DNA of 64,000 bases from an uncultured Methanosarcinales archaeon (GTDB lineage Archaea > Nanobdellota > Nanobdellia > Woesearchaeales > CAYMBN01). The DNA is taken from NCBI GenBank assembly GCA_964388715.1, contig CAYMBN010000003.1:62001-126000 (forward strand), given 5' to 3'. This document shows positions 1 to 64,000 of the stretch, piece after piece (within the stretch, counting starts at the first letter, position 1; every line of letters starts with the position of its first letter). The notes under the pieces are model-generated. The model was not told where the DNA came from and did not search any database. It was given only the letters and a program-made list of their open reading frames with translations. A program made the position numbers and the translations under genes.

Positions 1-2
1 GA

Positions 3-3000
3 TACCAAAGAGAACATAAAAGAACTTTGGTTGGACTTGAACCTTCTACTGTGTATCATTACAAAATAAAGGTGTATGATTTCAAAGATCATTTGGTTGA
101 GTCTGATGATCATTTTTTTACAACTGAAGATGAAGAGGTTGTTGTGATCAGTTCAACAGGTGGTTATGATTTTGATGGAACACATTCTTACACAAATAAA
201 AGATTGTATTTAGATCTTACTGGATCTGGAACTGATGTGAATATTAATGGTATGCTTGACCTTACCTCTGTGTATATTGATTCAAGTTATGGATATCATC
301 TTAAGATGGATGGTGGTAATTTGATTGTTGATGGTGCTGAATTTGAGAATGTTCTTAGTTTGGATTTGTTGGATGATAATTCTTTGGTAATTAATAATTC
401 TAAGTTTTTTCAGGGGGACTCTTCAAATTCTGTGTTTAATCTAGAAGCTCCAATAATAAAAATTGATAATTCTTTGATTGATAATTCTTATTCCACTTCT
501 GATTTTAATTGGGAGCATCATATTACTATTACTTCAAACAATTTAGAAATTGTTGATTCTGAACTTAATGCTGAAACAGTACAAACAGTTGATCATCTTA
601 ATCAGATTAGAGCTATTATTGGGATTATTTCTGATGAAGTTAATATTAAGAATTCAAAATTAGTTAGTTATGCTTATATTCCTGCTAACAAGTATCAATA
701 TTCAAATGTGGTTATAACTTCACCTAAAATAAATCTGCTTGATTCTGATGTGCGGTCATTAGCAAATGAAAACTTGGCAAGTGATAAAGATGATAATATT
801 TTTGTTAGGTTAACTGCAACTAATGAACTTAATTTAATTGGAACTACTCTTTATAGTGATTATTTTATGGACATTAATGGTGGAATAATTGATGCTGAAG
901 ATAGTTTGATTAATGCAAGAAACCCTTATAATTATGCAGGTGCAACTATTGATTGTAGTGATTTGTTATTTGAGAATTCAGATTTATGGTTTAGTAAAGG
1001 AAAGGTTGATTGTGATGGCGTTTTGTTAAAAGATTCTGAATTGACAGGAGGTTTTGTTTTGGATATTGATGGTGAGAATGATAATATGGTTGTTGGTTCT
1101 GTAATTAAGTTAGAGAAAGATGCTGGTACAATAGATCTTATTGGAAAGAGTAATGTGATTAATAATTCAAATATTTCTTTGAATAGGTATTATACTGTAA
1201 TAAGAATTGATTCTACAGAAGATCTTGTTTTGTCATCTAGTGTGATTAATTCATCTTATTATCCAACTGGTTCAACAGGGCAGGCTTTGAATTTGTATGG
1301 GAATAATATTTTTGTTGAAGATAGTTTTTTGGAATCATCTGCTCACAGAGAAACTTCTGGAGGTTCAACAGGATCTATTATTAGGTTTATAGGAGAAAAT
1401 GCAGAAGTTGTTGGGTCAACAGTTTATACATCTGCTTATTGTCAATATGAAAGTTGTTTGTCTGAGATGAATTTTGATTTGAATAATTTAAAGATTGTTA
1501 ATTCTGAAATTAATTCATTTAAGGTTGGAGGTTTTGCAGATACTGATATTGAGATTAGTAATTGTGATGTTGTTGTTAATTCTTCACGTATTGTTTCTTC
1601 AACTGATGAAACTATTTCAGCTAATGAGTTTAAGGTTTATGATTCTGTTATTGGGATGAGTTTGGAGAGTTTTAATGGTAATGATAAGGTTTATCTTTAT
1701 AATACAAGTGTTGAAGTGGTTCCAAGTGAGAGTGCTTTGGTTAGAAAATATTGGTATCTTGATTTAAGTGTTGAAGAAGGTGCTGGTATGGTTTTAAGTA
1801 ATTCTGAGCAAATGTTTGTTAATGATGGAAGGTTAGTTGTTTTAGGTTCTAAAATTGATTCTTCAGGGGAGGATGTTCTTGATCAGAACTTGATTGTGAG
1901 TAAATTAGGTTATACTACACACAATGAAATGTTTAATATTTTTGATAATATGGTTAAAAATGTTGTTTTGGATAAAATTAATTATGCTCCTGTTTTAGAA
2001 GAGATTGATGATGTTGTTGTTGATGAAGGAGATGTTGTTAGGGTAACTGCTGTTGCAAGTGATTCTGATGATCTTGAATATATTATTAATGATTCAAGGT
2101 TTGAACAATATAATAATGTTTTTGTGTGGCAGACTGATGAAGAAGGTGTTTATTCTTTTGAAATTACTGTGAGTGATGGTGAGTTAAGTGACTCTGATGA
2201 GTTTAGTGTTACTGTTAGTGGTTGTGAACCTGATTGGGTGTTTAATTATACTTCTTTGGAAGAATGTGGAGTTAATGATAGTAGGAATAGGGTGAAATAT
2301 TATTATGATGTGAATGAATGCGGTTTAGAGAATCCTTATGATAATGTTACTGAAAATGAAGAATGTGATTATTGTGTTTCTGAATGGACAAATGTTAGTG
2401 GTGAATGTCAGGCTAGTGATACATTTAGGGTTGATTTCTTTTTTATAAATACTTGTTGTAGTGAGACTGGACTTGAGTCTGATTGTGATATTCCTGAGAA
2501 TGAAACTTATCCATGTGATTATTGTACACCTGATTGGCAGATTTATTATACTGAATGGAGTGATTGTGAAATTGATGATAATAGGGACAGAGTGAGGTAT
2601 TATTATGATGTAAATAATTGTGGTGAGGAGAATCCTTATGATAATGTGACTGAGAGTGAGCAATGTGATTATGAATCATTGCATAAACCTAGAATTAATT
2701 CAATTGATTATGAATCCGAATATGATGAGAAGGATGAGGTTAGGATAACAGTTGATGCATCTGACCCTGATAATGATGAGCTTGAGTATTCAATAAATGA
2801 TTCAAGATTTGAACAAGATAATAATGTGTTTACATGGCAAGGTGTTGTTGGAGAATATTCTGTTAAAGTTGAAGTAGATGATGGTGAGTTTAGTGATTCA
2901 GAAGTTATTGATTTTGTAGTAAATCCATTGCCTGACATTGAGTTAAGTGGTTTTGAAGTTGCTAGAGCTTATGGAAAGAATGTGTTTTTTAAGTTTGTTT

Positions 3001-3245
3001 TGGAAAATGTTGGTAATGAGGTAGCTGAGAATGTTTATTGGAAGGTTGATTCTAGTGATGGGCAAGAGAAAACTAATGATGATCCGCTAACAATTGAGAT
3101 TGGTCAGGAAGTAATTGTTTATACTTTGATCAAGTATAGTGAAAGTGGAAATTATACTGCAGAAGTTGCTGTTGATTTTGATAATTTGATCAAGGAATTA
3201 GATGAAAGTAATAATGATGGAAGTGTTGAGGTAGAGGTTGGGTAA
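3..3245 (+). CDS. Large cell-surface protein, 5'-truncated by window: FN3-like tail, beta-helix-like region, two cadherin/Ig-like repeats, Cys-rich repeats, C-terminal CARDB-like domain
   Basis: Frame open from base 3 (YQREHKRTLVGLEPSTVYHY, FN3-like); acidic and Asn/Ser-rich; C-terminal PDIELS...ENVG...VDFDNLIKELDESNN is CARDB-like. Confidence 0.75.
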   Translation, partial: YQREHKRTLVGLEPSTVYHYKIKVYDFKDHLVESDDHFFTTEDEEVVVISSTGGYDFDGTHSYTNKRLYLDLTGSGTDVNINGMLDLTSVYIDSSYGYHLKMDGGNLIVDGAEFENVLSLDLLDDNSLVINNSKFFQGDSSNSVFNLEAPIIKIDNSLIDNSYSTSDFNWEHHITITSNNLEIVDSELNAETVQTVDHLNQIRAIIGIISDEVNIKNSKLVSYAYIPANKYQYSNVVITSPKINLLDSDVRSLANENLASDKDDNIFVRLTATNELNLIGTTLYSDYFMDINGGIIDAEDSLINARNPYNYAGATIDCSDLLFENSDLWFSKGKVDCDGVLLKDSELTGGFVLDIDGENDNMVVGSVIKLEKDAGTIDLIGKSNVINNSNISLNRYYTVIRIDSTEDLVLSSSVINSSYYPTGSTGQALNLYGNNIFVEDSFLESSAHRETSGGSTGSIIRFIGENAEVVGSTVYTSAYCQYESCLSEMNFDLNNLKIVNSEINSFKVGGFADTDIEISNCDVVVNSSRIVSSTDETISANEFKVYDSVIGMSLESFNGNDKVYLYNTSVEVVPSESALVRKYWYLDLSVEEGAGMVLSNSEQMFVNDGRLVVLGSKIDSSGEDVLDQNLIVSKLGYTTHNEMFNIFDNMVKNVVLDKINYAPVLEEIDDVVVDEGDVVRVTAVASDSDDLEYIINDSRFEQYNNVFVWQTDEEGVYSFEITVSDGELSDSDEFSVTVSGCEPDWVFNYTSLEECGVNDSRNRVKYYYDVNECGLENPYDNVTENEECDYCVSEWTNVSGECQASDTFRVDFFFINTCCSETGLESDCDIPENETYPCDYCTPDWQIYYTEWSDCEIDDNRDRVRYYYDVNNCGEENPYDNVTESEQCDYESLHKPRINSIDYESEYDEKDEVRITVDASDPDNDELEYSINDSRFEQDNNVFTWQGVVGEYSVKVEVDDGEFSDSEVIDFVVNPLPDIELSGFEVARAYGKNVFFKFVLENVGNEVAENVYWKVDSSDGQEKTNDDPLTIEIGQEVIVYTLIKYSESGNYTAEVAVDFDNLIKELDESNNDGSVEVEVG
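2223..2672 (+). repeat. Two 150-bp intragenic Cys-rich repeats (2223-2372, 2523-2672)
   Basis: C.PDW...YT...C...D.R.RV.YYYDVN.CG.ENPYDNVTE.E.CDY occurs twice, 300 bp apart. Confidence 0.85.
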
Positions 3246-3394
3246 ATAATCCTGGGTATGGTTTTCTTATGTTTTTTACATTGAGAATATTAAGGTAAAT
3301 AAAGATGTGATTTTTTATATGGTTATAAAGTATTAGCCGAAATATTTAAATAAGATTCTATCAACCACATTAATAAAGATTGGAGGAATTGAAA

Positions 3395-3715
3395 ATGGGA
3401 TTATTTCATAAAACTTTACTTGATGCTAAGGAAAAAATTGAAGCAGGAGACATAGATGGTGGCTTTAGTATATTAAAGAAACATACTAATAGGCATTGTA
3501 TTATACAATCAAATTCAACTATTATAAGATTGAAGAGATATTTTGAAAGATATACTTCAACATTAATTAGTGCTACAACACCAAAAATGGGTATATCAGA
3601 TGGTGAAGCTAAGAAAATGTTACTTGATGCTATAACTGTTTGTGAGGATGCCCTTAAAAAGATTAAAAGGGATTTAAAGCGCTTGTTGAAAACTGAAAGA
3701 ATAAAATTGGAATAA
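3395..3715 (+). CDS. Hypothetical protein
   Basis: GGAGG upstream of ATG 3395 and a TTTAAATA TATA-like box further upstream; no recognisable motif. Confidence 0.6.
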   Translation: MGLFHKTLLDAKEKIEAGDIDGGFSILKKHTNRHCIIQSNSTIIRLKRYFERYTSTLISATTPKMGISDGEAKKMLLDAITVCEDALKKIKRDLKRLLKTERIKLE

Positions 3716-3857
3716 CCCTTTTTTTTGGTATTTAATTTCTCCTTTATTCTTTTACTGATTAAACAATCAGATGATTATTTACTCTATTAAGCGAAACCTT
3801 TTTATAAAGTAATTCTATAAATTAATATTAGTAAGTGTTATCTGAAAAAGAGGGAAA

Positions 3858-4322
3858 ATGAAGAAGAGGAATATAAAAGCACAGGCTGCGATGGAGTTTA
3901 TGATGACTTATGGGTGGGCTCTTCTAGCTATTACACTTATTATCGGAGCAATTGCTTATACTGGTGTTCTTAATATTCATAGATTGTTGCCAAATGAATG
4001 TTTTATTAGTAATAATCTTGTTTGTGATGAGGTTTCTGCGAATTCACAGAACATTTCTTTGTTTATTATTAACGGGTTAGGTTATGATATTGATATATTA
4101 AGGATAAATGTTACAAGTGTTCAAGGAGATTGTATTGGTAGAGATTTTGAAATACAAAATGTTAATAATAGTGATTCAGCAAGGATTGATGTTGTGTGTG
4201 TTGAACTTGATAATGAAACTATTGGAAACAATATGGTTGAAGGTAAACTTTATGTTCAGTACAATATTACAAAAACAGGTTCAATACATGAATTATATGG
4301 TAATGTAAGAGTGCAAATATGA
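3858..4322 (+). CDS. Class III signal peptide (type IV pilin-like) protein
   Basis: KAQAAMEFMMTYGWA followed by a hydrophobic helix. Confidence 0.85.
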   Translation: MKKRNIKAQAAMEFMMTYGWALLAITLIIGAIAYTGVLNIHRLLPNECFISNNLVCDEVSANSQNISLFIINGLGYDIDILRINVTSVQGDCIGRDFEIQNVNNSDSARIDVVCVELDNETIGNNMVEGKLYVQYNITKTGSIHELYGNVRVQI

Positions 4323-4726
4323 GAAAAGCACAGGTTGCAATGGAGTATCTTTTGATTATGGCGTTCATAATGATAGTGATTATTCCAGGGATATATCTTT
4401 TTTATAATTATTCTGAAAAGTCAACTGAGAAGTTAGTTTACTCTCAGGTTGAACAAATTGCACACCAGATAATTGATAATGCTGAGAATGTTTATTATAC
4501 TGGTGAGCCTAGTTTTACAACTATAACAGTTAAGATGCCTGAGAATATTAAAGAAATATCAATACAAAATAATAAAGAACTTGTTTTTAAAATTGTTGAT
4601 TCTGATCAGGTTTATTTGTCTGATGTTAATTTAAGTGGTGAGTTTGGAAATACATCTTGGTCAGCTGGGTTAAAGAAAATAAAAGTGCAGGCTTTTGATA
4701 ATTATGTCAATATTTCATTTACGTAG
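4319..4726 (+). CDS. Class III signal peptide (pilin-like) protein
   Basis: RKAQVAMEYL plus hydrophobic helix; ATGA overlap with upstream gene. Confidence 0.85.
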   Translation: MRKAQVAMEYLLIMAFIMIVIIPGIYLFYNYSEKSTEKLVYSQVEQIAHQIIDNAENVYYTGEPSFTTITVKMPENIKEISIQNNKELVFKIVDSDQVYLSDVNLSGEFGNTSWSAGLKKIKVQAFDNYVNISFT

Positions 4727-5123
4727 GGCTCAAACATCTGTTGAATTTACAGTTTTGATTGTATTTATGTTTTTCATAGCTATGGTTTTCTTTGTTGTTA
4801 TAACTCAAAGATCATTAGAAACTCAAGAACAAAATGATAAAACATTACTTGAAAATGTTAAAATAATGGTTGAGAATGAGATTGATGTTGCATTACAAAT
4901 GCAAGATGGTTATTCTAGATCATTTGTTTTGCCTAATAAGCTTAACATGTTTGATTATAAAGTTGTTAATAGTGAAACAGAGATTGTGTTTAAGTATGTG
5001 AATTCTTCTGTTAAGCATGAAATTGTTTTATTGTTAAAAGATAATATTACTGCCAATGTTAGTAAAGGAAGTAATCTAATTGAGATGGAAAATGGTGTGA
5101 TTTTTATCAATAAAAATACATAA
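4704..5123 (+). CDS. Class III signal peptide (pilin-like) protein
   Basis: RRAQTSVEF plus hydrophobic helix; start codon uncertain (4695 or 4704). Confidence 0.8.
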   Translation: MSIFHLRRAQTSVEFTVLIVFMFFIAMVFFVVITQRSLETQEQNDKTLLENVKIMVENEIDVALQMQDGYSRSFVLPNKLNMFDYKVVNSETEIVFKYVNSSVKHEIVLLLKDNITANVSKGSNLIEMENGVIFINKNT

Positions 5124-5168
5124 CATTTATAAAGTTATATTCCTAAAATAATTAAAAAGAGGATATTT

Positions 5169-5525
5169 ATGAAAAAGAGTGGTCAGGCTTGGTCAATAGA
5201 TATTACTATAGCAATTGCAATTTTTATGGTAGGTGTTGCTATCTTCTTTGTATTTAATCGTGTTATTCCTGAGAGAGAGCTTGAAAAATTGAATGATAAA
5301 GCTGAGTCTATCTCAAACAGATTGAATTTTGTTAGTGAGAATCAAATTAATCCTAATAGTTTTGGTGTTGTTAATTATACTGATTTGAAAAATGAACTTG
5401 ATGTTAAAGAAAAGTTTTGTATTTATTTTCAGGATAAAGATGGAAATCTTGTTAATGTAGGTGGAAAGTATAGTGTTGGTGATTCTGATATTGAAATTGC
5501 GGAGGGAGTAGAATGCGGACAATAA
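5169..5525 (+). CDS. Class III signal peptide (pilin-like) protein
   Basis: KKSGQAWSID plus hydrophobic helix. Confidence 0.8.
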   Translation: MKKSGQAWSIDITIAIAIFMVGVAIFFVFNRVIPERELEKLNDKAESISNRLNFVSENQINPNSFGVVNYTDLKNELDVKEKFCIYFQDKDGNLVNVGGKYSVGDSDIEIAEGVECGQ

Positions 5526-7402
5526 AAAAGATGGTGATGATTATAATGTTGGTGTTGTTTATTAACAGTGTTTTAGCAATACCTAAATTGATTTCAATTC
5601 AAGGTAAACTTACCAATAAAACTAATGGTGATCCTATTATTGGTCCAGTTGATATTTCATTTGGAATTTGTTCTGACCAAGAGTGTAATAGCCAAGCCTG
5701 GCCCACTCTTGGTTATGAACAACATACCAATGTTCCTTTAGCAAAAGGTATTTTTAATGTTGAATTAGGTTCTGTTGAAACTCTTAATCTTGACTTTAGT
5801 CAGAATTATTGGTTATGGATTGAGGTTAATGGAGAAGATTTTGGTGAAACAGTTAATCTAGCAAGTGTTGGTTATGCTTTTAGAGCTGATGATGCTGATC
5901 AATTACAAGGAAAAACAGAATCTGAGTTAAGTGTAAGTCATGCAAGTACTGCTGATAGTGCAACAGATGCACAAAAACTTGGTGGGAAAACAGAATCTCA
6001 ATTAAGTGTAAGTCATGCAAGTACTGCTGATAGTGCAACTACTGCAGCAGAGGCATTGAATGTTGATTGGACAGGGATTCAGAATATGCCCAGTGGTTTT
6101 TCTGATAATGTTGACGATACTGGTTATTGGACAAAGTTAGGAAATATTATTTATTATAATACTGGAAATGTTGGGATTGGTAGAACAGGTCCTACTGAAA
6201 AATTAGATGTTCTTGGTAATATAAAAGCTTCTGGTACTATATGTGGGAGTGCTGGTTGTGTTGGAGATCCTGTTGAGGGATTATGGACCCAATCTGGAAG
6301 TAATGTTTATAGAAGTACTGGTAATGTTGGTATTGGTACAATGTTTCCTTCACAAAAATTGCATGTGTCTGGAAATGTTAAAGCAACTAAAGTAGGAGCA
6401 GGTAGTTTTTGTGATTCTAATATGGCTAATTGTAAAACAATAATTGAACTTAGTGATGATAATGATTGGGCTAAGTCTGGAAATAATGTTTATAAGACAA
6501 CTGGTAAGGTTGGGATTGGAACATCAACTCCAAGTACTGTATTAGATGTGTCATATGTTTGTTCTGGTTGTGGTTATGGTGCAGCTAGGATTGGTCATTC
6601 AAGTAATGTTGCAACAGGTGATTATGCTGTTGTAATGGGTAAAGAATCAACTGCAAGTGGTACTTATAGTCTAGCAATCGGATATAATGCAGAAGCAACA
6701 AATACCTACTCTTTTGCTCATGGTAGATTTTCACAGGCAACAGGAAAAAGTAGTGTAGCATTAGGTGATACTGCAAAAGCATTAGGTTATGGAAGTGTAG
6801 CATTAGGAAGTGGTACAGCTTCTGATAGTTATGATGTTGCAATGGGTTCTAGTACAGATGCATCTGGTGGAAGAAGTACTGCAATGGGTTCTTTTACAGA
6901 AGCAAGTGGTTTTGCAAGTACTGCAATGGGTTCTAGCACTAAAGCTATGGGTTTTTCATCAACTGCTATGGGAACTAAGATGGAAGTAAGTGGATTTGGT
7001 TCTTTTGGAGTTAGCTTAGATAATCCTACATCAGCTTATGAATTAACTCAGGATAATACTATGGCTATTATGGGAGGTAACCTTGGGGTTGGAACTGTTA
7101 CTCCTGAAGCTAATTTAGAAGTTAAAGGTACAATGAAGGTTTTTGGTGCATGGCAAACAAAACAAATGAATGAAGTTTATAGAGCAGATACAGATGGTTT
7201 TGTTGTTGCTTATGCTGATGGTTTGTGGAGTATGATACAAGGTTATACAGATTCCTCTGACCCTCCAACAACTCTAAGAACTCAAAATAATGCTTGGGAA
7301 ACTCCTCATGTAAGTATAACAATGCCAGTAAGAAAGGGTGATTATTGGAAAGTGACTAGTACATTATCAGGAACTGTTTATTGGATGCCTTTAGGAACGT
7401 AA
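5513..7402 (+). CDS. Secreted fibre/adhesin-like protein with GNVGIGT repeats and YadA-head-like repeats
   Basis: Signal peptide; repeated G(N/K)VGIG motifs; about 14-aa A.G..S.A(M/L)G repeats. Confidence 0.7.
   Translation: MRTIKKMVMIIMLVLFINSVLAIPKLISIQGKLTNKTNGDPIIGPVDISFGICSDQECNSQAWPTLGYEQHTNVPLAKGIFNVELGSVETLNLDFSQNYWLWIEVNGEDFGETVNLASVGYAFRADDADQLQGKTESELSVSHASTADSATDAQKLGGKTESQLSVSHASTADSATTAAEALNVDWTGIQNMPSGFSDNVDDTGYWTKLGNIIYYNTGNVGIGRTGPTEKLDVLGNIKASGTICGSAGCVGDPVEGLWTQSGSNVYRSTGNVGIGTMFPSQKLHVSGNVKATKVGAGSFCDSNMANCKTIIELSDDNDWAKSGNNVYKTTGKVGIGTSTPSTVLDVSYVCSGCGYGAARIGHSSNVATGDYAVVMGKESTASGTYSLAIGYNAEATNTYSFAHGRFSQATGKSSVALGDTAKALGYGSVALGSGTASDSYDVAMGSSTDASGGRSTAMGSFTEASGFASTAMGSSTKAMGFSSTAMGTKMEVSGFGSFGVSLDNPTSAYELTQDNTMAIMGGNLGVGTVTPEANLEVKGTMKVFGAWQTKQMNEVYRADTDGFVVAYADGLWSMIQGYTDSSDPPTTLRTQNNAWETPHVSITMPVRKGDYWKVTSTLSGTVYWMPLGT
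5909..6039 (+). repeat. Intragenic direct repeat (5909-5964 and 5984-6039, 75-bp offset)
   Basis: GKTES(E/Q)LSVSHASTADSAT twice with near-identical DNA. Confidence 0.9.
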
Positions 7403-7405
7403 ATA

Positions 7406-7744
7406 ATGGGAAAACTTAAAATAAAAATTCATAAAGAAAGAATAGTTTATTTAGTTGTTTTTCTTTTGATTATCTTTTTTCTTTCAATGAAAACTACTGA
7501 AAATGTTACTGATGAACAAGTTATTGATAAACTTAAACAACATGTTAGTTTTGAGGAAATGCCTGTTGTTACTTTGATTACAGAAGATGCTTTACAAGAG
7601 TTAGTTGCAAAACAACCTGCAATATATGAGGATGTTAAACCAAAAGTGTATAAAGTTGAATTGTCAGATAAATTGATTATTTATGATTATGAAAATGATG
7701 AGATTGTAAAAGAGTTTGCATTTCAAAAAATGGTGTTAAAATGA
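7406..7744 (+). CDS. Hypothetical single-TM protein
   Basis: N-terminal hydrophobic helix; within pilin cluster. Confidence 0.7.
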   Translation: MGKLKIKIHKERIVYLVVFLLIIFFLSMKTTENVTDEQVIDKLKQHVSFEEMPVVTLITEDALQELVAKQPAIYEDVKPKVYKVELSDKLIIYDYENDEIVKEFAFQKMVLK

Positions 7745-8535
7745 AGTTGAAAGTATTGATGTTGTTCTTTATTATTTTGATTGCACAATTTGTTGTGGCA
7801 GAACTATTGTCAAGTACTACTTATAATCTTAATCTTAATGAAGAGATTGCTGGATCAGGACATTTGGATTCAAGTAATTATGCTATTGATGCTAGTGTTG
7901 GACAGAATATTATTGGTAGACTTGATTCAACTGATTATTATTTAGAACTTGGTTGGTTTGTTTCTCCAACTAGTAGGTTTTGTAATTTTACAGGACATGT
8001 TAAGAATGAAACTCTTGATCCTATTCATGGTGCAAGAATTAGATTGAATGGTCCTCTTGATTATAAAATTTATACAGATGAAAATGGTTATTATAATATT
8101 ACTGTTCTTGGAGATGTGTTTTATGATTTAAGTGCATACAGGATTTATCATAATACTGAAACAGAAACAAGTTATCTTAATTGTTCACTTATTGAAGAAC
8201 AAGTTGATTTTGTTTTGGAAAGAGCTGTTAATCCTTGTGAAGTTGATTGTACTAAAGTTAATGATGATGTTTGTCATGCAGATTGTTTAGGAACAACTGA
8301 TAACTTGGAGACTTGTAATGTTATTGATGTGTGTAATGGAATAAAAAGGGATGTTAATCAGCATTTTAATGAAACACATTATACCTCATGTTGTGAAACT
8401 TTTTTACCATATACAGTGCCAACTGTGTCAACTCTTGAATTGCCTGAGGAAGCAGAACATCTTGTTAAGACAACTAGAGCAGTTAGATTGCCTGATGGAA
8501 GATTAGTTAATATGATAGTGGTTGTTTGGGAATAA
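7741..8535 (+). CDS. Secreted protein with carboxypeptidase-regulatory-like beta-sandwich and Cys-rich segment
   Basis: Signal peptide; FTGHVKN...PIHGARI...YTDENGYYNI pattern. Confidence 0.6.
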   Translation: MKLKVLMLFFIILIAQFVVAELLSSTTYNLNLNEEIAGSGHLDSSNYAIDASVGQNIIGRLDSTDYYLELGWFVSPTSRFCNFTGHVKNETLDPIHGARIRLNGPLDYKIYTDENGYYNITVLGDVFYDLSAYRIYHNTETETSYLNCSLIEEQVDFVLERAVNPCEVDCTKVNDDVCHADCLGTTDNLETCNVIDVCNGIKRDVNQHFNETHYTSCCETFLPYTVPTVSTLELPEEAEHLVKTTRAVRLPDGRLVNMIVVVWE

Positions 8536-9036
8536 ATGAAAAAGAAAGGTTATTTTTTTACTATTGATGCATTCTTTGCTGTGCTTGTGTTAGTTATTGG
8601 ACTTATTATTGTATGGAATTCTTATTCAAGTAGACCTTTAACAACACCTTCAGAAATTGTATCACAAGATTTAACTACAATATTTTCTACAACAAAAATT
8701 ATTGATTTGAGTGATATTTATTATCCTTATATTAGAGATCTGAAGTTGCAAGGTAAGATTGTTAATTATGATAATACTTTACTTGAACAAATTGCTTTTT
8801 TTTATTCTGAAGATGAGATAGAAGTTGCAACTAATTTTACTAAAGAACTTGCTGAAGAACTTGTGCCTGAGCATCAAGGGTTTGAGATTATTGTTGAAAA
8901 TACTTCAATATTCAAAAGAGATTTTGTTAAAGAGGTTTCTTCATTGGTTGGGTCAAAAAAGATTGTTTATGGTTTTAATAATCAAACATATGAATTATGG
9001 GGTCCTTTGTTAGTGGAGGTTAGAGTATGGCAATGA
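8536..9036 (+). CDS. Class III signal peptide (pilin-like) protein
   Basis: MKKKGYFFTIDA plus hydrophobic helix. Confidence 0.8.
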   Translation: MKKKGYFFTIDAFFAVLVLVIGLIIVWNSYSSRPLTTPSEIVSQDLTTIFSTTKIIDLSDIYYPYIRDLKLQGKIVNYDNTLLEQIAFFYSEDEIEVATNFTKELAEELVPEHQGFEIIVENTSIFKRDFVKEVSSLVGSKKIVYGFNNQTYELWGPLLVEVRVWQ

Positions 9037-9974
9037 ATAAGAGTTTGAAATTTAAGAAATTTCTAACTCTTAGAAATCCTCTGAGGATTTCAAAGAAAGG
9101 TATGTTTTTTACGTTTATTGCAGTGTTAATTGTATTTGCTTTACTTATAGCTTTTTCTCCAACAAAGACTTTTAAGATAAATAAAATTCCTGTTATTAAG
9201 ACAAGGTTGTTGGCTATTGATAATTATGTGCAGGATTTGGATGATTCTTTTTTAGAAAGAGCTTTGAAAACTACTACATATAATGGATTTAATGAGTTGT
9301 TGAATCGGATTAAGCAGAAAAAAGAACCAGTAGATGTTAATAGTGTTTTTTACGAACTTTTAACTTCTGGAGAGATTGATGGTGAAGAAGTGCTTAATGA
9401 AACTTTACCATATTGGTTTGGTAAGCTTAATTCTGTTTCTTCTAGAGTTTTGCGTGTTAGTTCTGAGTTTTTGATTAATTCTGTTGTTTTGGATCAGACA
9501 GAACCTTTTGAGATTGAGGTTTTAATGGATGTAAATTATTCAATTGAAAGTGAATTAGCAAGGTGGGATAGGAATTCTCTAATAAAAACTGTTGTAAGAA
9601 TTGAAGGTTTGGATGATCCATTACATATTTTGAATGGTTATGAAAATACTATTAGAAAAACAAATATAAGTGTGTGGGGACTTGATGGTATTGGTTGGTT
9701 TACTAGTGAAAAAAGTTATAGAAAGGATGCAAAAGCTCCTAATTTCTTGATGAGGTTTTTGAATGTTTCTAATGAATCTAATTGTTGTGGAATAGAATCA
9801 TTGTTGAATGTTTCTGTTGTGGGAGAGCATTGTAAAAGTTATGTTGATTATTGTTTCTTTTTTGGATGTGATGGATTGTTGTGGGAGAATTCTACTATTC
9901 CTGGATTTAAGCTAGAAAGTTATCATATTCAAGAAGAACAATATGATTTCAGTGGTCAGAATGTTTGTAATTAA
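9027..9974 (+). CDS. Class III signal peptide (pilin-like) protein with extended leader
   Basis: KKGMFFT plus hydrophobic helix; leader lengthened by a palindromic insert. Confidence 0.75.
   Translation: MAMNKSLKFKKFLTLRNPLRISKKGMFFTFIAVLIVFALLIAFSPTKTFKINKIPVIKTRLLAIDNYVQDLDDSFLERALKTTTYNGFNELLNRIKQKKEPVDVNSVFYELLTSGEIDGEEVLNETLPYWFGKLNSVSSRVLRVSSEFLINSVVLDQTEPFEIEVLMDVNYSIESELARWDRNSLIKTVVRIEGLDDPLHILNGYENTIRKTNISVWGLDGIGWFTSEKSYRKDAKAPNFLMRFLNVSNESNCCGIESLLNVSVVGEHCKSYVDYCFFFGCDGLLWENSTIPGFKLESYHIQEEQYDFSGQNVCN
9038..9096. repeat. Double-hairpin palindromic element (GAAA...TTTC family), in-frame in CDS
   Basis: taagagtt-t-gaaattt-aag-aaatttc-t-aactctta and tctt-a-gaaatcctc-t-gaggatttc-a-aaga. 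Confidence 0.75.
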
Positions 9975-10626
9975 TTAAAATAATTCCTATTGCAATTAAA
10001 ACAATTGATAATGTTATAGTATTTGTTGAAATTTTGGTTAATAGGTCTGAAAATAATGGTGGAGGAAATATTGCGCCTAGCTTATCCCAACTTAACATGT
10101 TTAAATGTTCAAGTTGTGAAAAACAATTTCTGTGAAACCAATCAAAGTATTCTACAAAGTTTTTTGAAAGTGTGAGTTTTAAGAAGAAAATCCATATAGT
10201 AGTAAATATTCCTGAACCAATGAATGCATAACTAATTTTTTTGTATTCTCTATTTTTTATTAAAAGAATAAATGTTATGATTAGGATGACAATTGCAATG
10301 TTTAGTGTCCAAAGTGTTATCTTAACCATGTTTTTTATTTCAGAAAGATGGATTTTTTCTTTTTGGTTTATAATGTCTTGTTCGTTGATGAGGATGGAAA
10401 GTTGATCTCTGTTATCATTCATATATGTGATAATGTCTGTTGCAATATATTCTAGATGTTCTGATGAGAAATAAGTGTTAACTTTTTGTGAAATATTGTG
10501 TTTTGTAAATTCTTTTTTATGGAAGTCCATGTTTAGGCCGAGGTATTTTGCATTTCCAATAAATATTGTAAGAAATAAACTAATTGCTAATAAAACAGTT
10601 AATGTGTTTAACCATGTTTTTTTCAT
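9949..10626 (-). CDS. Integral membrane protein (DUF1461/TIGR01906-like)
   Basis: Four hydrophobic segments; EKIHLSEIK, F..YFDWFH, L..IFP..LF motifs. Confidence 0.6.
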   Translation of the reverse strand: MKKTWLNTLTVLLAISLFLTIFIGNAKYLGLNMDFHKKEFTKHNISQKVNTYFSSEHLEYIATDIITYMNDNRDQLSILINEQDIINQKEKIHLSEIKNMVKITLWTLNIAIVILIITFILLIKNREYKKISYAFIGSGIFTTIWIFFLKLTLSKNFVEYFDWFHRNCFSQLEHLNMLSWDKLGAIFPPPLFSDLLTKISTNTITLSIVLIAIGIILINYKHSDH

Positions 10627-10676
10627 AATAGAATAAAAGAGTTAATTATATATAAATGTTGATGTTTATTTTGTTT

Positions 10677-11162
10677 ATGACATATTATGATGAGATATCT
10701 GAAGGGTATGAAGAGTTGCATAGAGAAGAACAGTTAAAGAAAGTTAAGTTGATTAGGAAATTGATTAAAGTTGATTCCAGTGATAAGTTATTGGATGTTG
10801 GTTGTGGTACAGGTGTTACAACTGTTGGTTGGGGTTGTGAATTATATGGGTTAGATCCTGCGAAAAAGTTGTTGGAGCGGGCTGTTGATAAGGATAAGAT
10901 AACTTATGTAAACGCAGAAGCAGAGAATATTCCGTTTGAAGATGGTTTTTTTGATTGGGTTATTAGTATTACTGCAATACAAAACTTTCGTGATATTGAA
11001 AAAGGTTTGAAAGAGATAAAAAGAGTTGGAAAAGGTAAGTTTGTTCTGACTTTTCTGAAGAAGTCTGCGAAGTGTGAAGAGATTAAGGAATTAATTATGA
11101 AGATATTTGATGTTGATGCTGTTGTTGAAGAGGAAAAGGATTTGATTTTTGTTGTTGAATAG
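10677..11162 (+). CDS. Class I SAM-dependent methyltransferase
   Basis: LLDVGCGTG, GLDP and AENIPFEDGFFD motifs. Confidence 0.9.
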   Translation: MTYYDEISEGYEELHREEQLKKVKLIRKLIKVDSSDKLLDVGCGTGVTTVGWGCELYGLDPAKKLLERAVDKDKITYVNAEAENIPFEDGFFDWVISITAIQNFRDIEKGLKEIKRVGKGKFVLTFLKKSAKCEEIKELIMKIFDVDAVVEEEKDLIFVVE

Positions 11163-11199
11163 GGAAAATTATTTAAAATCTGATGCATAAGTCCTTCTT

Positions 11200-11859
11200 A
11201 TGCAATACAAAGAGTTATTTCTTAAGGAATTTGAGAAATTGGATAAAGAGGATACTTGGGTTATTGTGCCGATTGGGACATTAGAGTGGCATGGAAGTCA
11301 TTTACCGTTAGGGACTGATGCTATATTGGCAAGATGTTTATGTGAAATACTTTCTAAAAAAATAAAGTCAGTTGTTTTACCAACATTATATTTTGGAACA
11401 TGTACAAAAGAAGGTGATTTTATAGGAATGGAAAGAAAGGTAAACCATTATCTTAAAGGATGTATCTATTATATGGATCATGACTTTTTTTTAGAATTTT
11501 TACAGAAAGTTGTGAGAAATATTAAGAAACAAGGTTTTAAGAAAATAATGGTTTTTTCTGGTCACATTGGTACAAAACAGACTGAGACTCTGGGAAGATT
11601 AGAACAAAATGAAAAAATAAAAGTTTTTCATCCAAAGAATCTTTTAGATGATCCTGGACATCATGCTGGAGATATTGAAACTTCCATATTATATTATTTA
11701 AGACCTGATTTAATTGAAAAGTCAAAACAGCAACCAGAGAATGAAGATATGGTAAAATTAATGGGTTGTGATCCAAGAGATAAAGCAAGTAAAGAGTTAG
11801 GAGAAAAATTAGTTAACAAAATGATTGATAATATTCTTGAGGATATTAAAAATGCATAA
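11200..11859 (+). CDS. Creatininase/amidohydrolase family protein
   Basis: PIGTLEWHGSHLPLGTD, SGHIG and HAGDIETS motifs. Confidence 0.9.
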   Translation: MQYKELFLKEFEKLDKEDTWVIVPIGTLEWHGSHLPLGTDAILARCLCEILSKKIKSVVLPTLYFGTCTKEGDFIGMERKVNHYLKGCIYYMDHDFFLEFLQKVVRNIKKQGFKKIMVFSGHIGTKQTETLGRLEQNEKIKVFHPKNLLDDPGHHAGDIETSILYYLRPDLIEKSKQQPENEDMVKLMGCDPRDKASKELGEKLVNKMIDNILEDIKNA

Positions 11860-12343
11860 AGCTTATCCACGTCAAGTGATACTTGTATCTTGTAGAGGTA
11901 ATGTAGAGGATAGTGCTGGTAAGAAAGTTGTTAAGGACAATATAATTACTCTAAGTTGGCATACTCCTTGTTCATTTAATCCGCATATTTATGCAATATC
12001 TGTTGGAAAAGAACGGTTTTCTTACAAACTTATACATAAATCAAAGGTTTTTGTTGTTAATTTTATGGCACAAGAATTTGAAAAACAAATCTTGTTTTGT
12101 GGTAGGAATTCTGGCAGATTTAATGATAAGTTTGATAAGTGTGGTTTTACTAAACATGAAGCAGAGAAAGTTGATTGTTGTGTAATTGGAGATGCTCTTG
12201 CTTATTATGAATGTCAAGTTGTAAATGAAGTTGAAGTAGGTGATCATGTTTTGATTATTGGGAAGGTGCTTCATAAGAAGGAGATTAAGAAAGGAAAAAA
12301 ATTGTTTCAAGTTAAAGGCGATAATTTTACAACAACTACCTAA
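11852..12343 (+). CDS. Flavin reductase-like (flavoredoxin) protein
   Basis: YPRQVILVSC, CGRNSGR and EC...GDH motifs. Confidence 0.85.
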   Translation: MHKAYPRQVILVSCRGNVEDSAGKKVVKDNIITLSWHTPCSFNPHIYAISVGKERFSYKLIHKSKVFVVNFMAQEFEKQILFCGRNSGRFNDKFDKCGFTKHEAEKVDCCVIGDALAYYECQVVNEVEVGDHVLIIGKVLHKKEIKKGKKLFQVKGDNFTTTT

Positions 12344-12395
12344 AACAAAAAGATTTTTAAAAGATAAGATTTTGTTTGTATTAAAGGTTGATAGA

Positions 12396-12782
12396 ATGAT
12401 GGAAGATACTCAAAAAATAAATAAGCTTGCTGAAACATTGAAAAATAGCGGGCTTGCTGCTTCTATGACAGAGGCAGTTAGACGTGCAAAAGAGATAATT
12501 GGTGTGGAAACTGTTCCTGAAGTCGATGTTCCAAAAACAACTACTCAAGTTGCTAAAGAAATGTCTACAGATGAAATAATTGAAGCAACAAATAAGAGAA
12601 TGAAAGAATATACTGAACAGGTTCAAGCTAATAATCTTAGGCAACCTTCAATGGATGATAATTCTAAAGAATCTTCAAAAGAAACTAGTTTAGAAGGATT
12701 TCAGAATTTTATAAAAAAAGAAGAAGAAAAAGAGTCTAAAAAGGAACAATCTGATGAAGACATTATAATTGAGGAAGTTTGA
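12396..12782 (+). CDS. Hypothetical protein
   Basis: Coding-like ORF from ATG 12396 with acidic tail. Confidence 0.65.
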   Translation: MMEDTQKINKLAETLKNSGLAASMTEAVRRAKEIIGVETVPEVDVPKTTTQVAKEMSTDEIIEATNKRMKEYTEQVQANNLRQPSMDDNSKESSKETSLEGFQNFIKKEEEKESKKEQSDEDIIIEEV

Positions 12783-12925
12783 TCATTTTTTCTGTTTTTT
12801 GTCCCATTGTTGTGACAAAGTTTAAGGCGTTTCTCGTCTAAAAATCAAAACATTTATATATAATAATACTACTCTTAAGTAAAAAGTATTGTTATTATCC
12901 AATAACAAAATGGGGGTATTAAAAA

Positions 12926-15316
12926 ATGAGAAAACTATTGATTGTATTTTTAATGTTAGTTGCGCTTGCATTTAGTGTTAGTGCTGCTGGAAACTTAACT
13001 GTGACACCAGCAACTGCTTCTCACACTGGAAATATTAGTGAGAGTATCACAGGAACACTAACTTTAGAGAATGCAGATGCAAACAATAATTTGACAGTAA
13101 CATTTCCAGAAACTGTCAGTTTTGACGCTGGAACCAACTCTAATATAACTAATATGGGAGTTACATATAAAGATGGTGCAACAAGTCTGCCATCTGTTGT
13201 TGTGGTAAATGGTGTTCCAAAAGAGATTAATTACACTTTTACTGTTCAAAATAAATATGCAGAACAATATGACAATGGGTTCCTTAATTTTACAACAAAT
13301 CAAGCAGGAAGTTATGATGATTTAGTTCTTGATCTTACAGTTAATCCAGAGGAAGCATTAACTGTTACAGCTGCTACCTTAAATGTAAAACAAGGTACAA
13401 CTGGTATATTAAGTGCTAATGTTGCAAATTCAGGTAATTTTGAAGTTGACATTACAAGTACTTCATATGGTACATTCTCAAAGTCAGAAAGTCTTAATTT
13501 GAGTGCACCTACTGTATCTGATAATCTAGGAGCACAGATTGCTTTTGGTGAAAGTGATGATCTTAACTTGACATTTGATATTCTTCCAAATCAATCAATA
13601 GGAGAATATAAAACAGATCTTGTTATTGAATATGATGGAAAGAATGTTACAAAAGAACTAAAAGTTAATGTTCAACAAAGAAATGAAAAAATTGCAGTAA
13701 GTACATCAACAGCTGATTTTGTGTTATATCCTTCACAAACAAATGCAGCTAATGTTGAATTTACCTTGAAGAATGATGGAGATGTTCCTCTTGCAGGTAT
13801 TACAATGGAAGCAACTGATTTTATTGGAACAAATGAAAATGTTTCTAGTACAGGACTAACAACAAGTTCATTTGATCTTGATGCACAAGAAGAAAAGAAC
13901 GAAACATTAGCACTTAGTTTGTACGGAGATAATCATTCACTTGGAACATATACTGCAACATTAACTGTACATTTCCCTAAATATGTTAATAATGCATGGA
14001 TAACTGAGAATGAAACATTTGAGCTAAAGTTTACAACAAGGACACCTCAATATGAATTTAGTGTGACAGGAGATACAAGTTTCCCTGAAAGTGAAAGAAA
14101 TGTAACTGTTTCAAGAACATTTACAGTAGCAAATACAGGAGATTATGACATCAATAATCTGAATGTAACTTTTTCAGGAAGTTCAACATACAATGTATCA
14201 GTTTCAGAAATTTCTCCAGCTGGAAAAGATTTAAGTCATTCAAATGATGAGTCAACAACTGTAACTGTGACAGCATTTGTACCACTAAATCAAAACTCTG
14301 GTCAAAGATCAATTGGAGAACTAAAGTTCACATCAAATGAATATAATAAATCATTCAATATCTATGAGAATGCTAGGTCAAAGCTTGATATCAAGGCTGT
14401 TGATGTTAAAGTTGACGGTGACAAAGATAAAAACGTAGCAGATAATGCTGTTGTTAAGTATGAAGCAGTACCTGGCTCTGAAGTAGAAATTACTGTTGAA
14501 ATTGAAAATTTATTTACAGATGCTGAAGACCTTGACATTGATAATATTGAAACAACAATAACATTCAAAGATTTTGATGATGAAGATGATGAAGAGTTTG
14601 AGTTAGATGAACTTGACATCAGTGCTAATGATGATAAAGCAAAATCTGTTGAATTTGTTTTACCAATTGAAATTGAAAGTGGTAATCACAAAGTAATTAT
14701 TGAAGTTGAAGGTGAAGACGACAAGAATGCAAGACACTATGTTACAAAAGAAATTACAATTGAAGTTGAGAAAAGTACACACGACTTAAGAATTACCAAA
14801 GCAGAACTAGGAAGTTCAACATTAAGATGTGTAAGAAGTACTACACTGAATGTTAAGATACAAAATCTTGGTGAAAAAGACGAAGATGAGATCATGCTTA
14901 AAATATTAAGTTCTGATCTTGGATTAGATATTACTGAGAAATATCTTGAACTAGATGCTGATAGTGGTGACGAATGGTCAAAGTCTTATCCAATTTCATT
15001 AAGTGATGAATTTGCAACAGGAGTTTATAACATTGAAGTAAGTGTTTACCATGATAAAGATGAAATTGATGACATATCAACTGCTAAGTTAACAATTGAT
15101 GAATGTAGTGAAGAGGAAGAAGAAGTTATTGTAACTCCTACAACTGGAACTGGTGATACAGATACAACTGGCGGAGAAGTAACAATTGATGAAGAATTAA
15201 CAGAAACAACTGAAACAGGATTTGCTGATAGTGGAATGTATGTTGTAGTATTAGCAGTAATAATGGTTGTTATGTTAGTAGCAATTATCTGGTTAGGAGC
15301 AAAATATTTAATTTAA
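12926..15316 (+). CDS. Secreted multi-Ig-domain surface glycoprotein with C-terminal membrane anchor
   Basis: Signal peptide, repeated ..N.G(D/N) Ig/CARDB-like motifs, many N-x-S/T sequons, Thr-rich linker, C-terminal TM helix. Confidence 0.8.
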   Translation: MRKLLIVFLMLVALAFSVSAAGNLTVTPATASHTGNISESITGTLTLENADANNNLTVTFPETVSFDAGTNSNITNMGVTYKDGATSLPSVVVVNGVPKEINYTFTVQNKYAEQYDNGFLNFTTNQAGSYDDLVLDLTVNPEEALTVTAATLNVKQGTTGILSANVANSGNFEVDITSTSYGTFSKSESLNLSAPTVSDNLGAQIAFGESDDLNLTFDILPNQSIGEYKTDLVIEYDGKNVTKELKVNVQQRNEKIAVSTSTADFVLYPSQTNAANVEFTLKNDGDVPLAGITMEATDFIGTNENVSSTGLTTSSFDLDAQEEKNETLALSLYGDNHSLGTYTATLTVHFPKYVNNAWITENETFELKFTTRTPQYEFSVTGDTSFPESERNVTVSRTFTVANTGDYDINNLNVTFSGSSTYNVSVSEISPAGKDLSHSNDESTTVTVTAFVPLNQNSGQRSIGELKFTSNEYNKSFNIYENARSKLDIKAVDVKVDGDKDKNVADNAVVKYEAVPGSEVEITVEIENLFTDAEDLDIDNIETTITFKDFDDEDDEEFELDELDISANDDKAKSVEFVLPIEIESGNHKVIIEVEGEDDKNARHYVTKEITIEVEKSTHDLRITKAELGSSTLRCVRSTTLNVKIQNLGEKDEDEIMLKILSSDLGLDITEKYLELDADSGDEWSKSYPISLSDEFATGVYNIEVSVYHDKDEIDDISTAKLTIDECSEEEEEVIVTPTTGTGDTDTTGGEVTIDEELTETTETGFADSGMYVVVLAVIMVVMLVAIIWLGAKYLI

Positions 15317-15345
15317 TTTTTTTATTTTATTTACTTTTTTAATTA

Positions 15346-16155
15346 TTATTTCTTTTTTCCTATTAAGAATTCACGCATTCTACTTACAAAAGCAGATGCT
15401 TCTCTATAATAATTTTCAAATTCCTGACCTTTTACTTCTCTTATCTGTCTGTGGGTAATCATTTTGCTGAGTTTGTAAAAGTGTCGCATTGTTGCTACAT
15501 AACGTTTTTCAAGAAGGTGTTTTTTAACCATCTTTTTTTCAAGCATATCTGCAACTAATTCTGGTTCTGTTGGAACTTCTCCTAATCGCATTAATGCTGC
15601 ATGTGCTGCGTCAATTACAGCCCAATAAAGGTCGACTGTTGCTTGTAACAAGTGCCATTTTGCATTTGTTAATGTTCTTGGAGCACGTCCAAAGTAATTG
15701 TTAACTGCTTCTTCTGTTGGACGGATTCTACCTTGTCTAAGTAACATTTGTAATGGGTCAAAAAGACCAGTATCAAGTACTGCAATACCATCCCTTAACA
15801 TGTTTATTCCAACTGGGTCTCCTGAACGGATATATTCCCAAAAGTTGGTTAATTTTAAACTAATAACATGTAATTTTGTAGATGTTTGTGTAATTACTTT
15901 TTCAGTTATTATTCTGTAAGCTTCAACAATCTCCTGAGTCATTATAATGCTTAGATCATCAACAATAACAAGTACATCAATGTCCCCTTCTTTACTTCTA
16001 GTACCTTTTGAAGAACTACCAAATAAAACAACTGTTTTTAAGAAATCTCCTAATTCTTTGTAAAGGAGTTTTGCGAAGTTTCTAACAATATCAAGCTCAT
16101 CTTTTGGGTAATTTCCGAGATTTGGGTTCTCTGGTTTTTGGATTTTAAACTCCAT
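15346..16155 (-). CDS. Minimal nucleotidyltransferase fused to a HEPN-like domain
   Basis: VLFGS...GDIDVLVIVDD (MNT); C-terminal helical region LYWAVIDAAHAALM. Confidence 0.75.
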   Translation of the reverse strand: MEFKIQKPENPNLGNYPKDELDIVRNFAKLLYKELGDFLKTVVLFGSSSKGTRSKEGDIDVLVIVDDLSIIMTQEIVEAYRIITEKVITQTSTKLHVISLKLTNFWEYIRSGDPVGINMLRDGIAVLDTGLFDPLQMLLRQGRIRPTEEAVNNYFGRAPRTLTNAKWHLLQATVDLYWAVIDAAHAALMRLGEVPTEPELVADMLEKKMVKKHLLEKRYVATMRHFYKLSKMITHRQIREVKGQEFENYYREASAFVSRMREFLIGKKK

Positions 16156-16262
16156 GATATCAGTAAATACTGAATATAGCTATATAAACCTTTTTGACTA
16201 TCCTCGAGTGATATACTTTTTAAATGATAATATTTAAATAAAACAAAAAGGTTGTTGATTAT

Positions 16263-17123
16263 ATGTTATGGTTAATTGTTGCTTTACTAACTGCATTCTT
16301 TGCTGGTACATTAGATGCTATTAGTAAAAAGGTTGTTAGGGTTTTTGATGAATATTTTGTTGTCTGGGTAAGAGTTAGTTTTTCACTTCCTTTTTTACTT
16401 GTGGTATTGTTTTATTTTGGAATTCCAACTATTGATCCAAGATTTTGGTTAGCACTTTTTGTTTTAATTCCAATTAATATATTTGCAAATGTACTTTATA
16501 TCAAAGCAATAAAAGTTTCTCCTTTATCATTAACTATACCTTTTTTAGCTCTAACACCTATTTTTCTTATTGGGGTTAGTTATTTAATGTTAAATGAGTT
16601 ACCTACTGCTATTGGCACAATTGGAATTTTTTTAGTTGTTTTTGGTGCTTATTCTATGAATCTAGCTAAGAGTAAACAAGGTTTTTTTGCGCCATTTAAA
16701 GCAATATTACATGAAAAAGGGTCATGGTATATGGTTATTGTTGCTTTTATTTTTGCAATAACAGCTACTCTTGGGAAAGTATGTATACAATATTCTAGTC
16801 CTGCTTTTCTTGCATTTATTCTTTATTTTTTTTCTAGTATAATTTTGTTTTTATTTTTGATCAAAAGAAAGCATAATTTTAAATTAGTTAAACAAAATAA
16901 AAATATTTTATTACTTTTAGGAATTTTTGCTGCTCTCATGGTTACCTTTCATAATATAGGTGTGATGATGACAATTGTACCTTATTTTATATCTATCAAA
17001 AGGACAGGAATGATATTTGCTATTTTTTATGGGTACTTTATTTTTAAAGAAAAGAATATTAAGGAAAGATTGTTTGGTGCAAGTTTAATGGTTCTTGGAG
17101 TTATTTTAATAAGTCTTTTTTAG
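16263..17123 (+). CDS. EamA/DMT family transporter
   Basis: About 10 TM helices in two repeats; C-terminal FKEK motif. Confidence 0.85.
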   Translation: MLWLIVALLTAFFAGTLDAISKKVVRVFDEYFVVWVRVSFSLPFLLVVLFYFGIPTIDPRFWLALFVLIPINIFANVLYIKAIKVSPLSLTIPFLALTPIFLIGVSYLMLNELPTAIGTIGIFLVVFGAYSMNLAKSKQGFFAPFKAILHEKGSWYMVIVAFIFAITATLGKVCIQYSSPAFLAFILYFFSSIILFLFLIKRKHNFKLVKQNKNILLLLGIFAALMVTFHNIGVMMTIVPYFISIKRTGMIFAIFYGYFIFKEKNIKERLFGASLMVLGVILISLF

Positions 17124-17161
17124 ACGGAAGATTTATAAATTGACTCAGGTTTTTGTGTATT

Positions 17162-17866
17162 ATGAGGGGGAAATATAATAAGATAATTAGTGGAATTAGA
17201 AGGTACTTTAAACAAGCTGGTTTTAGTAAAGCTGTGATTGGAGTAAGTGGTGGAATAGATTCTGCTGTTTGTTTAAAGCTTTGTGTTGATAGTTTGGGTA
17301 GTAAGAATGTTTTTGCACTCTTAATGCCTGAGAAAGGTTTGACTAGCAAGGAAAGTGTTAGAGATGCAATTGATTTGTGTGATTTATTGAATATTAAGTT
17401 TAAGATTGTTCCAATTAATACTTTTATTAAACCGTTTTCTAAGTTAAAGCAGAATAAGTTTGCTAGGATTAATGTTAAGCCAAGAGTTAGGAGTTGTATT
17501 TTGTATAATTATGCAAATACAAACAAATGTCTTGTAGTAGGATGTAGTAATAAGTCAGAGTTAATGATTGGTTATGGTACAAAACATGGTGATCTTGCTT
17601 GTGATATAATGCCGATTGGAAGTTTGTATAAGACTGATGTTGTTAAGTTAGCTGAATTTTTGAAAATTCCAAAAGGAATTGTTGATAAAATACCTTCTGC
17701 TGAATTGTTTAAAGGGCAGACAGATGAAAAAGAGCTTGGTGCAAGTTATGAATTAATAGATAAGGTTTTGAAAGGTGGAAAATCTAATTCACAGTTAATG
17801 AGAAAGATTAAAAAAAGAGTAAAGAATAATAAACATAAAAGTGAGGTTGCTTATATAATAAAATGA
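17162..17866 (+). CDS. nadE: NH3-dependent NAD+ synthetase
   Basis: SGGIDS, NVKPRVR, NKSE...GYGTKHGD and PSAEL...QTDE motifs. Confidence 0.95.
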   Translation: MRGKYNKIISGIRRYFKQAGFSKAVIGVSGGIDSAVCLKLCVDSLGSKNVFALLMPEKGLTSKESVRDAIDLCDLLNIKFKIVPINTFIKPFSKLKQNKFARINVKPRVRSCILYNYANTNKCLVVGCSNKSELMIGYGTKHGDLACDIMPIGSLYKTDVVKLAEFLKIPKGIVDKIPSAELFKGQTDEKELGASYELIDKVLKGGKSNSQLMRKIKKRVKNNKHKSEVAYIIK

Positions 17867-18378
17867 CAACAGGATTTTTTATTGGAAGGTTTCAACCATT
17901 GCATAATGGACATTTGAAGGTAATTAAGAAAGCACTTGATGAAGTTAATTTGTTAATTATTGCAATTGGAAGTACTGAAAAAAGTTATCTAAAAGATAAT
18001 CCGTTTACAACTGGTGAACGGGTTGAAATGATTAAGAGAACTTTGGATAATGAGGGAATTGATGCTGGAAAGTATTTGATAATTCCAATACGTGATATAA
18101 ATAATTATAGTACTTGGGTGAGTCATGTTGAGATGTATTGTCCTAAGTTTACTGTTGTTTATACTGGAAGTCCTATTACAAAAATGTTGTTTGAGAATAA
18201 AGGAAATGGTTACGTTGTTAAATATGTTAAGAAAGTTGAAGGAATTAGTTCAAGTATTGTTAGAGAAAAAATGTTGAAAAGAGAAAATTGGCAAGAATTG
18301 ATTCCTGAAAAGGTTGTTGAATTTCTTAATGGAATAGATTCTGAGAAAAGAATAAAAGATATTGCTGTGAAGGATTGA
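17863..18378 (+). CDS. nadM: Nicotinamide-nucleotide adenylyltransferase (archaeal NadM type)
   Basis: GRFQPLHNGH, NPFTTGER and ISSS..R motifs. Confidence 0.9.
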   Translation: MTTGFFIGRFQPLHNGHLKVIKKALDEVNLLIIAIGSTEKSYLKDNPFTTGERVEMIKRTLDNEGIDAGKYLIIPIRDINNYSTWVSHVEMYCPKFTVVYTGSPITKMLFENKGNGYVVKYVKKVEGISSSIVREKMLKRENWQELIPEKVVEFLNGIDSEKRIKDIAVKD

Positions 18379-18460
18379 TTTCTTAGCAAAAGGTTTATAT
18401 ATCAGTATACTATTTAATATACTAACTTTACTTTAAAAAAGAAAAAAAGAGGTGCGTACG

Positions 18461-21400
18461 ATGAAAAAGTTTTTATCTATTTTAGTAATTTTAATTTTGG
18501 CTTGTTCTTTTGTTGTTTTTGCTGAAGGAGAAGAAGGTGGTAATGTTGCTCCAGCTCCAGAGCCAGCTCCAGAGCCACCAAAGGAAGAGCCTGCTCCTGC
18601 TCCAGAACCAGAGCCTGTGCATGAACCAGAACCTAGGCATGAGCCAGTTCCAATGCCAGAGCCAATAAATGATTTTAAGGAACCAGAGCCAATGCATGAA
18701 CCTCCAATGGATGATCATATGCCTGAACCAGTGCATTACGATGATGATATGCATCATGAACCTCCAAAGGATGATCATATGCATGAACCAATGCCTTATG
18801 AAGGACCAAAACCATATGAAGAATTTCGTGATGAGTTTGATCAACATGATGATCGACATAAAGAATTTGATAATGTAGGAGAAGGTTTTGATGATTTCTA
18901 TGATAAAAAACCTTATGATGATAGAATGCCAAGACCTGAACCAATGCCTTATGAAGATCATAGACACGATGAACCTGAAAGAGAAGGTTGTTGGGTAGGT
19001 GATAGACAAGTTCCTTGTCCTGGTCAAGGACGAGCTGATTTTAAAGAAAGACATGATGTAAGAGAAGGTTGTAAAGAAATTTTTGATCCTGTTTCTGGAA
19101 CAATTCATTTAGAATGTGAAAAAAGATTTGAAAGAGAATGTCCACCATTTGATGAAGGAAAGAAAGAAGAGTGTGATAAAAATGGTGGTTTTCCTGAAGT
19201 AAGAAGAAATCACAGAGGATGTGAATTTGTTGAATGTAGGTTTGAGGAACAAAAAGAAAAGGATTTCTTTGAAACATCTGAAAGAGAATGTCCATCTTCT
19301 GAGGAAATGGATCGTGTTAGTGCTAAATGTAAAAGCATGGGTATGGATTCAGTTATAAAAAGGGATGGTTATTGTGAACATGTTGAGTGTGTTGATGAAT
19401 ATAAAGATTTTGAAGATAAAGGAAAAAGATGTGCTGAAGATGATCCTGGTTTTAGAAGGAAAATAAGAGATGAATGTACTGAAGGTGGTGGAAGACCTGT
19501 TAAGGATTTTGATCCAATGGGTTGTCCAATAACAAAATGTGTACATTCTGAAGAAGATAGAGAACAATTTTGTAAAAAGGATATTCCTAAAGAAGTATAT
19601 GAACAGTGTGAAAAAGATGGTGGTAGGGAAGTCGCACAAAGAGATGAGCATGGATGTGTTGTTTTTTCAAGATGTGTTATAAGAGGAGATGAAAAGAAAG
19701 TTAAGTTTGAAAAAGTTGAAAAAGTTCCAGAAGCGTCAAAGGTACTTCAGATTGTACTTAAACTAGATGCATTGAAGATGGAATTAGATAAGTTAGCAGA
19801 GACTGTTAAAGGAATCGGTGGTTATTATGAAGAAAATGGTGATGAAACAACTGCATCTAATTATGAAAAAGCATCTGGTATGTTTGCTGCTACCAAAGAT
19901 AAAATTGATGAGATTAAAGCAAAATTAAAAGATAAATTAACTACAATGACTCACCAAGATCTTTATGATATTAAGCATGATGTTAAATATATCCAGGAAG
20001 TAGTTATGAAGGATATTATCTGGGTTATGCTTGGTGGGGAAGGATCATCAGGTGCAACATTAGATGAAGATGACTTTGAAAAAGCTGAAGAGTTAAGAGG
20101 AGATGAAGGATTTGTTGATTGTGGTTATGATGAGTGGTGTTTTGATAAACAAGTCAGAGTGTGTAATCCTGCATTGTTTAAACCAGATGAAGAAACAGAA
20201 GTTTCTATAAGAGGTATGGTTGAAACAAATTGTATAATTAAGATTGATAGAGAAGGAATGGGTATGGGATGTGAATATCCTAATTATGCATTTGGAATAA
20301 GGGATAAGAATGATTTATTCCCTCATTGTGAAGGACCACTTAAGGATATAATTAAAGAGTATGGTGATGATGAAGGTCCAAGGGATGACCATAGGAAATA
20401 TAAAAAGGAATTTAAAGGACCTAAGCCAAGGAAAGAGGAGTGGAAATGTTGCCAAGGATTACCTCAAGCATGTATTGTTAAAGGAGAGGAAAGTTGTCCA
20501 CTTGGAACAAGAGATGTTCAATATGGTGAATGTCCTGAAACCTTTGGAAGTGATAATTGTGTTGGACATACAAATGGTGAGATGATTTTCTGTAGAGAAA
20601 CTGAAACCAGTGCTGGAACATGTTATCCTGGTCAACATGGTGATATTGTTGATGATGGATCTAGACCACCACCAGATTATACAAATAAAGAAGAACGATG
20701 TATGATGGAATGTGTTCCTCCTGATGTAAGATGTGGAACTCCTTCAGGTGATGCTATCTGTTTAAAATGTGAAAAGAAATGTACTAAATTCTATGAAGGG
20801 CCTTGTTTAACAGACGAAAAATGGAAAGAGATAGAAAGTGATTGTATGAATAAAGGATCTCACATGGAAACTGAACCAGTTGTAGGAGAGTCTGATGATG
20901 GACGAAGATGTGTAACAGGTCTTAAGTGTATTGATAGGTCTGATGAATGGGGAGATCAACCTGCTGGTGATTGTTTAACAGACAGTGAATATAAAGAGAA
21001 AAAGGCAGGATGTAGAGAAAAGTATGGATCTGGTGCTGGTGATAAACCTGTAATGGGTAATTCTGGAAAAGGTTATGATTGTATTATTGATATAGAATGT
21101 ATTGATCATAGCTTACCTGAACCAGATACATCTGGTTTGGATCAAGAATGTATTGATGCTGGTGCTCTTTCACAAGAAGCATGTGATCAACATTTGAAAG
21201 ATGTGGAAGAGGTTGAACCTAAATGTGGTGACTGTGCATCTAAATGTCCTGGATCTTCAAGTACAGATTGTGTAAATGGTGAATGTAAATGTTATTATGA
21301 GGAACCAGAACCTGTTGTTGAGGAAGAACCTGAACCAGAAGTAGAAGAAACTGAACCTGAAACAGGAGCTGGGCCAGAAACACCTGAGCCAGAACCAGAG

Positions 21401-21487
21401 CAGAAAGAAGAACCTGAACCAGAACCTGAACCAGAACCTGCTCCTGAACCAGAGCCAGAAGCAAGTGGAAATAATGAGGTGGTATAA
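18461..21487 (+). CDS. Large secreted Cys-rich protein with Pro/Glu-rich termini and central coiled coil
   Basis: Signal peptide; PEP/HEP low-complexity repeats at both ends; dozens of spaced Cys. Confidence 0.8.
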   Translation: MKKFLSILVILILACSFVVFAEGEEGGNVAPAPEPAPEPPKEEPAPAPEPEPVHEPEPRHEPVPMPEPINDFKEPEPMHEPPMDDHMPEPVHYDDDMHHEPPKDDHMHEPMPYEGPKPYEEFRDEFDQHDDRHKEFDNVGEGFDDFYDKKPYDDRMPRPEPMPYEDHRHDEPEREGCWVGDRQVPCPGQGRADFKERHDVREGCKEIFDPVSGTIHLECEKRFERECPPFDEGKKEECDKNGGFPEVRRNHRGCEFVECRFEEQKEKDFFETSERECPSSEEMDRVSAKCKSMGMDSVIKRDGYCEHVECVDEYKDFEDKGKRCAEDDPGFRRKIRDECTEGGGRPVKDFDPMGCPITKCVHSEEDREQFCKKDIPKEVYEQCEKDGGREVAQRDEHGCVVFSRCVIRGDEKKVKFEKVEKVPEASKVLQIVLKLDALKMELDKLAETVKGIGGYYEENGDETTASNYEKASGMFAATKDKIDEIKAKLKDKLTTMTHQDLYDIKHDVKYIQEVVMKDIIWVMLGGEGSSGATLDEDDFEKAEELRGDEGFVDCGYDEWCFDKQVRVCNPALFKPDEETEVSIRGMVETNCIIKIDREGMGMGCEYPNYAFGIRDKNDLFPHCEGPLKDIIKEYGDDEGPRDDHRKYKKEFKGPKPRKEEWKCCQGLPQACIVKGEESCPLGTRDVQYGECPETFGSDNCVGHTNGEMIFCRETETSAGTCYPGQHGDIVDDGSRPPPDYTNKEERCMMECVPPDVRCGTPSGDAICLKCEKKCTKFYEGPCLTDEKWKEIESDCMNKGSHMETEPVVGESDDGRRCVTGLKCIDRSDEWGDQPAGDCLTDSEYKEKKAGCREKYGSGAGDKPVMGNSGKGYDCIIDIECIDHSLPEPDTSGLDQECIDAGALSQEACDQHLKDVEEVEPKCGDCASKCPGSSSTDCVNGECKCYYEEPEPVVEEEPEPEVEETEPETGAGPETPEPEPEQKEEPEPEPEPEPAPEPEPEASGNNEVV

Positions 21488-21667
21488 ATGAGAAAAGTGA
21501 TTTGTTTTTTACTTTTGATTTTTGTAATCTTTACATTGTTTGGATGTGCAGGAACAGAAGAAAAAGTTGAAACTGCCGAAGAAGCACAAGAAAAGGTTGC
21601 AGAAGTTGGAGAAAGTGTTGACGATATTACATCTGCATTAGATGATATTAGTGAAGATTTAGGTTAA
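21488..21667 (+). CDS. Small lipoprotein (59 aa, not in ORF track)
   Basis: MRKVICFLLLIFVIFTLFGCAGTEE...; lipobox LFGC; ATG directly after the upstream stop. Confidence 0.75.
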   Translation: MRKVICFLLLIFVIFTLFGCAGTEEKVETAEEAQEKVAEVGESVDDITSALDDISEDLG

Positions 21668-21684
21668 TTTATTTTTTTTATTTT

Positions 21685-22278
21685 TTAATTAAAACTTTCT
21701 TTTGAAATTCCTTCTGAAAATATTTCAAACGCTGAAACAGGTTTTTTCTTGTATAAAATGTTTTGTTGATTTGTCATTACATTAAGTCCTAAAGGTTGAA
21801 CACAATCTGCTCCACAACCTAATTGTATCCAAACTCCTTTTTTCTTTTTTCCATGGAATAATCTGTCGACTAAATCTTGATCAACATTAATATTTCCTAA
21901 GTCTGTTTCAATCGAATTTGAATGCCCAATAGTTACAATGCTTTGGTACTCCTCACTATTTAGGACTTTTTCTAAAGTTTCTATGTTTGGGGACAAAAAC
22001 CATTTTGTTTTAATATTGTTCCTTGTAAAATAACCTTCTATCATTGAGGGACCTCTAAAAAAAAGATAATTCATTAATATACCAACATCACTCGATATGA
22101 GGATAGCTGCTTTTTCTTTTGTTTTTAATGCATAATTTTCAGAGTGTTTAAACATGTTATGTAGGATATTGTTGGAATAGTAGCCTAAAGTTAAACTCGC
22201 AATTAAACATGTAATAGTATAAATTATATCTGCTGTATTTTTTTTAAAAGAATCTTTAATTTTTTTAACATATTTCAT
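21685..22278 (-). CDS. Hypothetical protein with N-terminal TM helix
   Basis: 197-aa ORF; no family recognised. Confidence 0.6.
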   Translation of the reverse strand: MKYVKKIKDSFKKNTADIIYTITCLIASLTLGYYSNNILHNMFKHSENYALKTKEKAAILISSDVGILMNYLFFRGPSMIEGYFTRNNIKTKWFLSPNIETLEKVLNSEEYQSIVTIGHSNSIETDLGNINVDQDLVDRLFHGKKKKGVWIQLGCGADCVQPLGLNVMTNQQNILYKKKPVSAFEIFSEGISKESFN

Positions 22279-22321
22279 ATATTGTATTTAGAAAACAAGA
22301 ACTATATTAATTTTACTCAAA

Positions 22322-22377
22322 AACTTTTAGAAATCCTAAAGAATTTCTAAACGGTTTGGAAACTATCTTTCCAAAAC
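22322..22377. repeat. Palindromic element (GAAA...TTTC family) overlapping the dnaJ stop
   Basis: aacttttagaaa...tttctaaac.gttt shared with the 32817 copy; second hairpin tttggaaa-ctatc-tttccaaa. Confidence 0.7.
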
Positions 22378-23481
22378 TTTTCTAAAAAAACCTTTTTTTT
22401 CTTTTTTAATTGTTTTGTCAAGTTCTTTGAGTAAGTCTTTTTGTTTTTTAGTTAATTTTTTAGGAACCTTGACAATTACTTTAACATATTCATCACCTGT
22501 GCCATAACCACGTAGATTAGGAACACCTTTACTTTTCATTCTGAATAAAGTGTTTGTTTGTGTTCCTGCAGGGATTTTTAGTTTTGCCTTGCTCTTTAGT
22601 GTTGGAACTTCTATTTCATCACCAAGAGCAGCTTGTGTGAATGAAATCAATGCTTCTGTGTAAATATCATTACCTTTTCTTTCAAAAGTATTGTGTTCTT
22701 TGACATGCAGAACAACATATAAATCTCCTGATGGGCCGCCGCGTTCACCTGCTTCACCTTCACCTGTTAATCTTAGTTTAGTGCCTGTGTATGCACCTGC
22801 TGGAATTTGGATTTCTAGTTTTGAATTTTTTTTCATTCTGCCTGAACCGTCACACATTTCACAAGGATTTTTGATTACTTTACCTTCACCACCACAATGT
22901 CTACAAGCAGAAGTTGTTGCGAATATTCCAAATGCTGTTCTTTGTGTTCTTTTAACAAAACCAGAACCATTGCATTCTGTACATGTTTTAATATCAGAAT
23001 TAAGTACTGCACCTTTTCCATCACATTTAGTACATTTAACCATTTTTGGTACAATGATATGTTTGGTTGTGCCTTCTGATGCTTCCTCTAAAGTGATTTC
23101 CATATCATAGCGTAAGTCTGATCCTTGTTCTGGTTCATACTGACGTCTTCTACGTCTTGAACCTCCTCCAAAGAAAGTGTCAAAGATACTGTCAAAGTCA
23201 AAACCATGGCCTGACATAAAATCGCTAAAGTCAAAACCATTGAAACCAGAACCACCTGCAAAACCTGGTTCTGCAGTACCAAATCTATCATAATGTGATC
23301 TTTTCTCGTCATCACCTAGGACAGATGCTGCTTCATTGATTTCCTTGAATTTTTCAGTTGCATCTGTATTTTTATTTAAGTCAGGATGATATTTCTTAGC
23401 TAGTTTTTTGTAAGCTCGTTTAATTTCATCCTTTGATGCACTTTTTTCTACTCCTAGGATTTTGTAATAGTCTTTGCTCAT
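22363..23481 (-). CDS. dnaJ: Chaperone DnaJ
   Basis: J domain HPD, G/F region, four CxxCxGxG repeats. Confidence 0.98.
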
Positions 23482-23630
23482 TATTCATCATACCTTCCTT
23501 TTGGTTTATGTTTTGGATTAGTAATAACATCCTTGATTTCATGAGAAAAGTCAAATGTTTTTCTCATGGAAAGTTTATAAAATACATAAAAACCCAATAT
23601 TACTAGTCCCCACATAATGTATTTGTCCAT
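23481..23630 (-). CDS. Small single-TM protein (49 aa, not in ORF track)
   Basis: [54 protein letters not shown] coupling to dnaJ start. Confidence 0.65.
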
Positions 23631-23644
23631 TTTTATTGTAAAGG

Positions 23645-24709
23645 TTATGTTTTATTTAATAATCTTACTATTCCTTCGTTAGCATTTACTTCTACTAGAT
23701 CACCATCTTTGAAGACTTTAGTTGCTATTTTAGTACCAATGATGCATGGTATTTTAAATTCTCTTGAAATGATTGCTGCGTGTGATGTGATACCACCTTC
23801 ATCTGTGATTATTGCAGATGCTTTTTTACATGCAAAAACAATATCTGGTTGTGTCATCCCTGTGATTAATATTTCTCCTTGCTTAAGTTCTTTTGCTTTT
23901 TCAATCATTTCATTGTAATTTGTTTGTGGGATTATCTTTACAATACCTTTAACATGTCCTTTGCTTGCTATTTTCCCGATAATTTTGTTAGTTGGTTTGA
24001 TGTCTTTTTTGATAAGTGAGATGATTTCTTCTGCTTGGTTTCCTGTGACAAGGAACTTTTTACCTTGAATTATACCAAAAACACAAAGCTTTTGTCTTTG
24101 TTTTATTAGTTCAAGTGCTTTTTCTTTTGATAATTCTTTGTTTATTAATGATTTAATTTCATTGTTAGTTAGGTTTTCCATTTGTTTAAGTTCAAGACCT
24201 ATTTTTTCTGCTGTTTCTTGTTTTAATTTCTCAGCTCTTTTTTCTGCATTAAACCAAACTTCTTTTAATTTAAATCTTAGCTCACCATATTTTTTGATGA
24301 GGTTTTTTACATATTCTTGATTGGTTTTGTCTTCTATTAATTCAAATATTTCTGGTCTTGATGCTCTGTAAAATGAAAGTAGTTCTTCTAGTAATTTTGA
24401 ATATTCAAATAAATCGTTTGGGATTACTTTTATGTTTTCTATGGCTTGAAGTGCTGCTTCTTCATGTAATTCCATATATTCTTTTGACAAAAGTTTGTTT
24501 TTTCTTTCTTGTTTGAGTTTTTCAAGTTCTTGTTCTGAAAAATATGCTTCTTCACTTGTGTTTGAATAGATGTGAAGTGTGTCTTGGTTTTCATATCCTA
24601 ATCTCTCTTTGAATTTGATATGTGTGTCAATAAGTCTATCAAGAAGCCAGATTGGAAAATGGAATTCCCAGAGTTTTCTCCATTTGATTGGTTGGATTTT
24701 GTTGATCAT
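23645..24709 (-). CDS. PEP-utilising enzyme mobile (phosphohistidine) domain protein
   Basis: C-terminal GEILIT.MT.PD...AIITDEGGITSHAAIISRE..IPC. Confidence 0.85.
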   Translation of the reverse strand: MINKIQPIKWRKLWEFHFPIWLLDRLIDTHIKFKERLGYENQDTLHIYSNTSEEAYFSEQELEKLKQERKNKLLSKEYMELHEEAALQAIENIKVIPNDLFEYSKLLEELLSFYRASRPEIFELIEDKTNQEYVKNLIKKYGELRFKLKEVWFNAEKRAEKLKQETAEKIGLELKQMENLTNNEIKSLINKELSKEKALELIKQRQKLCVFGIIQGKKFLVTGNQAEEIISLIKKDIKPTNKIIGKIASKGHVKGIVKIIPQTNYNEMIEKAKELKQGEILITGMTQPDIVFACKKASAIITDEGGITSHAAIISREFKIPCIIGTKIATKVFKDGDLVEVNANEGIVRLLNKT

Positions 24710-25341
24710 TTTAGTTCATCTTCAACCTCCTCTAAACTTTTGATTGATTTCATGTTTGGATATTTGTTTTTTCTGTCGATTAGGATGGTTTTCATGCCGA
24801 GTTTTTGTGCTGGTTCAATGTCATCAGTAGGATTGTCTCCTATCATAACACATTCCTCTGGTTTTATATTGTATTTTTTTAATATTAATTTGAATATTTC
24901 TTGGTCTGGTTTGATTAAGCCAGTGTCAAAAGACGTGATAATGTAATCAAAGTATTTTTGTAAGCCTGTTTCTAGGAATTTTTCATATGATAATGATAAT
25001 GTGTTTGTGAGAAGCACTAGTTTGTATTTTTGAGAGAGTTGTTTGAGGACTTTTTCTGCTTCTGGGAACGGTTTAGGATTTTGAAAAACACTTGTTCTTA
25101 GTTTTACAACATGATCAACAATTTCTTTTGTTGGTTGAACACCAATTTCTTTCAGAATTTCTCTATATGGTTCTTCAAGACTATTCCATTTTCTTACATG
25201 TGCGTGTTTTTCATAGATTTTGATGACTTTTTTATGATTTAGGTTTAAATTAAGGTATTTAAGCATAGCTTTATTCCCACCTTTACTATGATCTTTCCAA
25301 ATTATAGTATTCCATAAATCAAATATGATTATTTGAATCAT
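24706..25341 (-). CDS. HAD-superfamily hydrolase
   Basis: IIFDLWNT, LLTN, KPD and MIGDN...D motifs. Confidence 0.9.
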   Translation of the reverse strand: MIQIIIFDLWNTIIWKDHSKGGNKAMLKYLNLNLNHKKVIKIYEKHAHVRKWNSLEEPYREILKEIGVQPTKEIVDHVVKLRTSVFQNPKPFPEAEKVLKQLSQKYKLVLLTNTLSLSYEKFLETGLQKYFDYIITSFDTGLIKPDQEIFKLILKKYNIKPEECVMIGDNPTDDIEPAQKLGMKTILIDRKNKYPNMKSIKSLEEVEDELK

Positions 25342-25378
25342 TCTTTTTTGTTTTTAATTAAAAAAATAATAAAAAAAA

Positions 25379-27247
25379 TTATTTTTTATCTTCTTTTTCT
25401 TCCTTAAAGTCAGCGTCTACAACATCGTCGTCTTTCTTCTTCTTTTCTTTTGCTTGTTCTTTTTGTTGCTTTTTTGCTTGCTCTGCTGCTGCTTTCTGAT
25501 ACATTTCTGTTGCAGCTTCTTGTGCAAACTTTTCAACTTCTTCAAGCTTCTTTTTAATCTTTTCAATGTCTTTTTTCTCTGGTTTCATTAGTTCTTTAAG
25601 TTCGTCAACATGTTTTTTAATAGGTTCAAGTTTTTTCTTGTCAACTTTGCTTTCCATGTCTTTCATTGTTTTTTCTGTTGTATAAATCATTGCATCTGCT
25701 TTGTTGATTGTTTCGATTTCTTCTTTACGTTTCTTGTCTTCTTCTGCGTGTGCTTCTGCTTCTTTTTTCATCTTTTCTACATCTTCATCACTTAGTTTTT
25801 GTGCAGATGTAACTGTGATTTGTTGTTGTTTACCTGTTCCAAGATCTTTTGCACTTACATTAACAATTCCGTTAGCGTCAATGTCAAATGTTACCTCGAT
25901 TTGTGGTATTCCTCTTGGTGCAGGTGGGATTCCTACTAAATCAAACCTTCCAAGTGACTTGTTGTCAGCTGACATTGGACGTTCTCCTTGCAGTACATTG
26001 ATTGTTACAGCAGGTTGATTGTCTGCAGCAGTGCTAAAAATCTGTGATTTTTTTGTTGGAATTGTAGTGTTTCTTTGAATTAGAGGTGTTCTTACTCCTC
26101 CAAGTGTTTCAATACCTAGTGTTAATGGAGTTACGTCAAGTAATAAAACATCTTTTACTTCTCCTGCAAGAACTCCTGCTTGGATTGCAGCACCTTTTGC
26201 AACACATTCCATTGGGTCAACACCATGTTCAACTTTTTTTCCAACAATATCTTCAACAAACTTTTGTACAATTGGCATTCTTGTTGGACCACCAACCATT
26301 ACAATTTTGTTGATATCTTTTGCTGTTAATTTAGCGTCTTGAAGTGCTTGTTCAATTGGATGTCTGCAACGTTCTATTACTGGTTTGACAAGTTCTTCAA
26401 CTTGTGCTCTTCTTAATTTCATTACAAAATGTTTTGGTCCTTGATCATTTGCTGTTAAGAATGGTAGATTAATTTCTGTTTCCATTGTTGTTGAAAGTTC
26501 AATCTTTGCTTTTTCAGCTGCTTCTGTTAAACGTTGCATTGCAGTTGCATCTTTGCTTAAATCAATTCCTTCTTTTTGCTTGAAATCATCCACAAGGGAT
26601 TTTGTCAATGCTTCATCCATATCTGTTCCGCCTAATTGTGTGTCTCCGCTTGTTGATTTTACTTCAAAAACACCTTGACCAAATTCCATGATTGTTACAT
26701 CTAATGTACCACCACCAAGGTCAAATACAAGTATTTTATGTTCTTTATCACTTTTGTCAAGTCCGTATGCAAGTGATGCAGCAGTTGGTTCATTAATAAT
26801 TCTTACAACTTCTAAACCAGCAATCTTACCAGCATCTTTTGTTGCTTGTCTTTGATTATCATCAAAGTAAGCAGGTACTGTGATAACTGCTTTTTCTACT
26901 TTTGTTCCTAAGAAAGCTTCTGTATCTTTCTTAATCTTCTGTAGAATAAATGCAGATATTTGTTGTGGTGTGTATTCTTTTGAGTTTACTGTGTATTTGT
27001 GTGTGGTACCCATTTTACGTTTTGCAGCAGTGATTGTTCCTTTTGGATTACTTACTGCTTGACGTCTAGCTGGTTCACCAACTAACATGTGTCCGTCTTT
27101 TGCAAATGCGACAATGCTTGGAAAAGCTTTCCCATACATTGAAACTCCTTCAGCACTTGGAACCATAACAGGTCTGCCTGCTTCTAGCACAGAAGCTGCA
27201 CTATTACTTGTTCCAAGATCAATTCCGATAATTTTTTCTTTTGACAT
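25379..27247 (-). CDS. dnaK: Chaperone DnaK (Hsp70)
   Basis: [17 protein letters not shown] and DLGGGT motifs. Confidence 0.98.
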
Positions 27248-27249
27248 TT

Positions 27250-27873
27250 TTATTCTTCCTCCAATTTAATTTCAAGTTTTATTAAATCTTGTTTTAATTG
27301 TTCTTTATTTTTGAATAGGATCGTATTAAAACCAAGTTCTCTTGCAGGTTTTAAATTTCTTTCTTTATCGTCAATGAATAATGTTTCTTGTGGTTTAATT
27401 TGAAATCTTTCAATAGCTATATTAAATATTTTTACATCTGGTTTTTTTATTCCTTCTTCGTATGAAGTTACAATTTCTTCAAAATATTTATCAAGTTGAT
27501 ATTTTTCTTTTTTATATTCAAACCATTCTTTAGCTGTGTTAGCAATTGAAAATAGTTTGTAATTTTTCTTAAGTTTTTTTATAAGTGGGAATAAATCATT
27601 AATTGGTTTTTGATGTTTTCTCCATAATGATTTTGCAAGTTCAATATCTATATTTTTTACTCCTGATTCTGTAAAGAATATTTTCCAAAATTCATTTTCA
27701 CTTATTTTTCCTGTTTCAAATTTTGGCCAAATCATGTACCAAGCTTTTTTTTCATTTTCTTCATTAATATTAAAATGTTTACGGAATTCTTTTACAAAGT
27801 CATTTAAACCATTTCCTTGAAAATCATTTGTTAATACAACATTTCCAAGGTCAAATATTATGTTTTTGATCAT
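27250..27873 (-). CDS. HAD-superfamily phosphatase
   Basis: [12 protein letters not shown] and FIDD...N motifs. Confidence 0.9.
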
Positions 27874-28460
27874 TTTAAATCAACTTTATCCCATTTTTCA
27901 TATGAATGTAAAAATTTGTCTATTAATTTTAAATCATCTTTAATTAGGTTTCTTGCTGTTTTGGTTTGTATTTTTTCTATTGTGTCTTTCATTTGTTCTT
28001 TTGTTATAGCTAATGATTCATTAAGATTTTTCTGGTCTATTCCACAATTACATGTTAATATTCTTGTAAATCCAAATGGACCTAATCCTTGAAGCATATC
28101 TGCATCATAAGTGACTTTTGCTTCAATTGTTTTTGCTTCGTGGACTCTTTTTGAGCTGTGGCAGATAATACAATGTTTAACTTTTTCAATAAATTCATCA
28201 TCAAATCCTATTGATTTAAGGAATTCTGAAGCAAGTTTTGCACCTGTTTCATTGTGTTTTTCAAAAGTAATACTTTGTCCAACATCATGTAACCATGCTG
28301 TAACAAGGCATACATCTTTATCTGCGCCTTCTTTTTCTGCGAGATATTGTGAAAGTTTGACTGCTCTGATTATGTGGTTGATGTCATGATTATAATCTGA
28401 ATTTTTGTGTTTTTCTCGTGCAAATTCTTCAATTTTTTTTAATTGTTCTTGGGTTATCAT
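27870..28460 (-). CDS. HD-domain phosphohydrolase
   Basis: HDINH..R, WLHDVG and DAD motifs. Confidence 0.9.
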   Translation of the reverse strand: MITQEQLKKIEEFAREKHKNSDYNHDINHIIRAVKLSQYLAEKEGADKDVCLVTAWLHDVGQSITFEKHNETGAKLASEFLKSIGFDDEFIEKVKHCIICHSSKRVHEAKTIEAKVTYDADMLQGLGPFGFTRILTCNCGIDQKNLNESLAITKEQMKDTIEKIQTKTARNLIKDDLKLIDKFLHSYEKWDKVDLK

Positions 28461-28761
28461 CCTTAATCATTCCTCTCAATTCATCAACTCTTTCTTGCTT
28501 GAGTATCTTTCTTGGTTGTTTCATGTTTTTCATGAAAGATATTATATGGCAGACTTCGAGTAATTTTGTGATCTTCTTGTTTAGGTTGTCTTTTTCTTCT
28601 GGTTTTAATGAACCAATTGCTTCGTAAAGACTTTGATCATATACATATAACTCAATATTATTTGGTTTGCACATGATAAGTGTGTCAAGTTTTTCGTTTG
28701 TTCCTAAAAAATATTTAAGCAAATCCTGTGCTTTTAACATCATTGTTTGTTTTTGTTTCAT
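28429..28761 (-). CDS. Hypothetical protein (possibly degenerate PIN fold)
   Basis: Overlaps both neighbours; LLKYFLG...LYVYDQSLYEA loosely PIN-like. Confidence 0.55.
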   Translation of the reverse strand: MKQKQTMMLKAQDLLKYFLGTNEKLDTLIMCKPNNIELYVYDQSLYEAIGSLKPEEKDNLNKKITKLLEVCHIISFMKNMKQPRKILKQERVDELRGMIKDDNPRTIKKN

Positions 28762-29162
28762 TATTTGTTCACCTCTAGGTATTTCTCTAAAATTTTGTTT
28801 TGAAAAAATGCAAGTTTTATTTTTCTTGCTTCTTGAATATCAAACCATTTACATTCTTTAACTTCTTTTGGGTCAATCTTGATTTCTGTTGAAGTTGGTG
28901 TTGCAATGAAGAATAATGCAACATAATGTCTGTCAGAGAGTATTTCATCACAATATGTTAGGAATTTTACATCAACATCAAGTCCAACTTCTTCTTTAAC
29001 TTCTCTTTTTATTGCGTCTTCTGCTTTTTCACCAAATTCAATCCATCCGCCAGGTGTTGTCCAATAATCATAAAAAGGTTCATGGTTCCGTTTAGCTAAA
29101 AGGATTTTATTATCTTTGATTATTAATGCTCCTGTTGTAGGTCTTAATATTTTTTCAGTCAT
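28761..29162 (-). CDS. Nudix hydrolase
   Basis: Nudix box GWIEFGEKAEDAIKREVKEEVG. Confidence 0.93.
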   Translation of the reverse strand: MTEKILRPTTGALIIKDNKILLAKRNHEPFYDYWTTPGGWIEFGEKAEDAIKREVKEEVGLDVDVKFLTYCDEILSDRHYVALFFIATPTSTEIKIDPKEVKECKWFDIQEARKIKLAFFQNKILEKYLEVNK

Positions 29163-29662
29163 TTTAACACCTCATAATTGAGTATTTTCTTGAGTATTTT
29201 TTTATCTTTGATAAGTTCATTAAGTTTTCCACCTGGAATTGTTTTTCCACCTGAATCAAGGTATGTTTTCCATTGACGTATTGATTCTGGATCATATTCA
29301 TTAACAAAGTAATTTGATGTAAACCAGATTGCAATGTTTTCACCATGTTCACTGCAAGTTCCTAGTTTACATAGTAAAGGTTTGACAGGGTGTATTTTGC
29401 ACAAATTGTTGTGTAAAAAAATACACCTGCCAAAGGGCTTTTTTGTTAACTTTGGTTTGAATAGTTTTGTGTTAAACTTTTCAACCTCTTTAAGATATTT
29501 TTTTTTCAGTTGTTCCTCGGAGATGTTTAGGAATTTTGAAATTTTCTGGATGTCTTCTTTGATAAGGAAACCACTGTCAAATTTACAGCAATGACCACAT
29601 TTTTTACAGTCTTCACCTAGTTTAAGGATTTCTTTAAGCGGAGTTTTTCTTGTGATGTTCAT
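29159..29662 (-). CDS. YkgJ-family (CxxCxxCC) cysteine-cluster protein
   Basis: CKKCGHCC...CIFL...CKIHPVKPLLC. Confidence 0.85.
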   Translation of the reverse strand: MNITRKTPLKEILKLGEDCKKCGHCCKFDSGFLIKEDIQKISKFLNISEEQLKKKYLKEVEKFNTKLFKPKLTKKPFGRCIFLHNNLCKIHPVKPLLCKLGTCSEHGENIAIWFTSNYFVNEYDPESIRQWKTYLDSGGKTIPGGKLNELIKDKKILKKILNYEVLK

Positions 29663-30120
29663 TTCTTGCTTACCTTTACCTTTGATGTTCTTAAAACACA
29701 GTCACTTAGCATGTATCCTTTCTGAAGCTCTTCTAAGATTGTATCTTCTTGTTTATTTGATTTTTCTGAGAGTAAAACTTCGTGGATTCTTGGGTTTAAT
29801 TTGTCACCTGGTTTTACTGTGATTGGTTTAACTCCTTCTGATTTGAGTAAGTTGATTATGTTTGCATAAATCAAATCAATTCCTTTGGTGAATTCCTCTA
29901 CTTTTTCTTGATTTTTTAATGCAATCTCAAAACTGTCAATAATTGTAAGTAATTTTTCAATTAATTTGTGGTTAGCGTATTTAATAAACTCTTGTTTTTC
30001 TGTTTCAACTCTTTTTTTGTAGTTTTCAAAGTCAGCTTGGACTCTTTGAAGTGTTTCTGTGAGTTCCTTGATCTTATCTTTTGGGTCTATTTTCTTTTCT
30101 TTTTTTGATTTCTTTGTCAT
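29659..30120 (-). CDS. grpE: Nucleotide exchange factor GrpE
   Basis: QADFENYKKR and QKGY motifs. Confidence 0.95.
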   Translation of the reverse strand: MTKKSKKEKKIDPKDKIKELTETLQRVQADFENYKKRVETEKQEFIKYANHKLIEKLLTIIDSFEIALKNQEKVEEFTKGIDLIYANIINLLKSEGVKPITVKPGDKLNPRIHEVLLSEKSNKQEDTILEELQKGYMLSDCVLRTSKVKVSKK

Positions 30121-30125
30121 TTATA

Positions 30126-30578
30126 TCACTCAATATCAATCTTTTTTGATTCAAGCTTTTTTAGTTTAAGCATTGTTATTGTTAACAGACCGTTTTCCAT
30201 TTTTGCAGTAACTTTTTCTGGTTCAACTTGTGCTGGAAGTGGTAAAACTCTTTGGAAATTTGAGTAACGTCTTTCTTGTTTGAAGAAACCTTTGTTTTTA
30301 ACTTCTGTTTCTTGTTTTGTTTTTGTGCTTATTTCTAAAGAATAGTCTGTTACATTCAATTGAATGTCATTTTTATTGATTCCTGGTAGTTCGATTGAAG
30401 CAATAACTTCTGTGTCTGTTTCAACAATATCACTTAATGGTTTTCTTGTCATTAATTGTTGTGTTTTTTTGTCAATATCTTGTGTTAGTCTTTTGCCGGG
30501 CTCATTAAAATAGCTCACAAAGATGTGATCCATCTCATCACGCATCCTTTTTAGTTCATCAAAAATATCATGTACCAT
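30126..30578 (-). CDS. hsp20: Small heat shock protein (Hsp20)
   Basis: ELPG...ER.Y..F.R...LP...A.MENGLL alpha-crystallin motif. Confidence 0.93.
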   Translation of the reverse strand: MVHDIFDELKRMRDEMDHIFVSYFNEPGKRLTQDIDKKTQQLMTRKPLSDIVETDTEVIASIELPGINKNDIQLNVTDYSLEISTKTKQETEVKNKGFFKQERRYSNFQRVLPLPAQVEPEKVTAKMENGLLTITMLKLKKLESKKIDIE

Positions 30579-30600
30579 TTTTATTGCACCTCACATGCCT

Positions 30601-30617
30601 GTTGACTTAAAGTCAAC
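30601..30617. promoter_or_regulatory. Perfect inverted repeat GTTGACTT-A-AAGTCAAC, candidate operator of the heat-shock operon
   Basis: About 25 nt downstream of the minus-strand TATA box (TTTAAATA near 30645-30652), at the expected hsp20 start site. Confidence 0.65.
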
Positions 30618-30696
30618 GAGTTAATATTAAGATGAACTAACTTATATTTAAATGTTTCGGAAAAAGTTTATAAAGGGCAAAATCTTACCTTGTTTT

Positions 30697-31101
30697 ATGA
30701 TTACATCACAAAGAATAACTATAATTAAGATTAGAAGGCCAAAACAGCTTAATGTTAACCAGAAACTGCAATGGCTAGGTAGTTCTTTAGGATTGTTTGG
30801 ACTTAGGGATAAGGATAAGTCTTGTTTTAGGATATTTATTGAGCTTTTAAAGGCTGTAAAGCTTAATAAGCCAATGACAAGTGATGAGATTGCTCATAAA
30901 TTAAAGCTTAGCAGAGGCACTGTAATACATCATATAAATAAGCTTATGGAAGCTGGTATTGTGATTAGTTCTCGTAATAAGTATATGTTAAGAGTAGATA
31001 ACCTTAAGTTATTGATTGATGAAGTTGAGAAAGATCTTCACAGATCACTTAATGATCTTAGAGACGTTGCTTCTGATTTGGATGAATGGTTAGGGTTATA
31101 A
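30697..31101 (+). CDS. Winged-helix transcriptional regulator (ArsR/TrmB-like)
   Basis: TSDEIAHKLKLSRGTVIHHINKLMEAGIV HTH; divergent from hsp20. Confidence 0.85.
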   Translation: MITSQRITIIKIRRPKQLNVNQKLQWLGSSLGLFGLRDKDKSCFRIFIELLKAVKLNKPMTSDEIAHKLKLSRGTVIHHINKLMEAGIVISSRNKYMLRVDNLKLLIDEVEKDLHRSLNDLRDVASDLDEWLGL

Positions 31102-32751
31102 TTTCCCAAACAATTCACTAACTTTTTCTTCACCGATTGTTTTGATGAAGTTAGCTAGTCTTGGTCCGCGTTCTTTGTTGATGAGAACCATATAAGCTGC
31201 TTTGAAGAAATCCTTTACTTCTAATCCTGTTTTCTCACAAATCTTGTAGAATTTATCATGAAGTTCTTTTTCTTCTAATTTCTTTTTGTTTTTCAGAAGT
31301 TTTGCAATTTCTTTGAGTGTTTTCTTTTGTTTTGGATCTAGTTCTGCTTTGGATTCTTTTTGAATTTGAAATTTATATTGTTCAGAAGCGAATTGGTCAA
31401 GCCAGTTTTTTGCATCATGTAATCTTTCCATGATATAATGTAAATCAATTCCGCTTACATCTTCTGGAACATGGCCATTTTTTTTGAATATCTCTAGAGC
31501 ACCTTGTTCATTTAATCCAACTTGCAATGCAATTGCTGCGTATGTTAGTGGAATTTGAATAGGACATTTGTCTGGAATTTGGCCAACGTGTGATAATTCG
31601 TATATTCTTTTTTGATTGATTTTTTCACGTTCATCTGTTTCTTCTTTGTCAAAATAAATACGTTCTGTTCTATCATAACGCTCGTAAAGTAGGATTAAAT
31701 CATTAGGTCTAAATGGATCAAAGTCAATTACAGAATGAATTCTTGAACGGATGAGTAAGTAACGTAATATTTTAGGTTGGACTAGTTTTGTGATTTCTGC
31801 AAAACCAAACCCAGCTCCCTTTGATGTTGACATTTTTTTGCCGCTAATATTAAAAAATTCATATCCTTTTCCTTCATATCTTCTTGTTGATGGATATGGT
31901 GGTGGGAAATTTAAAACCTCGTTAGCAATTGCAACTGAAACTGTTCTTGAACCGCCTTTTGTGAAATGGTCTTTTCCAGCATATTCACATACAACACCCA
32001 CTGTTGGCCATTTAGCTGCCCATTCAACTTTCCAAGGTAGTTTACCATTTCCATCATAGGGAGAAATATCACCTTCATGACCACAACCTTCTGCCCAAGC
32101 AACATGATCTTTTTCACATTTGTAATGAACAAGTTCTTTTTCTTTATCCCAACTAATTGCTCGTGTTGTACCTATTTTTCCACATTTTTCACAAATTACA
32201 TTAAAAGGTAATTTGTCATATGGTTTATCATAGATTCTTTCAAATACTTTCTGGACTTTTTTGTGATTGTTAAGAATTTTTTTAATAACTTTATTAAAAG
32301 AACCGTTTTCGTATCTTTCACCTGTACTTTCAATCTCTGCTTCAATTCCAAACTCTTCAAACTTTTCAACGCATTGCATAAAATAATAATCTGCAAAACT
32401 TTTGTATCCTTTTACTGGAGAAGGCATATTTCTAAATGGCATACCAAGATATTTGTTCCATGATTGTGGAAGGTCTTTATTAGGTTTATCATAAGGATCA
32501 ATATCATCTGCGCTTAGAATAAATTTTGCTTCCATTCCTTTGTCACGCATTGCTTTTGCAATTGCATCATGAATTATCCAACCTCGGCCAGCACCAATAT
32601 GGATTACACCTGAAGGAGTTTTTTCATCATAACAAATATATCCTTTTTCTTTTACAATCTTTTTTAGAACTGGATCTTTTTCTACTCTTTTTTTTACGTC
32701 AAGAGCAATCTGATCTGCCCAATGTAGTACCTCTTTAGTCTTTTTACTCAT
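31096..32751 (-). CDS. lysS: Lysyl-tRNA synthetase, class I
   Basis: HWAD, PSG.IHIG, GKDH, KMSTSKG and GPRL motifs. Confidence 0.95.
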   Translation of the reverse strand: MSKKTKEVLHWADQIALDVKKRVEKDPVLKKIVKEKGYICYDEKTPSGVIHIGAGRGWIIHDAIAKAMRDKGMEAKFILSADDIDPYDKPNKDLPQSWNKYLGMPFRNMPSPVKGYKSFADYYFMQCVEKFEEFGIEAEIESTGERYENGSFNKVIKKILNNHKKVQKVFERIYDKPYDKLPFNVICEKCGKIGTTRAISWDKEKELVHYKCEKDHVAWAEGCGHEGDISPYDGNGKLPWKVEWAAKWPTVGVVCEYAGKDHFTKGGSRTVSVAIANEVLNFPPPYPSTRRYEGKGYEFFNISGKKMSTSKGAGFGFAEITKLVQPKILRYLLIRSRIHSVIDFDPFRPNDLILLYERYDRTERIYFDKEETDEREKINQKRIYELSHVGQIPDKCPIQIPLTYAAIALQVGLNEQGALEIFKKNGHVPEDVSGIDLHYIMERLHDAKNWLDQFASEQYKFQIQKESKAELDPKQKKTLKEIAKLLKNKKKLEEKELHDKFYKICEKTGLEVKDFFKAAYMVLINKERGPRLANFIKTIGEEKVSELFGKL

Positions 32752-32816
32752 ATTATCTTTAATTATTTTAATTTTATTTATAAATGTTTTTATATCTTAT
32801 TTTAAAAAACCTTTGG

Positions 32817-32871
32817 AACTTTTAGAAAAATATTATTTTTCTAAACAGTTTCTGCTTTGCCGAAAACTTTA
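32817..32871. repeat. Palindromic element (two modules), inverted copy of 36905-37016
   Basis: 32817-32846 is the exact reverse complement of 36987-37016; 32847-32871 matches the reverse complement of 36905-36929 at 24/25. Confidence 0.85.
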
Positions 32872-32900
32872 TAAACCCTATTTAATCTTTGCTTATTACA

Positions 32901-33245
32901 ATGACTGATAAAATCATATTAGGATTGACTGAACCAGTTAAGTTGGTTGGTTCAGATGGTAAAGAAAAGGAAGTTAGAGCAAGGATAGATACAGGTGCTA
33001 CAAAAAGTTCAATTGATAATAGATTAGCGTCTGAGTTACATTTAGGTCCTATTATAAAGACTAAATTAGTCAAAAGTGCACAAGGAACAGATATAAGGCC
33101 AGTTATAAGAGCAAAGATAGTATTAGCTGGAAGAGAGATTGAATCAGAGTTTACACTTGCAAATAGGACACACTTAAAATATCCTGTTTTGATAGGACAA
33201 AATTTGCTTAAAGATGGGTTTATGATTGATCCAAGCAAGAAATAA
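32901..33245 (+). CDS. RimK-associated retropepsin-like protease
   Basis: ARIDTGA..SS and R...YPVLIG motifs; upstream of a rimK-like gene. Confidence 0.85.
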   Translation: MTDKIILGLTEPVKLVGSDGKEKEVRARIDTGATKSSIDNRLASELHLGPIIKTKLVKSAQGTDIRPVIRAKIVLAGREIESEFTLANRTHLKYPVLIGQNLLKDGFMIDPSKK

Positions 33246-33246
33246 G

Positions 33247-34344
33247 GTGGTTAAAGTTAAAGGTGCTGTTATAAGTTTGGGAAGTAAATCTTCATTATGG
33301 GTAGTTGAAGCTATGAAGAAGTATTTTAAAACAGTTGATCATCTTAGTCTTAAAGATATTGAAGTTACAATTGGAAGTAAAGATAAACTTGAACTTCTTT
33401 ACAAAAATAAACCTTTTCCAAAATATGATTGTGTTTATATAAAAGGATCATTCAGGTTTGCTCCTATTCTAAAGTCAATTGCAACAATATTAGAAGGAAC
33501 TACTTATTTACCACTTACACCACAATCATATACAATTGCACATGATAAACTTCTTACACAACTTGAATTGCAAAAACATAAAGTGCCTATGCCAAAAACA
33601 TATATTACTCCTACAATTGATACTGCAAAAGAATTACTTAAAAAAATTAATTTTCCTATTGTTATGAAGTTTCCATCTGGAACGCAAGGTAAGGGAGTGA
33701 TGTTTGCTGAATCACTTTCATCTGCTACTTCTTTAATAGATGCTCTTGATGCACTTAATCAACCAACAATATTACAAGAATATATTGAAACAGCTGGTGT
33801 TGATACCAGAGCGATTGTTGTTGGAGATAATGTTGTTGCATCAATGAAAAGGAATGCTATTAAAGGAGAAAAAAGAGCTAATATTCATGCAGGTGGAATA
33901 GGAGAAGCTTGTTTGCTTGATATGAAAACAAAAAAGATTGCTATTAAAACTGCAAAAGCAATTGGTGCAGATATTTGTGGTGTTGATATTCTTGAAAGTG
34001 TGAAAGGGCCAGTTGTTTTAGAAGTTAATGTTTCACCTGGGTTGCAAGGGATAACAGCTGCAACAAAGATTGATGTTGCTGATAGGATTGCATATCATTT
34101 AGCACAGGAAGCTAAAAAATTTAAGGAAAAAGATAAATCAAAAGGTGCAAGTTTAATCATGGAAGATATTAAAGCTGACAATGGTGAGATAAAAGAAGTT
34201 ATAACTGCACTTGATTTTAGAGGAGAAAGAATTCTTTTACCTGAACTTGTTACTAATGCTGGTAAGTTTAAAGAAGGAGAAGAATGTACTTTTGAGATTA
34301 AGAATGGGAAAGTTATTGTTAAAAGGTTTATGAAAAGGAAATAG
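33247..34344 (+). CDS. RimK/LysX-family ATP-grasp ligase with C-terminal AbrB-like extension
   Basis: DK..T, KFPSGTQGKGV, QEYI, RANIHAGG and EVNVSPG motifs; GTG start assumed. Confidence 0.88.
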   Translation: MVKVKGAVISLGSKSSLWVVEAMKKYFKTVDHLSLKDIEVTIGSKDKLELLYKNKPFPKYDCVYIKGSFRFAPILKSIATILEGTTYLPLTPQSYTIAHDKLLTQLELQKHKVPMPKTYITPTIDTAKELLKKINFPIVMKFPSGTQGKGVMFAESLSSATSLIDALDALNQPTILQEYIETAGVDTRAIVVGDNVVASMKRNAIKGEKRANIHAGGIGEACLLDMKTKKIAIKTAKAIGADICGVDILESVKGPVVLEVNVSPGLQGITAATKIDVADRIAYHLAQEAKKFKEKDKSKGASLIMEDIKADNGEIKEVITALDFRGERILLPELVTNAGKFKEGEECTFEIKNGKVIVKRFMKRK

Positions 34345-34367
34345 AACATCTTTCTGAGTATGATTTT

Positions 34368-35318
34368 TTACCGAATTGTTTTTGGACTTTCTTTGTTTTT
34401 ATTTAAACTAGCTAAACCAATTTCAGCTTTTACAGTACCTATTTCCCAATCTAAAGAATTTTCTTTTAATAATGGATCATTGAACAAGTTAATTGCAATT
34501 TGGTAATTTTTTCTTGCAAGTTCTTCATTTCCCTGTACTTTATAAACATCAGCTAAAGCTAAATAAGCGTGAGGGTATGTTGGATCTATTTCAATTGATT
34601 TAGTTATATCAGCAATTGCTTCATCTAATTTGCCTAATTTATTTAATACACAACCTCTATTGTAATAAGCACCAGCACTTTCAGAACTAATTTCAATTGC
34701 TTTAGTTAAATCCTCAATAGCCTCATTATATCTATTTAACAAATTAAGAGCATTAGCACGATTATTGTAAGCTCCAGCACATTCTGGGTCAATTTCAATT
34801 GCTTTAGTTAAATCCTTAATAACTTCATTATATTTTCCTAACCTATTAAGTGCAACAGCACGATTAAAATAGGCGGCAAAGCACATAGGGTCAATTTCAA
34901 TTATTTTACTGAAATCCTTAATAGCTTCATTAAACTTTCCTAATGAAATAAAAGTGCAACCCCTCTTGTAATACGCAGAAACGTATTTTGGGTTGATTTC
35001 AATTGCCTTGCTAAAATTTTTGATGGCATCATCAAATTTACTTTGTGATTGTAATGCAGAACCAAGGTTGTAATAAAGAAGATCTTTATTAGGACTGATT
35101 TTTATCGCTTTAGTTAAATCCTCAATAGCCTCATTAAATCTTTTTAATTCTATTAATGCACTAGCACGATTATTGAGAGCAATAGGATTGTAAGGGTCCA
35201 TCTCGATTGCTTTAGTGTATAAAGAGATAGCTGTTTCAAAAAGATTTTTAGATTCTAAATTTTCCAATGCCTTTTTATAATTTTTATCTCCCTGAGATAT
35301 AATTGCTTGTAGATCCAT
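34368..35318 (-). CDS. Tetratricopeptide repeat protein
   Basis: Tandem 34-aa AY.NR...L....EAI.D..KAIEI.P repeats. Confidence 0.93.
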   Translation of the reverse strand: MDLQAIISQGDKNYKKALENLESKNLFETAISLYTKAIEMDPYNPIALNNRASALIELKRFNEAIEDLTKAIKISPNKDLLYYNLGSALQSQSKFDDAIKNFSKAIEINPKYVSAYYKRGCTFISLGKFNEAIKDFSKIIEIDPMCFAAYFNRAVALNRLGKYNEVIKDLTKAIEIDPECAGAYNNRANALNLLNRYNEAIEDLTKAIEISSESAGAYYNRGCVLNKLGKLDEAIADITKSIEIDPTYPHAYLALADVYKVQGNEELARKNYQIAINLFNDPLLKENSLDWEIGTVKAEIGLASLNKNKESPKTIR

Positions 35319-35384
35319 GAAATGGGGAAAAAGATTTAGAATATATAAACTTTTTGTTTTTTAACTACTTTTTAGTACTAATCT

Positions 35385-36878
35385 TTATTTCAAAATCAGA
35401 CTCTTTGCTGTCATTTCTTTTGGTTTTGGAATGTTCATTAGATCAAGTATTGTTGGTGCTATGTTAGCTAAACATCCTTTATCTAATTTAACTTTCTGAC
35501 CAACAATAATGAAAGGTACTTCGTTGATTGTGTGGAATGTTTCTGGAAGACCTTCTCTGCTTTTCATGCATTCACAATTGCCGTGGTCAGCTGTGATTAA
35601 TGTTATTGCATCACATTTTTCAGCTGTTCTAAGAATTTCTGCAATACAACCATCAACTGTTTCAATTGCTTTTACAGCAGCGTCTATGATTCCTGTATGA
35701 CCTACCATGTCTGGGTTTGCATAGTTAATGACAATAAAATCATATTTACACATTTCTTTGATAACTGTTTTTGTGATTTCATATGCACTCATTTCTGGTT
35801 TTAAGTCATATGTTTTTACTTTTGGACTTGGGATTAAATAGTATTTCTCTGCTCTGAACTCTTTTTCTCTACCAGAATTGAAATAGTAAGTTACATGTGC
35901 ATATTTTTCTGTTTCTGCTACACGTAATTGTTTCAAACCTTTTTTGCTTAACCATTCACCTAATGTGTTTGTAATTTGTTTTGAGTGGAATGCTACGTGC
36001 GGATGTTTTAAGGTTTTGTCATATTCTGTCATTGTTACAAAATAGTTGTCAGTAGTTAGTTTTTTTCTTTTGAATTCGTCAAAATTATTTTCTGTTAGTG
36101 CTCTTGTAAGTTGTCTTGCTCTATCTGGACGGAAATTAAAGAAAATGATTGTATCTTTTTCGTTTATACCGTGAAAGTTTCTGCCCACAATAACTGGAGT
36201 AACAAATTCGTCTGTTTCATTTTTCTTGTAAGCTTGTTTTAAAGCTGTGATCGCGTTTTTGTAATAGAATCCTTGGCCTGTTGTGATTGCATCATATGCT
36301 TTTTTTGTTCTTTTCCATCTATTGTCACGGTCCATTGCAAAGAATCTTCCTGATAAGGTTGCAATCTGGCCAATACCTTTAAGCTTTTTTTCTAATTGTT
36401 TAATATATTTTTTTGCACTTTTCGGTGGAGTGTCTCTTCCATCTAAGAATGCATGAACAAAAACATTTGTTCTTACTTTTTTTGCCATATCAATTAATGC
36501 AAATAAATGGTCAATGTGTGAATGTACTCCTCCATCGCTTAATAATCCAATCAGATGAACATTGCCTGTTGTTTTCATTGCCTTAACAAAAGCAGGGTTT
36601 TTGTAGAATGATTTGTTTTCGATTGATTTGTTTATTGTCATATATTCTTGATGTACAATTCTTCCTGCGCCAATGTTCATATGGCCTACTTCTGAGCCAC
36701 CCATTTGTCCTGGTGGAAGGCCAACACCTTCTCCGCTTGCTTCTAGTGTTGTGTGTGGATAATCTTTGATTAGTAAGTCAAATGTAGGTGTTTTTGCAAG
36801 AGATATAGCATTCTTTTTACTTGCATGTGCTAGGCCAAAGCCGTCCAGAATTACTAGTACAACAGGTCTTTTTTGCAT
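35385..36878 (-). CDS. gpmI: 2,3-bisphosphoglycerate-independent phosphoglycerate mutase
   Basis: ILDGFG, SEVGH, DGRDT, AETEKYAHV, NPDMVGH and ADHGN motifs; start set at MQKRPVV. Confidence 0.95.
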   Translation of the reverse strand: MQKRPVVLVILDGFGLAHASKKNAISLAKTPTFDLLIKDYPHTTLEASGEGVGLPPGQMGGSEVGHMNIGAGRIVHQEYMTINKSIENKSFYKNPAFVKAMKTTGNVHLIGLLSDGGVHSHIDHLFALIDMAKKVRTNVFVHAFLDGRDTPPKSAKKYIKQLEKKLKGIGQIATLSGRFFAMDRDNRWKRTKKAYDAITTGQGFYYKNAITALKQAYKKNETDEFVTPVIVGRNFHGINEKDTIIFFNFRPDRARQLTRALTENNFDEFKRKKLTTDNYFVTMTEYDKTLKHPHVAFHSKQITNTLGEWLSKKGLKQLRVAETEKYAHVTYYFNSGREKEFRAEKYYLIPSPKVKTYDLKPEMSAYEITKTVIKEMCKYDFIVINYANPDMVGHTGIIDAAVKAIETVDGCIAEILRTAEKCDAITLITADHGNCECMKSREGLPETFHTINEVPFIIVGQKVKLDKGCLANIAPTILDLMNIPKPKEMTAKSLILK

Positions 36879-36904
36879 AACAATATGGAGAATGTGGAGG
36901 TTTT

Positions 36905-37016
36905 TAAAGTTTTCGGCAAAGCCGAAACTCTTTGAAATTTGTTTCAAATTTCTAAGATGCTCAGAAACGCTTTGCGTTTCCGACACGTTTAGAAAAATAA
37001 TATTTTTCTAAAAGTT
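36905..37016. repeat. Four-module palindromic element
   Basis: tttcggc-aaa-gccgaaa; tctt-t-gaaatttg-ttt-caaatttc-t-aaga; tc-a-gaaacgc-ttt-gcgtttc-c-ga; tttagaaaaata-a-tatttttctaaa. Confidence 0.85.
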
Positions 37017-37391
37017 TTCTACTAGTTTTTTGGTGTAAGTTCTCTTAATAGATAGGTTAATGATTTTATCTTTTGAACATAAGGGTGGTCTTGGTTTTGG
37101 TCTATCTGGAATATCTTTATTTAATGGAACGATTTTAGGTTTTTTAGATTCTGCTTCTAATCTTTTTGCAATATCTTCTTGAGTAACAGTTGGATTATAT
37201 TCAGCACGTTGAAAACCTCTTTTTCCTGGTTCACGATTTTGAATTTCAATATAGGTTTTTTTCTTATTAAGGTCATCTGGAACACCCCCTACATAACATT
37301 TCCCTCCATCGTTAAGAACAATAAGAGCATCTCCATTACTACCTACTTTTTTAATTCGATATATTTGACCTTGATCTGGATTTCCAGCCAT
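37008..37391 (-). CDS. Hypothetical protein (N-terminus loosely TRAM/OB-like)
   Basis: GGAGG upstream of ATG; stop codon falls inside the palindromic element. Confidence 0.55.
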   Translation of the reverse strand: MAGNPDQGQIYRIKKVGSNGDALIVLNDGGKCYVGGVPDDLNKKKTYIEIQNREPGKRGFQRAEYNPTVTQEDIAKRLEAESKKPKIVPLNKDIPDRPKPRPPLCSKDKIINLSIKRTYTKKLVENF

Positions 37392-37521
37392 ATTAATCCC
37401 CCTCCATAAATAGTTATATAGGAGAGAAATAGCGTTTTATTTATAAATGTTTTGCATTAATAAGTAGTGAAATAAGATGGTTTTGAGTGGATTAAACACA
37501 TATATAAAAACCGTAACATTT

Positions 37522-37539
37522 ATATAACAGTTGTTATAT
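37522..37539. promoter_or_regulatory. Inverted repeat ATATAACA-GT-TGTTATAT overlapping the TATA box of the MNT-HEPN operon
   Basis: Perfect 8-bp arms overlapping TTTATATA (37519-37526). Confidence 0.6.
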
Positions 37540-37550
37540 TATTATTACAT

Positions 37551-38090
37551 ATGTCACAAAAAGATAACAGAAGAAAGATTTTGAGAGTGTTTTTTGAAGA
37601 TCCTGCTCCAAAAGGAATAGGTTTTCAACTTAGAGAAATTAGTAGAAATACTGGTACTGCTACTCCTTCTGTGAAAAATTATCTTGTTCAGCTTAAAAAA
37701 GAAGGGTTAATAATTGTAAGGAAACATAGGATATATGGCTATCCTGTTTATTATGCTAATAGAAATAATGAGCATTTTAAGTTTCTTAAAAAGTTGAATT
37801 CAATTAGAATGATAAAAGAATCAGGGTTATTAAAATATTTAGAGAATATTTGTATGCCTGATGTGATTGTTTTATTTGGTTCTGCTTCAAAAGGTGAAGA
37901 TATAAAAGATAGTGATATTGACTTATTTTTACAATGTAAAGAGAAAAAGTTAGACATGAAAAAATATGAAAAAGAGTTAAAAAGAAAAGTTAATATCTTT
38001 TTTAGTGACAATTTTAATAAATTAAGTAAAGAATTGAAGAATAATATTATTAATGGTGTAATCTTATATGGATATTTGAAGGTGTTTTAA
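37551..38090 (+). CDS. wHTH-MNT nucleotidyltransferase (antitoxin-like)
   Basis: N-terminal LREISR...PSVKNYL..L...GLI HTH; LFGS...DSDIDL. Confidence 0.85.
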   Translation: MSQKDNRRKILRVFFEDPAPKGIGFQLREISRNTGTATPSVKNYLVQLKKEGLIIVRKHRIYGYPVYYANRNNEHFKFLKKLNSIRMIKESGLLKYLENICMPDVIVLFGSASKGEDIKDSDIDLFLQCKEKKLDMKKYEKELKRKVNIFFSDNFNKLSKELKNNIINGVILYGYLKVF

Positions 38091-38500
38091 TGGAAGAGGA
38101 TTTAATTAAAATAACTCCTAATAAAGAAAAGGCTAAGTCAATTTTAAAAATGGTAGGAACTACTTTGGAAATGATCAAACAAATAGATAATAGTAAATTT
38201 TCTTCAAATCTTACTAAAGAATACTATGATGTAATAAGAGAATTGATGAGTGTTATTCTTTTACTTGATGGTTATAAGACTTTTGGTGAAGGTGCACATA
38301 AAAGATTAATTGAATATCTTGAATCAAATTATAAACAATTTAATAATTATGAAATTTCAATAATTAATAATTTAAGGGTTACAAGAAATAAGATTGCTTA
38401 TGATGGTTTTTTTGTAGAACCGGATTACCTTAAAAGAAAGATGGAAAATATTCAAGGAATAATCTTTAAATTAAAAGAAATAGTAAAAGGAAAATTATAA
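38090..38500 (+). CDS. HEPN-domain protein (toxin-like)
   Basis: TAATG coupling to the MNT gene; RNKIAY (Rx4H motif with H replaced by Y). Confidence 0.75.
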   Translation: MEEDLIKITPNKEKAKSILKMVGTTLEMIKQIDNSKFSSNLTKEYYDVIRELMSVILLLDGYKTFGEGAHKRLIEYLESNYKQFNNYEISIINNLRVTRNKIAYDGFFVEPDYLKRKMENIQGIIFKLKEIVKGKL

Positions 38501-39712
38501 CTGTTCTTCAATCCTTAGTAATTGATTATACTTAGCGTTTCTGTCGCTTCGAGCTGGTGCTCCGAACTTACAATACTTTGCACCAAGGCCAACTGCTAAG
38601 TCAGCAATGAATGAATCTTCTGTTTCACCTGAACGATGTGAGACAATTATGTTCCAACCTGCTTTTTTTGCTAGGTTATGTGCTGTTATTGCTTCTGTTA
38701 TTGTACCTATTTGATTTATTTTGAGAAGTAATGCATTGCAAGCATTGATTTTGATAGCATGTTCAATTCTGAGTGGGTTTGTGACTAGTAAATCATCACC
38801 AATTATTTGTAAGTTATGTAATTTTTTTGTCATTTCTTGCCAAGCTTCCCAATCATCTTCACGAAGACCGTCTTCAATTGAGATAACATTGTATTCTTTT
38901 GAAAGTTTTTTGTAAAGTCTAACTAGTTCATCATCAGAATAATAGCCGCGAGGTAAAGAATATTCACCATTTACAAAAAGGTCTGATGCTGCACAGTCTA
39001 AAGCTAGTTTAATCTTGTTTTTGTAACCTGCTTTTGCAATTGCATCTTTGATTAATGCTAATCTTTTTTCAACAAGTTCAATGTCAGGGACAAAACCACC
39101 TTCATCTGCTGTTAATGTTGAGTAACCTTTGTGTTTTATTATGTCTTTAAGAACATGATATGTTTCTGTGCACATTCTAAGTCCTTGGCTAAATGTTTTT
39201 GCACTTGTTGGAATGATTAAATGTTCTTGAATGTCGTGTTTAATGCCTGCATGAAGTCCGCCATTGATGACATTCATCATTGGGATTGGCATTTTAGGTT
39301 TTTGTTTAGAAAGTTTTGAAATATATTTGTAAACAGGTATGTTTAGGCATCTTGCACCTGCTTTACATACTGCAACACTTACTGCCAAGATTGCGTTTGC
39401 ACCTAATTTTGATTTGTTATCTGTTGAGTCTAGGTCAATCATTAAATGGTCAATGTATTCTTGTTTTGTGCAATCAATTCCTCTAAGTTTTCTTGCAATG
39501 ATCTTGTTAATGTTTTTGACTGCTTTATGAACACTTTTACCATGATATTCTTTTTTATTATCTCTTAGTTCATGTGCTTCATGTTTACCTGTTGAAGCAC
39601 CACTTGGAACACTTGCTCTTGATAAACCTTTACTTGTTAGAATGTCAACTTCAACAGTAGGATTACCTCTTGAATCTAGAATTTGTCTAGCCTTAATCCT
39701 CTTTATTTTCAT
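38495..39712 (-). CDS. eno: Enolase
   Basis: DSRGNPTVE, PSGASTG, LLKINQIG and SHRSGET motifs. Confidence 0.97.
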   Translation of the reverse strand: MKIKRIKARQILDSRGNPTVEVDILTSKGLSRASVPSGASTGKHEAHELRDNKKEYHGKSVHKAVKNINKIIARKLRGIDCTKQEYIDHLMIDLDSTDNKSKLGANAILAVSVAVCKAGARCLNIPVYKYISKLSKQKPKMPIPMMNVINGGLHAGIKHDIQEHLIIPTSAKTFSQGLRMCTETYHVLKDIIKHKGYSTLTADEGGFVPDIELVEKRLALIKDAIAKAGYKNKIKLALDCAASDLFVNGEYSLPRGYYSDDELVRLYKKLSKEYNVISIEDGLREDDWEAWQEMTKKLHNLQIIGDDLLVTNPLRIEHAIKINACNALLLKINQIGTITEAITAHNLAKKAGWNIIVSHRSGETEDSFIADLAVGLGAKYCKFGAPARSDRNAKYNQLLRIEEQL

Positions 39713-39725
39713 GAAAATACCCCTT

Positions 39726-40523
39726 TTATCCAATATAATCCATGTCTGTTCTGAACCGTTTACGCATCTTTTTCATTGCTGTTTGTCTTGAAACTTTTGT
39801 AAGTTCGTCACTTTTCTTAAGCATGTCAGATTCTAAGTCACGGATTTCTTGTTCAAGTCTGTCTAAGTTAAGTTTTAATGATAATTTATTATCAAGTATT
39901 TGTAGAATCTCTTTTGCACCTTTAATACCTAGGAACATTGGATGACCAAATGTTTCTGCGAGTAATGCAATTGCAGGAATGTCACGTTTACCAGCCATGC
40001 CAAGCAATAATCCGCTTACTCCAATGATCGGGCCAACAACACCATAAAGTTTGTTGTTTATCTTAGTGCCTTTTTTGAATCTTTTGATTATGTTTGGTTC
40101 ATTACCTGTACAATATATTTTAGGGTTTTTTGGGATTGATTGTAAACCAATACCACCTAAGGTTATGACTTCTTTACCATTGAAAGTTTGGAGTAAGTCA
40201 AGCATTTTATCTGAAAATTCATATGAACTTGTTTCATCAATTGGTTGAACATCTCCTGCTAATAATAAGAGATCTCTTCTTTTATCTCCAAATTTTTTAT
40301 AGTATAATTCAATGCTTGGTAGCTCGACGAGGTTTTTCTCGTTTACAAAGACTGAGTGTGGGAATGTATATGAGAAAATGTCACAGTATTTCTTTGCTTT
40401 TAATTCTTCAATCATAAAGTCTACAGTGATTTTACCAACATTACCAATACCTGGAAGACCTTCAATTAGAATAGGTTTGTTTAGTTTTGGTCTTTTACAT
40501 ACTTCATTTATTTTCCATGACAT
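39726..40523 (-). CDS. PAC2-family proteasome assembly chaperone
   Basis: LIEGLPGIGNVGK, GDVQP and ITLGG motifs. Confidence 0.85.
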   Translation of the reverse strand: MSWKINEVCKRPKLNKPILIEGLPGIGNVGKITVDFMIEELKAKKYCDIFSYTFPHSVFVNEKNLVELPSIELYYKKFGDKRRDLLLLAGDVQPIDETSSYEFSDKMLDLLQTFNGKEVITLGGIGLQSIPKNPKIYCTGNEPNIIKRFKKGTKINNKLYGVVGPIIGVSGLLLGMAGKRDIPAIALLAETFGHPMFLGIKGAKEILQILDNKLSLKLNLDRLEQEIRDLESDMLKKSDELTKVSRQTAMKKMRKRFRTDMDYIG

Positions 40524-40566
40524 CTTGGTTTGTGAATGGGTTTAGTGTTTATAAACCTTTTGGGTA

Positions 40567-41754
40567 TTACATTACTCTTCCAAAGAATATATTATGTTTA
40601 CTTCCGGTGATCTTTAGTTTGACTTTCTTGCCGATCTTAGCGTCGCAGTCAAATACTGATATACATCTTCCTTTTGCTGCTGCTAGTTTCTCATTCTTGT
40701 ATCTGCCTGGAGAGACTATTACTGCTTCTAAGAAATCACCTTTGTTAAATGGTTTCTTAAGTTTTTTTGTGTCTTTAACATGAAAGTCTTCTGGTGTTTT
40801 AATGAGTTGGATTTTATGTTTTTCTTGCAATTGTTTGAGTTTTTTATAGAATTCATCCCATTCCATTTGTTTGACAGGGTTTCTACCTTTTTTGTATGAA
40901 AGAAATTTTTGAATGCCAATGTCTGCTTTAATTTTTTTTGCAAAAAGAACTAATTTTTCAATCTCAGAGTCATTATAAGTAGGAAGCCATATTGGTGCAA
41001 TAATAACTTTACATTTTTTTGCAGTATATTCAATGATTTCTTTAACATGTTTAACATCATATTTAGCAGTTCCTGCCATTTTTTTTGTGATTTTATCATC
41101 AAAACCATGAATTGTGAAATTAAAACATGTCATTCCTGCTTTAATTAACTCATCAATCTTTTTCTTTGTAAGAAGGGTTGTGTTTGTGTCAGTTGAAATA
41201 CGTTTAATTTCTTTAATCTTGCTAAGATCTTTAACAAGTTGAACATAATCTTCATACAAGAATGGTTCACCGTGTGTGTTTATGTGTATTTCAATGTCAT
41301 CACATTCTTTGTATTTGATAAGTTTTTTTATTTCAGAAACAAGATATTCTTCCTCGACGACAAAATCAGTTTTTTTCTTGCTGGTAAGACCTTCATCAAC
41401 AGAACAAAATATACAATTTAAGTTACAACCTGTTATGGTTTTAATTTCAAGAATGTTTGTATTTCTGTCAACAATACCTAAATAATGTGTACCTATTAAA
41501 GGAATACCTGAGTTTTTATGTACATAGACAGCATGATTACCATTAAGACTATTTTTTAAATTACTAATATTCTTAGTTAGTAATTGATTGAACTTGTTTG
41601 TTGCTTTTTTCTCACTTAAACCTGGAAAATCAATTGTATTTTCCTTTACTTTTGCATTTGTATCTATATCAAAATAAAAGATTCCAAGTAACCAAACTCT
41701 TATTCCATTATCTGTTTTCTCAAATTTAAGGTTTTCAAATGTTAATTTTGCCAT
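40567..41754 (-). CDS. Radical SAM protein with C-terminal TRAM-like domain
   Basis: GIVDRNTNILE...GCNLNCIFCSVD and GEP motifs. Confidence 0.85.
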   Translation of the reverse strand: MAKLTFENLKFEKTDNGIRVWLLGIFYFDIDTNAKVKENTIDFPGLSEKKATNKFNQLLTKNISNLKNSLNGNHAVYVHKNSGIPLIGTHYLGIVDRNTNILEIKTITGCNLNCIFCSVDEGLTSKKKTDFVVEEEYLVSEIKKLIKYKECDDIEIHINTHGEPFLYEDYVQLVKDLSKIKEIKRISTDTNTTLLTKKKIDELIKAGMTCFNFTIHGFDDKITKKMAGTAKYDVKHVKEIIEYTAKKCKVIIAPIWLPTYNDSEIEKLVLFAKKIKADIGIQKFLSYKKGRNPVKQMEWDEFYKKLKQLQEKHKIQLIKTPEDFHVKDTKKLKKPFNKGDFLEAVIVSPGRYKNEKLAAAKGRCISVFDCDAKIGKKVKLKITGSKHNIFFGRVM

Positions 41755-41839
41755 CTTAGTAGGGTGAAAGTGTGAGTTTATTTATATATCTTTTTAAGGA
41801 TACAAATGCTTATTAATGTGTTTTTATTCTAATCTTGTT

Positions 41840-42514
41840 ATGGGGGAAGAATCTAATTCAGCAGCTAGGGAAGTGAATATTACATTTGAGACACTTTTTG
41901 ATCTTTTGAGAAGGGAAAAAAATAGAGAAGAACTCCAAAAAATGGAGCCAAGTTTTTATGCTGATGTGATTAGTTATCTTAAGGAAAAAATAACTTTTTT
42001 AGAGGAGAAAAATAAACAAGGTGATTTGTTTGCTGCAAGTGATAGAGATAAAGCAAAGAGAGAATTTGATAATATTAAACGAATACTTAGAGATTTATAT
42101 GAATTAAGAGAGAAAAAGATTATTAGTATTGCTATTAACAAAAGTAGAAGTGGTTCTGATATTATTGATAATTCTGCATTGTTAGATGAAGAAAAAAAGA
42201 TGTATAGTGAATTTTTACAAATACTTAATAATTATAGAGAAGGAATCTTGTTTAATCTTACTAATGCTAAGTTGCCTGAAATCAAAGAGATTGTTAAAGA
42301 AGAGAAAAAAGTAGAAGTTGAAAAGCAAGAGGTAAAACAAGATGATAAAACAACTCGAATGGTCAGGTTTTTGCATGCAGTACCTAAGTTTTTAGGGAAA
42401 GAGCTTGAGGTTTATGGTCCTTTTGAAGAGGAAGACATAGCTAATCTTCCTGTTGAGATTGCTAATGTTCTAATTAACAAAGAAAGGGCTCTTGAGATTA
42501 AGGAAAAAGAATGA
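41840..42514 (+). CDS. DNA replication GINS protein (Gins15/51-like)
   Basis: LRREK...LQ.....FY, RE.KI and C-terminal YGPF...D...LP...A..L; conserved position before L44e. Confidence 0.8.
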   Translation: MGEESNSAAREVNITFETLFDLLRREKNREELQKMEPSFYADVISYLKEKITFLEEKNKQGDLFAASDRDKAKREFDNIKRILRDLYELREKKIISIAINKSRSGSDIIDNSALLDEEKKMYSEFLQILNNYREGILFNLTNAKLPEIKEIVKEEKKVEVEKQEVKQDDKTTRMVRFLHAVPKFLGKELEVYGPFEEEDIANLPVEIANVLINKERALEIKEKE

Positions 42515-43521
42515 AATATCGTTCAACTTATTATTCTAAGGATGGATCTATTAAATATATATTTGATGCTCGCGCAAAAGGGTTTCATAGAAAATTAGGA
42601 ACCTTAGAAGCTCAGATTGAAACTGCTTTTATTCATATTCCAAGTAGAGAAGGTGAAAAACCAGAATATATCTTATGTTTATCTTCTCAAGTTGGTTGTG
42701 TATATAGGTGCTTAATGTGTAAAAATATGTTTGAATCCTTTTATGGTTGTTTAACTCCAGATGAAATTAATGAACAAATAGAATTAACACTAGCTCAAGA
42801 TAATAATCTAGAAAAGATAAAATCTGAAGATTCGGTTGAATATGCATTTATGGCAATAGGGGAGCCACTTTATGGAGCTAATCTAATCCATGCGATCCAG
42901 AGACATAAACATGTTGTTTCTGATACTAGGTTTGCATTATCTACAGTTGGAGCTTCTGGGACAATTAGAAGATTAACTAAAGCAGAGCTACCTTATCCAG
43001 TAAGGCTTGAGCTTTCACTCCATTTTTCTAATGACAAATTAAGGAATGAGTGGATAATTCCAGATCATTTGTTTTTTAAAAAAGAGCATAAATTAAATAT
43101 TAAAAAAATGCTTGAGGAAGCTGAAGAGTATGCTCAAAAACATCCTGGGAAGGTTACATTGAACTACATGTTGATTGATGGAATAAATAATACTGACAAA
43201 AATATTTCAGAACTTGAGGAACTTTTGAAAAATAAGGATGCTTTTTATGTAAAAGTTATGTGGCCAAATATCACTTCTTCAATGGTATTTTCTTGGAAAA
43301 AAGAGTTTATACCGGGTACTAGAACTTATTCTCCAAAAGAGTTTAGAGATAGATTACTGCAAGTAGAAATTCCTGCAACACTTTTTGAAAGTAAAGGGAC
43401 AGATATATTAGCTGGTTGTGGGATGATGACAGTTAGTTTTAAGGATAAAAAAGGTGTTTTTAGCAACATAGAAATTCCAGAAGCAGATCCTCTTAAATTG
43501 GGGTTTGAGAGAAAAGAATAA
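42511..43521 (+). CDS. RlmN/Cfr-like class A radical SAM methyltransferase
   Basis: CLSSQVGCVYRCLMC, FMAIGEP, STVG, SLH, Y.LIDGIN and DILAGCG motifs. Confidence 0.8.
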   Translation: MKYRSTYYSKDGSIKYIFDARAKGFHRKLGTLEAQIETAFIHIPSREGEKPEYILCLSSQVGCVYRCLMCKNMFESFYGCLTPDEINEQIELTLAQDNNLEKIKSEDSVEYAFMAIGEPLYGANLIHAIQRHKHVVSDTRFALSTVGASGTIRRLTKAELPYPVRLELSLHFSNDKLRNEWIIPDHLFFKKEHKLNIKKMLEEAEEYAQKHPGKVTLNYMLIDGINNTDKNISELEELLKNKDAFYVKVMWPNITSSMVFSWKKEFIPGTRTYSPKEFRDRLLQVEIPATLFESKGTDILAGCGMMTVSFKDKKGVFSNIEIPEADPLKLGFERKE

Positions 43522-43634
43522 TAATCTTCTACACAATAAGCTATTTGTGCAGGGGATTGATAGTCTGTTGATTACACTTTCTCCCCTTTATATTATCGAA
43601 ACCTTTTTAAATAGATTATTATTCTTTTGTTCTA

Positions 43635-43943
43635 ATGAAACTTCCAAAATTAGTTAAGAGGCATTGTCCTTATTGTAAGAAGCATACAGAGCATAAAGTG
43701 CAGCAAAATAAGAAGAAAAATCCAGGTAGTTTAACTTATGGTAGTAAGACAAGAGCTAAAAGAAGAGGTAAAGCACGAGGTTATGGTAACAGAGGAAGAT
43801 ATTCAAAACCAGCTATATCTAAGTTTAAATTAACTGGTTCTAAAACAACAAAGAAAACTGATCTAAGATATCAATGTAAAGAATGTAAAAAAATGCATAT
43901 GCAAAAGAAAGGTTTTAGATCAAAGAGGGTGGAGTTTAAATAA
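43635..43943 (+). CDS. rpl44e: 50S ribosomal protein L44e
   Basis: HCPYCKKHTEH...KTTKK.DLRYQCKEC. Confidence 0.95.
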   Translation: MKLPKLVKRHCPYCKKHTEHKVQQNKKKNPGSLTYGSKTRAKRRGKARGYGNRGRYSKPAISKFKLTGSKTTKKTDLRYQCKECKKMHMQKKGFRSKRVEFK

Positions 43944-43951
43944 GGTGAAAA

Positions 43952-44140
43952 ATGGCTGAAGCACTTAAAGAACCAAAAAGTAAATTTGTAAAGATAAGAT
44001 GTCCTAAATGTAAGAATGAGCAGATTATGTTTGGTAAGGCTTCTTCACATGTTAAATGTCTTGTGTGTGGTAAAGAATTAGCAGATCCAACAGGTGGAAA
44101 GTCAAAAGTCAAGGCTCGTGTCTTGGAAGTTCTTAATTAA
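43952..44140 (+). CDS. rps27e: 30S ribosomal protein S27e
   Basis: SKFVKIRCPKCKNEQ...C..CG..LA.PTGGK. Confidence 0.96.
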   Translation: MAEALKEPKSKFVKIRCPKCKNEQIMFGKASSHVKCLVCGKELADPTGGKSKVKARVLEVLN

Positions 44141-44142
44141 AG

Positions 44143-44925
44143 ATGATAAAAAAACAAGGGTTTCCTGAAGAAGGAGAAATTGTACTCTGTACTGTTACTA
44201 AAGTTTATCCTAATTATGTTTTTGTTAATCTGGATGAGTTTGGTAGAAGTGGAATGATACACATTTCTGAGATTTCTCCTGGACGTATTAGAAATATACG
44301 TGATTATGTTGTTGAAGGAAAAAAAGTTATTTGTGTGGTACTTAGAATAAATAAAGAAAAAGGACATATTGATGTTTCACTAAGACGAGTTTCTGAGTCA
44401 CAAAAAAGAGCAAAGTCTGAAGGTATGAAACAAACACAAAAAATTGAAAATATTATGAAGTATGTTGGGAAAAAACTTAATAAAGATCCTAAACAAATAT
44501 TTGATGAGATAAGTGAAAAAATATTAGCTAAGTATGATGATATGAATTCATGTTTTCTTGATGTTGTTAATGATAAAGTTGAACTAGAATCTATTGGGAT
44601 TACAATAGATGTTGCTAAATTACTTACAGAGATTATTAAACAGAGAGTTAAAGCTCCTGAAATTAATATAAAAATTGCAATTACATTATCAAGTTATCAA
44701 CCAGATGGGGTTGAGATAATTAAAAAAGCTTTGACTGAAGCTGAAAAGATTGAAAAAGATCATACTAATATTAAATATGCTGGAGCAGGAAAATTTTTTC
44801 TTAATATAACTGCTCCGGATTATAAAAAAGCTGAAAAGATTTTTGAAAAGATCAAGAAACAAATTACAGTGTTTATGGAAAAGAATAAAAGTGAATGTGA
44901 GTTTGAAAGAATAGAAGCAAAATGA
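44143..44925 (+). CDS. eif2a: Translation initiation factor aIF2 alpha subunit
   Basis: S1 domain PEEGE...HISE...KGHIDVSLRRV; APDYK.AE. Confidence 0.95.
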   Translation: MIKKQGFPEEGEIVLCTVTKVYPNYVFVNLDEFGRSGMIHISEISPGRIRNIRDYVVEGKKVICVVLRINKEKGHIDVSLRRVSESQKRAKSEGMKQTQKIENIMKYVGKKLNKDPKQIFDEISEKILAKYDDMNSCFLDVVNDKVELESIGITIDVAKLLTEIIKQRVKAPEINIKIAITLSSYQPDGVEIIKKALTEAEKIEKDHTNIKYAGAGKFFLNITAPDYKKAEKIFEKIKKQITVFMEKNKSECEFERIEAK

Positions 44926-45092
44926 AGCATATTCTTAAATGTTCTAAGTGTGGTAAATATACTTTAAAGAAAATTTGTTGTGGTGTAAAAACAATAAGTC
45001 CAAAACCTGCTAAGTTTTCTCCTGAAGATAAATATGGGAGTTATCGTCGGAGAGTTAAGAAAGATAAGTTGGTTGAGGAAGGGTTGTTGTAG
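44922..45092 (+). CDS. nop10: H/ACA RNP protein Nop10 (56 aa, not in ORF track)
   Basis: KCSKCGKYTLK...PAKFSPEDKYGSYRR; canonical position after aIF2a. Confidence 0.93.
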   Translation: MKHILKCSKCGKYTLKKICCGVKTISPKPAKFSPEDKYGSYRRRVKKDKLVEEGLL

Positions 45093-45110
45093 ATCTTATT
45101 CTAGAATTTG

Positions 45111-48014
45111 TTTTTTTAAAAAAATAAAAAAAAGAAAGGAAAAAAATTTCCTTAGTTTTATTCAGCAGCAGCTTCTTCAGCAGCTGGTGCACTAATAGCG
45201 ATGTCTGCATCGCTTGTAGTAACAACTTCTAGTTCAGCGCCTTTGAAGTTATCTGTATGGCTGTCGTATTCAGCAACAACTTTGGAAGCTCTTTGTGTGT
45301 CTTTTGCACCGTAACCAGCAACAAGTAAAGCTACTTTGCCGCTTGTTTCGTCTTCCATTAACTTAATCTTAGCTTTTCCTGCTTCAAATCCAGCAGCACA
45401 ATCTTCAGGATTGCCTAGCCAAACTGCAGCAACTGGGTTAGCACATGGACCACCAACTAAGATAACGTTGCTTTCTTTTTCTTTGCCTTCTAAGTCACTA
45501 GCTAACTTTACAGCTCCAACATTGATTTTTATTAGTTCTTCACTTGTAACTGCTCCTTCTCCAGCAGATTCAGTTTGTTCAAATGCAACTGCTGTGTCAG
45601 ATATATAGAAGTTACCATAGACTTCGTCACCAGCATAGTCAATTACCAAGGTGTCTTGGTCTGGATCTGTGTCGTAGTTGATCTTTGTTGCTAAATCGGA
45701 TTTTACATAAGAAATATATTCTTTTGTTGTACCGATTTCGTAACTTGTTAAAGTTGCTGATGTTCCTGAGAACAAAGTTGCAAAGCTGTTAACTTGTACT
45801 TTGTTACTTGCGTGTCCAAGTGTTACATTAATCCACTGTCCACTTCCTAGGGAACCATCTTTGTTTTCTTCTGCCATATACAATACCCATGTAGCAGGGT
45901 CTGTACCTGTTGTGTTAATATGGCTTCTGTTTGCTGTGCTTTGTGGCATTGTTGTGTTTTCTACAGGTAGATAAATCATCATACCTTCTTCTGTAATCAC
46001 TCTATCAAAGTATGTGTTTGTTCCTGGTGTAATGTTCATTTCTGCTAGTGTTTCATTAAGGTTAGCTAATGTTAATGTTGCGCTTCCAATTGTAAATGAT
46101 CCAGCTTTTTTGTTTTCCCATTTGGTTCCTGTAACAAGGTCTTTGAATGTTGCACCATCTGTGTCATCTATTTTGGTTACTTCAACAAGATATGTTTCTC
46201 CTGTGTTTGAACCATCATAGTAGGTTACAGGTAATGCTTCATAACTTTCATTCCAAGTAACTCTTCCACCATCTAAACTTGTTAACAATCTTTCGTCGGT
46301 ATGGTCATCTCCACCTAATGTGTCGAATCCGCTTGTACCGTTGCTACCAAGTAGCTTGATTGTTGCTTCACCAGATTTAATTGGAACTGTTAGTTGTAGT
46401 TCTTCGTTTCCACTGTTTTCAACTGTTATTATTTCTGAACCTGGTCTTGTTAAACCTTCGTATGAAAGTTTAAATCCACCTAGTCCAGGGAATTCTGCAC
46501 TGGACTCTTCTGTGATGAATAAATCTTCATCAGGTGTCCATGTTAGTCTTATGTATGCCATCTCTGTGTTAGATGATCCACTTACTGTTGCGTTAATGTC
46601 GCATGTAATTGAATCAACATCTTCTCCACCAAGTTCTATTTTATCTTTGTGTTCAATGGTAACTTTTTCAGCACCAATGTAGAACTCAACTTTGTCAACT
46701 TCTCCTGCTAAGTTTTGGATTAAGATTTCCTTAACACCAATTTCGGTTCCATCTGTTAATTTGTCAGTGTTACCTTCTGTAATAGCGTCGGTTACTTCGC
46801 CATCAACAATGAACTTAGCTTCTGGAGTTGTACCACCTAGATAGGATACTTTAACTTTGTATTCTTTTTCGTTTACTGTGAAGGTTTTTTCTTCTCCTTC
46901 TTCCATTATTGTGCTTAGTGCTCCACCCATTAATTGTAGTTTATCAACGTTTGCTTTACCATTACCGCTTGCGTCTGCGTCTACGATGTCATATGTTTTA
47001 CCAAGCATTTCAATCTTGGTATTTTTGAAATATGTTACATCTGTAGCACTTGCTGTTGCGTTTGCACTAATAGCACTTTTTGTAAAATCAAGTGTATAGT
47101 TTAGCAAAGCACTGTTTCTAGCTACTCTGAAACCCATTGTAGGTTCTTTATCGTCGTAGTCAGAATCAGCAAACATATCTAATGCTCTACCTGGGTAGAA
47201 TACGATCTTTTGTTCGTATCCATAGTCATTGCTTTGTGTGTTGGTGTATGTACCGTCTGCTAATGCAGTTGGTAAGTCATCACCATCAATTGCAACAACT
47301 GACACGTTTGTTATAGCATCTCCAACATTTAATTTGTTAGATGTTTGCTCTACTTTGTGTGATTCACCGCCACTTGCTACAACAGCAGAACTTGTTGTTC
47401 CTGTTGAGACAACTGTGGATTTTTTCATTGCATATTGCAGACTCATTGCAATGTCTGTAATACCAATTACATCTTCTGCAGCTGCTTTGTCGCCAACGAC
47501 CATTAAAGCGTCAAACTTCATGTCGTCTGTAATAAATGGCGCTGGATAGTTTGCTAGGTCTGCGGCAGCTAAAGCTCCCATCATTGTAGCACCTACCATA
47601 AAAGCTCCTGCACCCAGTGCAACCACTTTTTTTATTGCTTTTTTTACATCCATTATCTAAACACCTCCGTGTTTATGTTTTGTGTGGGCTTATCTTAATT
47701 TTTTATTGCAGTTATAACCGCAATAAGATTGACCTTGATTGTGAAGGCCTCATTTTTTTTGAGTATGTGTTTCCTCTATTTTTTAGACTTGTCACTCTAG
47801 TTACTTACATTAAAAAGAAGGAAATTGTTTTATAAAAGTTTAGTAAATTAGGGTGTTTTTATTGGTAAAATAATGCTGATTTTGGTTGTAGTGGGTGAAT
47901 TTAATGGAATTAGGGCGTTATCATTTTAGAGTAGAGAAGTGTGTTTTTTGGGTGTTTTTTGACCCCTGAAAAATGGTGGTAGAAGGGCTGTAGTGTCTGG
48001 ATTTGATGGGTAGA
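45111..48014. repeat. Tandem duplication copy 1 (2904 bp; S-layer gene with promoter and terminator)
   Basis: Matches 48049-50952 at offset 2938. Confidence 0.95.
45158..47653 (-). CDS. S-layer protein, copy 1
   Basis: IKKVVALGAGA.M.GATM leader, DLANYPAPF, VVG..AAA.DV, C-terminal ILVGGPCAN...LLVAG...T.RA. Confidence 0.9.
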   Translation of the reverse strand: MDVKKAIKKVVALGAGAFMVGATMMGALAAADLANYPAPFITDDMKFDALMVVGDKAAAEDVIGITDIAMSLQYAMKKSTVVSTGTTSSAVVASGGESHKVEQTSNKLNVGDAITNVSVVAIDGDDLPTALADGTYTNTQSNDYGYEQKIVFYPGRALDMFADSDYDDKEPTMGFRVARNSALLNYTLDFTKSAISANATASATDVTYFKNTKIEMLGKTYDIVDADASGNGKANVDKLQLMGGALSTIMEEGEEKTFTVNEKEYKVKVSYLGGTTPEAKFIVDGEVTDAITEGNTDKLTDGTEIGVKEILIQNLAGEVDKVEFYIGAEKVTIEHKDKIELGGEDVDSITCDINATVSGSSNTEMAYIRLTWTPDEDLFITEESSAEFPGLGGFKLSYEGLTRPGSEIITVENSGNEELQLTVPIKSGEATIKLLGSNGTSGFDTLGGDDHTDERLLTSLDGGRVTWNESYEALPVTYYDGSNTGETYLVEVTKIDDTDGATFKDLVTGTKWENKKAGSFTIGSATLTLANLNETLAEMNITPGTNTYFDRVITEEGMMIYLPVENTTMPQSTANRSHINTTGTDPATWVLYMAEENKDGSLGSGQWINVTLGHASNKVQVNSFATLFSGTSATLTSYEIGTTKEYISYVKSDLATKINYDTDPDQDTLVIDYAGDEVYGNFYISDTAVAFEQTESAGEGAVTSEELIKINVGAVKLASDLEGKEKESNVILVGGPCANPVAAVWLGNPEDCAAGFEAGKAKIKLMEDETSGKVALLVAGYGAKDTQRASKVVAEYDSHTDNFKGAELEVVTTSDADIAISAPAAEEAAAE

Positions 48015-48048
48015 AATCATATTAGTGTGTGATATTATAAGATAATGT

Positions 48049-50952
48049 TTTTTTTAAAAAAATAAAAAAAAGAAAGGAAAAAAATTTCCTTAGTTTTATT
48101 CAGCAGCAGCTTCTTCAGCAGCTGGTGCACTAATAGCGATGTCTGCATCGCTTGTAGTAACAACTTCTAGTTCAGCGCCTTTGAAGTTATCTGTATGGCT
48201 GTCGTATTCAGCAACAACTTTGGAAGCTCTTTGTGTGTCTTTTGCACCGTAACCAGCAACAAGTAAAGCTACTTTGCCGCTTGTTTCGTCTTCCATTAAC
48301 TTAATCTTAGCTTTTCCTGCTTCAAATCCAGCAGCACAATCTTCAGGATTGCCTAGCCAAACTGCAGCAACTGGGTTAGCACATGGACCACCAACTAAGA
48401 TAACGTTGCTTTCTTTTTCTTTGCCTTCTAAGTCACTAGCTAACTTTACAGCTCCAACATTGATTTTTATTAGTTCTTCACTTGTAACTGCTCCTTCTCC
48501 AGCAGATTCAGTTTGTTCAAATGCAACTGCTGTGTCAGATATATAGAAGTTACCATAGACTTCGTCACCAGCATAGTCAATTACCAAGGTGTCTTGGTCT
48601 GGATCTGTGTCGTAGTTGATCTTTGTTGCTAAATCGGATTTTACATAAGAAATATATTCTTTTGTTGTACCGATTTCGTAACTTGTTAAAGTTGCTGATG
48701 TTCCTGAGAACAAAGTTGCAAAGCTGTTAACTTGTACTTTGTTACTTGCGTGTCCAAGTGTTACATTAATCCACTGTCCACTTCCTAGGGAACCATCTTT
48801 GTTTTCTTCTGCCATATACAATACCCATGTAGCAGGGTCTGTACCTGTTGTGTTAATATGGCTTCTGTTTGCTGTGCTTTGTGGCATTGTTGTGTTTTCT
48901 ACAGGTAGATAAATCATCATACCTTCTTCTGTAATCACTCTATCAAAGTATGTGTTTGTTCCTGGTGTAATGTTCATTTCTGCTAGTGTTTCATTAAGGT
49001 TAGCTAATGTTAATGTTGCGCTTCCAATTGTAAATGATCCAGCTTTTTTGTTTTCCCATTTGGTTCCTGTAACAAGGTCTTTGAATGTTGCACCATCTGT
49101 GTCATCTATTTTGGTTACTTCAACAAGATATGTTTCTCCTGTGTTTGAACCATCATAGTAGGTTACAGGTAATGCTTCATAACTTTCATTCCAAGTAACT
49201 CTTCCACCATCTAAACTTGTTAACAATCTTTCGTCGGTATGGTCATCTCCACCTAATGTGTCGAATCCGCTTGTACCGTTGCTACCAAGTAGCTTGATTG
49301 TTGCTTCACCAGATTTAATTGGAACTGTTAGTTGTAGTTCTTCGTTTCCACTGTTTTCAACTGTTATTATTTCTGAACCTGGTCTTGTTAAACCTTCGTA
49401 TGAAAGTTTAAATCCACCTAGTCCAGGGAATTCTGCACTGGACTCTTCTGTGATGAATAAATCTTCATCAGGTGTCCATGTTAGTCTTATGTATGCCATC
49501 TCTGTGTTAGATGATCCACTTACTGTTGCGTTAATGTCGCATGTAATTGAATCAACATCTTCTCCACCAAGTTCTATTTTATCTTTGTGTTCAATGGTAA
49601 CTTTTTCAGCACCAATGTAGAACTCAACTTTGTCAACTTCTCCTGCTAAGTTTTGGATTAAGATTTCCTTAACACCAATTTCGGTTCCATCTGTTAATTT
49701 GTCAGTGTTACCTTCTGTAATAGCGTCGGTTACTTCGCCATCAACAATGAACTTAGCTTCTGGAGTTGTACCACCTAGATAGGATACTTTAACTTTGTAT
49801 TCTTTTTCGTTTACTGTGAAGGTTTTTTCTTCTCCTTCTTCCATTATTGTGCTTAGTGCTCCACCCATTAATTGTAGTTTATCAACGTTTGCTTTACCAT
49901 TACCGCTTGCGTCTGCGTCTACGATGTCATATGTTTTACCAAGCATTTCAATCTTGGTATTTTTGAAATATGTTACATCTGTAGCACTTGCTGTTGCGTT
50001 TGCACTAATAGCACTTTTTGTAAAATCAAGTGTATAGTTTAGCAAAGCACTGTTTCTAGCTACTCTGAAACCCATTGTAGGTTCTTTATCGTCGTAGTCA
50101 GAATCAGCAAACATATCTAATGCTCTACCTGGGTAGAATACGATCTTTTGTTCGTATCCATAGTCATTGCTTTGTGTGTTGGTGTATGTACCGTCTGCTA
50201 ATGCAGTTGGTAAGTCATCACCATCAATTGCAACAACTGACACGTTTGTTATAGCATCTCCAACATTTAATTTGTTAGATGTTTGCTCTACTTTGTGTGA
50301 TTCACCGCCACTTGCTACAACAGCAGAACTTGTTGTTCCTGTTGAGACAACTGTGGATTTTTTCATTGCATATTGCAGACTCATTGCAATGTCTGTAATA
50401 CCAATTACATCTTCTGCAGCTGCTTTGTCGCCAACGACCATTAAAGCGTCAAACTTCATGTCGTCTGTAATAAATGGCGCTGGATAGTTTGCTAGGTCTG
50501 CGGCAGCTAAAGCTCCCATCATTGTAGCACCTACCATAAAAGCTCCTGCACCCAGTGCAACCACTTTTTTTATTGCTTTTTTTACATCCATTATCTAAAC
50601 ACCTCCGTGTTTATGTTTTGTGTGGGCTTATCTTAATTTTTTATTGCAGTTATAACCGCAATAAGATTGACCTTGATTGTGAAGGCCTCATTTTTTTTGA
50701 GTATGTGTTTCCTCTATTTTTTAGACTTGTCACTCTAGTTACTTACATTAAAAAGAAGGAAATTGTTTTATAAAAGTTTAGTAAATTAGGGTGTTTTTAT
50801 TGGTAAAATAATGCTGATTTTGGTTGTAGTGGGTGAATTTAATGGAATTAGGGCGTTATCATTTTAGAGTAGAGAAGTGTGTTTTTTGGGTGTATTTTGA
50901 CCCCTGAAAAATGATGGTAGAAGGGCTGTAGTGTCTGGATTTGATGGGTAGA
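48049..50952. repeat. Tandem duplication copy 2
   Basis: Differences seen from copy 1 only at 50894 (A vs T47956) and 50914 (A vs G47976). Confidence 0.95.
48096..50591 (-). CDS. S-layer protein, copy 2 (identical protein)
   Basis: Translation identical to 45158-47653. Confidence 0.9.
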   Translation of the reverse strand: MDVKKAIKKVVALGAGAFMVGATMMGALAAADLANYPAPFITDDMKFDALMVVGDKAAAEDVIGITDIAMSLQYAMKKSTVVSTGTTSSAVVASGGESHKVEQTSNKLNVGDAITNVSVVAIDGDDLPTALADGTYTNTQSNDYGYEQKIVFYPGRALDMFADSDYDDKEPTMGFRVARNSALLNYTLDFTKSAISANATASATDVTYFKNTKIEMLGKTYDIVDADASGNGKANVDKLQLMGGALSTIMEEGEEKTFTVNEKEYKVKVSYLGGTTPEAKFIVDGEVTDAITEGNTDKLTDGTEIGVKEILIQNLAGEVDKVEFYIGAEKVTIEHKDKIELGGEDVDSITCDINATVSGSSNTEMAYIRLTWTPDEDLFITEESSAEFPGLGGFKLSYEGLTRPGSEIITVENSGNEELQLTVPIKSGEATIKLLGSNGTSGFDTLGGDDHTDERLLTSLDGGRVTWNESYEALPVTYYDGSNTGETYLVEVTKIDDTDGATFKDLVTGTKWENKKAGSFTIGSATLTLANLNETLAEMNITPGTNTYFDRVITEEGMMIYLPVENTTMPQSTANRSHINTTGTDPATWVLYMAEENKDGSLGSGQWINVTLGHASNKVQVNSFATLFSGTSATLTSYEIGTTKEYISYVKSDLATKINYDTDPDQDTLVIDYAGDEVYGNFYISDTAVAFEQTESAGEGAVTSEELIKINVGAVKLASDLEGKEKESNVILVGGPCANPVAAVWLGNPEDCAAGFEAGKAKIKLMEDETSGKVALLVAGYGAKDTQRASKVVAEYDSHTDNFKGAELEVVTTSDADIAISAPAAEEAAAE

Positions 50953-51033
50953 GTGATAGGCAGGATATGATAAAGTAATATGTTAATTTTTAGTAAAAAT
51001 AGTGTTTGAAATGCTCACGGAACGATAATTGAG

Positions 51034-51194
51034 AAGAATATGATGCGGAATGCAGGGTTATGAAGCTACGCAAACCTTTTTGTTGCCTCGCTCTACTCGG
51101 CAAAAAAATGTTTGATCGAAATGCATTTAAGTTGGACATTTTGCTACGCAAAAGTCCAACGAACTACTAAGAATATGATGCGGAATGCAGGGTT
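51034..51194. repeat. 26-bp direct repeat of the tRNA-Leu 3' end (51034-51059, 51169-51194) flanking a 109-bp hairpin cassette
   Basis: aagaatatgatgcggaatgcagggtt occurs twice. Confidence 0.9.
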
Positions 51195-51300
51195 CGAACC
51201 TGCGTAGGCACTAAGCCAATAGGTGTCTTCAAATCTTGTGATAATGCTTTGCACATGAGATGCCTAAGCCTATCCCGTTTGACCACTCCGGCAACTCCGC
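51179..51300 (-). tRNA. tRNA-Leu(TAG) with 38-nt intron at 37/38 (51225-51262)
   Basis: Acceptor GCGGAGT/ATTCCGC; anticodon stem ATAGG/CCTAT with CT-TAG-G; long variable arm; T-arm GCAGG-TTCGAAC-CCTGC. Confidence 0.93.
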
Positions 51301-51350
51301 ATAATAGGTATTAAAGAAAGAGATTATTTAAAAAATTATCTATTTGGTAA

Positions 51351-51518
51351 TTATTTTTTAGTCTGCCACTTGTATGTTCTTACTTTAGAAGTTTTACCAT
51401 AACCACAACTTGCACATTTCTTTTTTCTTTTGTGGTATGTGTGTCGACCACAACGTCTACAAATTATATGGGTTTTTTTACCAGATTTTTTACCCATAGA
51501 TGCTGTTCCTTTTGCCAT
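51351..51518 (-). CDS. rpl37e: 50S ribosomal protein L37e (55 aa, not in ORF track)
   Basis: [11 protein letters not shown]...THIICRRCG...CASCGYG. Confidence 0.95.
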
Positions 51519-51529
51519 TTTGGTTCACT

Positions 51530-51754
51530 TTATGCTGGAGAAATTAGGATTATTGTGTCTCCTCTGATAAATACTGTGCCTAATTTTCTTTTTGTTTCAC
51601 CGTCAACTTTTTCTTCTGCATCATCGAGAACAACATTGATATGTATATCAAATGCTTTTAAGTTTCCAATGAATTGTTTGTGGTTCTTAAGTTCTACAAT
51701 AACTCTCTTATTTCTTGCATTGTTTAATGCGTCTAATGGTCTTGATGTTTCCAT
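51530..51754 (-). CDS. Sm-like (Lsm/SmAP1) protein
   Basis: RPLDAL...G.L.AFD.HIN.VL...IRGD; canonical neighbour of L37e. Confidence 0.93.
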   Translation of the reverse strand: METSRPLDALNNARNKRVIVELKNHKQFIGNLKAFDIHINVVLDDAEEKVDGETKRKLGTVFIRGDTIILISPA

Positions 51755-51861
51755 TTTGTAAACCCCTCGTATAATATCTTTGAAAAGTCTGAGGATATAT
51801 TTAAATGTTACTATATAAAAACAAAACATATTTAAATAACTGATTATCTTTAGAGGATAAA

Positions 51862-52239
51862 ATGGTCATTATACAACACAAGTCTAAAAGAAGTCAGACA
51901 GGTGCTAGATATAAAGCTTACAGAAAAAAGAAAAAGTATGACATGGGTAGACTTCCTTCTCGTACTAAATTAGCTGAAAGAAAAGCTAAAAATGTAAGAA
52001 CATTAGGTAAAAATAAAAAAGTTAAATTATTGTCAACACTTATTGCTAATCTTGCAGATCCTAAAACAAAAAAGATTGAAAAGGTTAAAATCAAGAATGT
52101 TATTGAGAATGTTGCAAACAGACATTTTGTTAGACGAAACATTGTGACAAAAGGTGCGATTGTTGAAACTGAAAAAGGCAAAGCAAGAGTAACTTCTCGA
52201 CCAGGACAAGATGGAACTGTGAATGCTGTTTTGATTTAA
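51862..52239 (+). CDS. rps8e: 30S ribosomal protein S8e
   Basis: RRNIVTKGAIVET..G.ARVTSRPGQDG.VNA. Confidence 0.97.
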   Translation: MVIIQHKSKRSQTGARYKAYRKKKKYDMGRLPSRTKLAERKAKNVRTLGKNKKVKLLSTLIANLADPKTKKIEKVKIKNVIENVANRHFVRRNIVTKGAIVETEKGKARVTSRPGQDGTVNAVLI

Positions 52240-52308
52240 TTCTTAGTTACTTGTTAGTGGTTAAATAATAGAAAGATTTATAAATGGGTGATTTGTTTTG
52301 TAATTTGT

Positions 52309-52773
52309 ATGATACGTAAGAATCCGCTTCCAAGACATATGAAGAAAATACCTGGTGGGATTATAGTTCCTTTAACAGGACCACCTGGAGAAAGAACACC
52401 AGATCGTGCTGTTGTGGTTATTGTTTCTAAATTAAATGAGTATTATAGTGTAAATACAAATACTCTTGGAGAATTAGTGAGATTTGAAAGAGGAGAAAGA
52501 ATTACCCATGGATCTAGGAAAAAAAAAGAAACATGGAAAAATTATGTTAAATATGTGGAAGATAATACTTTATATGCAAGAGTGAATATTCAACATCTTG
52601 AAAGTGAAGATGATTTTTCTTACAATATGAGTGGAACTCAACATGAATTTGCAGTATATTTTAATGTTTGTGGAAGAAATAAATCTGAAAAAGATAGGTT
52701 AAGTTGGCAAGAAGCAGAGGATTATCTTTTATATCTTGAAGCAAAAACTGCTCAACGTTTAGGTCTTTATTAA
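52309..52773 (+). CDS. Hypothetical protein co-oriented with the PolB-like gene
   Basis: TTTATAAA box upstream; ends 1 nt before the next ATG. Confidence 0.65.
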   Translation: MIRKNPLPRHMKKIPGGIIVPLTGPPGERTPDRAVVVIVSKLNEYYSVNTNTLGELVRFERGERITHGSRKKKETWKNYVKYVEDNTLYARVNIQHLESEDDFSYNMSGTQHEFAVYFNVCGRNKSEKDRLSWQEAEDYLLYLEAKTAQRLGLY

Positions 52774-52774
52774 A

Positions 52775-55700
52775 ATGAGTTTGATAATTAATGATGCAAT
52801 TGAAGTAAGAACTAAAGATAAAAAAAGTAATTACTTTATTAGTTTTCGTTCTGATGATAAAACAGTTGGACATTTTTGTTCTCCTGTTCCTGAAGATATT
52901 GACACAAATAAAAGGAAATCTTTAATGTGGGATATTGGAATTTTACATAGAGGAGTGGAAATTGAACTTCCAAGTTTAAGACGAGTTTTTGAATTACAAT
53001 CAAGTATTGAAGATCTTCTTCAATCAGACGAGGATGAGTCAATGATGATTAGTGAAGCAAAAGAACAATTAGATAATCTATTGAAAGAGAATGATTATGG
53101 GGTTTCTGAAATTGATGATGATATTTTTATGTTGAAATTGCATCTAAATATTCTGAGACAAGATGATAAAGGAGATTTTTACATTTATGGTGTTAGAAGG
53201 ACAGAAGATTCTTGTCATGAAATAATTGATTGGACAACACTTGTTGAAGATATTGAAACAAGATATTTTACTCCTTCTCAAGATAAAGAATGGGGGATTC
53301 CTGATCGTCATATTGCTAGGTTGTTAGACTTATCAGGAAAGTGGAGTTTTGAAAGTTGTAAAGGTTTTTTTGGTAAGTCATACAACGAGTTAAAAGATAT
53401 AATGAAAAAAGCTTTCAAGCAGAGGAAAGAATGTATAACTCATGATGGGATGTTGTGGTTTAAGGATGGAAAGTATTCAGGGCAAGTACATACTGTATAT
53501 GGTACTACTTTGAATAATGAAGAAATTAGAAATATAAAAGCAACAATGAGATACTTAAATGGTGAAGAAGTAGTAGTTGACTTTGATATTATATCTCATG
53601 AGTTAAGTAGTGCTAAAGTAGATGAAAAATATGAAGAGTTTTTAGGAAAACTTTACAGATACAAAGATAGAAGGTCTGTTTTTAAGGAATTCAGAGTTGA
53701 TAGTGTTGATTATTCTAAGTTTGAGGAATCTTGTGTGTTAAAGGATAATCAAATTAATAATTTATACAGAAATTGTGTTGAAAAATTGAAGAATGGTATT
53801 AATCGTTTGAAAATTAAAGGAGTTGATCCTTATGCTATAACACCAAAAGAAGAAGAAAGGATTAAGGAAAAAGTAAGAATTTCTGTTGAAACAGTAAAAA
53901 TAAATAATTTTTTTAGAAATATGGATGTTGATCAAAGATGGCAAATAGGACATGATATTAAAACACATTTTGAGCAAGTTAGGATGGGTGAAGCAACAAC
54001 TGCAGAAGAAATAAGACGTAATTCTTTTAATCATTGTTATCATAATGCTTCTTTTGATGTTCCAAAAAAGAAAGAACAAGATACTGAAAGAATTAGTGAT
54101 ACTGGATGGCAAATTGGTAAACATGGGGAAGCACCTAGAACATATGGCAAGAGTGAATTTAATAGAAGAGTACATCTTGCTGGAAGAATTTATTTAGATA
54201 CCTTGGATATAATGAAAAATATCTTTCCTGAACTAGGGAAGTATAAACTAGAACACTCATTAAAATATCTTGCTAACTATTTAGGATTACAACTACCTGA
54301 TATTGAGATTGAAGTTAATGGAAAAAAGATAAATATTACTCGAAAAGGTGTTAAAGCAATTAGTCATGAAGATATTAGTCCATTAAATTACTTAGCAGAA
54401 CTTGGTGATCATAAATCAAGAAGAGAATTATTATATTATCAGATTGCTGATGTTATGAATACAACTTGGTTTGAAAGGAATCTTTCAAGTTTTCTTATAC
54501 CAATAATAAATATACATGAAGTGACTAGTTACAGTTTGAGTGATATTATACACTCTGTTAGATCAATGAAAGAAACATGGGATAGGATTTATTTCCTTGG
54601 TGGAAAAAAGCATAAAGAATCATATGTAACTAGAAGAAAACAAATTTATATGAAGAGAATGGATAGTGGTTTTAAATCATATTTGGGAAGTTGGTTAGGA
54701 TTTCAAAAACATTTGTGGTGTGAGATTGAAGAAGATAAAGGTAAAAATAAAAAAGTAAAGAGGAAAAAAACTTTGGAAAGAGTATCTGCTCCTGAGAATA
54801 CTATTGCTGTTTATATTCCAATTGTTGACTGTTTTAGAGGTCTTATTTTAAATAAATTTCCTGAATATAAAAAAATACTTGAAGATCACAGTGTCAGAAG
54901 GAATCTTATTATTGAAGATGAAGATGGTTTTTATGATATAGATGAAACTTCTCCAGAGTATTATAAAGAAAAAGCTCTTTTTAATGTGGAAAATGATCCT
55001 GGTGTAGCTGTTCATCAAAGAAATCAATTAGTTTATACAAGATACTTAGAAAATATTCTAAAGGATGTATTCTTTGATAGGTATAATATTGAATTTTTTG
55101 AAGGAATATATAACAAAAGTTTAGGGTTATGTGAAGTGCAAGAAAGTGATTTTGATTCTCTTGTTGAAAAAATAATTGAGGATAAAGAAAAAGAAGTAAG
55201 AACAAGACGTCTCCATTGGAGAATGAAGAGAGTTATTAATAGTGCAAATAAATTTTTTGAAAAACTTGATCGTATGAAGGAAAAATTTGGTACTGGGTTA
55301 AAACAAAAAGAATATGCAAGTATTTTAAGGAGTAGTGTTGGTATTAAAAGAAGAACTGCAACTAGAAGAAAAAATGAATTATTTAATGGTGGATATAATG
55401 ATAATCCTGATGATTTTAAATGTTTAAATCTGTGTGAATTGGTTAATCCTGAAATTGAAATTTTAAGAGAATTTAGAGAGCAAGGGTATATTAGGGCCAG
55501 AGTAGATAAAAGAGAGAAATCTCTTTCGTTGGAAGAACTTCAACAAAAGGATTCTGATCTTTATGAACTTTATGAGAAATTTAGTTCTGCATTTGAAGAT
55601 TATGAACATTATTTTTCTAATCCCAATTTTAGTGGAGTAATTTCTGATGTGTATAAGGGGGTAACTGATAGATTAAATTTGGAAAATGCAGTTTATCTTG

Positions 55701-55990
55701 ATCTGATTAGAAAGGAAATGAAACACGCACGATGGAAGTTTCAAAGAAGATACAAATTAGAACCTGAAAAGTTTGATGAGATGAAAGATGAGTATTTTAA
55801 GAGAATATCAGAGTTCTTAGAAATGAATAATTTGGTAGCACATAAACAAAGTGGGTTTACTTTATATCTTATTGCAAATGGTGATCAAGAACATGCTATT
55901 CAAGCTATAAAAGATTCAAATTGTTTAATTTATGCATGTAATTTGAGTTGGGAGCAGTTTAATCTTAGAAAAAGGGGAAAACCTAAATAA
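52775..55990 (+). CDS. Divergent, probably inactivated family B DNA polymerase derivative
   Basis: ExoII-like YHNASFD, GRIYLD...YKLE and ExoIII-like YQIAD in PolB order; polymerase motifs A and C degenerate. Confidence 0.65.
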   Translation: MSLIINDAIEVRTKDKKSNYFISFRSDDKTVGHFCSPVPEDIDTNKRKSLMWDIGILHRGVEIELPSLRRVFELQSSIEDLLQSDEDESMMISEAKEQLDNLLKENDYGVSEIDDDIFMLKLHLNILRQDDKGDFYIYGVRRTEDSCHEIIDWTTLVEDIETRYFTPSQDKEWGIPDRHIARLLDLSGKWSFESCKGFFGKSYNELKDIMKKAFKQRKECITHDGMLWFKDGKYSGQVHTVYGTTLNNEEIRNIKATMRYLNGEEVVVDFDIISHELSSAKVDEKYEEFLGKLYRYKDRRSVFKEFRVDSVDYSKFEESCVLKDNQINNLYRNCVEKLKNGINRLKIKGVDPYAITPKEEERIKEKVRISVETVKINNFFRNMDVDQRWQIGHDIKTHFEQVRMGEATTAEEIRRNSFNHCYHNASFDVPKKKEQDTERISDTGWQIGKHGEAPRTYGKSEFNRRVHLAGRIYLDTLDIMKNIFPELGKYKLEHSLKYLANYLGLQLPDIEIEVNGKKINITRKGVKAISHEDISPLNYLAELGDHKSRRELLYYQIADVMNTTWFERNLSSFLIPIINIHEVTSYSLSDIIHSVRSMKETWDRIYFLGGKKHKESYVTRRKQIYMKRMDSGFKSYLGSWLGFQKHLWCEIEEDKGKNKKVKRKKTLERVSAPENTIAVYIPIVDCFRGLILNKFPEYKKILEDHSVRRNLIIEDEDGFYDIDETSPEYYKEKALFNVENDPGVAVHQRNQLVYTRYLENILKDVFFDRYNIEFFEGIYNKSLGLCEVQESDFDSLVEKIIEDKEKEVRTRRLHWRMKRVINSANKFFEKLDRMKEKFGTGLKQKEYASILRSSVGIKRRTATRRKNELFNGGYNDNPDDFKCLNLCELVNPEIEILREFREQGYIRARVDKREKSLSLEELQQKDSDLYELYEKFSSAFEDYEHYFSNPNFSGVISDVYKGVTDRLNLENAVYLDLIRKEMKHARWKFQRRYKLEPEKFDEMKDEYFKRISEFLEMNNLVAHKQSGFTLYLIANGDQEHAIQAIKDSNCLIYACNLSWEQFNLRKRGKPK

Positions 55991-55993
55991 AAA

Positions 55994-56281
55994 TCATCTC
56001 AATCTTAAAGCACAATTAGGACAGTAATTAAAGAATTTCTTGGTTGGGAAATGACATTTTGGACAACTGCCTGGTGTTTCTGTTTTTATTTTTTGTTTCT
56101 TTTTTTTAATCCTTTCATCTAGTCCAGTGAATCGCATTATGAGATGTTTTACAATGCCGAATGCAACCATTGCTATTCCTATGTAAATGAACATTTTTAG
56201 TTGTGTATTTTTTGAGAAGTAAGAAAACGCTGCAACAAATGCTCCAATTATTATGAATGCCCAACTGGATATTTTAGTCAT
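55994..56281 (-). CDS. Two-TM protein with C-terminal zinc ribbon
   Basis: Two hydrophobic helices; CPKC...YCPNC. Confidence 0.75.
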   Translation of the reverse strand: MTKISSWAFIIIGAFVAAFSYFSKNTQLKMFIYIGIAMVAFGIVKHLIMRFTGLDERIKKKKQKIKTETPGSCPKCHFPTKKFFNYCPNCALRLR

Positions 56282-57560
56282 TTTTCTTTATGATTTTTTT
56301 ACCATACATGTATGGTTGCAATGCTTTTGGGATTTTTACTGAACCATCTTTTTGTTGGAAACATTCAAGAATACTTACTAATGTTCTTGAGGTTGCAACT
56401 GCTGTTGAATTTAATGAATGTGCAAATGGATTGTTTGGCATTCCTGGTTTTCCAAAACGGATGTTTAATCTTCTACATTGATAATCAGTACAATTTGAAC
56501 ATGAACCTGCTTCAATATATTTATTTTTTCTTGGTGACCATGTTTCTAAATCATATTTTTTTGCTGCTACAATTCCTAAATCACCTGTACAAATATTGAC
56601 AACTCTGAAAGGTGTTTCAAGTTTTTTATGGATATCTTCAGTGTTTTTAATTAATTCTTCATGGAACTTCCATGAGTCTTCTGGTTTACAAATTATAATT
56701 TGTTCGACTTTATGAAATTGATGTGCACGGAAAATTCCTTTTTCGTCTACACCATGTGAGCCAATTTCTTTTCTAAAACAAACACTATATGAACAAAGTT
56801 TGATTGGTAGTTTATCTTCAGGAATTGTTTCGTTCATAAACAATCCCATCATTGGATGTTCACTTGTTGCAATCAGATGTAAATCTTCGTCTTCAACTTT
56901 GTAAATCATATCTTTGAAAAATTCGTAATCAGTAACACCATCAACAACTCTTTTGTTTATCATGTAAGGTGGTTCAATATAAGTGAAACCTTTTTTGACT
57001 AAAAAGTCGACTGTGAATTGGACAAGTGCTCTGTTTAATAATGCAAAATCTCCGACGTGGAATGAGAATCCTCTTCCTGCAACTTTAGCTGCGTTTTTGA
57101 AATCAAGAATTCCAAGTTCTTCACCAATTTCACCATGTGATTTTACTGGAAAACTTAGTTTTTTTACTTTGCCATGTTTTTTTACTGCTTTGTTTTCTGT
57201 TTCATCTTTTCCATAAGGAACACTTTTATGCATGATGTTTGGTAATTGCATAAGTGCAAGATAAATTTCTTTTTTTAGATGATTAACTTTCTTTTCTGCT
57301 GTTTGAATCTTTTTTGGAAGGTTTTTTAGTTCTTTGATTTTGTTGGTAATACTTTTACCTTGTTTTTTTAGTTCAGCAATTTCTTTTGTGATTGTATTTT
57401 TTTTATGTTTTGATTCTTGCAATGAGTAAAGAAGTTTTCTATATTCTGTATCGTTTTTTATTAATTCTTTTAGAAGTTTAAGTTTTTCAGTATCTTTTCT
57501 TTTTTTAAGATCGTTTTCAAGTATTTTTGGATTGTTACGAATAATGTTTATGTCAAGCAT
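56274..57560 (-). CDS. serS: Seryl-tRNA synthetase
   Basis: MLDI, LIATSEH, CFRKE, HQF.KVEQ, SCSNCTDYQ.RRL and LNST motifs. Confidence 0.97.
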   Translation of the reverse strand: MLDINIIRNNPKILENDLKKRKDTEKLKLLKELIKNDTEYRKLLYSLQESKHKKNTITKEIAELKKQGKSITNKIKELKNLPKKIQTAEKKVNHLKKEIYLALMQLPNIMHKSVPYGKDETENKAVKKHGKVKKLSFPVKSHGEIGEELGILDFKNAAKVAGRGFSFHVGDFALLNRALVQFTVDFLVKKGFTYIEPPYMINKRVVDGVTDYEFFKDMIYKVEDEDLHLIATSEHPMMGLFMNETIPEDKLPIKLCSYSVCFRKEIGSHGVDEKGIFRAHQFHKVEQIIICKPEDSWKFHEELIKNTEDIHKKLETPFRVVNICTGDLGIVAAKKYDLETWSPRKNKYIEAGSCSNCTDYQCRRLNIRFGKPGMPNNPFAHSLNSTAVATSRTLVSILECFQQKDGSVKIPKALQPYMYGKKIIKKND

Positions 57561-57606
57561 TATATCACCTGTTTTTAGATAAATAATTACTTAATAGTTT
57601 ATATAA

Positions 57607-58293
57607 TTATTGTTTAATATAATATTTCTTACCGATCATTCTTCCTAGGTATAAGAATGGAGTGTCAATTATTGCAACAAATAGTTTCATTATGTAAGTT
57701 GTTATAAGTACTTGGAACCAAACATTCATTGGCCAAATTCCTAAGAATGCTATTGAACAGAAAAGTACTGAGTCTATTAATTGGCTTGTTAATGTTGATA
57801 AGTTGTTTCTTATCCAGAGGTGTTTTCCGTTAGTGACTTTTTTCCAGAAAAGGAATGCCCAGACATCATGGAATTGGCTGATTAAGTATGCAACTAAACT
57901 ACCAGCTACTATTCTAAACATTGGTGTGAAGAGTGCTTTTAGATGTGGTTGACTAAAGTCGCTTGGGTCTGGAGTAAATAAAAGTGAAATCTGCATCATG
58001 ATCAGAAAGAATATCATTGCGTAGAAACCTAACCAAACTCCTTTTTTTGCCTCTGCTTTGCCGTAAAGCTCTGATAAAAGGTCTGTGGCAAGGAAAATAC
58101 TGCCATAAAGGACGTTTCCAAGGGTTACAACCATACCTAAGATGTTAACTGTCTTGATAACTTGGATGTTGGCAGCGATTATGCTGATGATTATTGCTGT
58201 GTATAAACCAAGTTTACCATAAAGTCTGTATAAAATTAGGATCAGAGATAAGTCAATTATCAAGAATATGAGCCAGAGTAGGATTGTGTTCAT
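57607..58293 (-). CDS. VUT/YhhQ-family queuosine-precursor transporter
   Basis: AANIQVIK, FLATDLLSELYG, RIVAGSLVAYLISQFHD and RNN.ST..SQLIDS motifs. Confidence 0.85.
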   Translation of the reverse strand: MNTILLWLIFLIIDLSLILILYRLYGKLGLYTAIIISIIAANIQVIKTVNILGMVVTLGNVLYGSIFLATDLLSELYGKAEAKKGVWLGFYAMIFFLIMMQISLLFTPDPSDFSQPHLKALFTPMFRIVAGSLVAYLISQFHDVWAFLFWKKVTNGKHLWIRNNLSTLTSQLIDSVLFCSIAFLGIWPMNVWFQVLITTYIMKLFVAIIDTPFLYLGRMIGKKYYIKQ

Positions 58294-58523
58294 TTTTACT
58301 AATGTCTGTTGTTTTGTTTAAAATTTTTGTTGTTTTGGAAAATAGAGTTTTTAATTACATCAGCTTAGATACTAGAAATTGGTAGTTTGGTGGATTATCG
58401 TCTGAAAAAGGTGTGAGAAAACCGAAAGGTTTAAATACTAGTAACGTGATTTACTATATAAATTTATTGTTATATCAAAATGGGGGTAATAAGATAATAA
58501 CTTAAAATAAAGGTGAGACTCTC

Positions 58524-59447
58524 ATGGCTGAATATGTAAAAAAATGTCCTGAATGTGGTGGAATTAACCTATTCTGGAACAAGGAAAAAGGAGAAGTTAT
58601 TTGTAAAGATTGTGGTCTTGTTATAGAAGATAAAATGGTTGATTTTGGCCAAGAATGGCGTGAATTTGATTCTGAATCTGGTGATAAAAGAAAAAGAACA
58701 GGAGCACCTATGACTTATACTCAATATGATCAAGGTCTTGGAACAGAGGTTGGTCAGAAAGGTGATTTGTTTAAGCTTGGTGCTAAGAATAGAAACAAAT
58801 TCTTTAGATTAAGGAAGTGGCAGTATAGGATTAGTACTGCAATTGAAAGAAATCTTAAATTAGCTCTGGCTGAATTAAAAAGAGTTAGTTCATTTTTAAA
58901 ATTACCTAAATCTGTTGAAGAAGAATCTGCTAGAATCTATACATTAGCTGTACAAAGAGGACTTGTTAGAGGTCGTTCTATGGAAAGTGTTGTTGCAGGT
59001 GCATTATATGCTGCTTGTAGAAGACATGATGTTCCTAGAACATTAGATGAATTATCAGAAGCTAGTGGTATTGAAAAGAAAGAGATCGGTCGTACATACA
59101 GATTTGTTACAAGAGAGCTTGGAATTACAATATTACCTTCAAATCCTGCTGATTATATTGCAAGGTTTGCATCTGCATTAAAGCTAAGTGCTGAAACACA
59201 ATCAAAAAGTGTTGAAATTTTAGAAAAAGCGCAAAAAGCTGAGTTAACATCTGGTAGAGGTCCTACTGGAATTGCAGCTGCTGCATTATATGTTGCTGCG
59301 TTGATTAACGGGGAAAAAAGAACGCAAAGAGAGGTTGCAGACGTTGCAGGAGTAACTGAAGTTACAATCAGGAACAGGTATAAGGAATTGCTAGACAAGT
59401 TAAAGCTTGATAAAGAGATTAAGAAAAAGAAGAAAAAGAAAAGATAA
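58524..59447 (+). CDS. tfb: Transcription initiation factor IIB
   Basis: Zn ribbon CPECG...C..CG, EWR.F, RGRS and GVTEVTIRNRY motifs. Confidence 0.97.
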   Translation: MAEYVKKCPECGGINLFWNKEKGEVICKDCGLVIEDKMVDFGQEWREFDSESGDKRKRTGAPMTYTQYDQGLGTEVGQKGDLFKLGAKNRNKFFRLRKWQYRISTAIERNLKLALAELKRVSSFLKLPKSVEEESARIYTLAVQRGLVRGRSMESVVAGALYAACRRHDVPRTLDELSEASGIEKKEIGRTYRFVTRELGITILPSNPADYIARFASALKLSAETQSKSVEILEKAQKAELTSGRGPTGIAAAALYVAALINGEKRTQREVADVAGVTEVTIRNRYKELLDKLKLDKEIKKKKKKKR

Positions 59448-59497
59448 TTTTCTTATTATTTTTAAAAAAGTAGGTGATTGATAGAGAGGATATCACA

Positions 59498-59761
59498 ATG
59501 AAAAACAAACGAGCAAGTGCAGCTTTGGTAATATTGATCATTTTAATAGTTATAATTGTAATTGGATGGCTTATTAAGATTGGTAATAGACAATGTGACC
59601 ATAATAATGATTGTGGGAAAGAACATTATTGTGGTAGTGATTTTCAATGTCATGAGTTTCAGATAATTGAGAAAGATGTTGTACATTATCATTTCACAAC
59701 TCCTGCAATCATATTAGGAATATGTTTGATTATTGCTGCTTATATTTTTAAACAGAAATAA
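59498..59761 (+). CDS. Small two-TM protein with Cys-rich loop
   Basis: TM - CDHNNDCGKEHYCGSDFQCH - TM. Confidence 0.7.
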   Translation: MKNKRASAALVILIILIVIIVIGWLIKIGNRQCDHNNDCGKEHYCGSDFQCHEFQIIEKDVVHYHFTTPAIILGICLIIAAYIFKQK

Positions 59762-59832
59762 TTTTCTTTTTTTGATATATATCCGATAGTTTTAAATATT
59801 ACTATTTCTATAATCATATTAAAAGGTGTATA

Positions 59833-60351
59833 TTGGTGATACTAAAAAAGATTAGGGTTATGTTGGCTACACTTATTGTTCTATTATGTTTTACTATGAT
59901 TGCTATTGATTATCATGAAACACCTTATACTGGTTTTGCAGTTTATTCTGGTGTTGCTGTTGATGATATGGTTAATAATCTTGATGATACAAAAACTTCT
60001 TTTAATAAAAATGTTGAATATATGCCTGATTATGCTAAGACAGTGTTTGGTAATGAAAGGATTAACCTGAATATTACAAGAGAAAGTGGTGAAGTTAATA
60101 TTGTTGGAATTATTACTGAAGAAGGTGTTGTAGTTGAAATGGTTAATGGAAGTATAGAAAATGCAACATTAAATATTCAGACAGATGAAAAAACAATAAA
60201 TGAAATAGTTGAATCAGAGGATCAAATTACAACATTTAGAGAAGCTTTTGATGAGGAAGAGATTGAATTTAAGGCTACTAGATTTGGTTTGAAAGTTAAG
60301 ATGTGGTTTGCTAAACTTGTTCTGAAAATCATGGGTTGGTTTGGAAAGTAA
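59833..60351 (+). CDS. Hypothetical membrane-anchored or secreted protein
   Basis: N-terminal hydrophobic helix followed by TGFAV; start codon uncertain. Confidence 0.65.
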   Translation: MVILKKIRVMLATLIVLLCFTMIAIDYHETPYTGFAVYSGVAVDDMVNNLDDTKTSFNKNVEYMPDYAKTVFGNERINLNITRESGEVNIVGIITEEGVVVEMVNGSIENATLNIQTDEKTINEIVESEDQITTFREAFDEEEIEFKATRFGLKVKMWFAKLVLKIMGWFGK

Positions 60352-60406
60352 ATTCTTCTTGAAAAAAACAAAGATTTATAAATGAAAATAGAAAATCTAA
60401 TCTATA

Positions 60407-60488
60407 TGCGTGTTGTTGTAGCCGCGGGAACTGGTTACGCTCAGTTCACACGCAAAATAAGACTCCTAGTTGTTTCACAACCGGAGTC
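60407..60488 (+). ncRNA. Candidate structured RNA (two hairpins) upstream of tRNA-Glu
   Basis: GC-rich island; stems tgcgtgt/acacgca, gaactg/cagttc, gactcc/ggagtc, gttgt/acaac; TTTATAAA at 60375-60382. Confidence 0.5.
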
Positions 60489-60494
60489 AAATAC

Positions 60495-60601
60495 GCCCCG
60501 TTGGTGTAGCCCGGCCAATCATTTTGCCCTTTCGAGGCAAAGACTCGAGTTCAAATTCCAACAAGGTTCAATCCTACGGATTGAAAGTCTCGGACGGGGC
60601 A
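60495..60601 (+). tRNA. tRNA-Glu(TTC) with 32-nt non-canonical intron in the T-loop (59/60; 60556-60587)
   Basis: Acceptor GCCCCGT/ACGGGGC; anticodon arm TTGCC-CT-TTC-GA-GGCAA; removing the insert restores TCGAG-TTCAAAT-CTCGG. Confidence 0.88.
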
Positions 60602-60603
60602 TT

Positions 60604-61029
60604 TTATCTTCCAAGAACTTCTTCTAATTTAGTTATGACATCTTTGCCGAGTTTAAGAGAAAGGTCATCTTTACTGTCAGCCCAATAAAGACATTCACCT
60701 TCATCTGTGTGATGGATATCACCAATCCAATCTTTTATTGCGAAAGCTAGTGCTCTGCAACCATCTTTTTCATAATAAAAGTTGCCTAGGCAGAAGTAGT
60801 TTAGTAATCTTATTCCAGTGCCATCTTCTGTTTTTATCTCTTCACGCATTTCTCTTTTTATTCCTGTGTGTACTGGTTCAAAACCTTTTTTTAGATGACC
60901 ACCTGGTAAGGCAATTTGGTTTTTATAGTGTTCTTCATCATCTTTTCTTTTTTCTACGAGATATTCAAGTTTACCATCATTGAATCTATAGAAGACTCCT
61001 ACTACAATTAGCTTATCTGGCGGGTTCAT
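60604..61029 (-). CDS. Nudix hydrolase
   Basis: LPGGH......GIKREMREE Nudix box. Confidence 0.85.
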   Translation of the reverse strand: MNPPDKLIVVGVFYRFNDGKLEYLVEKRKDDEEHYKNQIALPGGHLKKGFEPVHTGIKREMREEIKTEDGTGIRLLNYFCLGNFYYEKDGCRALAFAIKDWIGDIHHTDEGECLYWADSKDDLSLKLGKDVITKLEEVLGR

Positions 61030-61106
61030 ATTTAGTGGAGGTTAGTGGTAGTTAATAAATTTAATTGTGCTAAAGTTTTATAAATAAAAGCGGATTTTTA
61101 GGTTTT

Positions 61107-61754
61107 ATGAAGACATTATTCATAGAAGGAAGGTATGAAGGAAAGATTGAGTTGCCACAGGAATTGGTTAGTCAGTTGCCGCAGAAGATTGGATTATGTA
61201 CTTCTGTGCAGTTTGTTGGTTGTATTGATGATGTTAAAAAGCAATTAAAAGGGAAAGATGTTATTTTGATTAAAGGTGAGCATTGTCAGTATGATGGACA
61301 GATACTTGGTTGTAGTATTAAGAAGTTTCAGAAAGATGTTGATGCTTTTTTATACATTGGTGATGGGATGTTTCATCCAAGAGCACTAATGTTTTACAAT
61401 GAGAAAGATGTTTTTGTTTTTAATCCTTTTAGTAAAACTTTTTCTAAATTAAATACAAAAGAGGTTGAAAAAATAAAAAAGAGGGTAAAGGTTGGCTTAG
61501 TTAAGTTCCATTCTTCAAAAGAGATTGGAATTATTGTAAGTACAAAGCCTGGGCAGAACCGAATGAAAGATGCAATGGAGTTGGAAAAGAGGTTTGGTGA
61601 TAAAAATTTTTATTTATTTGTTTGTGATACACTTGACTTTAATCAATTGGAAAACTTTCCATTTGTTGAATGTTGGGTAAACACTGCATGTCCTCGGATA
61701 GGATTAGATGATGAAGTAAGTAAAGTAATTATTAATATTAATGATATAGAATGA
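61107..61754 (+). CDS. dph2: Diphthamide synthesis Dph2-family protein, short form
   Basis: GQILGC, GDGMFH, STKPGQ and NTACPRI motifs. Confidence 0.85.
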   Translation: MKTLFIEGRYEGKIELPQELVSQLPQKIGLCTSVQFVGCIDDVKKQLKGKDVILIKGEHCQYDGQILGCSIKKFQKDVDAFLYIGDGMFHPRALMFYNEKDVFVFNPFSKTFSKLNTKEVEKIKKRVKVGLVKFHSSKEIGIIVSTKPGQNRMKDAMELEKRFGDKNFYLFVCDTLDFNQLENFPFVECWVNTACPRIGLDDEVSKVIININDIE

Positions 61755-62551
61755 TACCTCAATATTATGAACAGTATTTTAGCAGAGAAGGAATTTTAGT
61801 TCCCCTTGAAAAATTTGCTCATGGTTTTTTTTGTGATAATAAAAAAGGGGATGTTAGTGTAAAAGGTGGAAGTTATTCTGTACCAATAAAAAGAGAATCT
61901 TTAGATTGCTTATTAATGATACCAGAAAATAATTCAGAACAAATAGTGGTTATTCCAGACAAACAGAGTCGAGGATTTAATTTTAATTATCTTTTTGCAG
62001 ATTATTTAACCCAAAGACATATTCCTTGTTTATTAGTTCCAATGCCTTATTGTGGTGAAAGAAAAGAAGAACATCAAACAAAGTATTCAATTAAAGCCAT
62101 TCAAATGTTTTTAGATGAGACCAAATTAGTTATTGATAAATTGCAAAAAGATTTTCCTACACATAGAATTGATATATTGGGTGTTAGTTGGGGTGGGATA
62201 TTAGCATGTTTAGCTGCACAGAAAGATGAAAGAATAATAAAACAAGTTTATATTATGGCTGGTGCAAATAAAAACTTACTAAAAGAAACATCTCATAGAG
62301 CTAAAGAAACCCTTGTCTATATTAAGGAATATGATCCAAGTGAACAAGCAACTAGAAAAGATAGTGAAAATGTGTTCATGGTTAATGGTATATATGATAC
62401 TGTGTTAGGGTTTAACAGTGCTGAAAAACTTAATGAAGCATTAGGTAAACCAAGAATAAAATGGATTTATACTGGTCATGTTGATCCTGGAATAATATTT
62501 TTTATTTCAGGAGTGTTAAAATCATCTTATAAACATTTGAGGTTAGAATGA
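61751..62551 (+). CDS. Alpha/beta hydrolase
   Basis: GVSWGG nucleophile elbow; G.YD.V and TGH triad residues. Confidence 0.8.
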   Translation: MIPQYYEQYFSREGILVPLEKFAHGFFCDNKKGDVSVKGGSYSVPIKRESLDCLLMIPENNSEQIVVIPDKQSRGFNFNYLFADYLTQRHIPCLLVPMPYCGERKEEHQTKYSIKAIQMFLDETKLVIDKLQKDFPTHRIDILGVSWGGILACLAAQKDERIIKQVYIMAGANKNLLKETSHRAKETLVYIKEYDPSEQATRKDSENVFMVNGIYDTVLGFNSAEKLNEALGKPRIKWIYTGHVDPGIIFFISGVLKSSYKHLRLE

Positions 62552-63291
62552 GTAAGTTAATTGTTTTTTCAACCGGGAATTATCATACTGAGAATGGTTT
62601 CACAGTAGATAAAGCAGTGAAGTTATGTAGAGATCTTCCTATTGATGGGGTTGAAATTACTTATTTAGATGATATTGAAATGTTAAACGAGAGATTAAGT
62701 CCAGAGAGTGTTGAAATTTTGAGAGGTTTTTCTCATAATACAATTCATGCTCCTATTAGAAATAAAACTACTGAGCCAGGTGAAAGTCTTAGGTTTGCTT
62801 ATAAGAGAGATGATAGTTCAACAGCAAAAGTTCTTGGTAAATTGTATTATATAGCTGGCTTAATCGGTGCAAAAAATATTAATTTTCATTATTATAATGT
62901 CATTGATCCTACTGTTTTTTCTGAAGATATTTCTCTTACAATTGAAAATACAATTTTGAAAAAAGGAAGCATTGATATTTTTAAAAGAAAACTAGATGAG
63001 TTAGAAAGATTTAATTTTCTTCTTGATGTGACACATGCAAAGAATGAGGTTCAGAAATATATTGATTTGATTGGAGCAAAGAATATAAAATATGTTCATT
63101 TAAGTCATTATGATGAAAGTAAGGATAAGAAAACGCATAGGTTTATGCATACTGCTGATGACGAAACACTTAAAAAGATTAAACCTATCAAAAGTCTTGA
63201 TGCTGTTATTGTGATCGAATCACACCTTTTAACAGCAGATGTTAAGTTAATGAAAAAAGAGATTGAGTTTGTTAGAGGATGGTTAGGATGA
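62548..63291 (+). CDS. Xylose isomerase-like TIM-barrel (AP endonuclease 2 family) protein
   Basis: IHAP, NFH, IEN, DVTH, HLS...H and VIE metal-ligand pattern. Confidence 0.75.
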   Translation: MSKLIVFSTGNYHTENGFTVDKAVKLCRDLPIDGVEITYLDDIEMLNERLSPESVEILRGFSHNTIHAPIRNKTTEPGESLRFAYKRDDSSTAKVLGKLYYIAGLIGAKNINFHYYNVIDPTVFSEDISLTIENTILKKGSIDIFKRKLDELERFNFLLDVTHAKNEVQKYIDLIGAKNIKYVHLSHYDESKDKKTHRFMHTADDETLKKIKPIKSLDAVIVIESHLLTADVKLMKKEIEFVRGWLG

Positions 63292-64000
63292 AACCAAAAC
63301 TATTGTCACCTGCTGGAGATTGGGTAAGTTTAAGGGCTGCGATTAGTTCTGGAGCTGATGCTGTTTATTTTGGAGTGAAGAGTCTTAATATGCGAGCTGG
63401 TGCAAAGAATTTTGAGTTAGGTGAGTTAGGAAAAGTTGTTTCTTTGTGTCATAAGAAAAAGGTTAAAGCTTATCTTTGCATTAATACAATTGTTTATGAG
63501 AATGAGATTTCTAAATTGGTGAAGTTGTTGAAGGAAGCAAAAAGGTGTAAGGTTGATGCTGTTATTTGTTGGGATTTTGCTGTGATTGGGTTATGTGAGA
63601 AGTTAAAAATTCCTATTCATGTTTCAACGCAAGCTTCAATTAGTAGTTTTGAATCGTTGCGGGTTTTGTGTAATAAGTTTAAGATGATTGAAAGTGTTAA
63701 TTTAGCAAGAGAGTTAAGTTTAGAACAAATTAAAAAGATTGTTAAGAAGAGTAAGGTTAAGATTGAAACTTTTGTTCATGGTGCAATGTGTGTTTCTGTT
63801 TCAGGAAGATGTTTTTTAAGTCAAGAAGTTTTTGGAAAATCTGCAAATCGAGGAGAATGTTTACAGCCGTGTCGTAGAAAGTATATTGTTAAAGATATTG
63901 AAGAAAAACATGAGTTTTTATTAGGGAAAGATTATGTTTTGAGTCCCAAGGATTTGTGTGCATTGCCTGTTCTTGATAAATTAGTTGAGAGTGGTGTGAA
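63288..64000 (+). CDS. Peptidase U32 family protein (3'-truncated by window)
   Basis: MKPKLLSPAG...GADAVYFG, HVSTQAS, HGAMCVSVSGRC and NRGECLQPCR motifs. Confidence 0.92.
   Translation, partial: MKPKLLSPAGDWVSLRAAISSGADAVYFGVKSLNMRAGAKNFELGELGKVVSLCHKKKVKAYLCINTIVYENEISKLVKLLKEAKRCKVDAVICWDFAVIGLCEKLKIPIHVSTQASISSFESLRVLCNKFKMIESVNLARELSLEQIKKIVKKSKVKIETFVHGAMCVSVSGRCFLSQEVFGKSANRGECLQPCRRKYIVKDIEEKHEFLLGKDYVLSPKDLCALPVLDKLVESGV

Follow-up and report, generated by a model that had tools for sequence, protein, structure and literature searches.

The locus, in a DPANN-type archaeon, consists of two + strand open reading frames that lie 1 nt apart in different frames (Table 1) within the window, the 64,000-nt stretch of DNA analysed here. 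Both ORFs lie where the first-pass annotation had placed them, as do all the strings that it quoted from the larger one: besides those in Table 1, these are EWGIP (53288), IGKHGEAP (54113), GRIYLD (54182), YKLE (54242), FLIPII (54491), SLSDI (54533) and NLVAHKQSGFTLYL (55829-55870). The TATA-like box upstream is a candidate promoter for a leaderless or near-leaderless two-gene transcript, since it stands at the usual archaeal TATA-to-start distance. The small ORF has alternative starts, with a GTG at 52288, and its database copy, P0007, begins at ATG 52339 (144 aa). The N-terminus of the large protein, P0001, aligns with those of its relatives P0004 and P0005, which argues that its start is correct and that the small ORF is no broken-off piece of it.

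Table 1. Features of the two-gene locus (window positions; residue numbers refer to P0001)
Feature	Position	Strand	Remarks
TATA-like box TTTATAAA	52277..52284	+	read from the sequence; 25 nt 5' of ATG 52309
Small orphan ORF	52309..52773	+	154 aa from first ATG; stop 1 nt before the large ORF's ATG
Large ORF, P0001	52775..55990	+	1071 aa; founding member of a 4-member family
EDIET, aa 158-162, proposed ExoI D159-x-E161	53246..53260	+	D and E invariant in 3 of 3 covering sequences
ITHDGML, aa 221-227, ExoI of the first-pass annotation	53435..53455	+	unconserved
YHNASFD, aa 422-428, ExoII-like	54038..54058	+	Y422 and D428 invariant; paired by hhalign with DnaQ IHNAAFD
GRIYLDTLD, aa 470-478, strand after PolB-type hairpin	54182..54208	+	D475 and T476 invariant; 47 aa after the ExoII Asp
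YQIAD, aa 555-559, ExoIII-like YxxxD	54437..54451	+	Y555 and D559 invariant; aligned to E. coli Pol II YNLKD
Post-ExoIII segment, aa 565-607	54467..54595	+	aligns to the PolB segment directly after ExoIII
ENTIAVYIP, aa 674-682, C-terminal sheet strand 1; motif A of the first-pass annotation	54794..54820	+	only P682 invariant; no conserved acidic residue
Long helical region, aa 744-1017, with small hairpin aa 905-918	55004..55825	+	AF2 model
Hairpin aa 1020-1034, helix, strand aa 1052-1057; motif C of the first-pass annotation	55829..55945	+	G1027, Y1031 and L1032 invariant; no conserved Asp

A rare family outside the curated libraries

A full HMMER scan of 1,835,955,588 representatives at E <= 0.001 places P0001 in a family of four proteins including the query, alignable end to end; P0004 is matched at 1.5e-80, with 32% identity across four stretches. 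Set against about 15 billion proteins, a total of 4 members makes the family extremely rare. P0001 matches 0 Pfam families and no NCBIfam, PHROGs or PADLOC entry, finds no match among PDB sequences (phmmer, hmmsearch), and, searched as four pieces, finds no PolB family at E up to 10. P0004-P0006 match no PolB Pfam family either (PF03104 and PF00136 unmatched), and no sequence-profile match to PF10108, PF13482 or DUF1744/PF08490 is seen in the family. Conserved and recognised by no curated library, these proteins form a new protein family, in keeping with the earlier suggestion of an undescribed system.

The exonuclease-like core

In PolBs, ExoI is D-x-E on the first exonuclease strand, ExoII is N-x2-3-F/Y-D and ExoIII is Y-x3-D. 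The ExoII and ExoIII placements of the first-pass annotation (YHNASFD and YQIAD) stand up well: Y422, D428, Y555 and D559, together with D475 on the intervening strand, are invariant in all four members, and the ExoII Asn is retained in two of the four. The ExoII Asp and the next-strand Asp are 47 aa apart in every member, compared with 47 in E. coli Pol II, 50 in P-HM1, 51 in C48C1 and 50 in T6 (our PolB comparison set, the last three being gp43-type phage polymerases), and with 26 in DnaQ and 17 in Pol I; both motifs are thus present with the spacing of PolBs, here that of Pol II. Two members carry an extra 13-20 aa before ExoIII.

ExoI had been assigned to ITHDGML and its Glu considered lost. 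This is probably wrong, as the site is unconserved (MTHIGLL in P0004, SVSSSGF in P0005) and a conserved D-x-E-T/S located 60 residues upstream was overlooked, reading EDIET in P0001 and, in the two further full-length sequences, SDTES and SDTET; aligned by hhalign, its DxET falls opposite DTET of Pol I and DnaQ, without significance. We infer that D159-x-E161 is ExoI, and ITHDGML would more likely form strand 2 of the exonuclease sheet. Strands are predicted at aa 224-241 at low confidence (AF2), pLDDT being below 50 throughout aa 1-674 of the full-length model. From proposed ExoI to ExoII the family spans 179-269 aa versus about 72 in Pol II (counted from alignment), and the long helical insertions previously described are present in the AF2 secondary structure. 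D159, E161, D428, Y555 and D559 would together make up a full DEDDy set and are the proposed catalytic residues; four acidic residues in three motifs plus the ExoIII Tyr or His are the complement that defines the DnaQ-like DEDD superfamily.

This bears directly on the reading, built on the first-pass annotation, that exonuclease and polymerase are both dead and that the protein, with its small neighbour, has a purely structural or nucleic-acid-binding role, comparable to that of the Pol epsilon module or of PolB2 in its original description. Inactivated PolBs are indeed well documented (PMC2527604, PMC7544198), ITHDGML has no Glu and is unconserved, and DUF1744 emerges as a lead for the C-terminal part (see below). 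Nevertheless, such a doubly dead protein seems improbable: D-x-E is kept in 3/3 covering sequences and D428, Y555 and D559 in 4/4, these four acidic residues being among only 10 that are invariant in the family, and residues of this kind are lost in dead exonuclease domains. The description "catalytically eroded" accordingly fits the polymerase part, which has no conserved catalytic residues, but not the exonuclease part, where the proposed DEDDy set is complete.

Profile comparison points in the same region to PolBs. Against a four-sequence PolB profile, aa 400-700 of P0001 score 29.4 in hhalign (P 0.0088), which none of 200 column shuffles reached (mean 16.0, sd 2.5, max 23.1), a lenient null because shuffling destroys local sequence structure; the hhalign probabilities are low (1.5-5.7%) and both profiles thin, at 4 sequences each. 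The best match to PolB profile A2 pairs P0001 467-607 with Pol II 267-377, and the post-ExoIII piece alone is best matched to the colinear site in PolB (score 17.5, a value that 10/300 shuffles attained). E. coli DnaQ scores 25.6 (P 0.0066; DSLA/SLDALC opposite DTLD/SLKYLA) and the Pol I exonuclease 24.9 (P 0.027). Over the shared DEDD core these two score about equal to single PolBs, and PolB specificity therefore rests on the spacing, the post-ExoIII piece (p about 0.03) and the ESM Atlas, in which the top clusters for P0004 carry PF03104, PF10108, PF13482, PF00136 or PF03175 at 0.86-0.88, below the tool's 0.9 mark, and nine of the ten best family-bearing matches fall in one clan. The PADLOC DEDDh profile matches residues 447-547 of P0005 at E 0.013. 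The segment from ExoII to just past ExoIII, and only that segment, resembles the PolB exonuclease above chance.

With the PolB exonuclease (PF03104) the family shares the ExoII/ExoIII order, a hairpin-bearing spacer of 47-51 aa, a G-x4-D strand, an S/L-x-L helix and the post-ExoIII segment; it differs in its long ExoI-ExoII gap and lacks a Pfam match, a thumb and any polymerase motif that can be recognised. Its DEDD core motifs are also those of DnaQ (Pol III epsilon) and of the Pol I exonuclease, and ExoII with the next strand and helix aligns in hhalign, but their spacing is shorter (26/17 aa vs 47), they have no counterpart of the post-ExoIII segment, and DnaQ is DEDDh whereas the P0001 family has Y-x3-D.

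The C-terminal half

PolB motifs A, B and C read D-x-x-S-L-Y-P-S, K-x3-N-S-x-Y-G and Y-x-D-T-D-S, and none of the three is found with its catalytic Asp in P0001. The earlier placements of motif A at ENTIAVYIP and of motif C near the C-terminus receive no profile support: the ENTIAVYIP piece does not match PolB motif A by profile, the C-terminal half yields no match to a motif B-like Lys/Asn/Tyr pattern, no Asp after residue 559 is invariant in the family, and the supposed polymerase positions are without a conserved acidic residue. The protein is thumb-less, as previously described, ending 39 aa after the last motif string, where a thumb would begin; across the four members 41-76 aa follow the invariant hairpin Gly, whereas about 235-280 residues follow the motif C Asp in the PolB comparison set.

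In the AF2 model that covers aa 640-1071 (mean pLDDT 69.8, pTM 0.66), a strand and a helix come first, then a long helical insert, and after it a hairpin, another helix and a strand, a palm-like order in a model of moderate quality. Searched with Foldseek, it finds no polymerase, and indeed nothing at all, at E <= 0.001 in PDB or BFVD: the best E values are 0.17 in PDB, with ASFV PolB at rank 7 (probability 0.13), and 0.039 in BFVD, to SMC-like helices, and the long helical region has coiled-coil-like matches only, none at E <= 0.001. Compared as a whole with PolB, the C-terminal half gives an hhalign P of 0.35. The Atlas leads for P0004 575-931 are DUF1744 at 0.82, a score reached by a third of shuffled proteins, and PF00136 at 0.81. 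The PolB scaffold proposed in the first-pass annotation is thus borne out for the exonuclease-like core (none of 200 shuffles) and not for the C-terminal half.

We consider it very improbable that P0001 is an active unconventional polymerase or nucleotidyltransferase whose catalytic residues lie off the canonical motif positions. There are precedents, in that PolB2 was once thought dead and later proved active in translesion synthesis (PMC11791011) and that the first motif C Asp is missing from primer-independent PolBs (PMC7544198); E888 and E941 are invariant, and Foldseek, run with the poor full-length model, listed Pol beta and Pol lambda at low probability. However, both Glu residues lie in helices away from the sheet in the model of aa 640-1071, there is neither an invariant Asp after residue 559 nor a thumb nor a motif B-like match, and the Pol beta/lambda rows come from a model of mean pLDDT 44 with probabilities <= 0.18.

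More weight attaches to a different origin, in which a nuclease core from the broader class of PolB-exo-like DEDD nucleases was fused to unrelated new N- and C-terminal domains that had never been a polymerase; this is possible, if doubtful. Stand-alone PolB-exonuclease-like nucleases are known, PF10108/COG3298 being clustered with PF03104 and PF13482 (PMC3985635), and the top Atlas cluster for P0004 is such a family, 301 aa long, whose members carry PF03104 (98%), PF10108 (85%) and PF13482 (77%). The C-terminal half matches PolB neither by profile nor by fold, and its strand-helix-hairpin-helix-strand order is shared by many folds. Against such a fusion, the post-ExoIII segment matches the PolB segment that leaves the exonuclease domain, the 101-123 aa from ExoIII to P682 are near the 84-85 aa from ExoIII to motif A in PolBs, and the families to which the Atlas weakly links the C-terminal part are those of PolB. 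PF10108/COG3298 and PF13482 are themselves PolB-type DEDD nucleases without polymerase activity, a group described in PMC3985635; their link to P0004 is an Atlas feature score of 0.88 alone, and they are single-domain proteins of about 200-400 aa, unlike the 931-1071 aa found here with conserved N- and C-terminal halves.

Proposed nuclease reading, possible descent and the small upstream gene

We regard P0001 as probably a nuclease and not a dead polymerase, because its proposed exonuclease residues are intact and the polymerase part is without catalytic residues, and, on the same motifs, an active nuclease is more likely than an inert scaffold. Its predicted activity would be that of a metal-dependent 3'-to-5' exonuclease of DEDDy (DnaQ-like) type, with its substrate likewise a matter of prediction, and its exonuclease domain would be of the B-family-polymerase kind, lengthened by long helical insertions. 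The downstream region would retain the palm-like strand/helix order together with very long helices; having neither conserved acidic residues nor a thumb, it should be unable to polymerise, and would most likely act as a binding scaffold for nucleic acid or for a partner. As the best explanation we tentatively favour a stand-alone PolB-type DEDDy exonuclease, derived from a PolB whose polymerase function was lost, with the C-terminal half perhaps also of PolB descent. Taken together, the four proteins make up a DEDDy nuclease family of PolB-exo-like type that is new and very rare, and for which the PolB-scaffold reading is partly supported.

Such a descent, with a PolB losing its polymerase and keeping its nuclease, would be the reverse of that seen in PolB2, Pol alpha, Pol zeta and the Pol epsilon C-terminal module, which, in the sources consulted, have lost the exonuclease site and in some cases the polymerase site too. 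The Pol epsilon module (DUF1744, PF08490), the top weak Atlas lead, is similarly a polymerase-dead PolB-derived scaffold, but it has lost both active sites (PMC7544198) and belongs to a larger replicase. The PolB2/Dpo2 mutasome consists of PolB2, PPB2/arCOG07300 and an inactive RadA. As in the present locus, the polymerase motifs of an archaeal PolB-like protein are degraded and a small protein is encoded alongside; unlike P0001, PolB2 still has its thumb and one of the motif C Asp residues (PMC2527604, PMC7544198). ExoII and ExoIII are invariant in the P0001 family, and there is no RadA-like gene by Pfam among the 40 window proteins scanned, in agreement with the first-pass annotation, so that this is not a PolB2-type locus.

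DPANN archaea have reduced replication and repair sets. In a more far-reaching version, which we regard as rather unlikely, P0001 would represent an undescribed PolB lineage that kept the exonuclease, lost polymerase site and thumb and turned its fingers into a roughly 270-residue helical arm, yielding a trans-acting 3'-end nuclease with an orphan partner in a genome-reduced DPANN archaeon; it might serve as proofreader or end-processor for a polymerase lacking its own. Were the PolB-scaffold reading true, a nuclease kept and a polymerase discarded would be a new end-point of polymerase evolution, and the protein a candidate for proofreading in trans or for 3'-end processing in DPANN archaea, although the extreme rarity of the family and the thin case for the polymerase half limit the weight of this. 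A more modest reading offers a new family with a testable active site: D159, E161, D428, Y555 and D559.

The small protein matches nothing in Pfam, NCBIfam, PHROGs, PADLOC or PDB, and a word-index search returned itself alone among 13 candidates, with no relatives. PPB2 is about 90 aa and helical (PMC4104785) versus 144-154 aa for the small protein, whose sequence does not appear all-helical. It may be a partner of the large protein, with which, given the 1-nt gap, it is probably co-translated.

The exonuclease core

Across the four proteins that make up the family of the large protein P0001 (1071 aa; residue numbers are those of P0001), Y422, D428, D475, T476, Y555 and D559 are invariant in the four-way alignment, and only ten acidic residues are invariant family-wide (D159, E161, E276, E361, D394, D428, D475, D559, E888 and E941). 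Both ORFs of the locus, and every motif string that the first-pass annotation had quoted, are present where it placed them; its assignment of the PolB exonuclease motif ExoI to ITHDGML, however, is probably wrong: this string lies 60 residues C-terminal to D159-x-E161 and is not conserved (MTHIGLL and SVSSSGF in relatives). Rather, D159-x-E161, which the three members covering the position carry as EDIET, SDTES and SDTET, reads like the D-x-E of ExoI, and with D428 and Y555-x3-D559 would give a full DEDDy set. AF2 places strands at ITHDGML with low confidence, so the second strand of the exonuclease sheet would be its more likely identity. The full-length AF2 model was set aside as too poor (mean pLDDT 44.1), its Foldseek rows being meaningless (none at E <= 0.001).

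Matches to DEDD nucleases other than PolB are individually weak, yet all fall at one place and in register. E. coli DnaQ aligns by hhalign (score 25.6, P 0.0066), its ExoII string pairing with YHNASFD and its DSLA/SLDALC with DTLD/SLKYLA; the Pol I exonuclease domain is also matched (score 24.9, P 0.027), and the PADLOC DEDDh profile matches the relative P0005 over the same region (E 0.013). RNase D gave no match to the family by hhalign (P 0.2).

Several observations bear on whether the core is of the PolB type. Against A2, a PolB profile combining E. coli Pol II with the P-HM1, C48C1 and T6 phage polymerases, the top hhalign match joins P0001 467-607 to Pol II 267-377 (score 28.8, P 0.033, probability 1.5%), pairing GRIYLD with GRLIID, the S-L helix with its counterpart and YQIAD with YNLKD; the 45 residues that come after pair with the PolB post-ExoIII segment. 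Residues 400-700 alone score 29.4 (P 0.0088), a value reached by none of 200 column shuffles (mean 16.0, sd 2.5, maximum 23.1; reversed profile 15.6), and the best match of the post-ExoIII piece alone (aa 561-620) is the colinear PolB place, at a score of 17.5 that 10 of 300 shuffles reach; both the family profile and A2 are thin, and column shuffling is a lenient null. Furthermore, the spacing of the core agrees with PolB and is unlike that of the other DEDD nucleases: from the ExoII Asp to the next-strand Asp there are 47 aa in all four family members and 47, 50, 51 and 50 in the four PolBs, as opposed to 26 in DnaQ and 17 in Pol I (counted in the hhalign alignments), and from that Asp to the conserved Leu there are 17, 17, 17 and 21 in the family and 17-21 in the four PolBs. 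As an independent lead, ESM-Atlas features of the relative P0004 lie nearest to clusters carrying PF03104, PF10108, PF13482, PF00136 or PF03175, at 0.86-0.88, in the range below 0.9 that the tool treats as leads only, and nine of its ten best family-bearing matches belong to one clan. Counting against the PolB reading, single PolBs score no higher in hhalign than DnaQ or Pol I, and neither RNase D nor phi29-type protein-primed PolB (P 0.89) matches the family. With its insertions stripped, the profile still gave a PolB match that stopped short of ExoI.

Further matches in this half were noted. Residues 172-240 weakly match residues ~70-135 of eukaryotic and archaeal-type uS13 in 21 chains (E 0.045-0.8 against the family profile), pairing K-I-P-D-x-x-V/L with the region previously likened to a PolB N-terminal motif; this is probably chance and was set aside. 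Residues 178-240 match Pol II around its ExoII (score 23.3, P 0.018), but the internal duplication of the exonuclease region that this suggested found no support (P 0.61, with an empty self-comparison). A weak match to the PADLOC Cas10d profile (E 0.00082, 16.7 bits) is confined to one relative, P0004 (291-388, within the helical insert that its exonuclease region carries), and was not seen in P0001.

The C-terminal half and the reading of the protein

Sequence comparison of aa 640-1071 with PolB gave a best hhalign score of 17.9 (P 0.35), at unrelated positions, and the pieces around the sites at which polymerase motifs A, B and C had been proposed give no PolB match. The earlier observation is real and its exonuclease part stands above chance; the polymerase half is without sequence evidence for PolB. 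The AF2 model of this half, from a four-sequence alignment, is usable (mean pLDDT 69.8, pTM 0.66): strand 676-680, two helices and a disordered insert specific to P0001 are followed by long helices spanning ~270 residues and interrupted by a small hairpin (905-918); hairpin 1020-1034, one more helix and the final strand (1052-1057) complete the half. A polymerase palm whose fingers insert had grown would be expected to show this modelled order, but the order is unspecific. Foldseek with the model found nothing at E <= 0.001 in the PDB (best E 0.17, helical proteins; ASFV PolB ranks seventh, probability 0.13) or in BFVD (best E 0.039, SMC-like helices). The weak Atlas leads for P0004 575-931, DUF1744 (the Pol epsilon C-terminal module) at 0.82 and PF00136 at 0.81, stand near a score of 0.8 that a third of shuffled proteins reach.

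No Asp after residue 559 is invariant among the family members, in agreement with the earlier view that the polymerase site is missing; no polymerase active site of the known kind is present there. The description as thumb-less is likewise borne out, since only 41-76 residues follow the Gly of the hairpin turn (QSG, QSG, IRG and QRG in the four members), without room for a thumb. The most likely reading, a tentative one, is that the protein is a DEDDy 3'-5' exonuclease, predicted to be active, whose chassis derives from PolB and includes a dead polymerase remnant lacking a thumb. Its main rival, possible and somewhat less probable, is a nuclease domain like the PolB exonuclease fused to unrelated domains: the lack of PolB matches in the C-terminal half speaks for it, and the PolB match of the post-ExoIII segment and the weak Atlas leads for the C-terminal part speak against it. 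The fully eroded scaffold of the first-pass annotation, which has the conserved exonuclease residues against it, we regard as improbable.

Locus, small protein and rarity

The window is archaeal DNA of ~31% G+C, and features of the locus are collected in the table. On the minus strand 3' of the large ORF lie a 95-aa zinc-ribbon protein, seryl-tRNA synthetase (SerRS) and a Vut_1 transporter, beyond which TFB is encoded on the plus strand; GINS51, aIF2-alpha, class I LysRS, DnaK/DnaJ, enolase and an S-layer-like protein are encoded elsewhere in the window. A scan with the window SerRS found 129 relatives in GTDB species genomes, the best of them 55-62% identical and in MAGs titled Nanoarchaeia, Woesearchaeota, Nanoarchaeota or 'uncultured Methanosarcinales'; this makes a DPANN archaeon without a close sequenced relative the most likely host. 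In the best 80 of these 129 SerRS loci (6021 ORFs), the family profile, the small protein and S8e had no matches, while positive controls were recovered. The two-gene locus shows neither a compositional break nor flanking repeats, so it carries no mobile-element mark, and its neighbours are housekeeping genes; a mobile-element origin was thus rejected.

Features of the locus and of the rest of the window
Feature	Position	Strand	Remarks
ORFs of 135-1011 aa	3858-4726; 7741-9974; 12926-15316; 18452-21487; 61751-63291		no Pfam family at E <= 1e-5
Tandem duplicate, first copy	45111-47955		2,845 bp, perfect; start-to-start 2,938 bp
Tandem duplicate, second copy	48049-50893		2,845 bp
109-aa ORF	51432-51761	+	overlaps the Sm-like gene; itself without match
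Sm-like protein	51530-51829	-	PF01423, E 1.3e-23
Ribosomal protein S8e	51862-52239	+	followed by both study ORFs
TATA-like box TTTATAAA	52277-52284	+	25 nt upstream of ATG 52309
Small protein	52309-52773	+	154 aa
Large protein P0001	52775-55990	+	1071 aa
uS13-like weak match	53288-53494		P0001 aa 172-240
Zinc-ribbon protein, directly downstream of SerRS	55994-57560 (region)	-	95 aa
tRNA-Glu(UUC)	60494-60584		91 nt, ARAGORN

The stop of the small ORF (52773) and the start of the large one (52775) lie in different frames. The first residues of P0001 align with the N-termini of both full-length relatives, and none of the four family members has a part similar to the small protein; therefore the pair is not a frameshift-broken gene, nor is the small protein a broken-off or fused piece of the large. 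Judged against the usual archaeal TATA-to-start spacing, the TATA-like box fits a leaderless transcript beginning at ATG 52309, the start chosen in the first-pass annotation; in the database the small protein begins at 52339. For this protein none of Pfam, NCBIfam, PHROGs, PADLOC and PDB gave a match, and a word-index search returned only itself among 13 candidates. Its putative link to P0001 is one of position: same strand, 1-nt gap and common upstream TATA-like box. Prediction of a complex with aa 640-1071 (score 0.00, the small protein's own fold being uncertain) speaks neither for nor against an interaction.

The background given earlier on PolB2 is correct: PolB2 genes lie in predicted operons with a ~90-aa small helical protein (arCOG07300/PPB2) and an inactivated RadA (PMC4104785, PMC11791011). 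A RadA-like gene is absent here, as had been said, making this a locus of another kind. Furthermore, B2 enzymes are described, in the pertinent section of one source, with ExoI not conserved and ExoIII missing (PMC7544198), whereas the present family has invariant ExoII and ExoIII. Nucleases that stand alone and are relatives of the exonuclease domain of PolB are also known (PF10108/COG3298, PF13482; PMC3985635); these are short, single-domain proteins, and P0001 has no Pfam match to them. Searches of the open-access literature yielded no description of a PolB-like protein with an exonuclease site but without a polymerase site and thumb; a parallel is PolX, whose PHP exonuclease site is, in the passage concerned, more strongly conserved than the polymerase (PMC12926913).

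The family is new and very rare, and its enzyme domain is itself of known type. P0001 had no match in Pfam, NCBIfam, PHROGs, PADLOC or PDB sequences, and Pfam searches with four pieces of it, taken as far as E 10, gave no relevant family. When 1,835,955,588 representative proteins were scanned with HMMER (filter-only), the search returned four members at E <= 0.001, P0001 included: P0004 (931 aa, E 1.5e-80, 32% identity), P0005 (1047 aa, E 5.9e-5) and P0006 (553 aa, E 6.6e-4), which starts at the ExoII-like motif and is possibly incomplete. Word-index searches recovered only the window's own protein, both with P0001 (1 of 7997 scored candidates) and with the family alignment (1 of 8000). A GTDB genome scan with that alignment, whose pattern fits all four members, confirmed none of 51 pattern matches, so none of the four lies in a species-representative genome; a tblastn search of 50,697 phage records with P0001 found no match at E <= 1.

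Other features of the window

The contig is rich in unrecognised proteins. The 109-aa ORF opposite the Sm-like gene is most likely not a gene. Both copies of the tandem duplicate contain the same 831-aa S-layer-like gene (PF05124, E 2e-15), so that the repeat is either very recent in origin or an artefact of assembly. An Rfam scan of the whole window at gathering thresholds found no RNA family, and the tRNA-Glu(UUC) call may represent an intron-bearing or atypical tRNA, or be over-extended. Finally, the zinc-ribbon protein has 18 ORF matches among the 80 SerRS loci (L010, L014, L015, L017, L018, L021, L025, L027, L028, L059, L075, L085 and others), with E values from 8e-12 to about 1e-3 and at the same position wherever coordinates are listed; SerRS and the small zinc-ribbon protein look like a conserved gene pair in DPANN-type MAGs.
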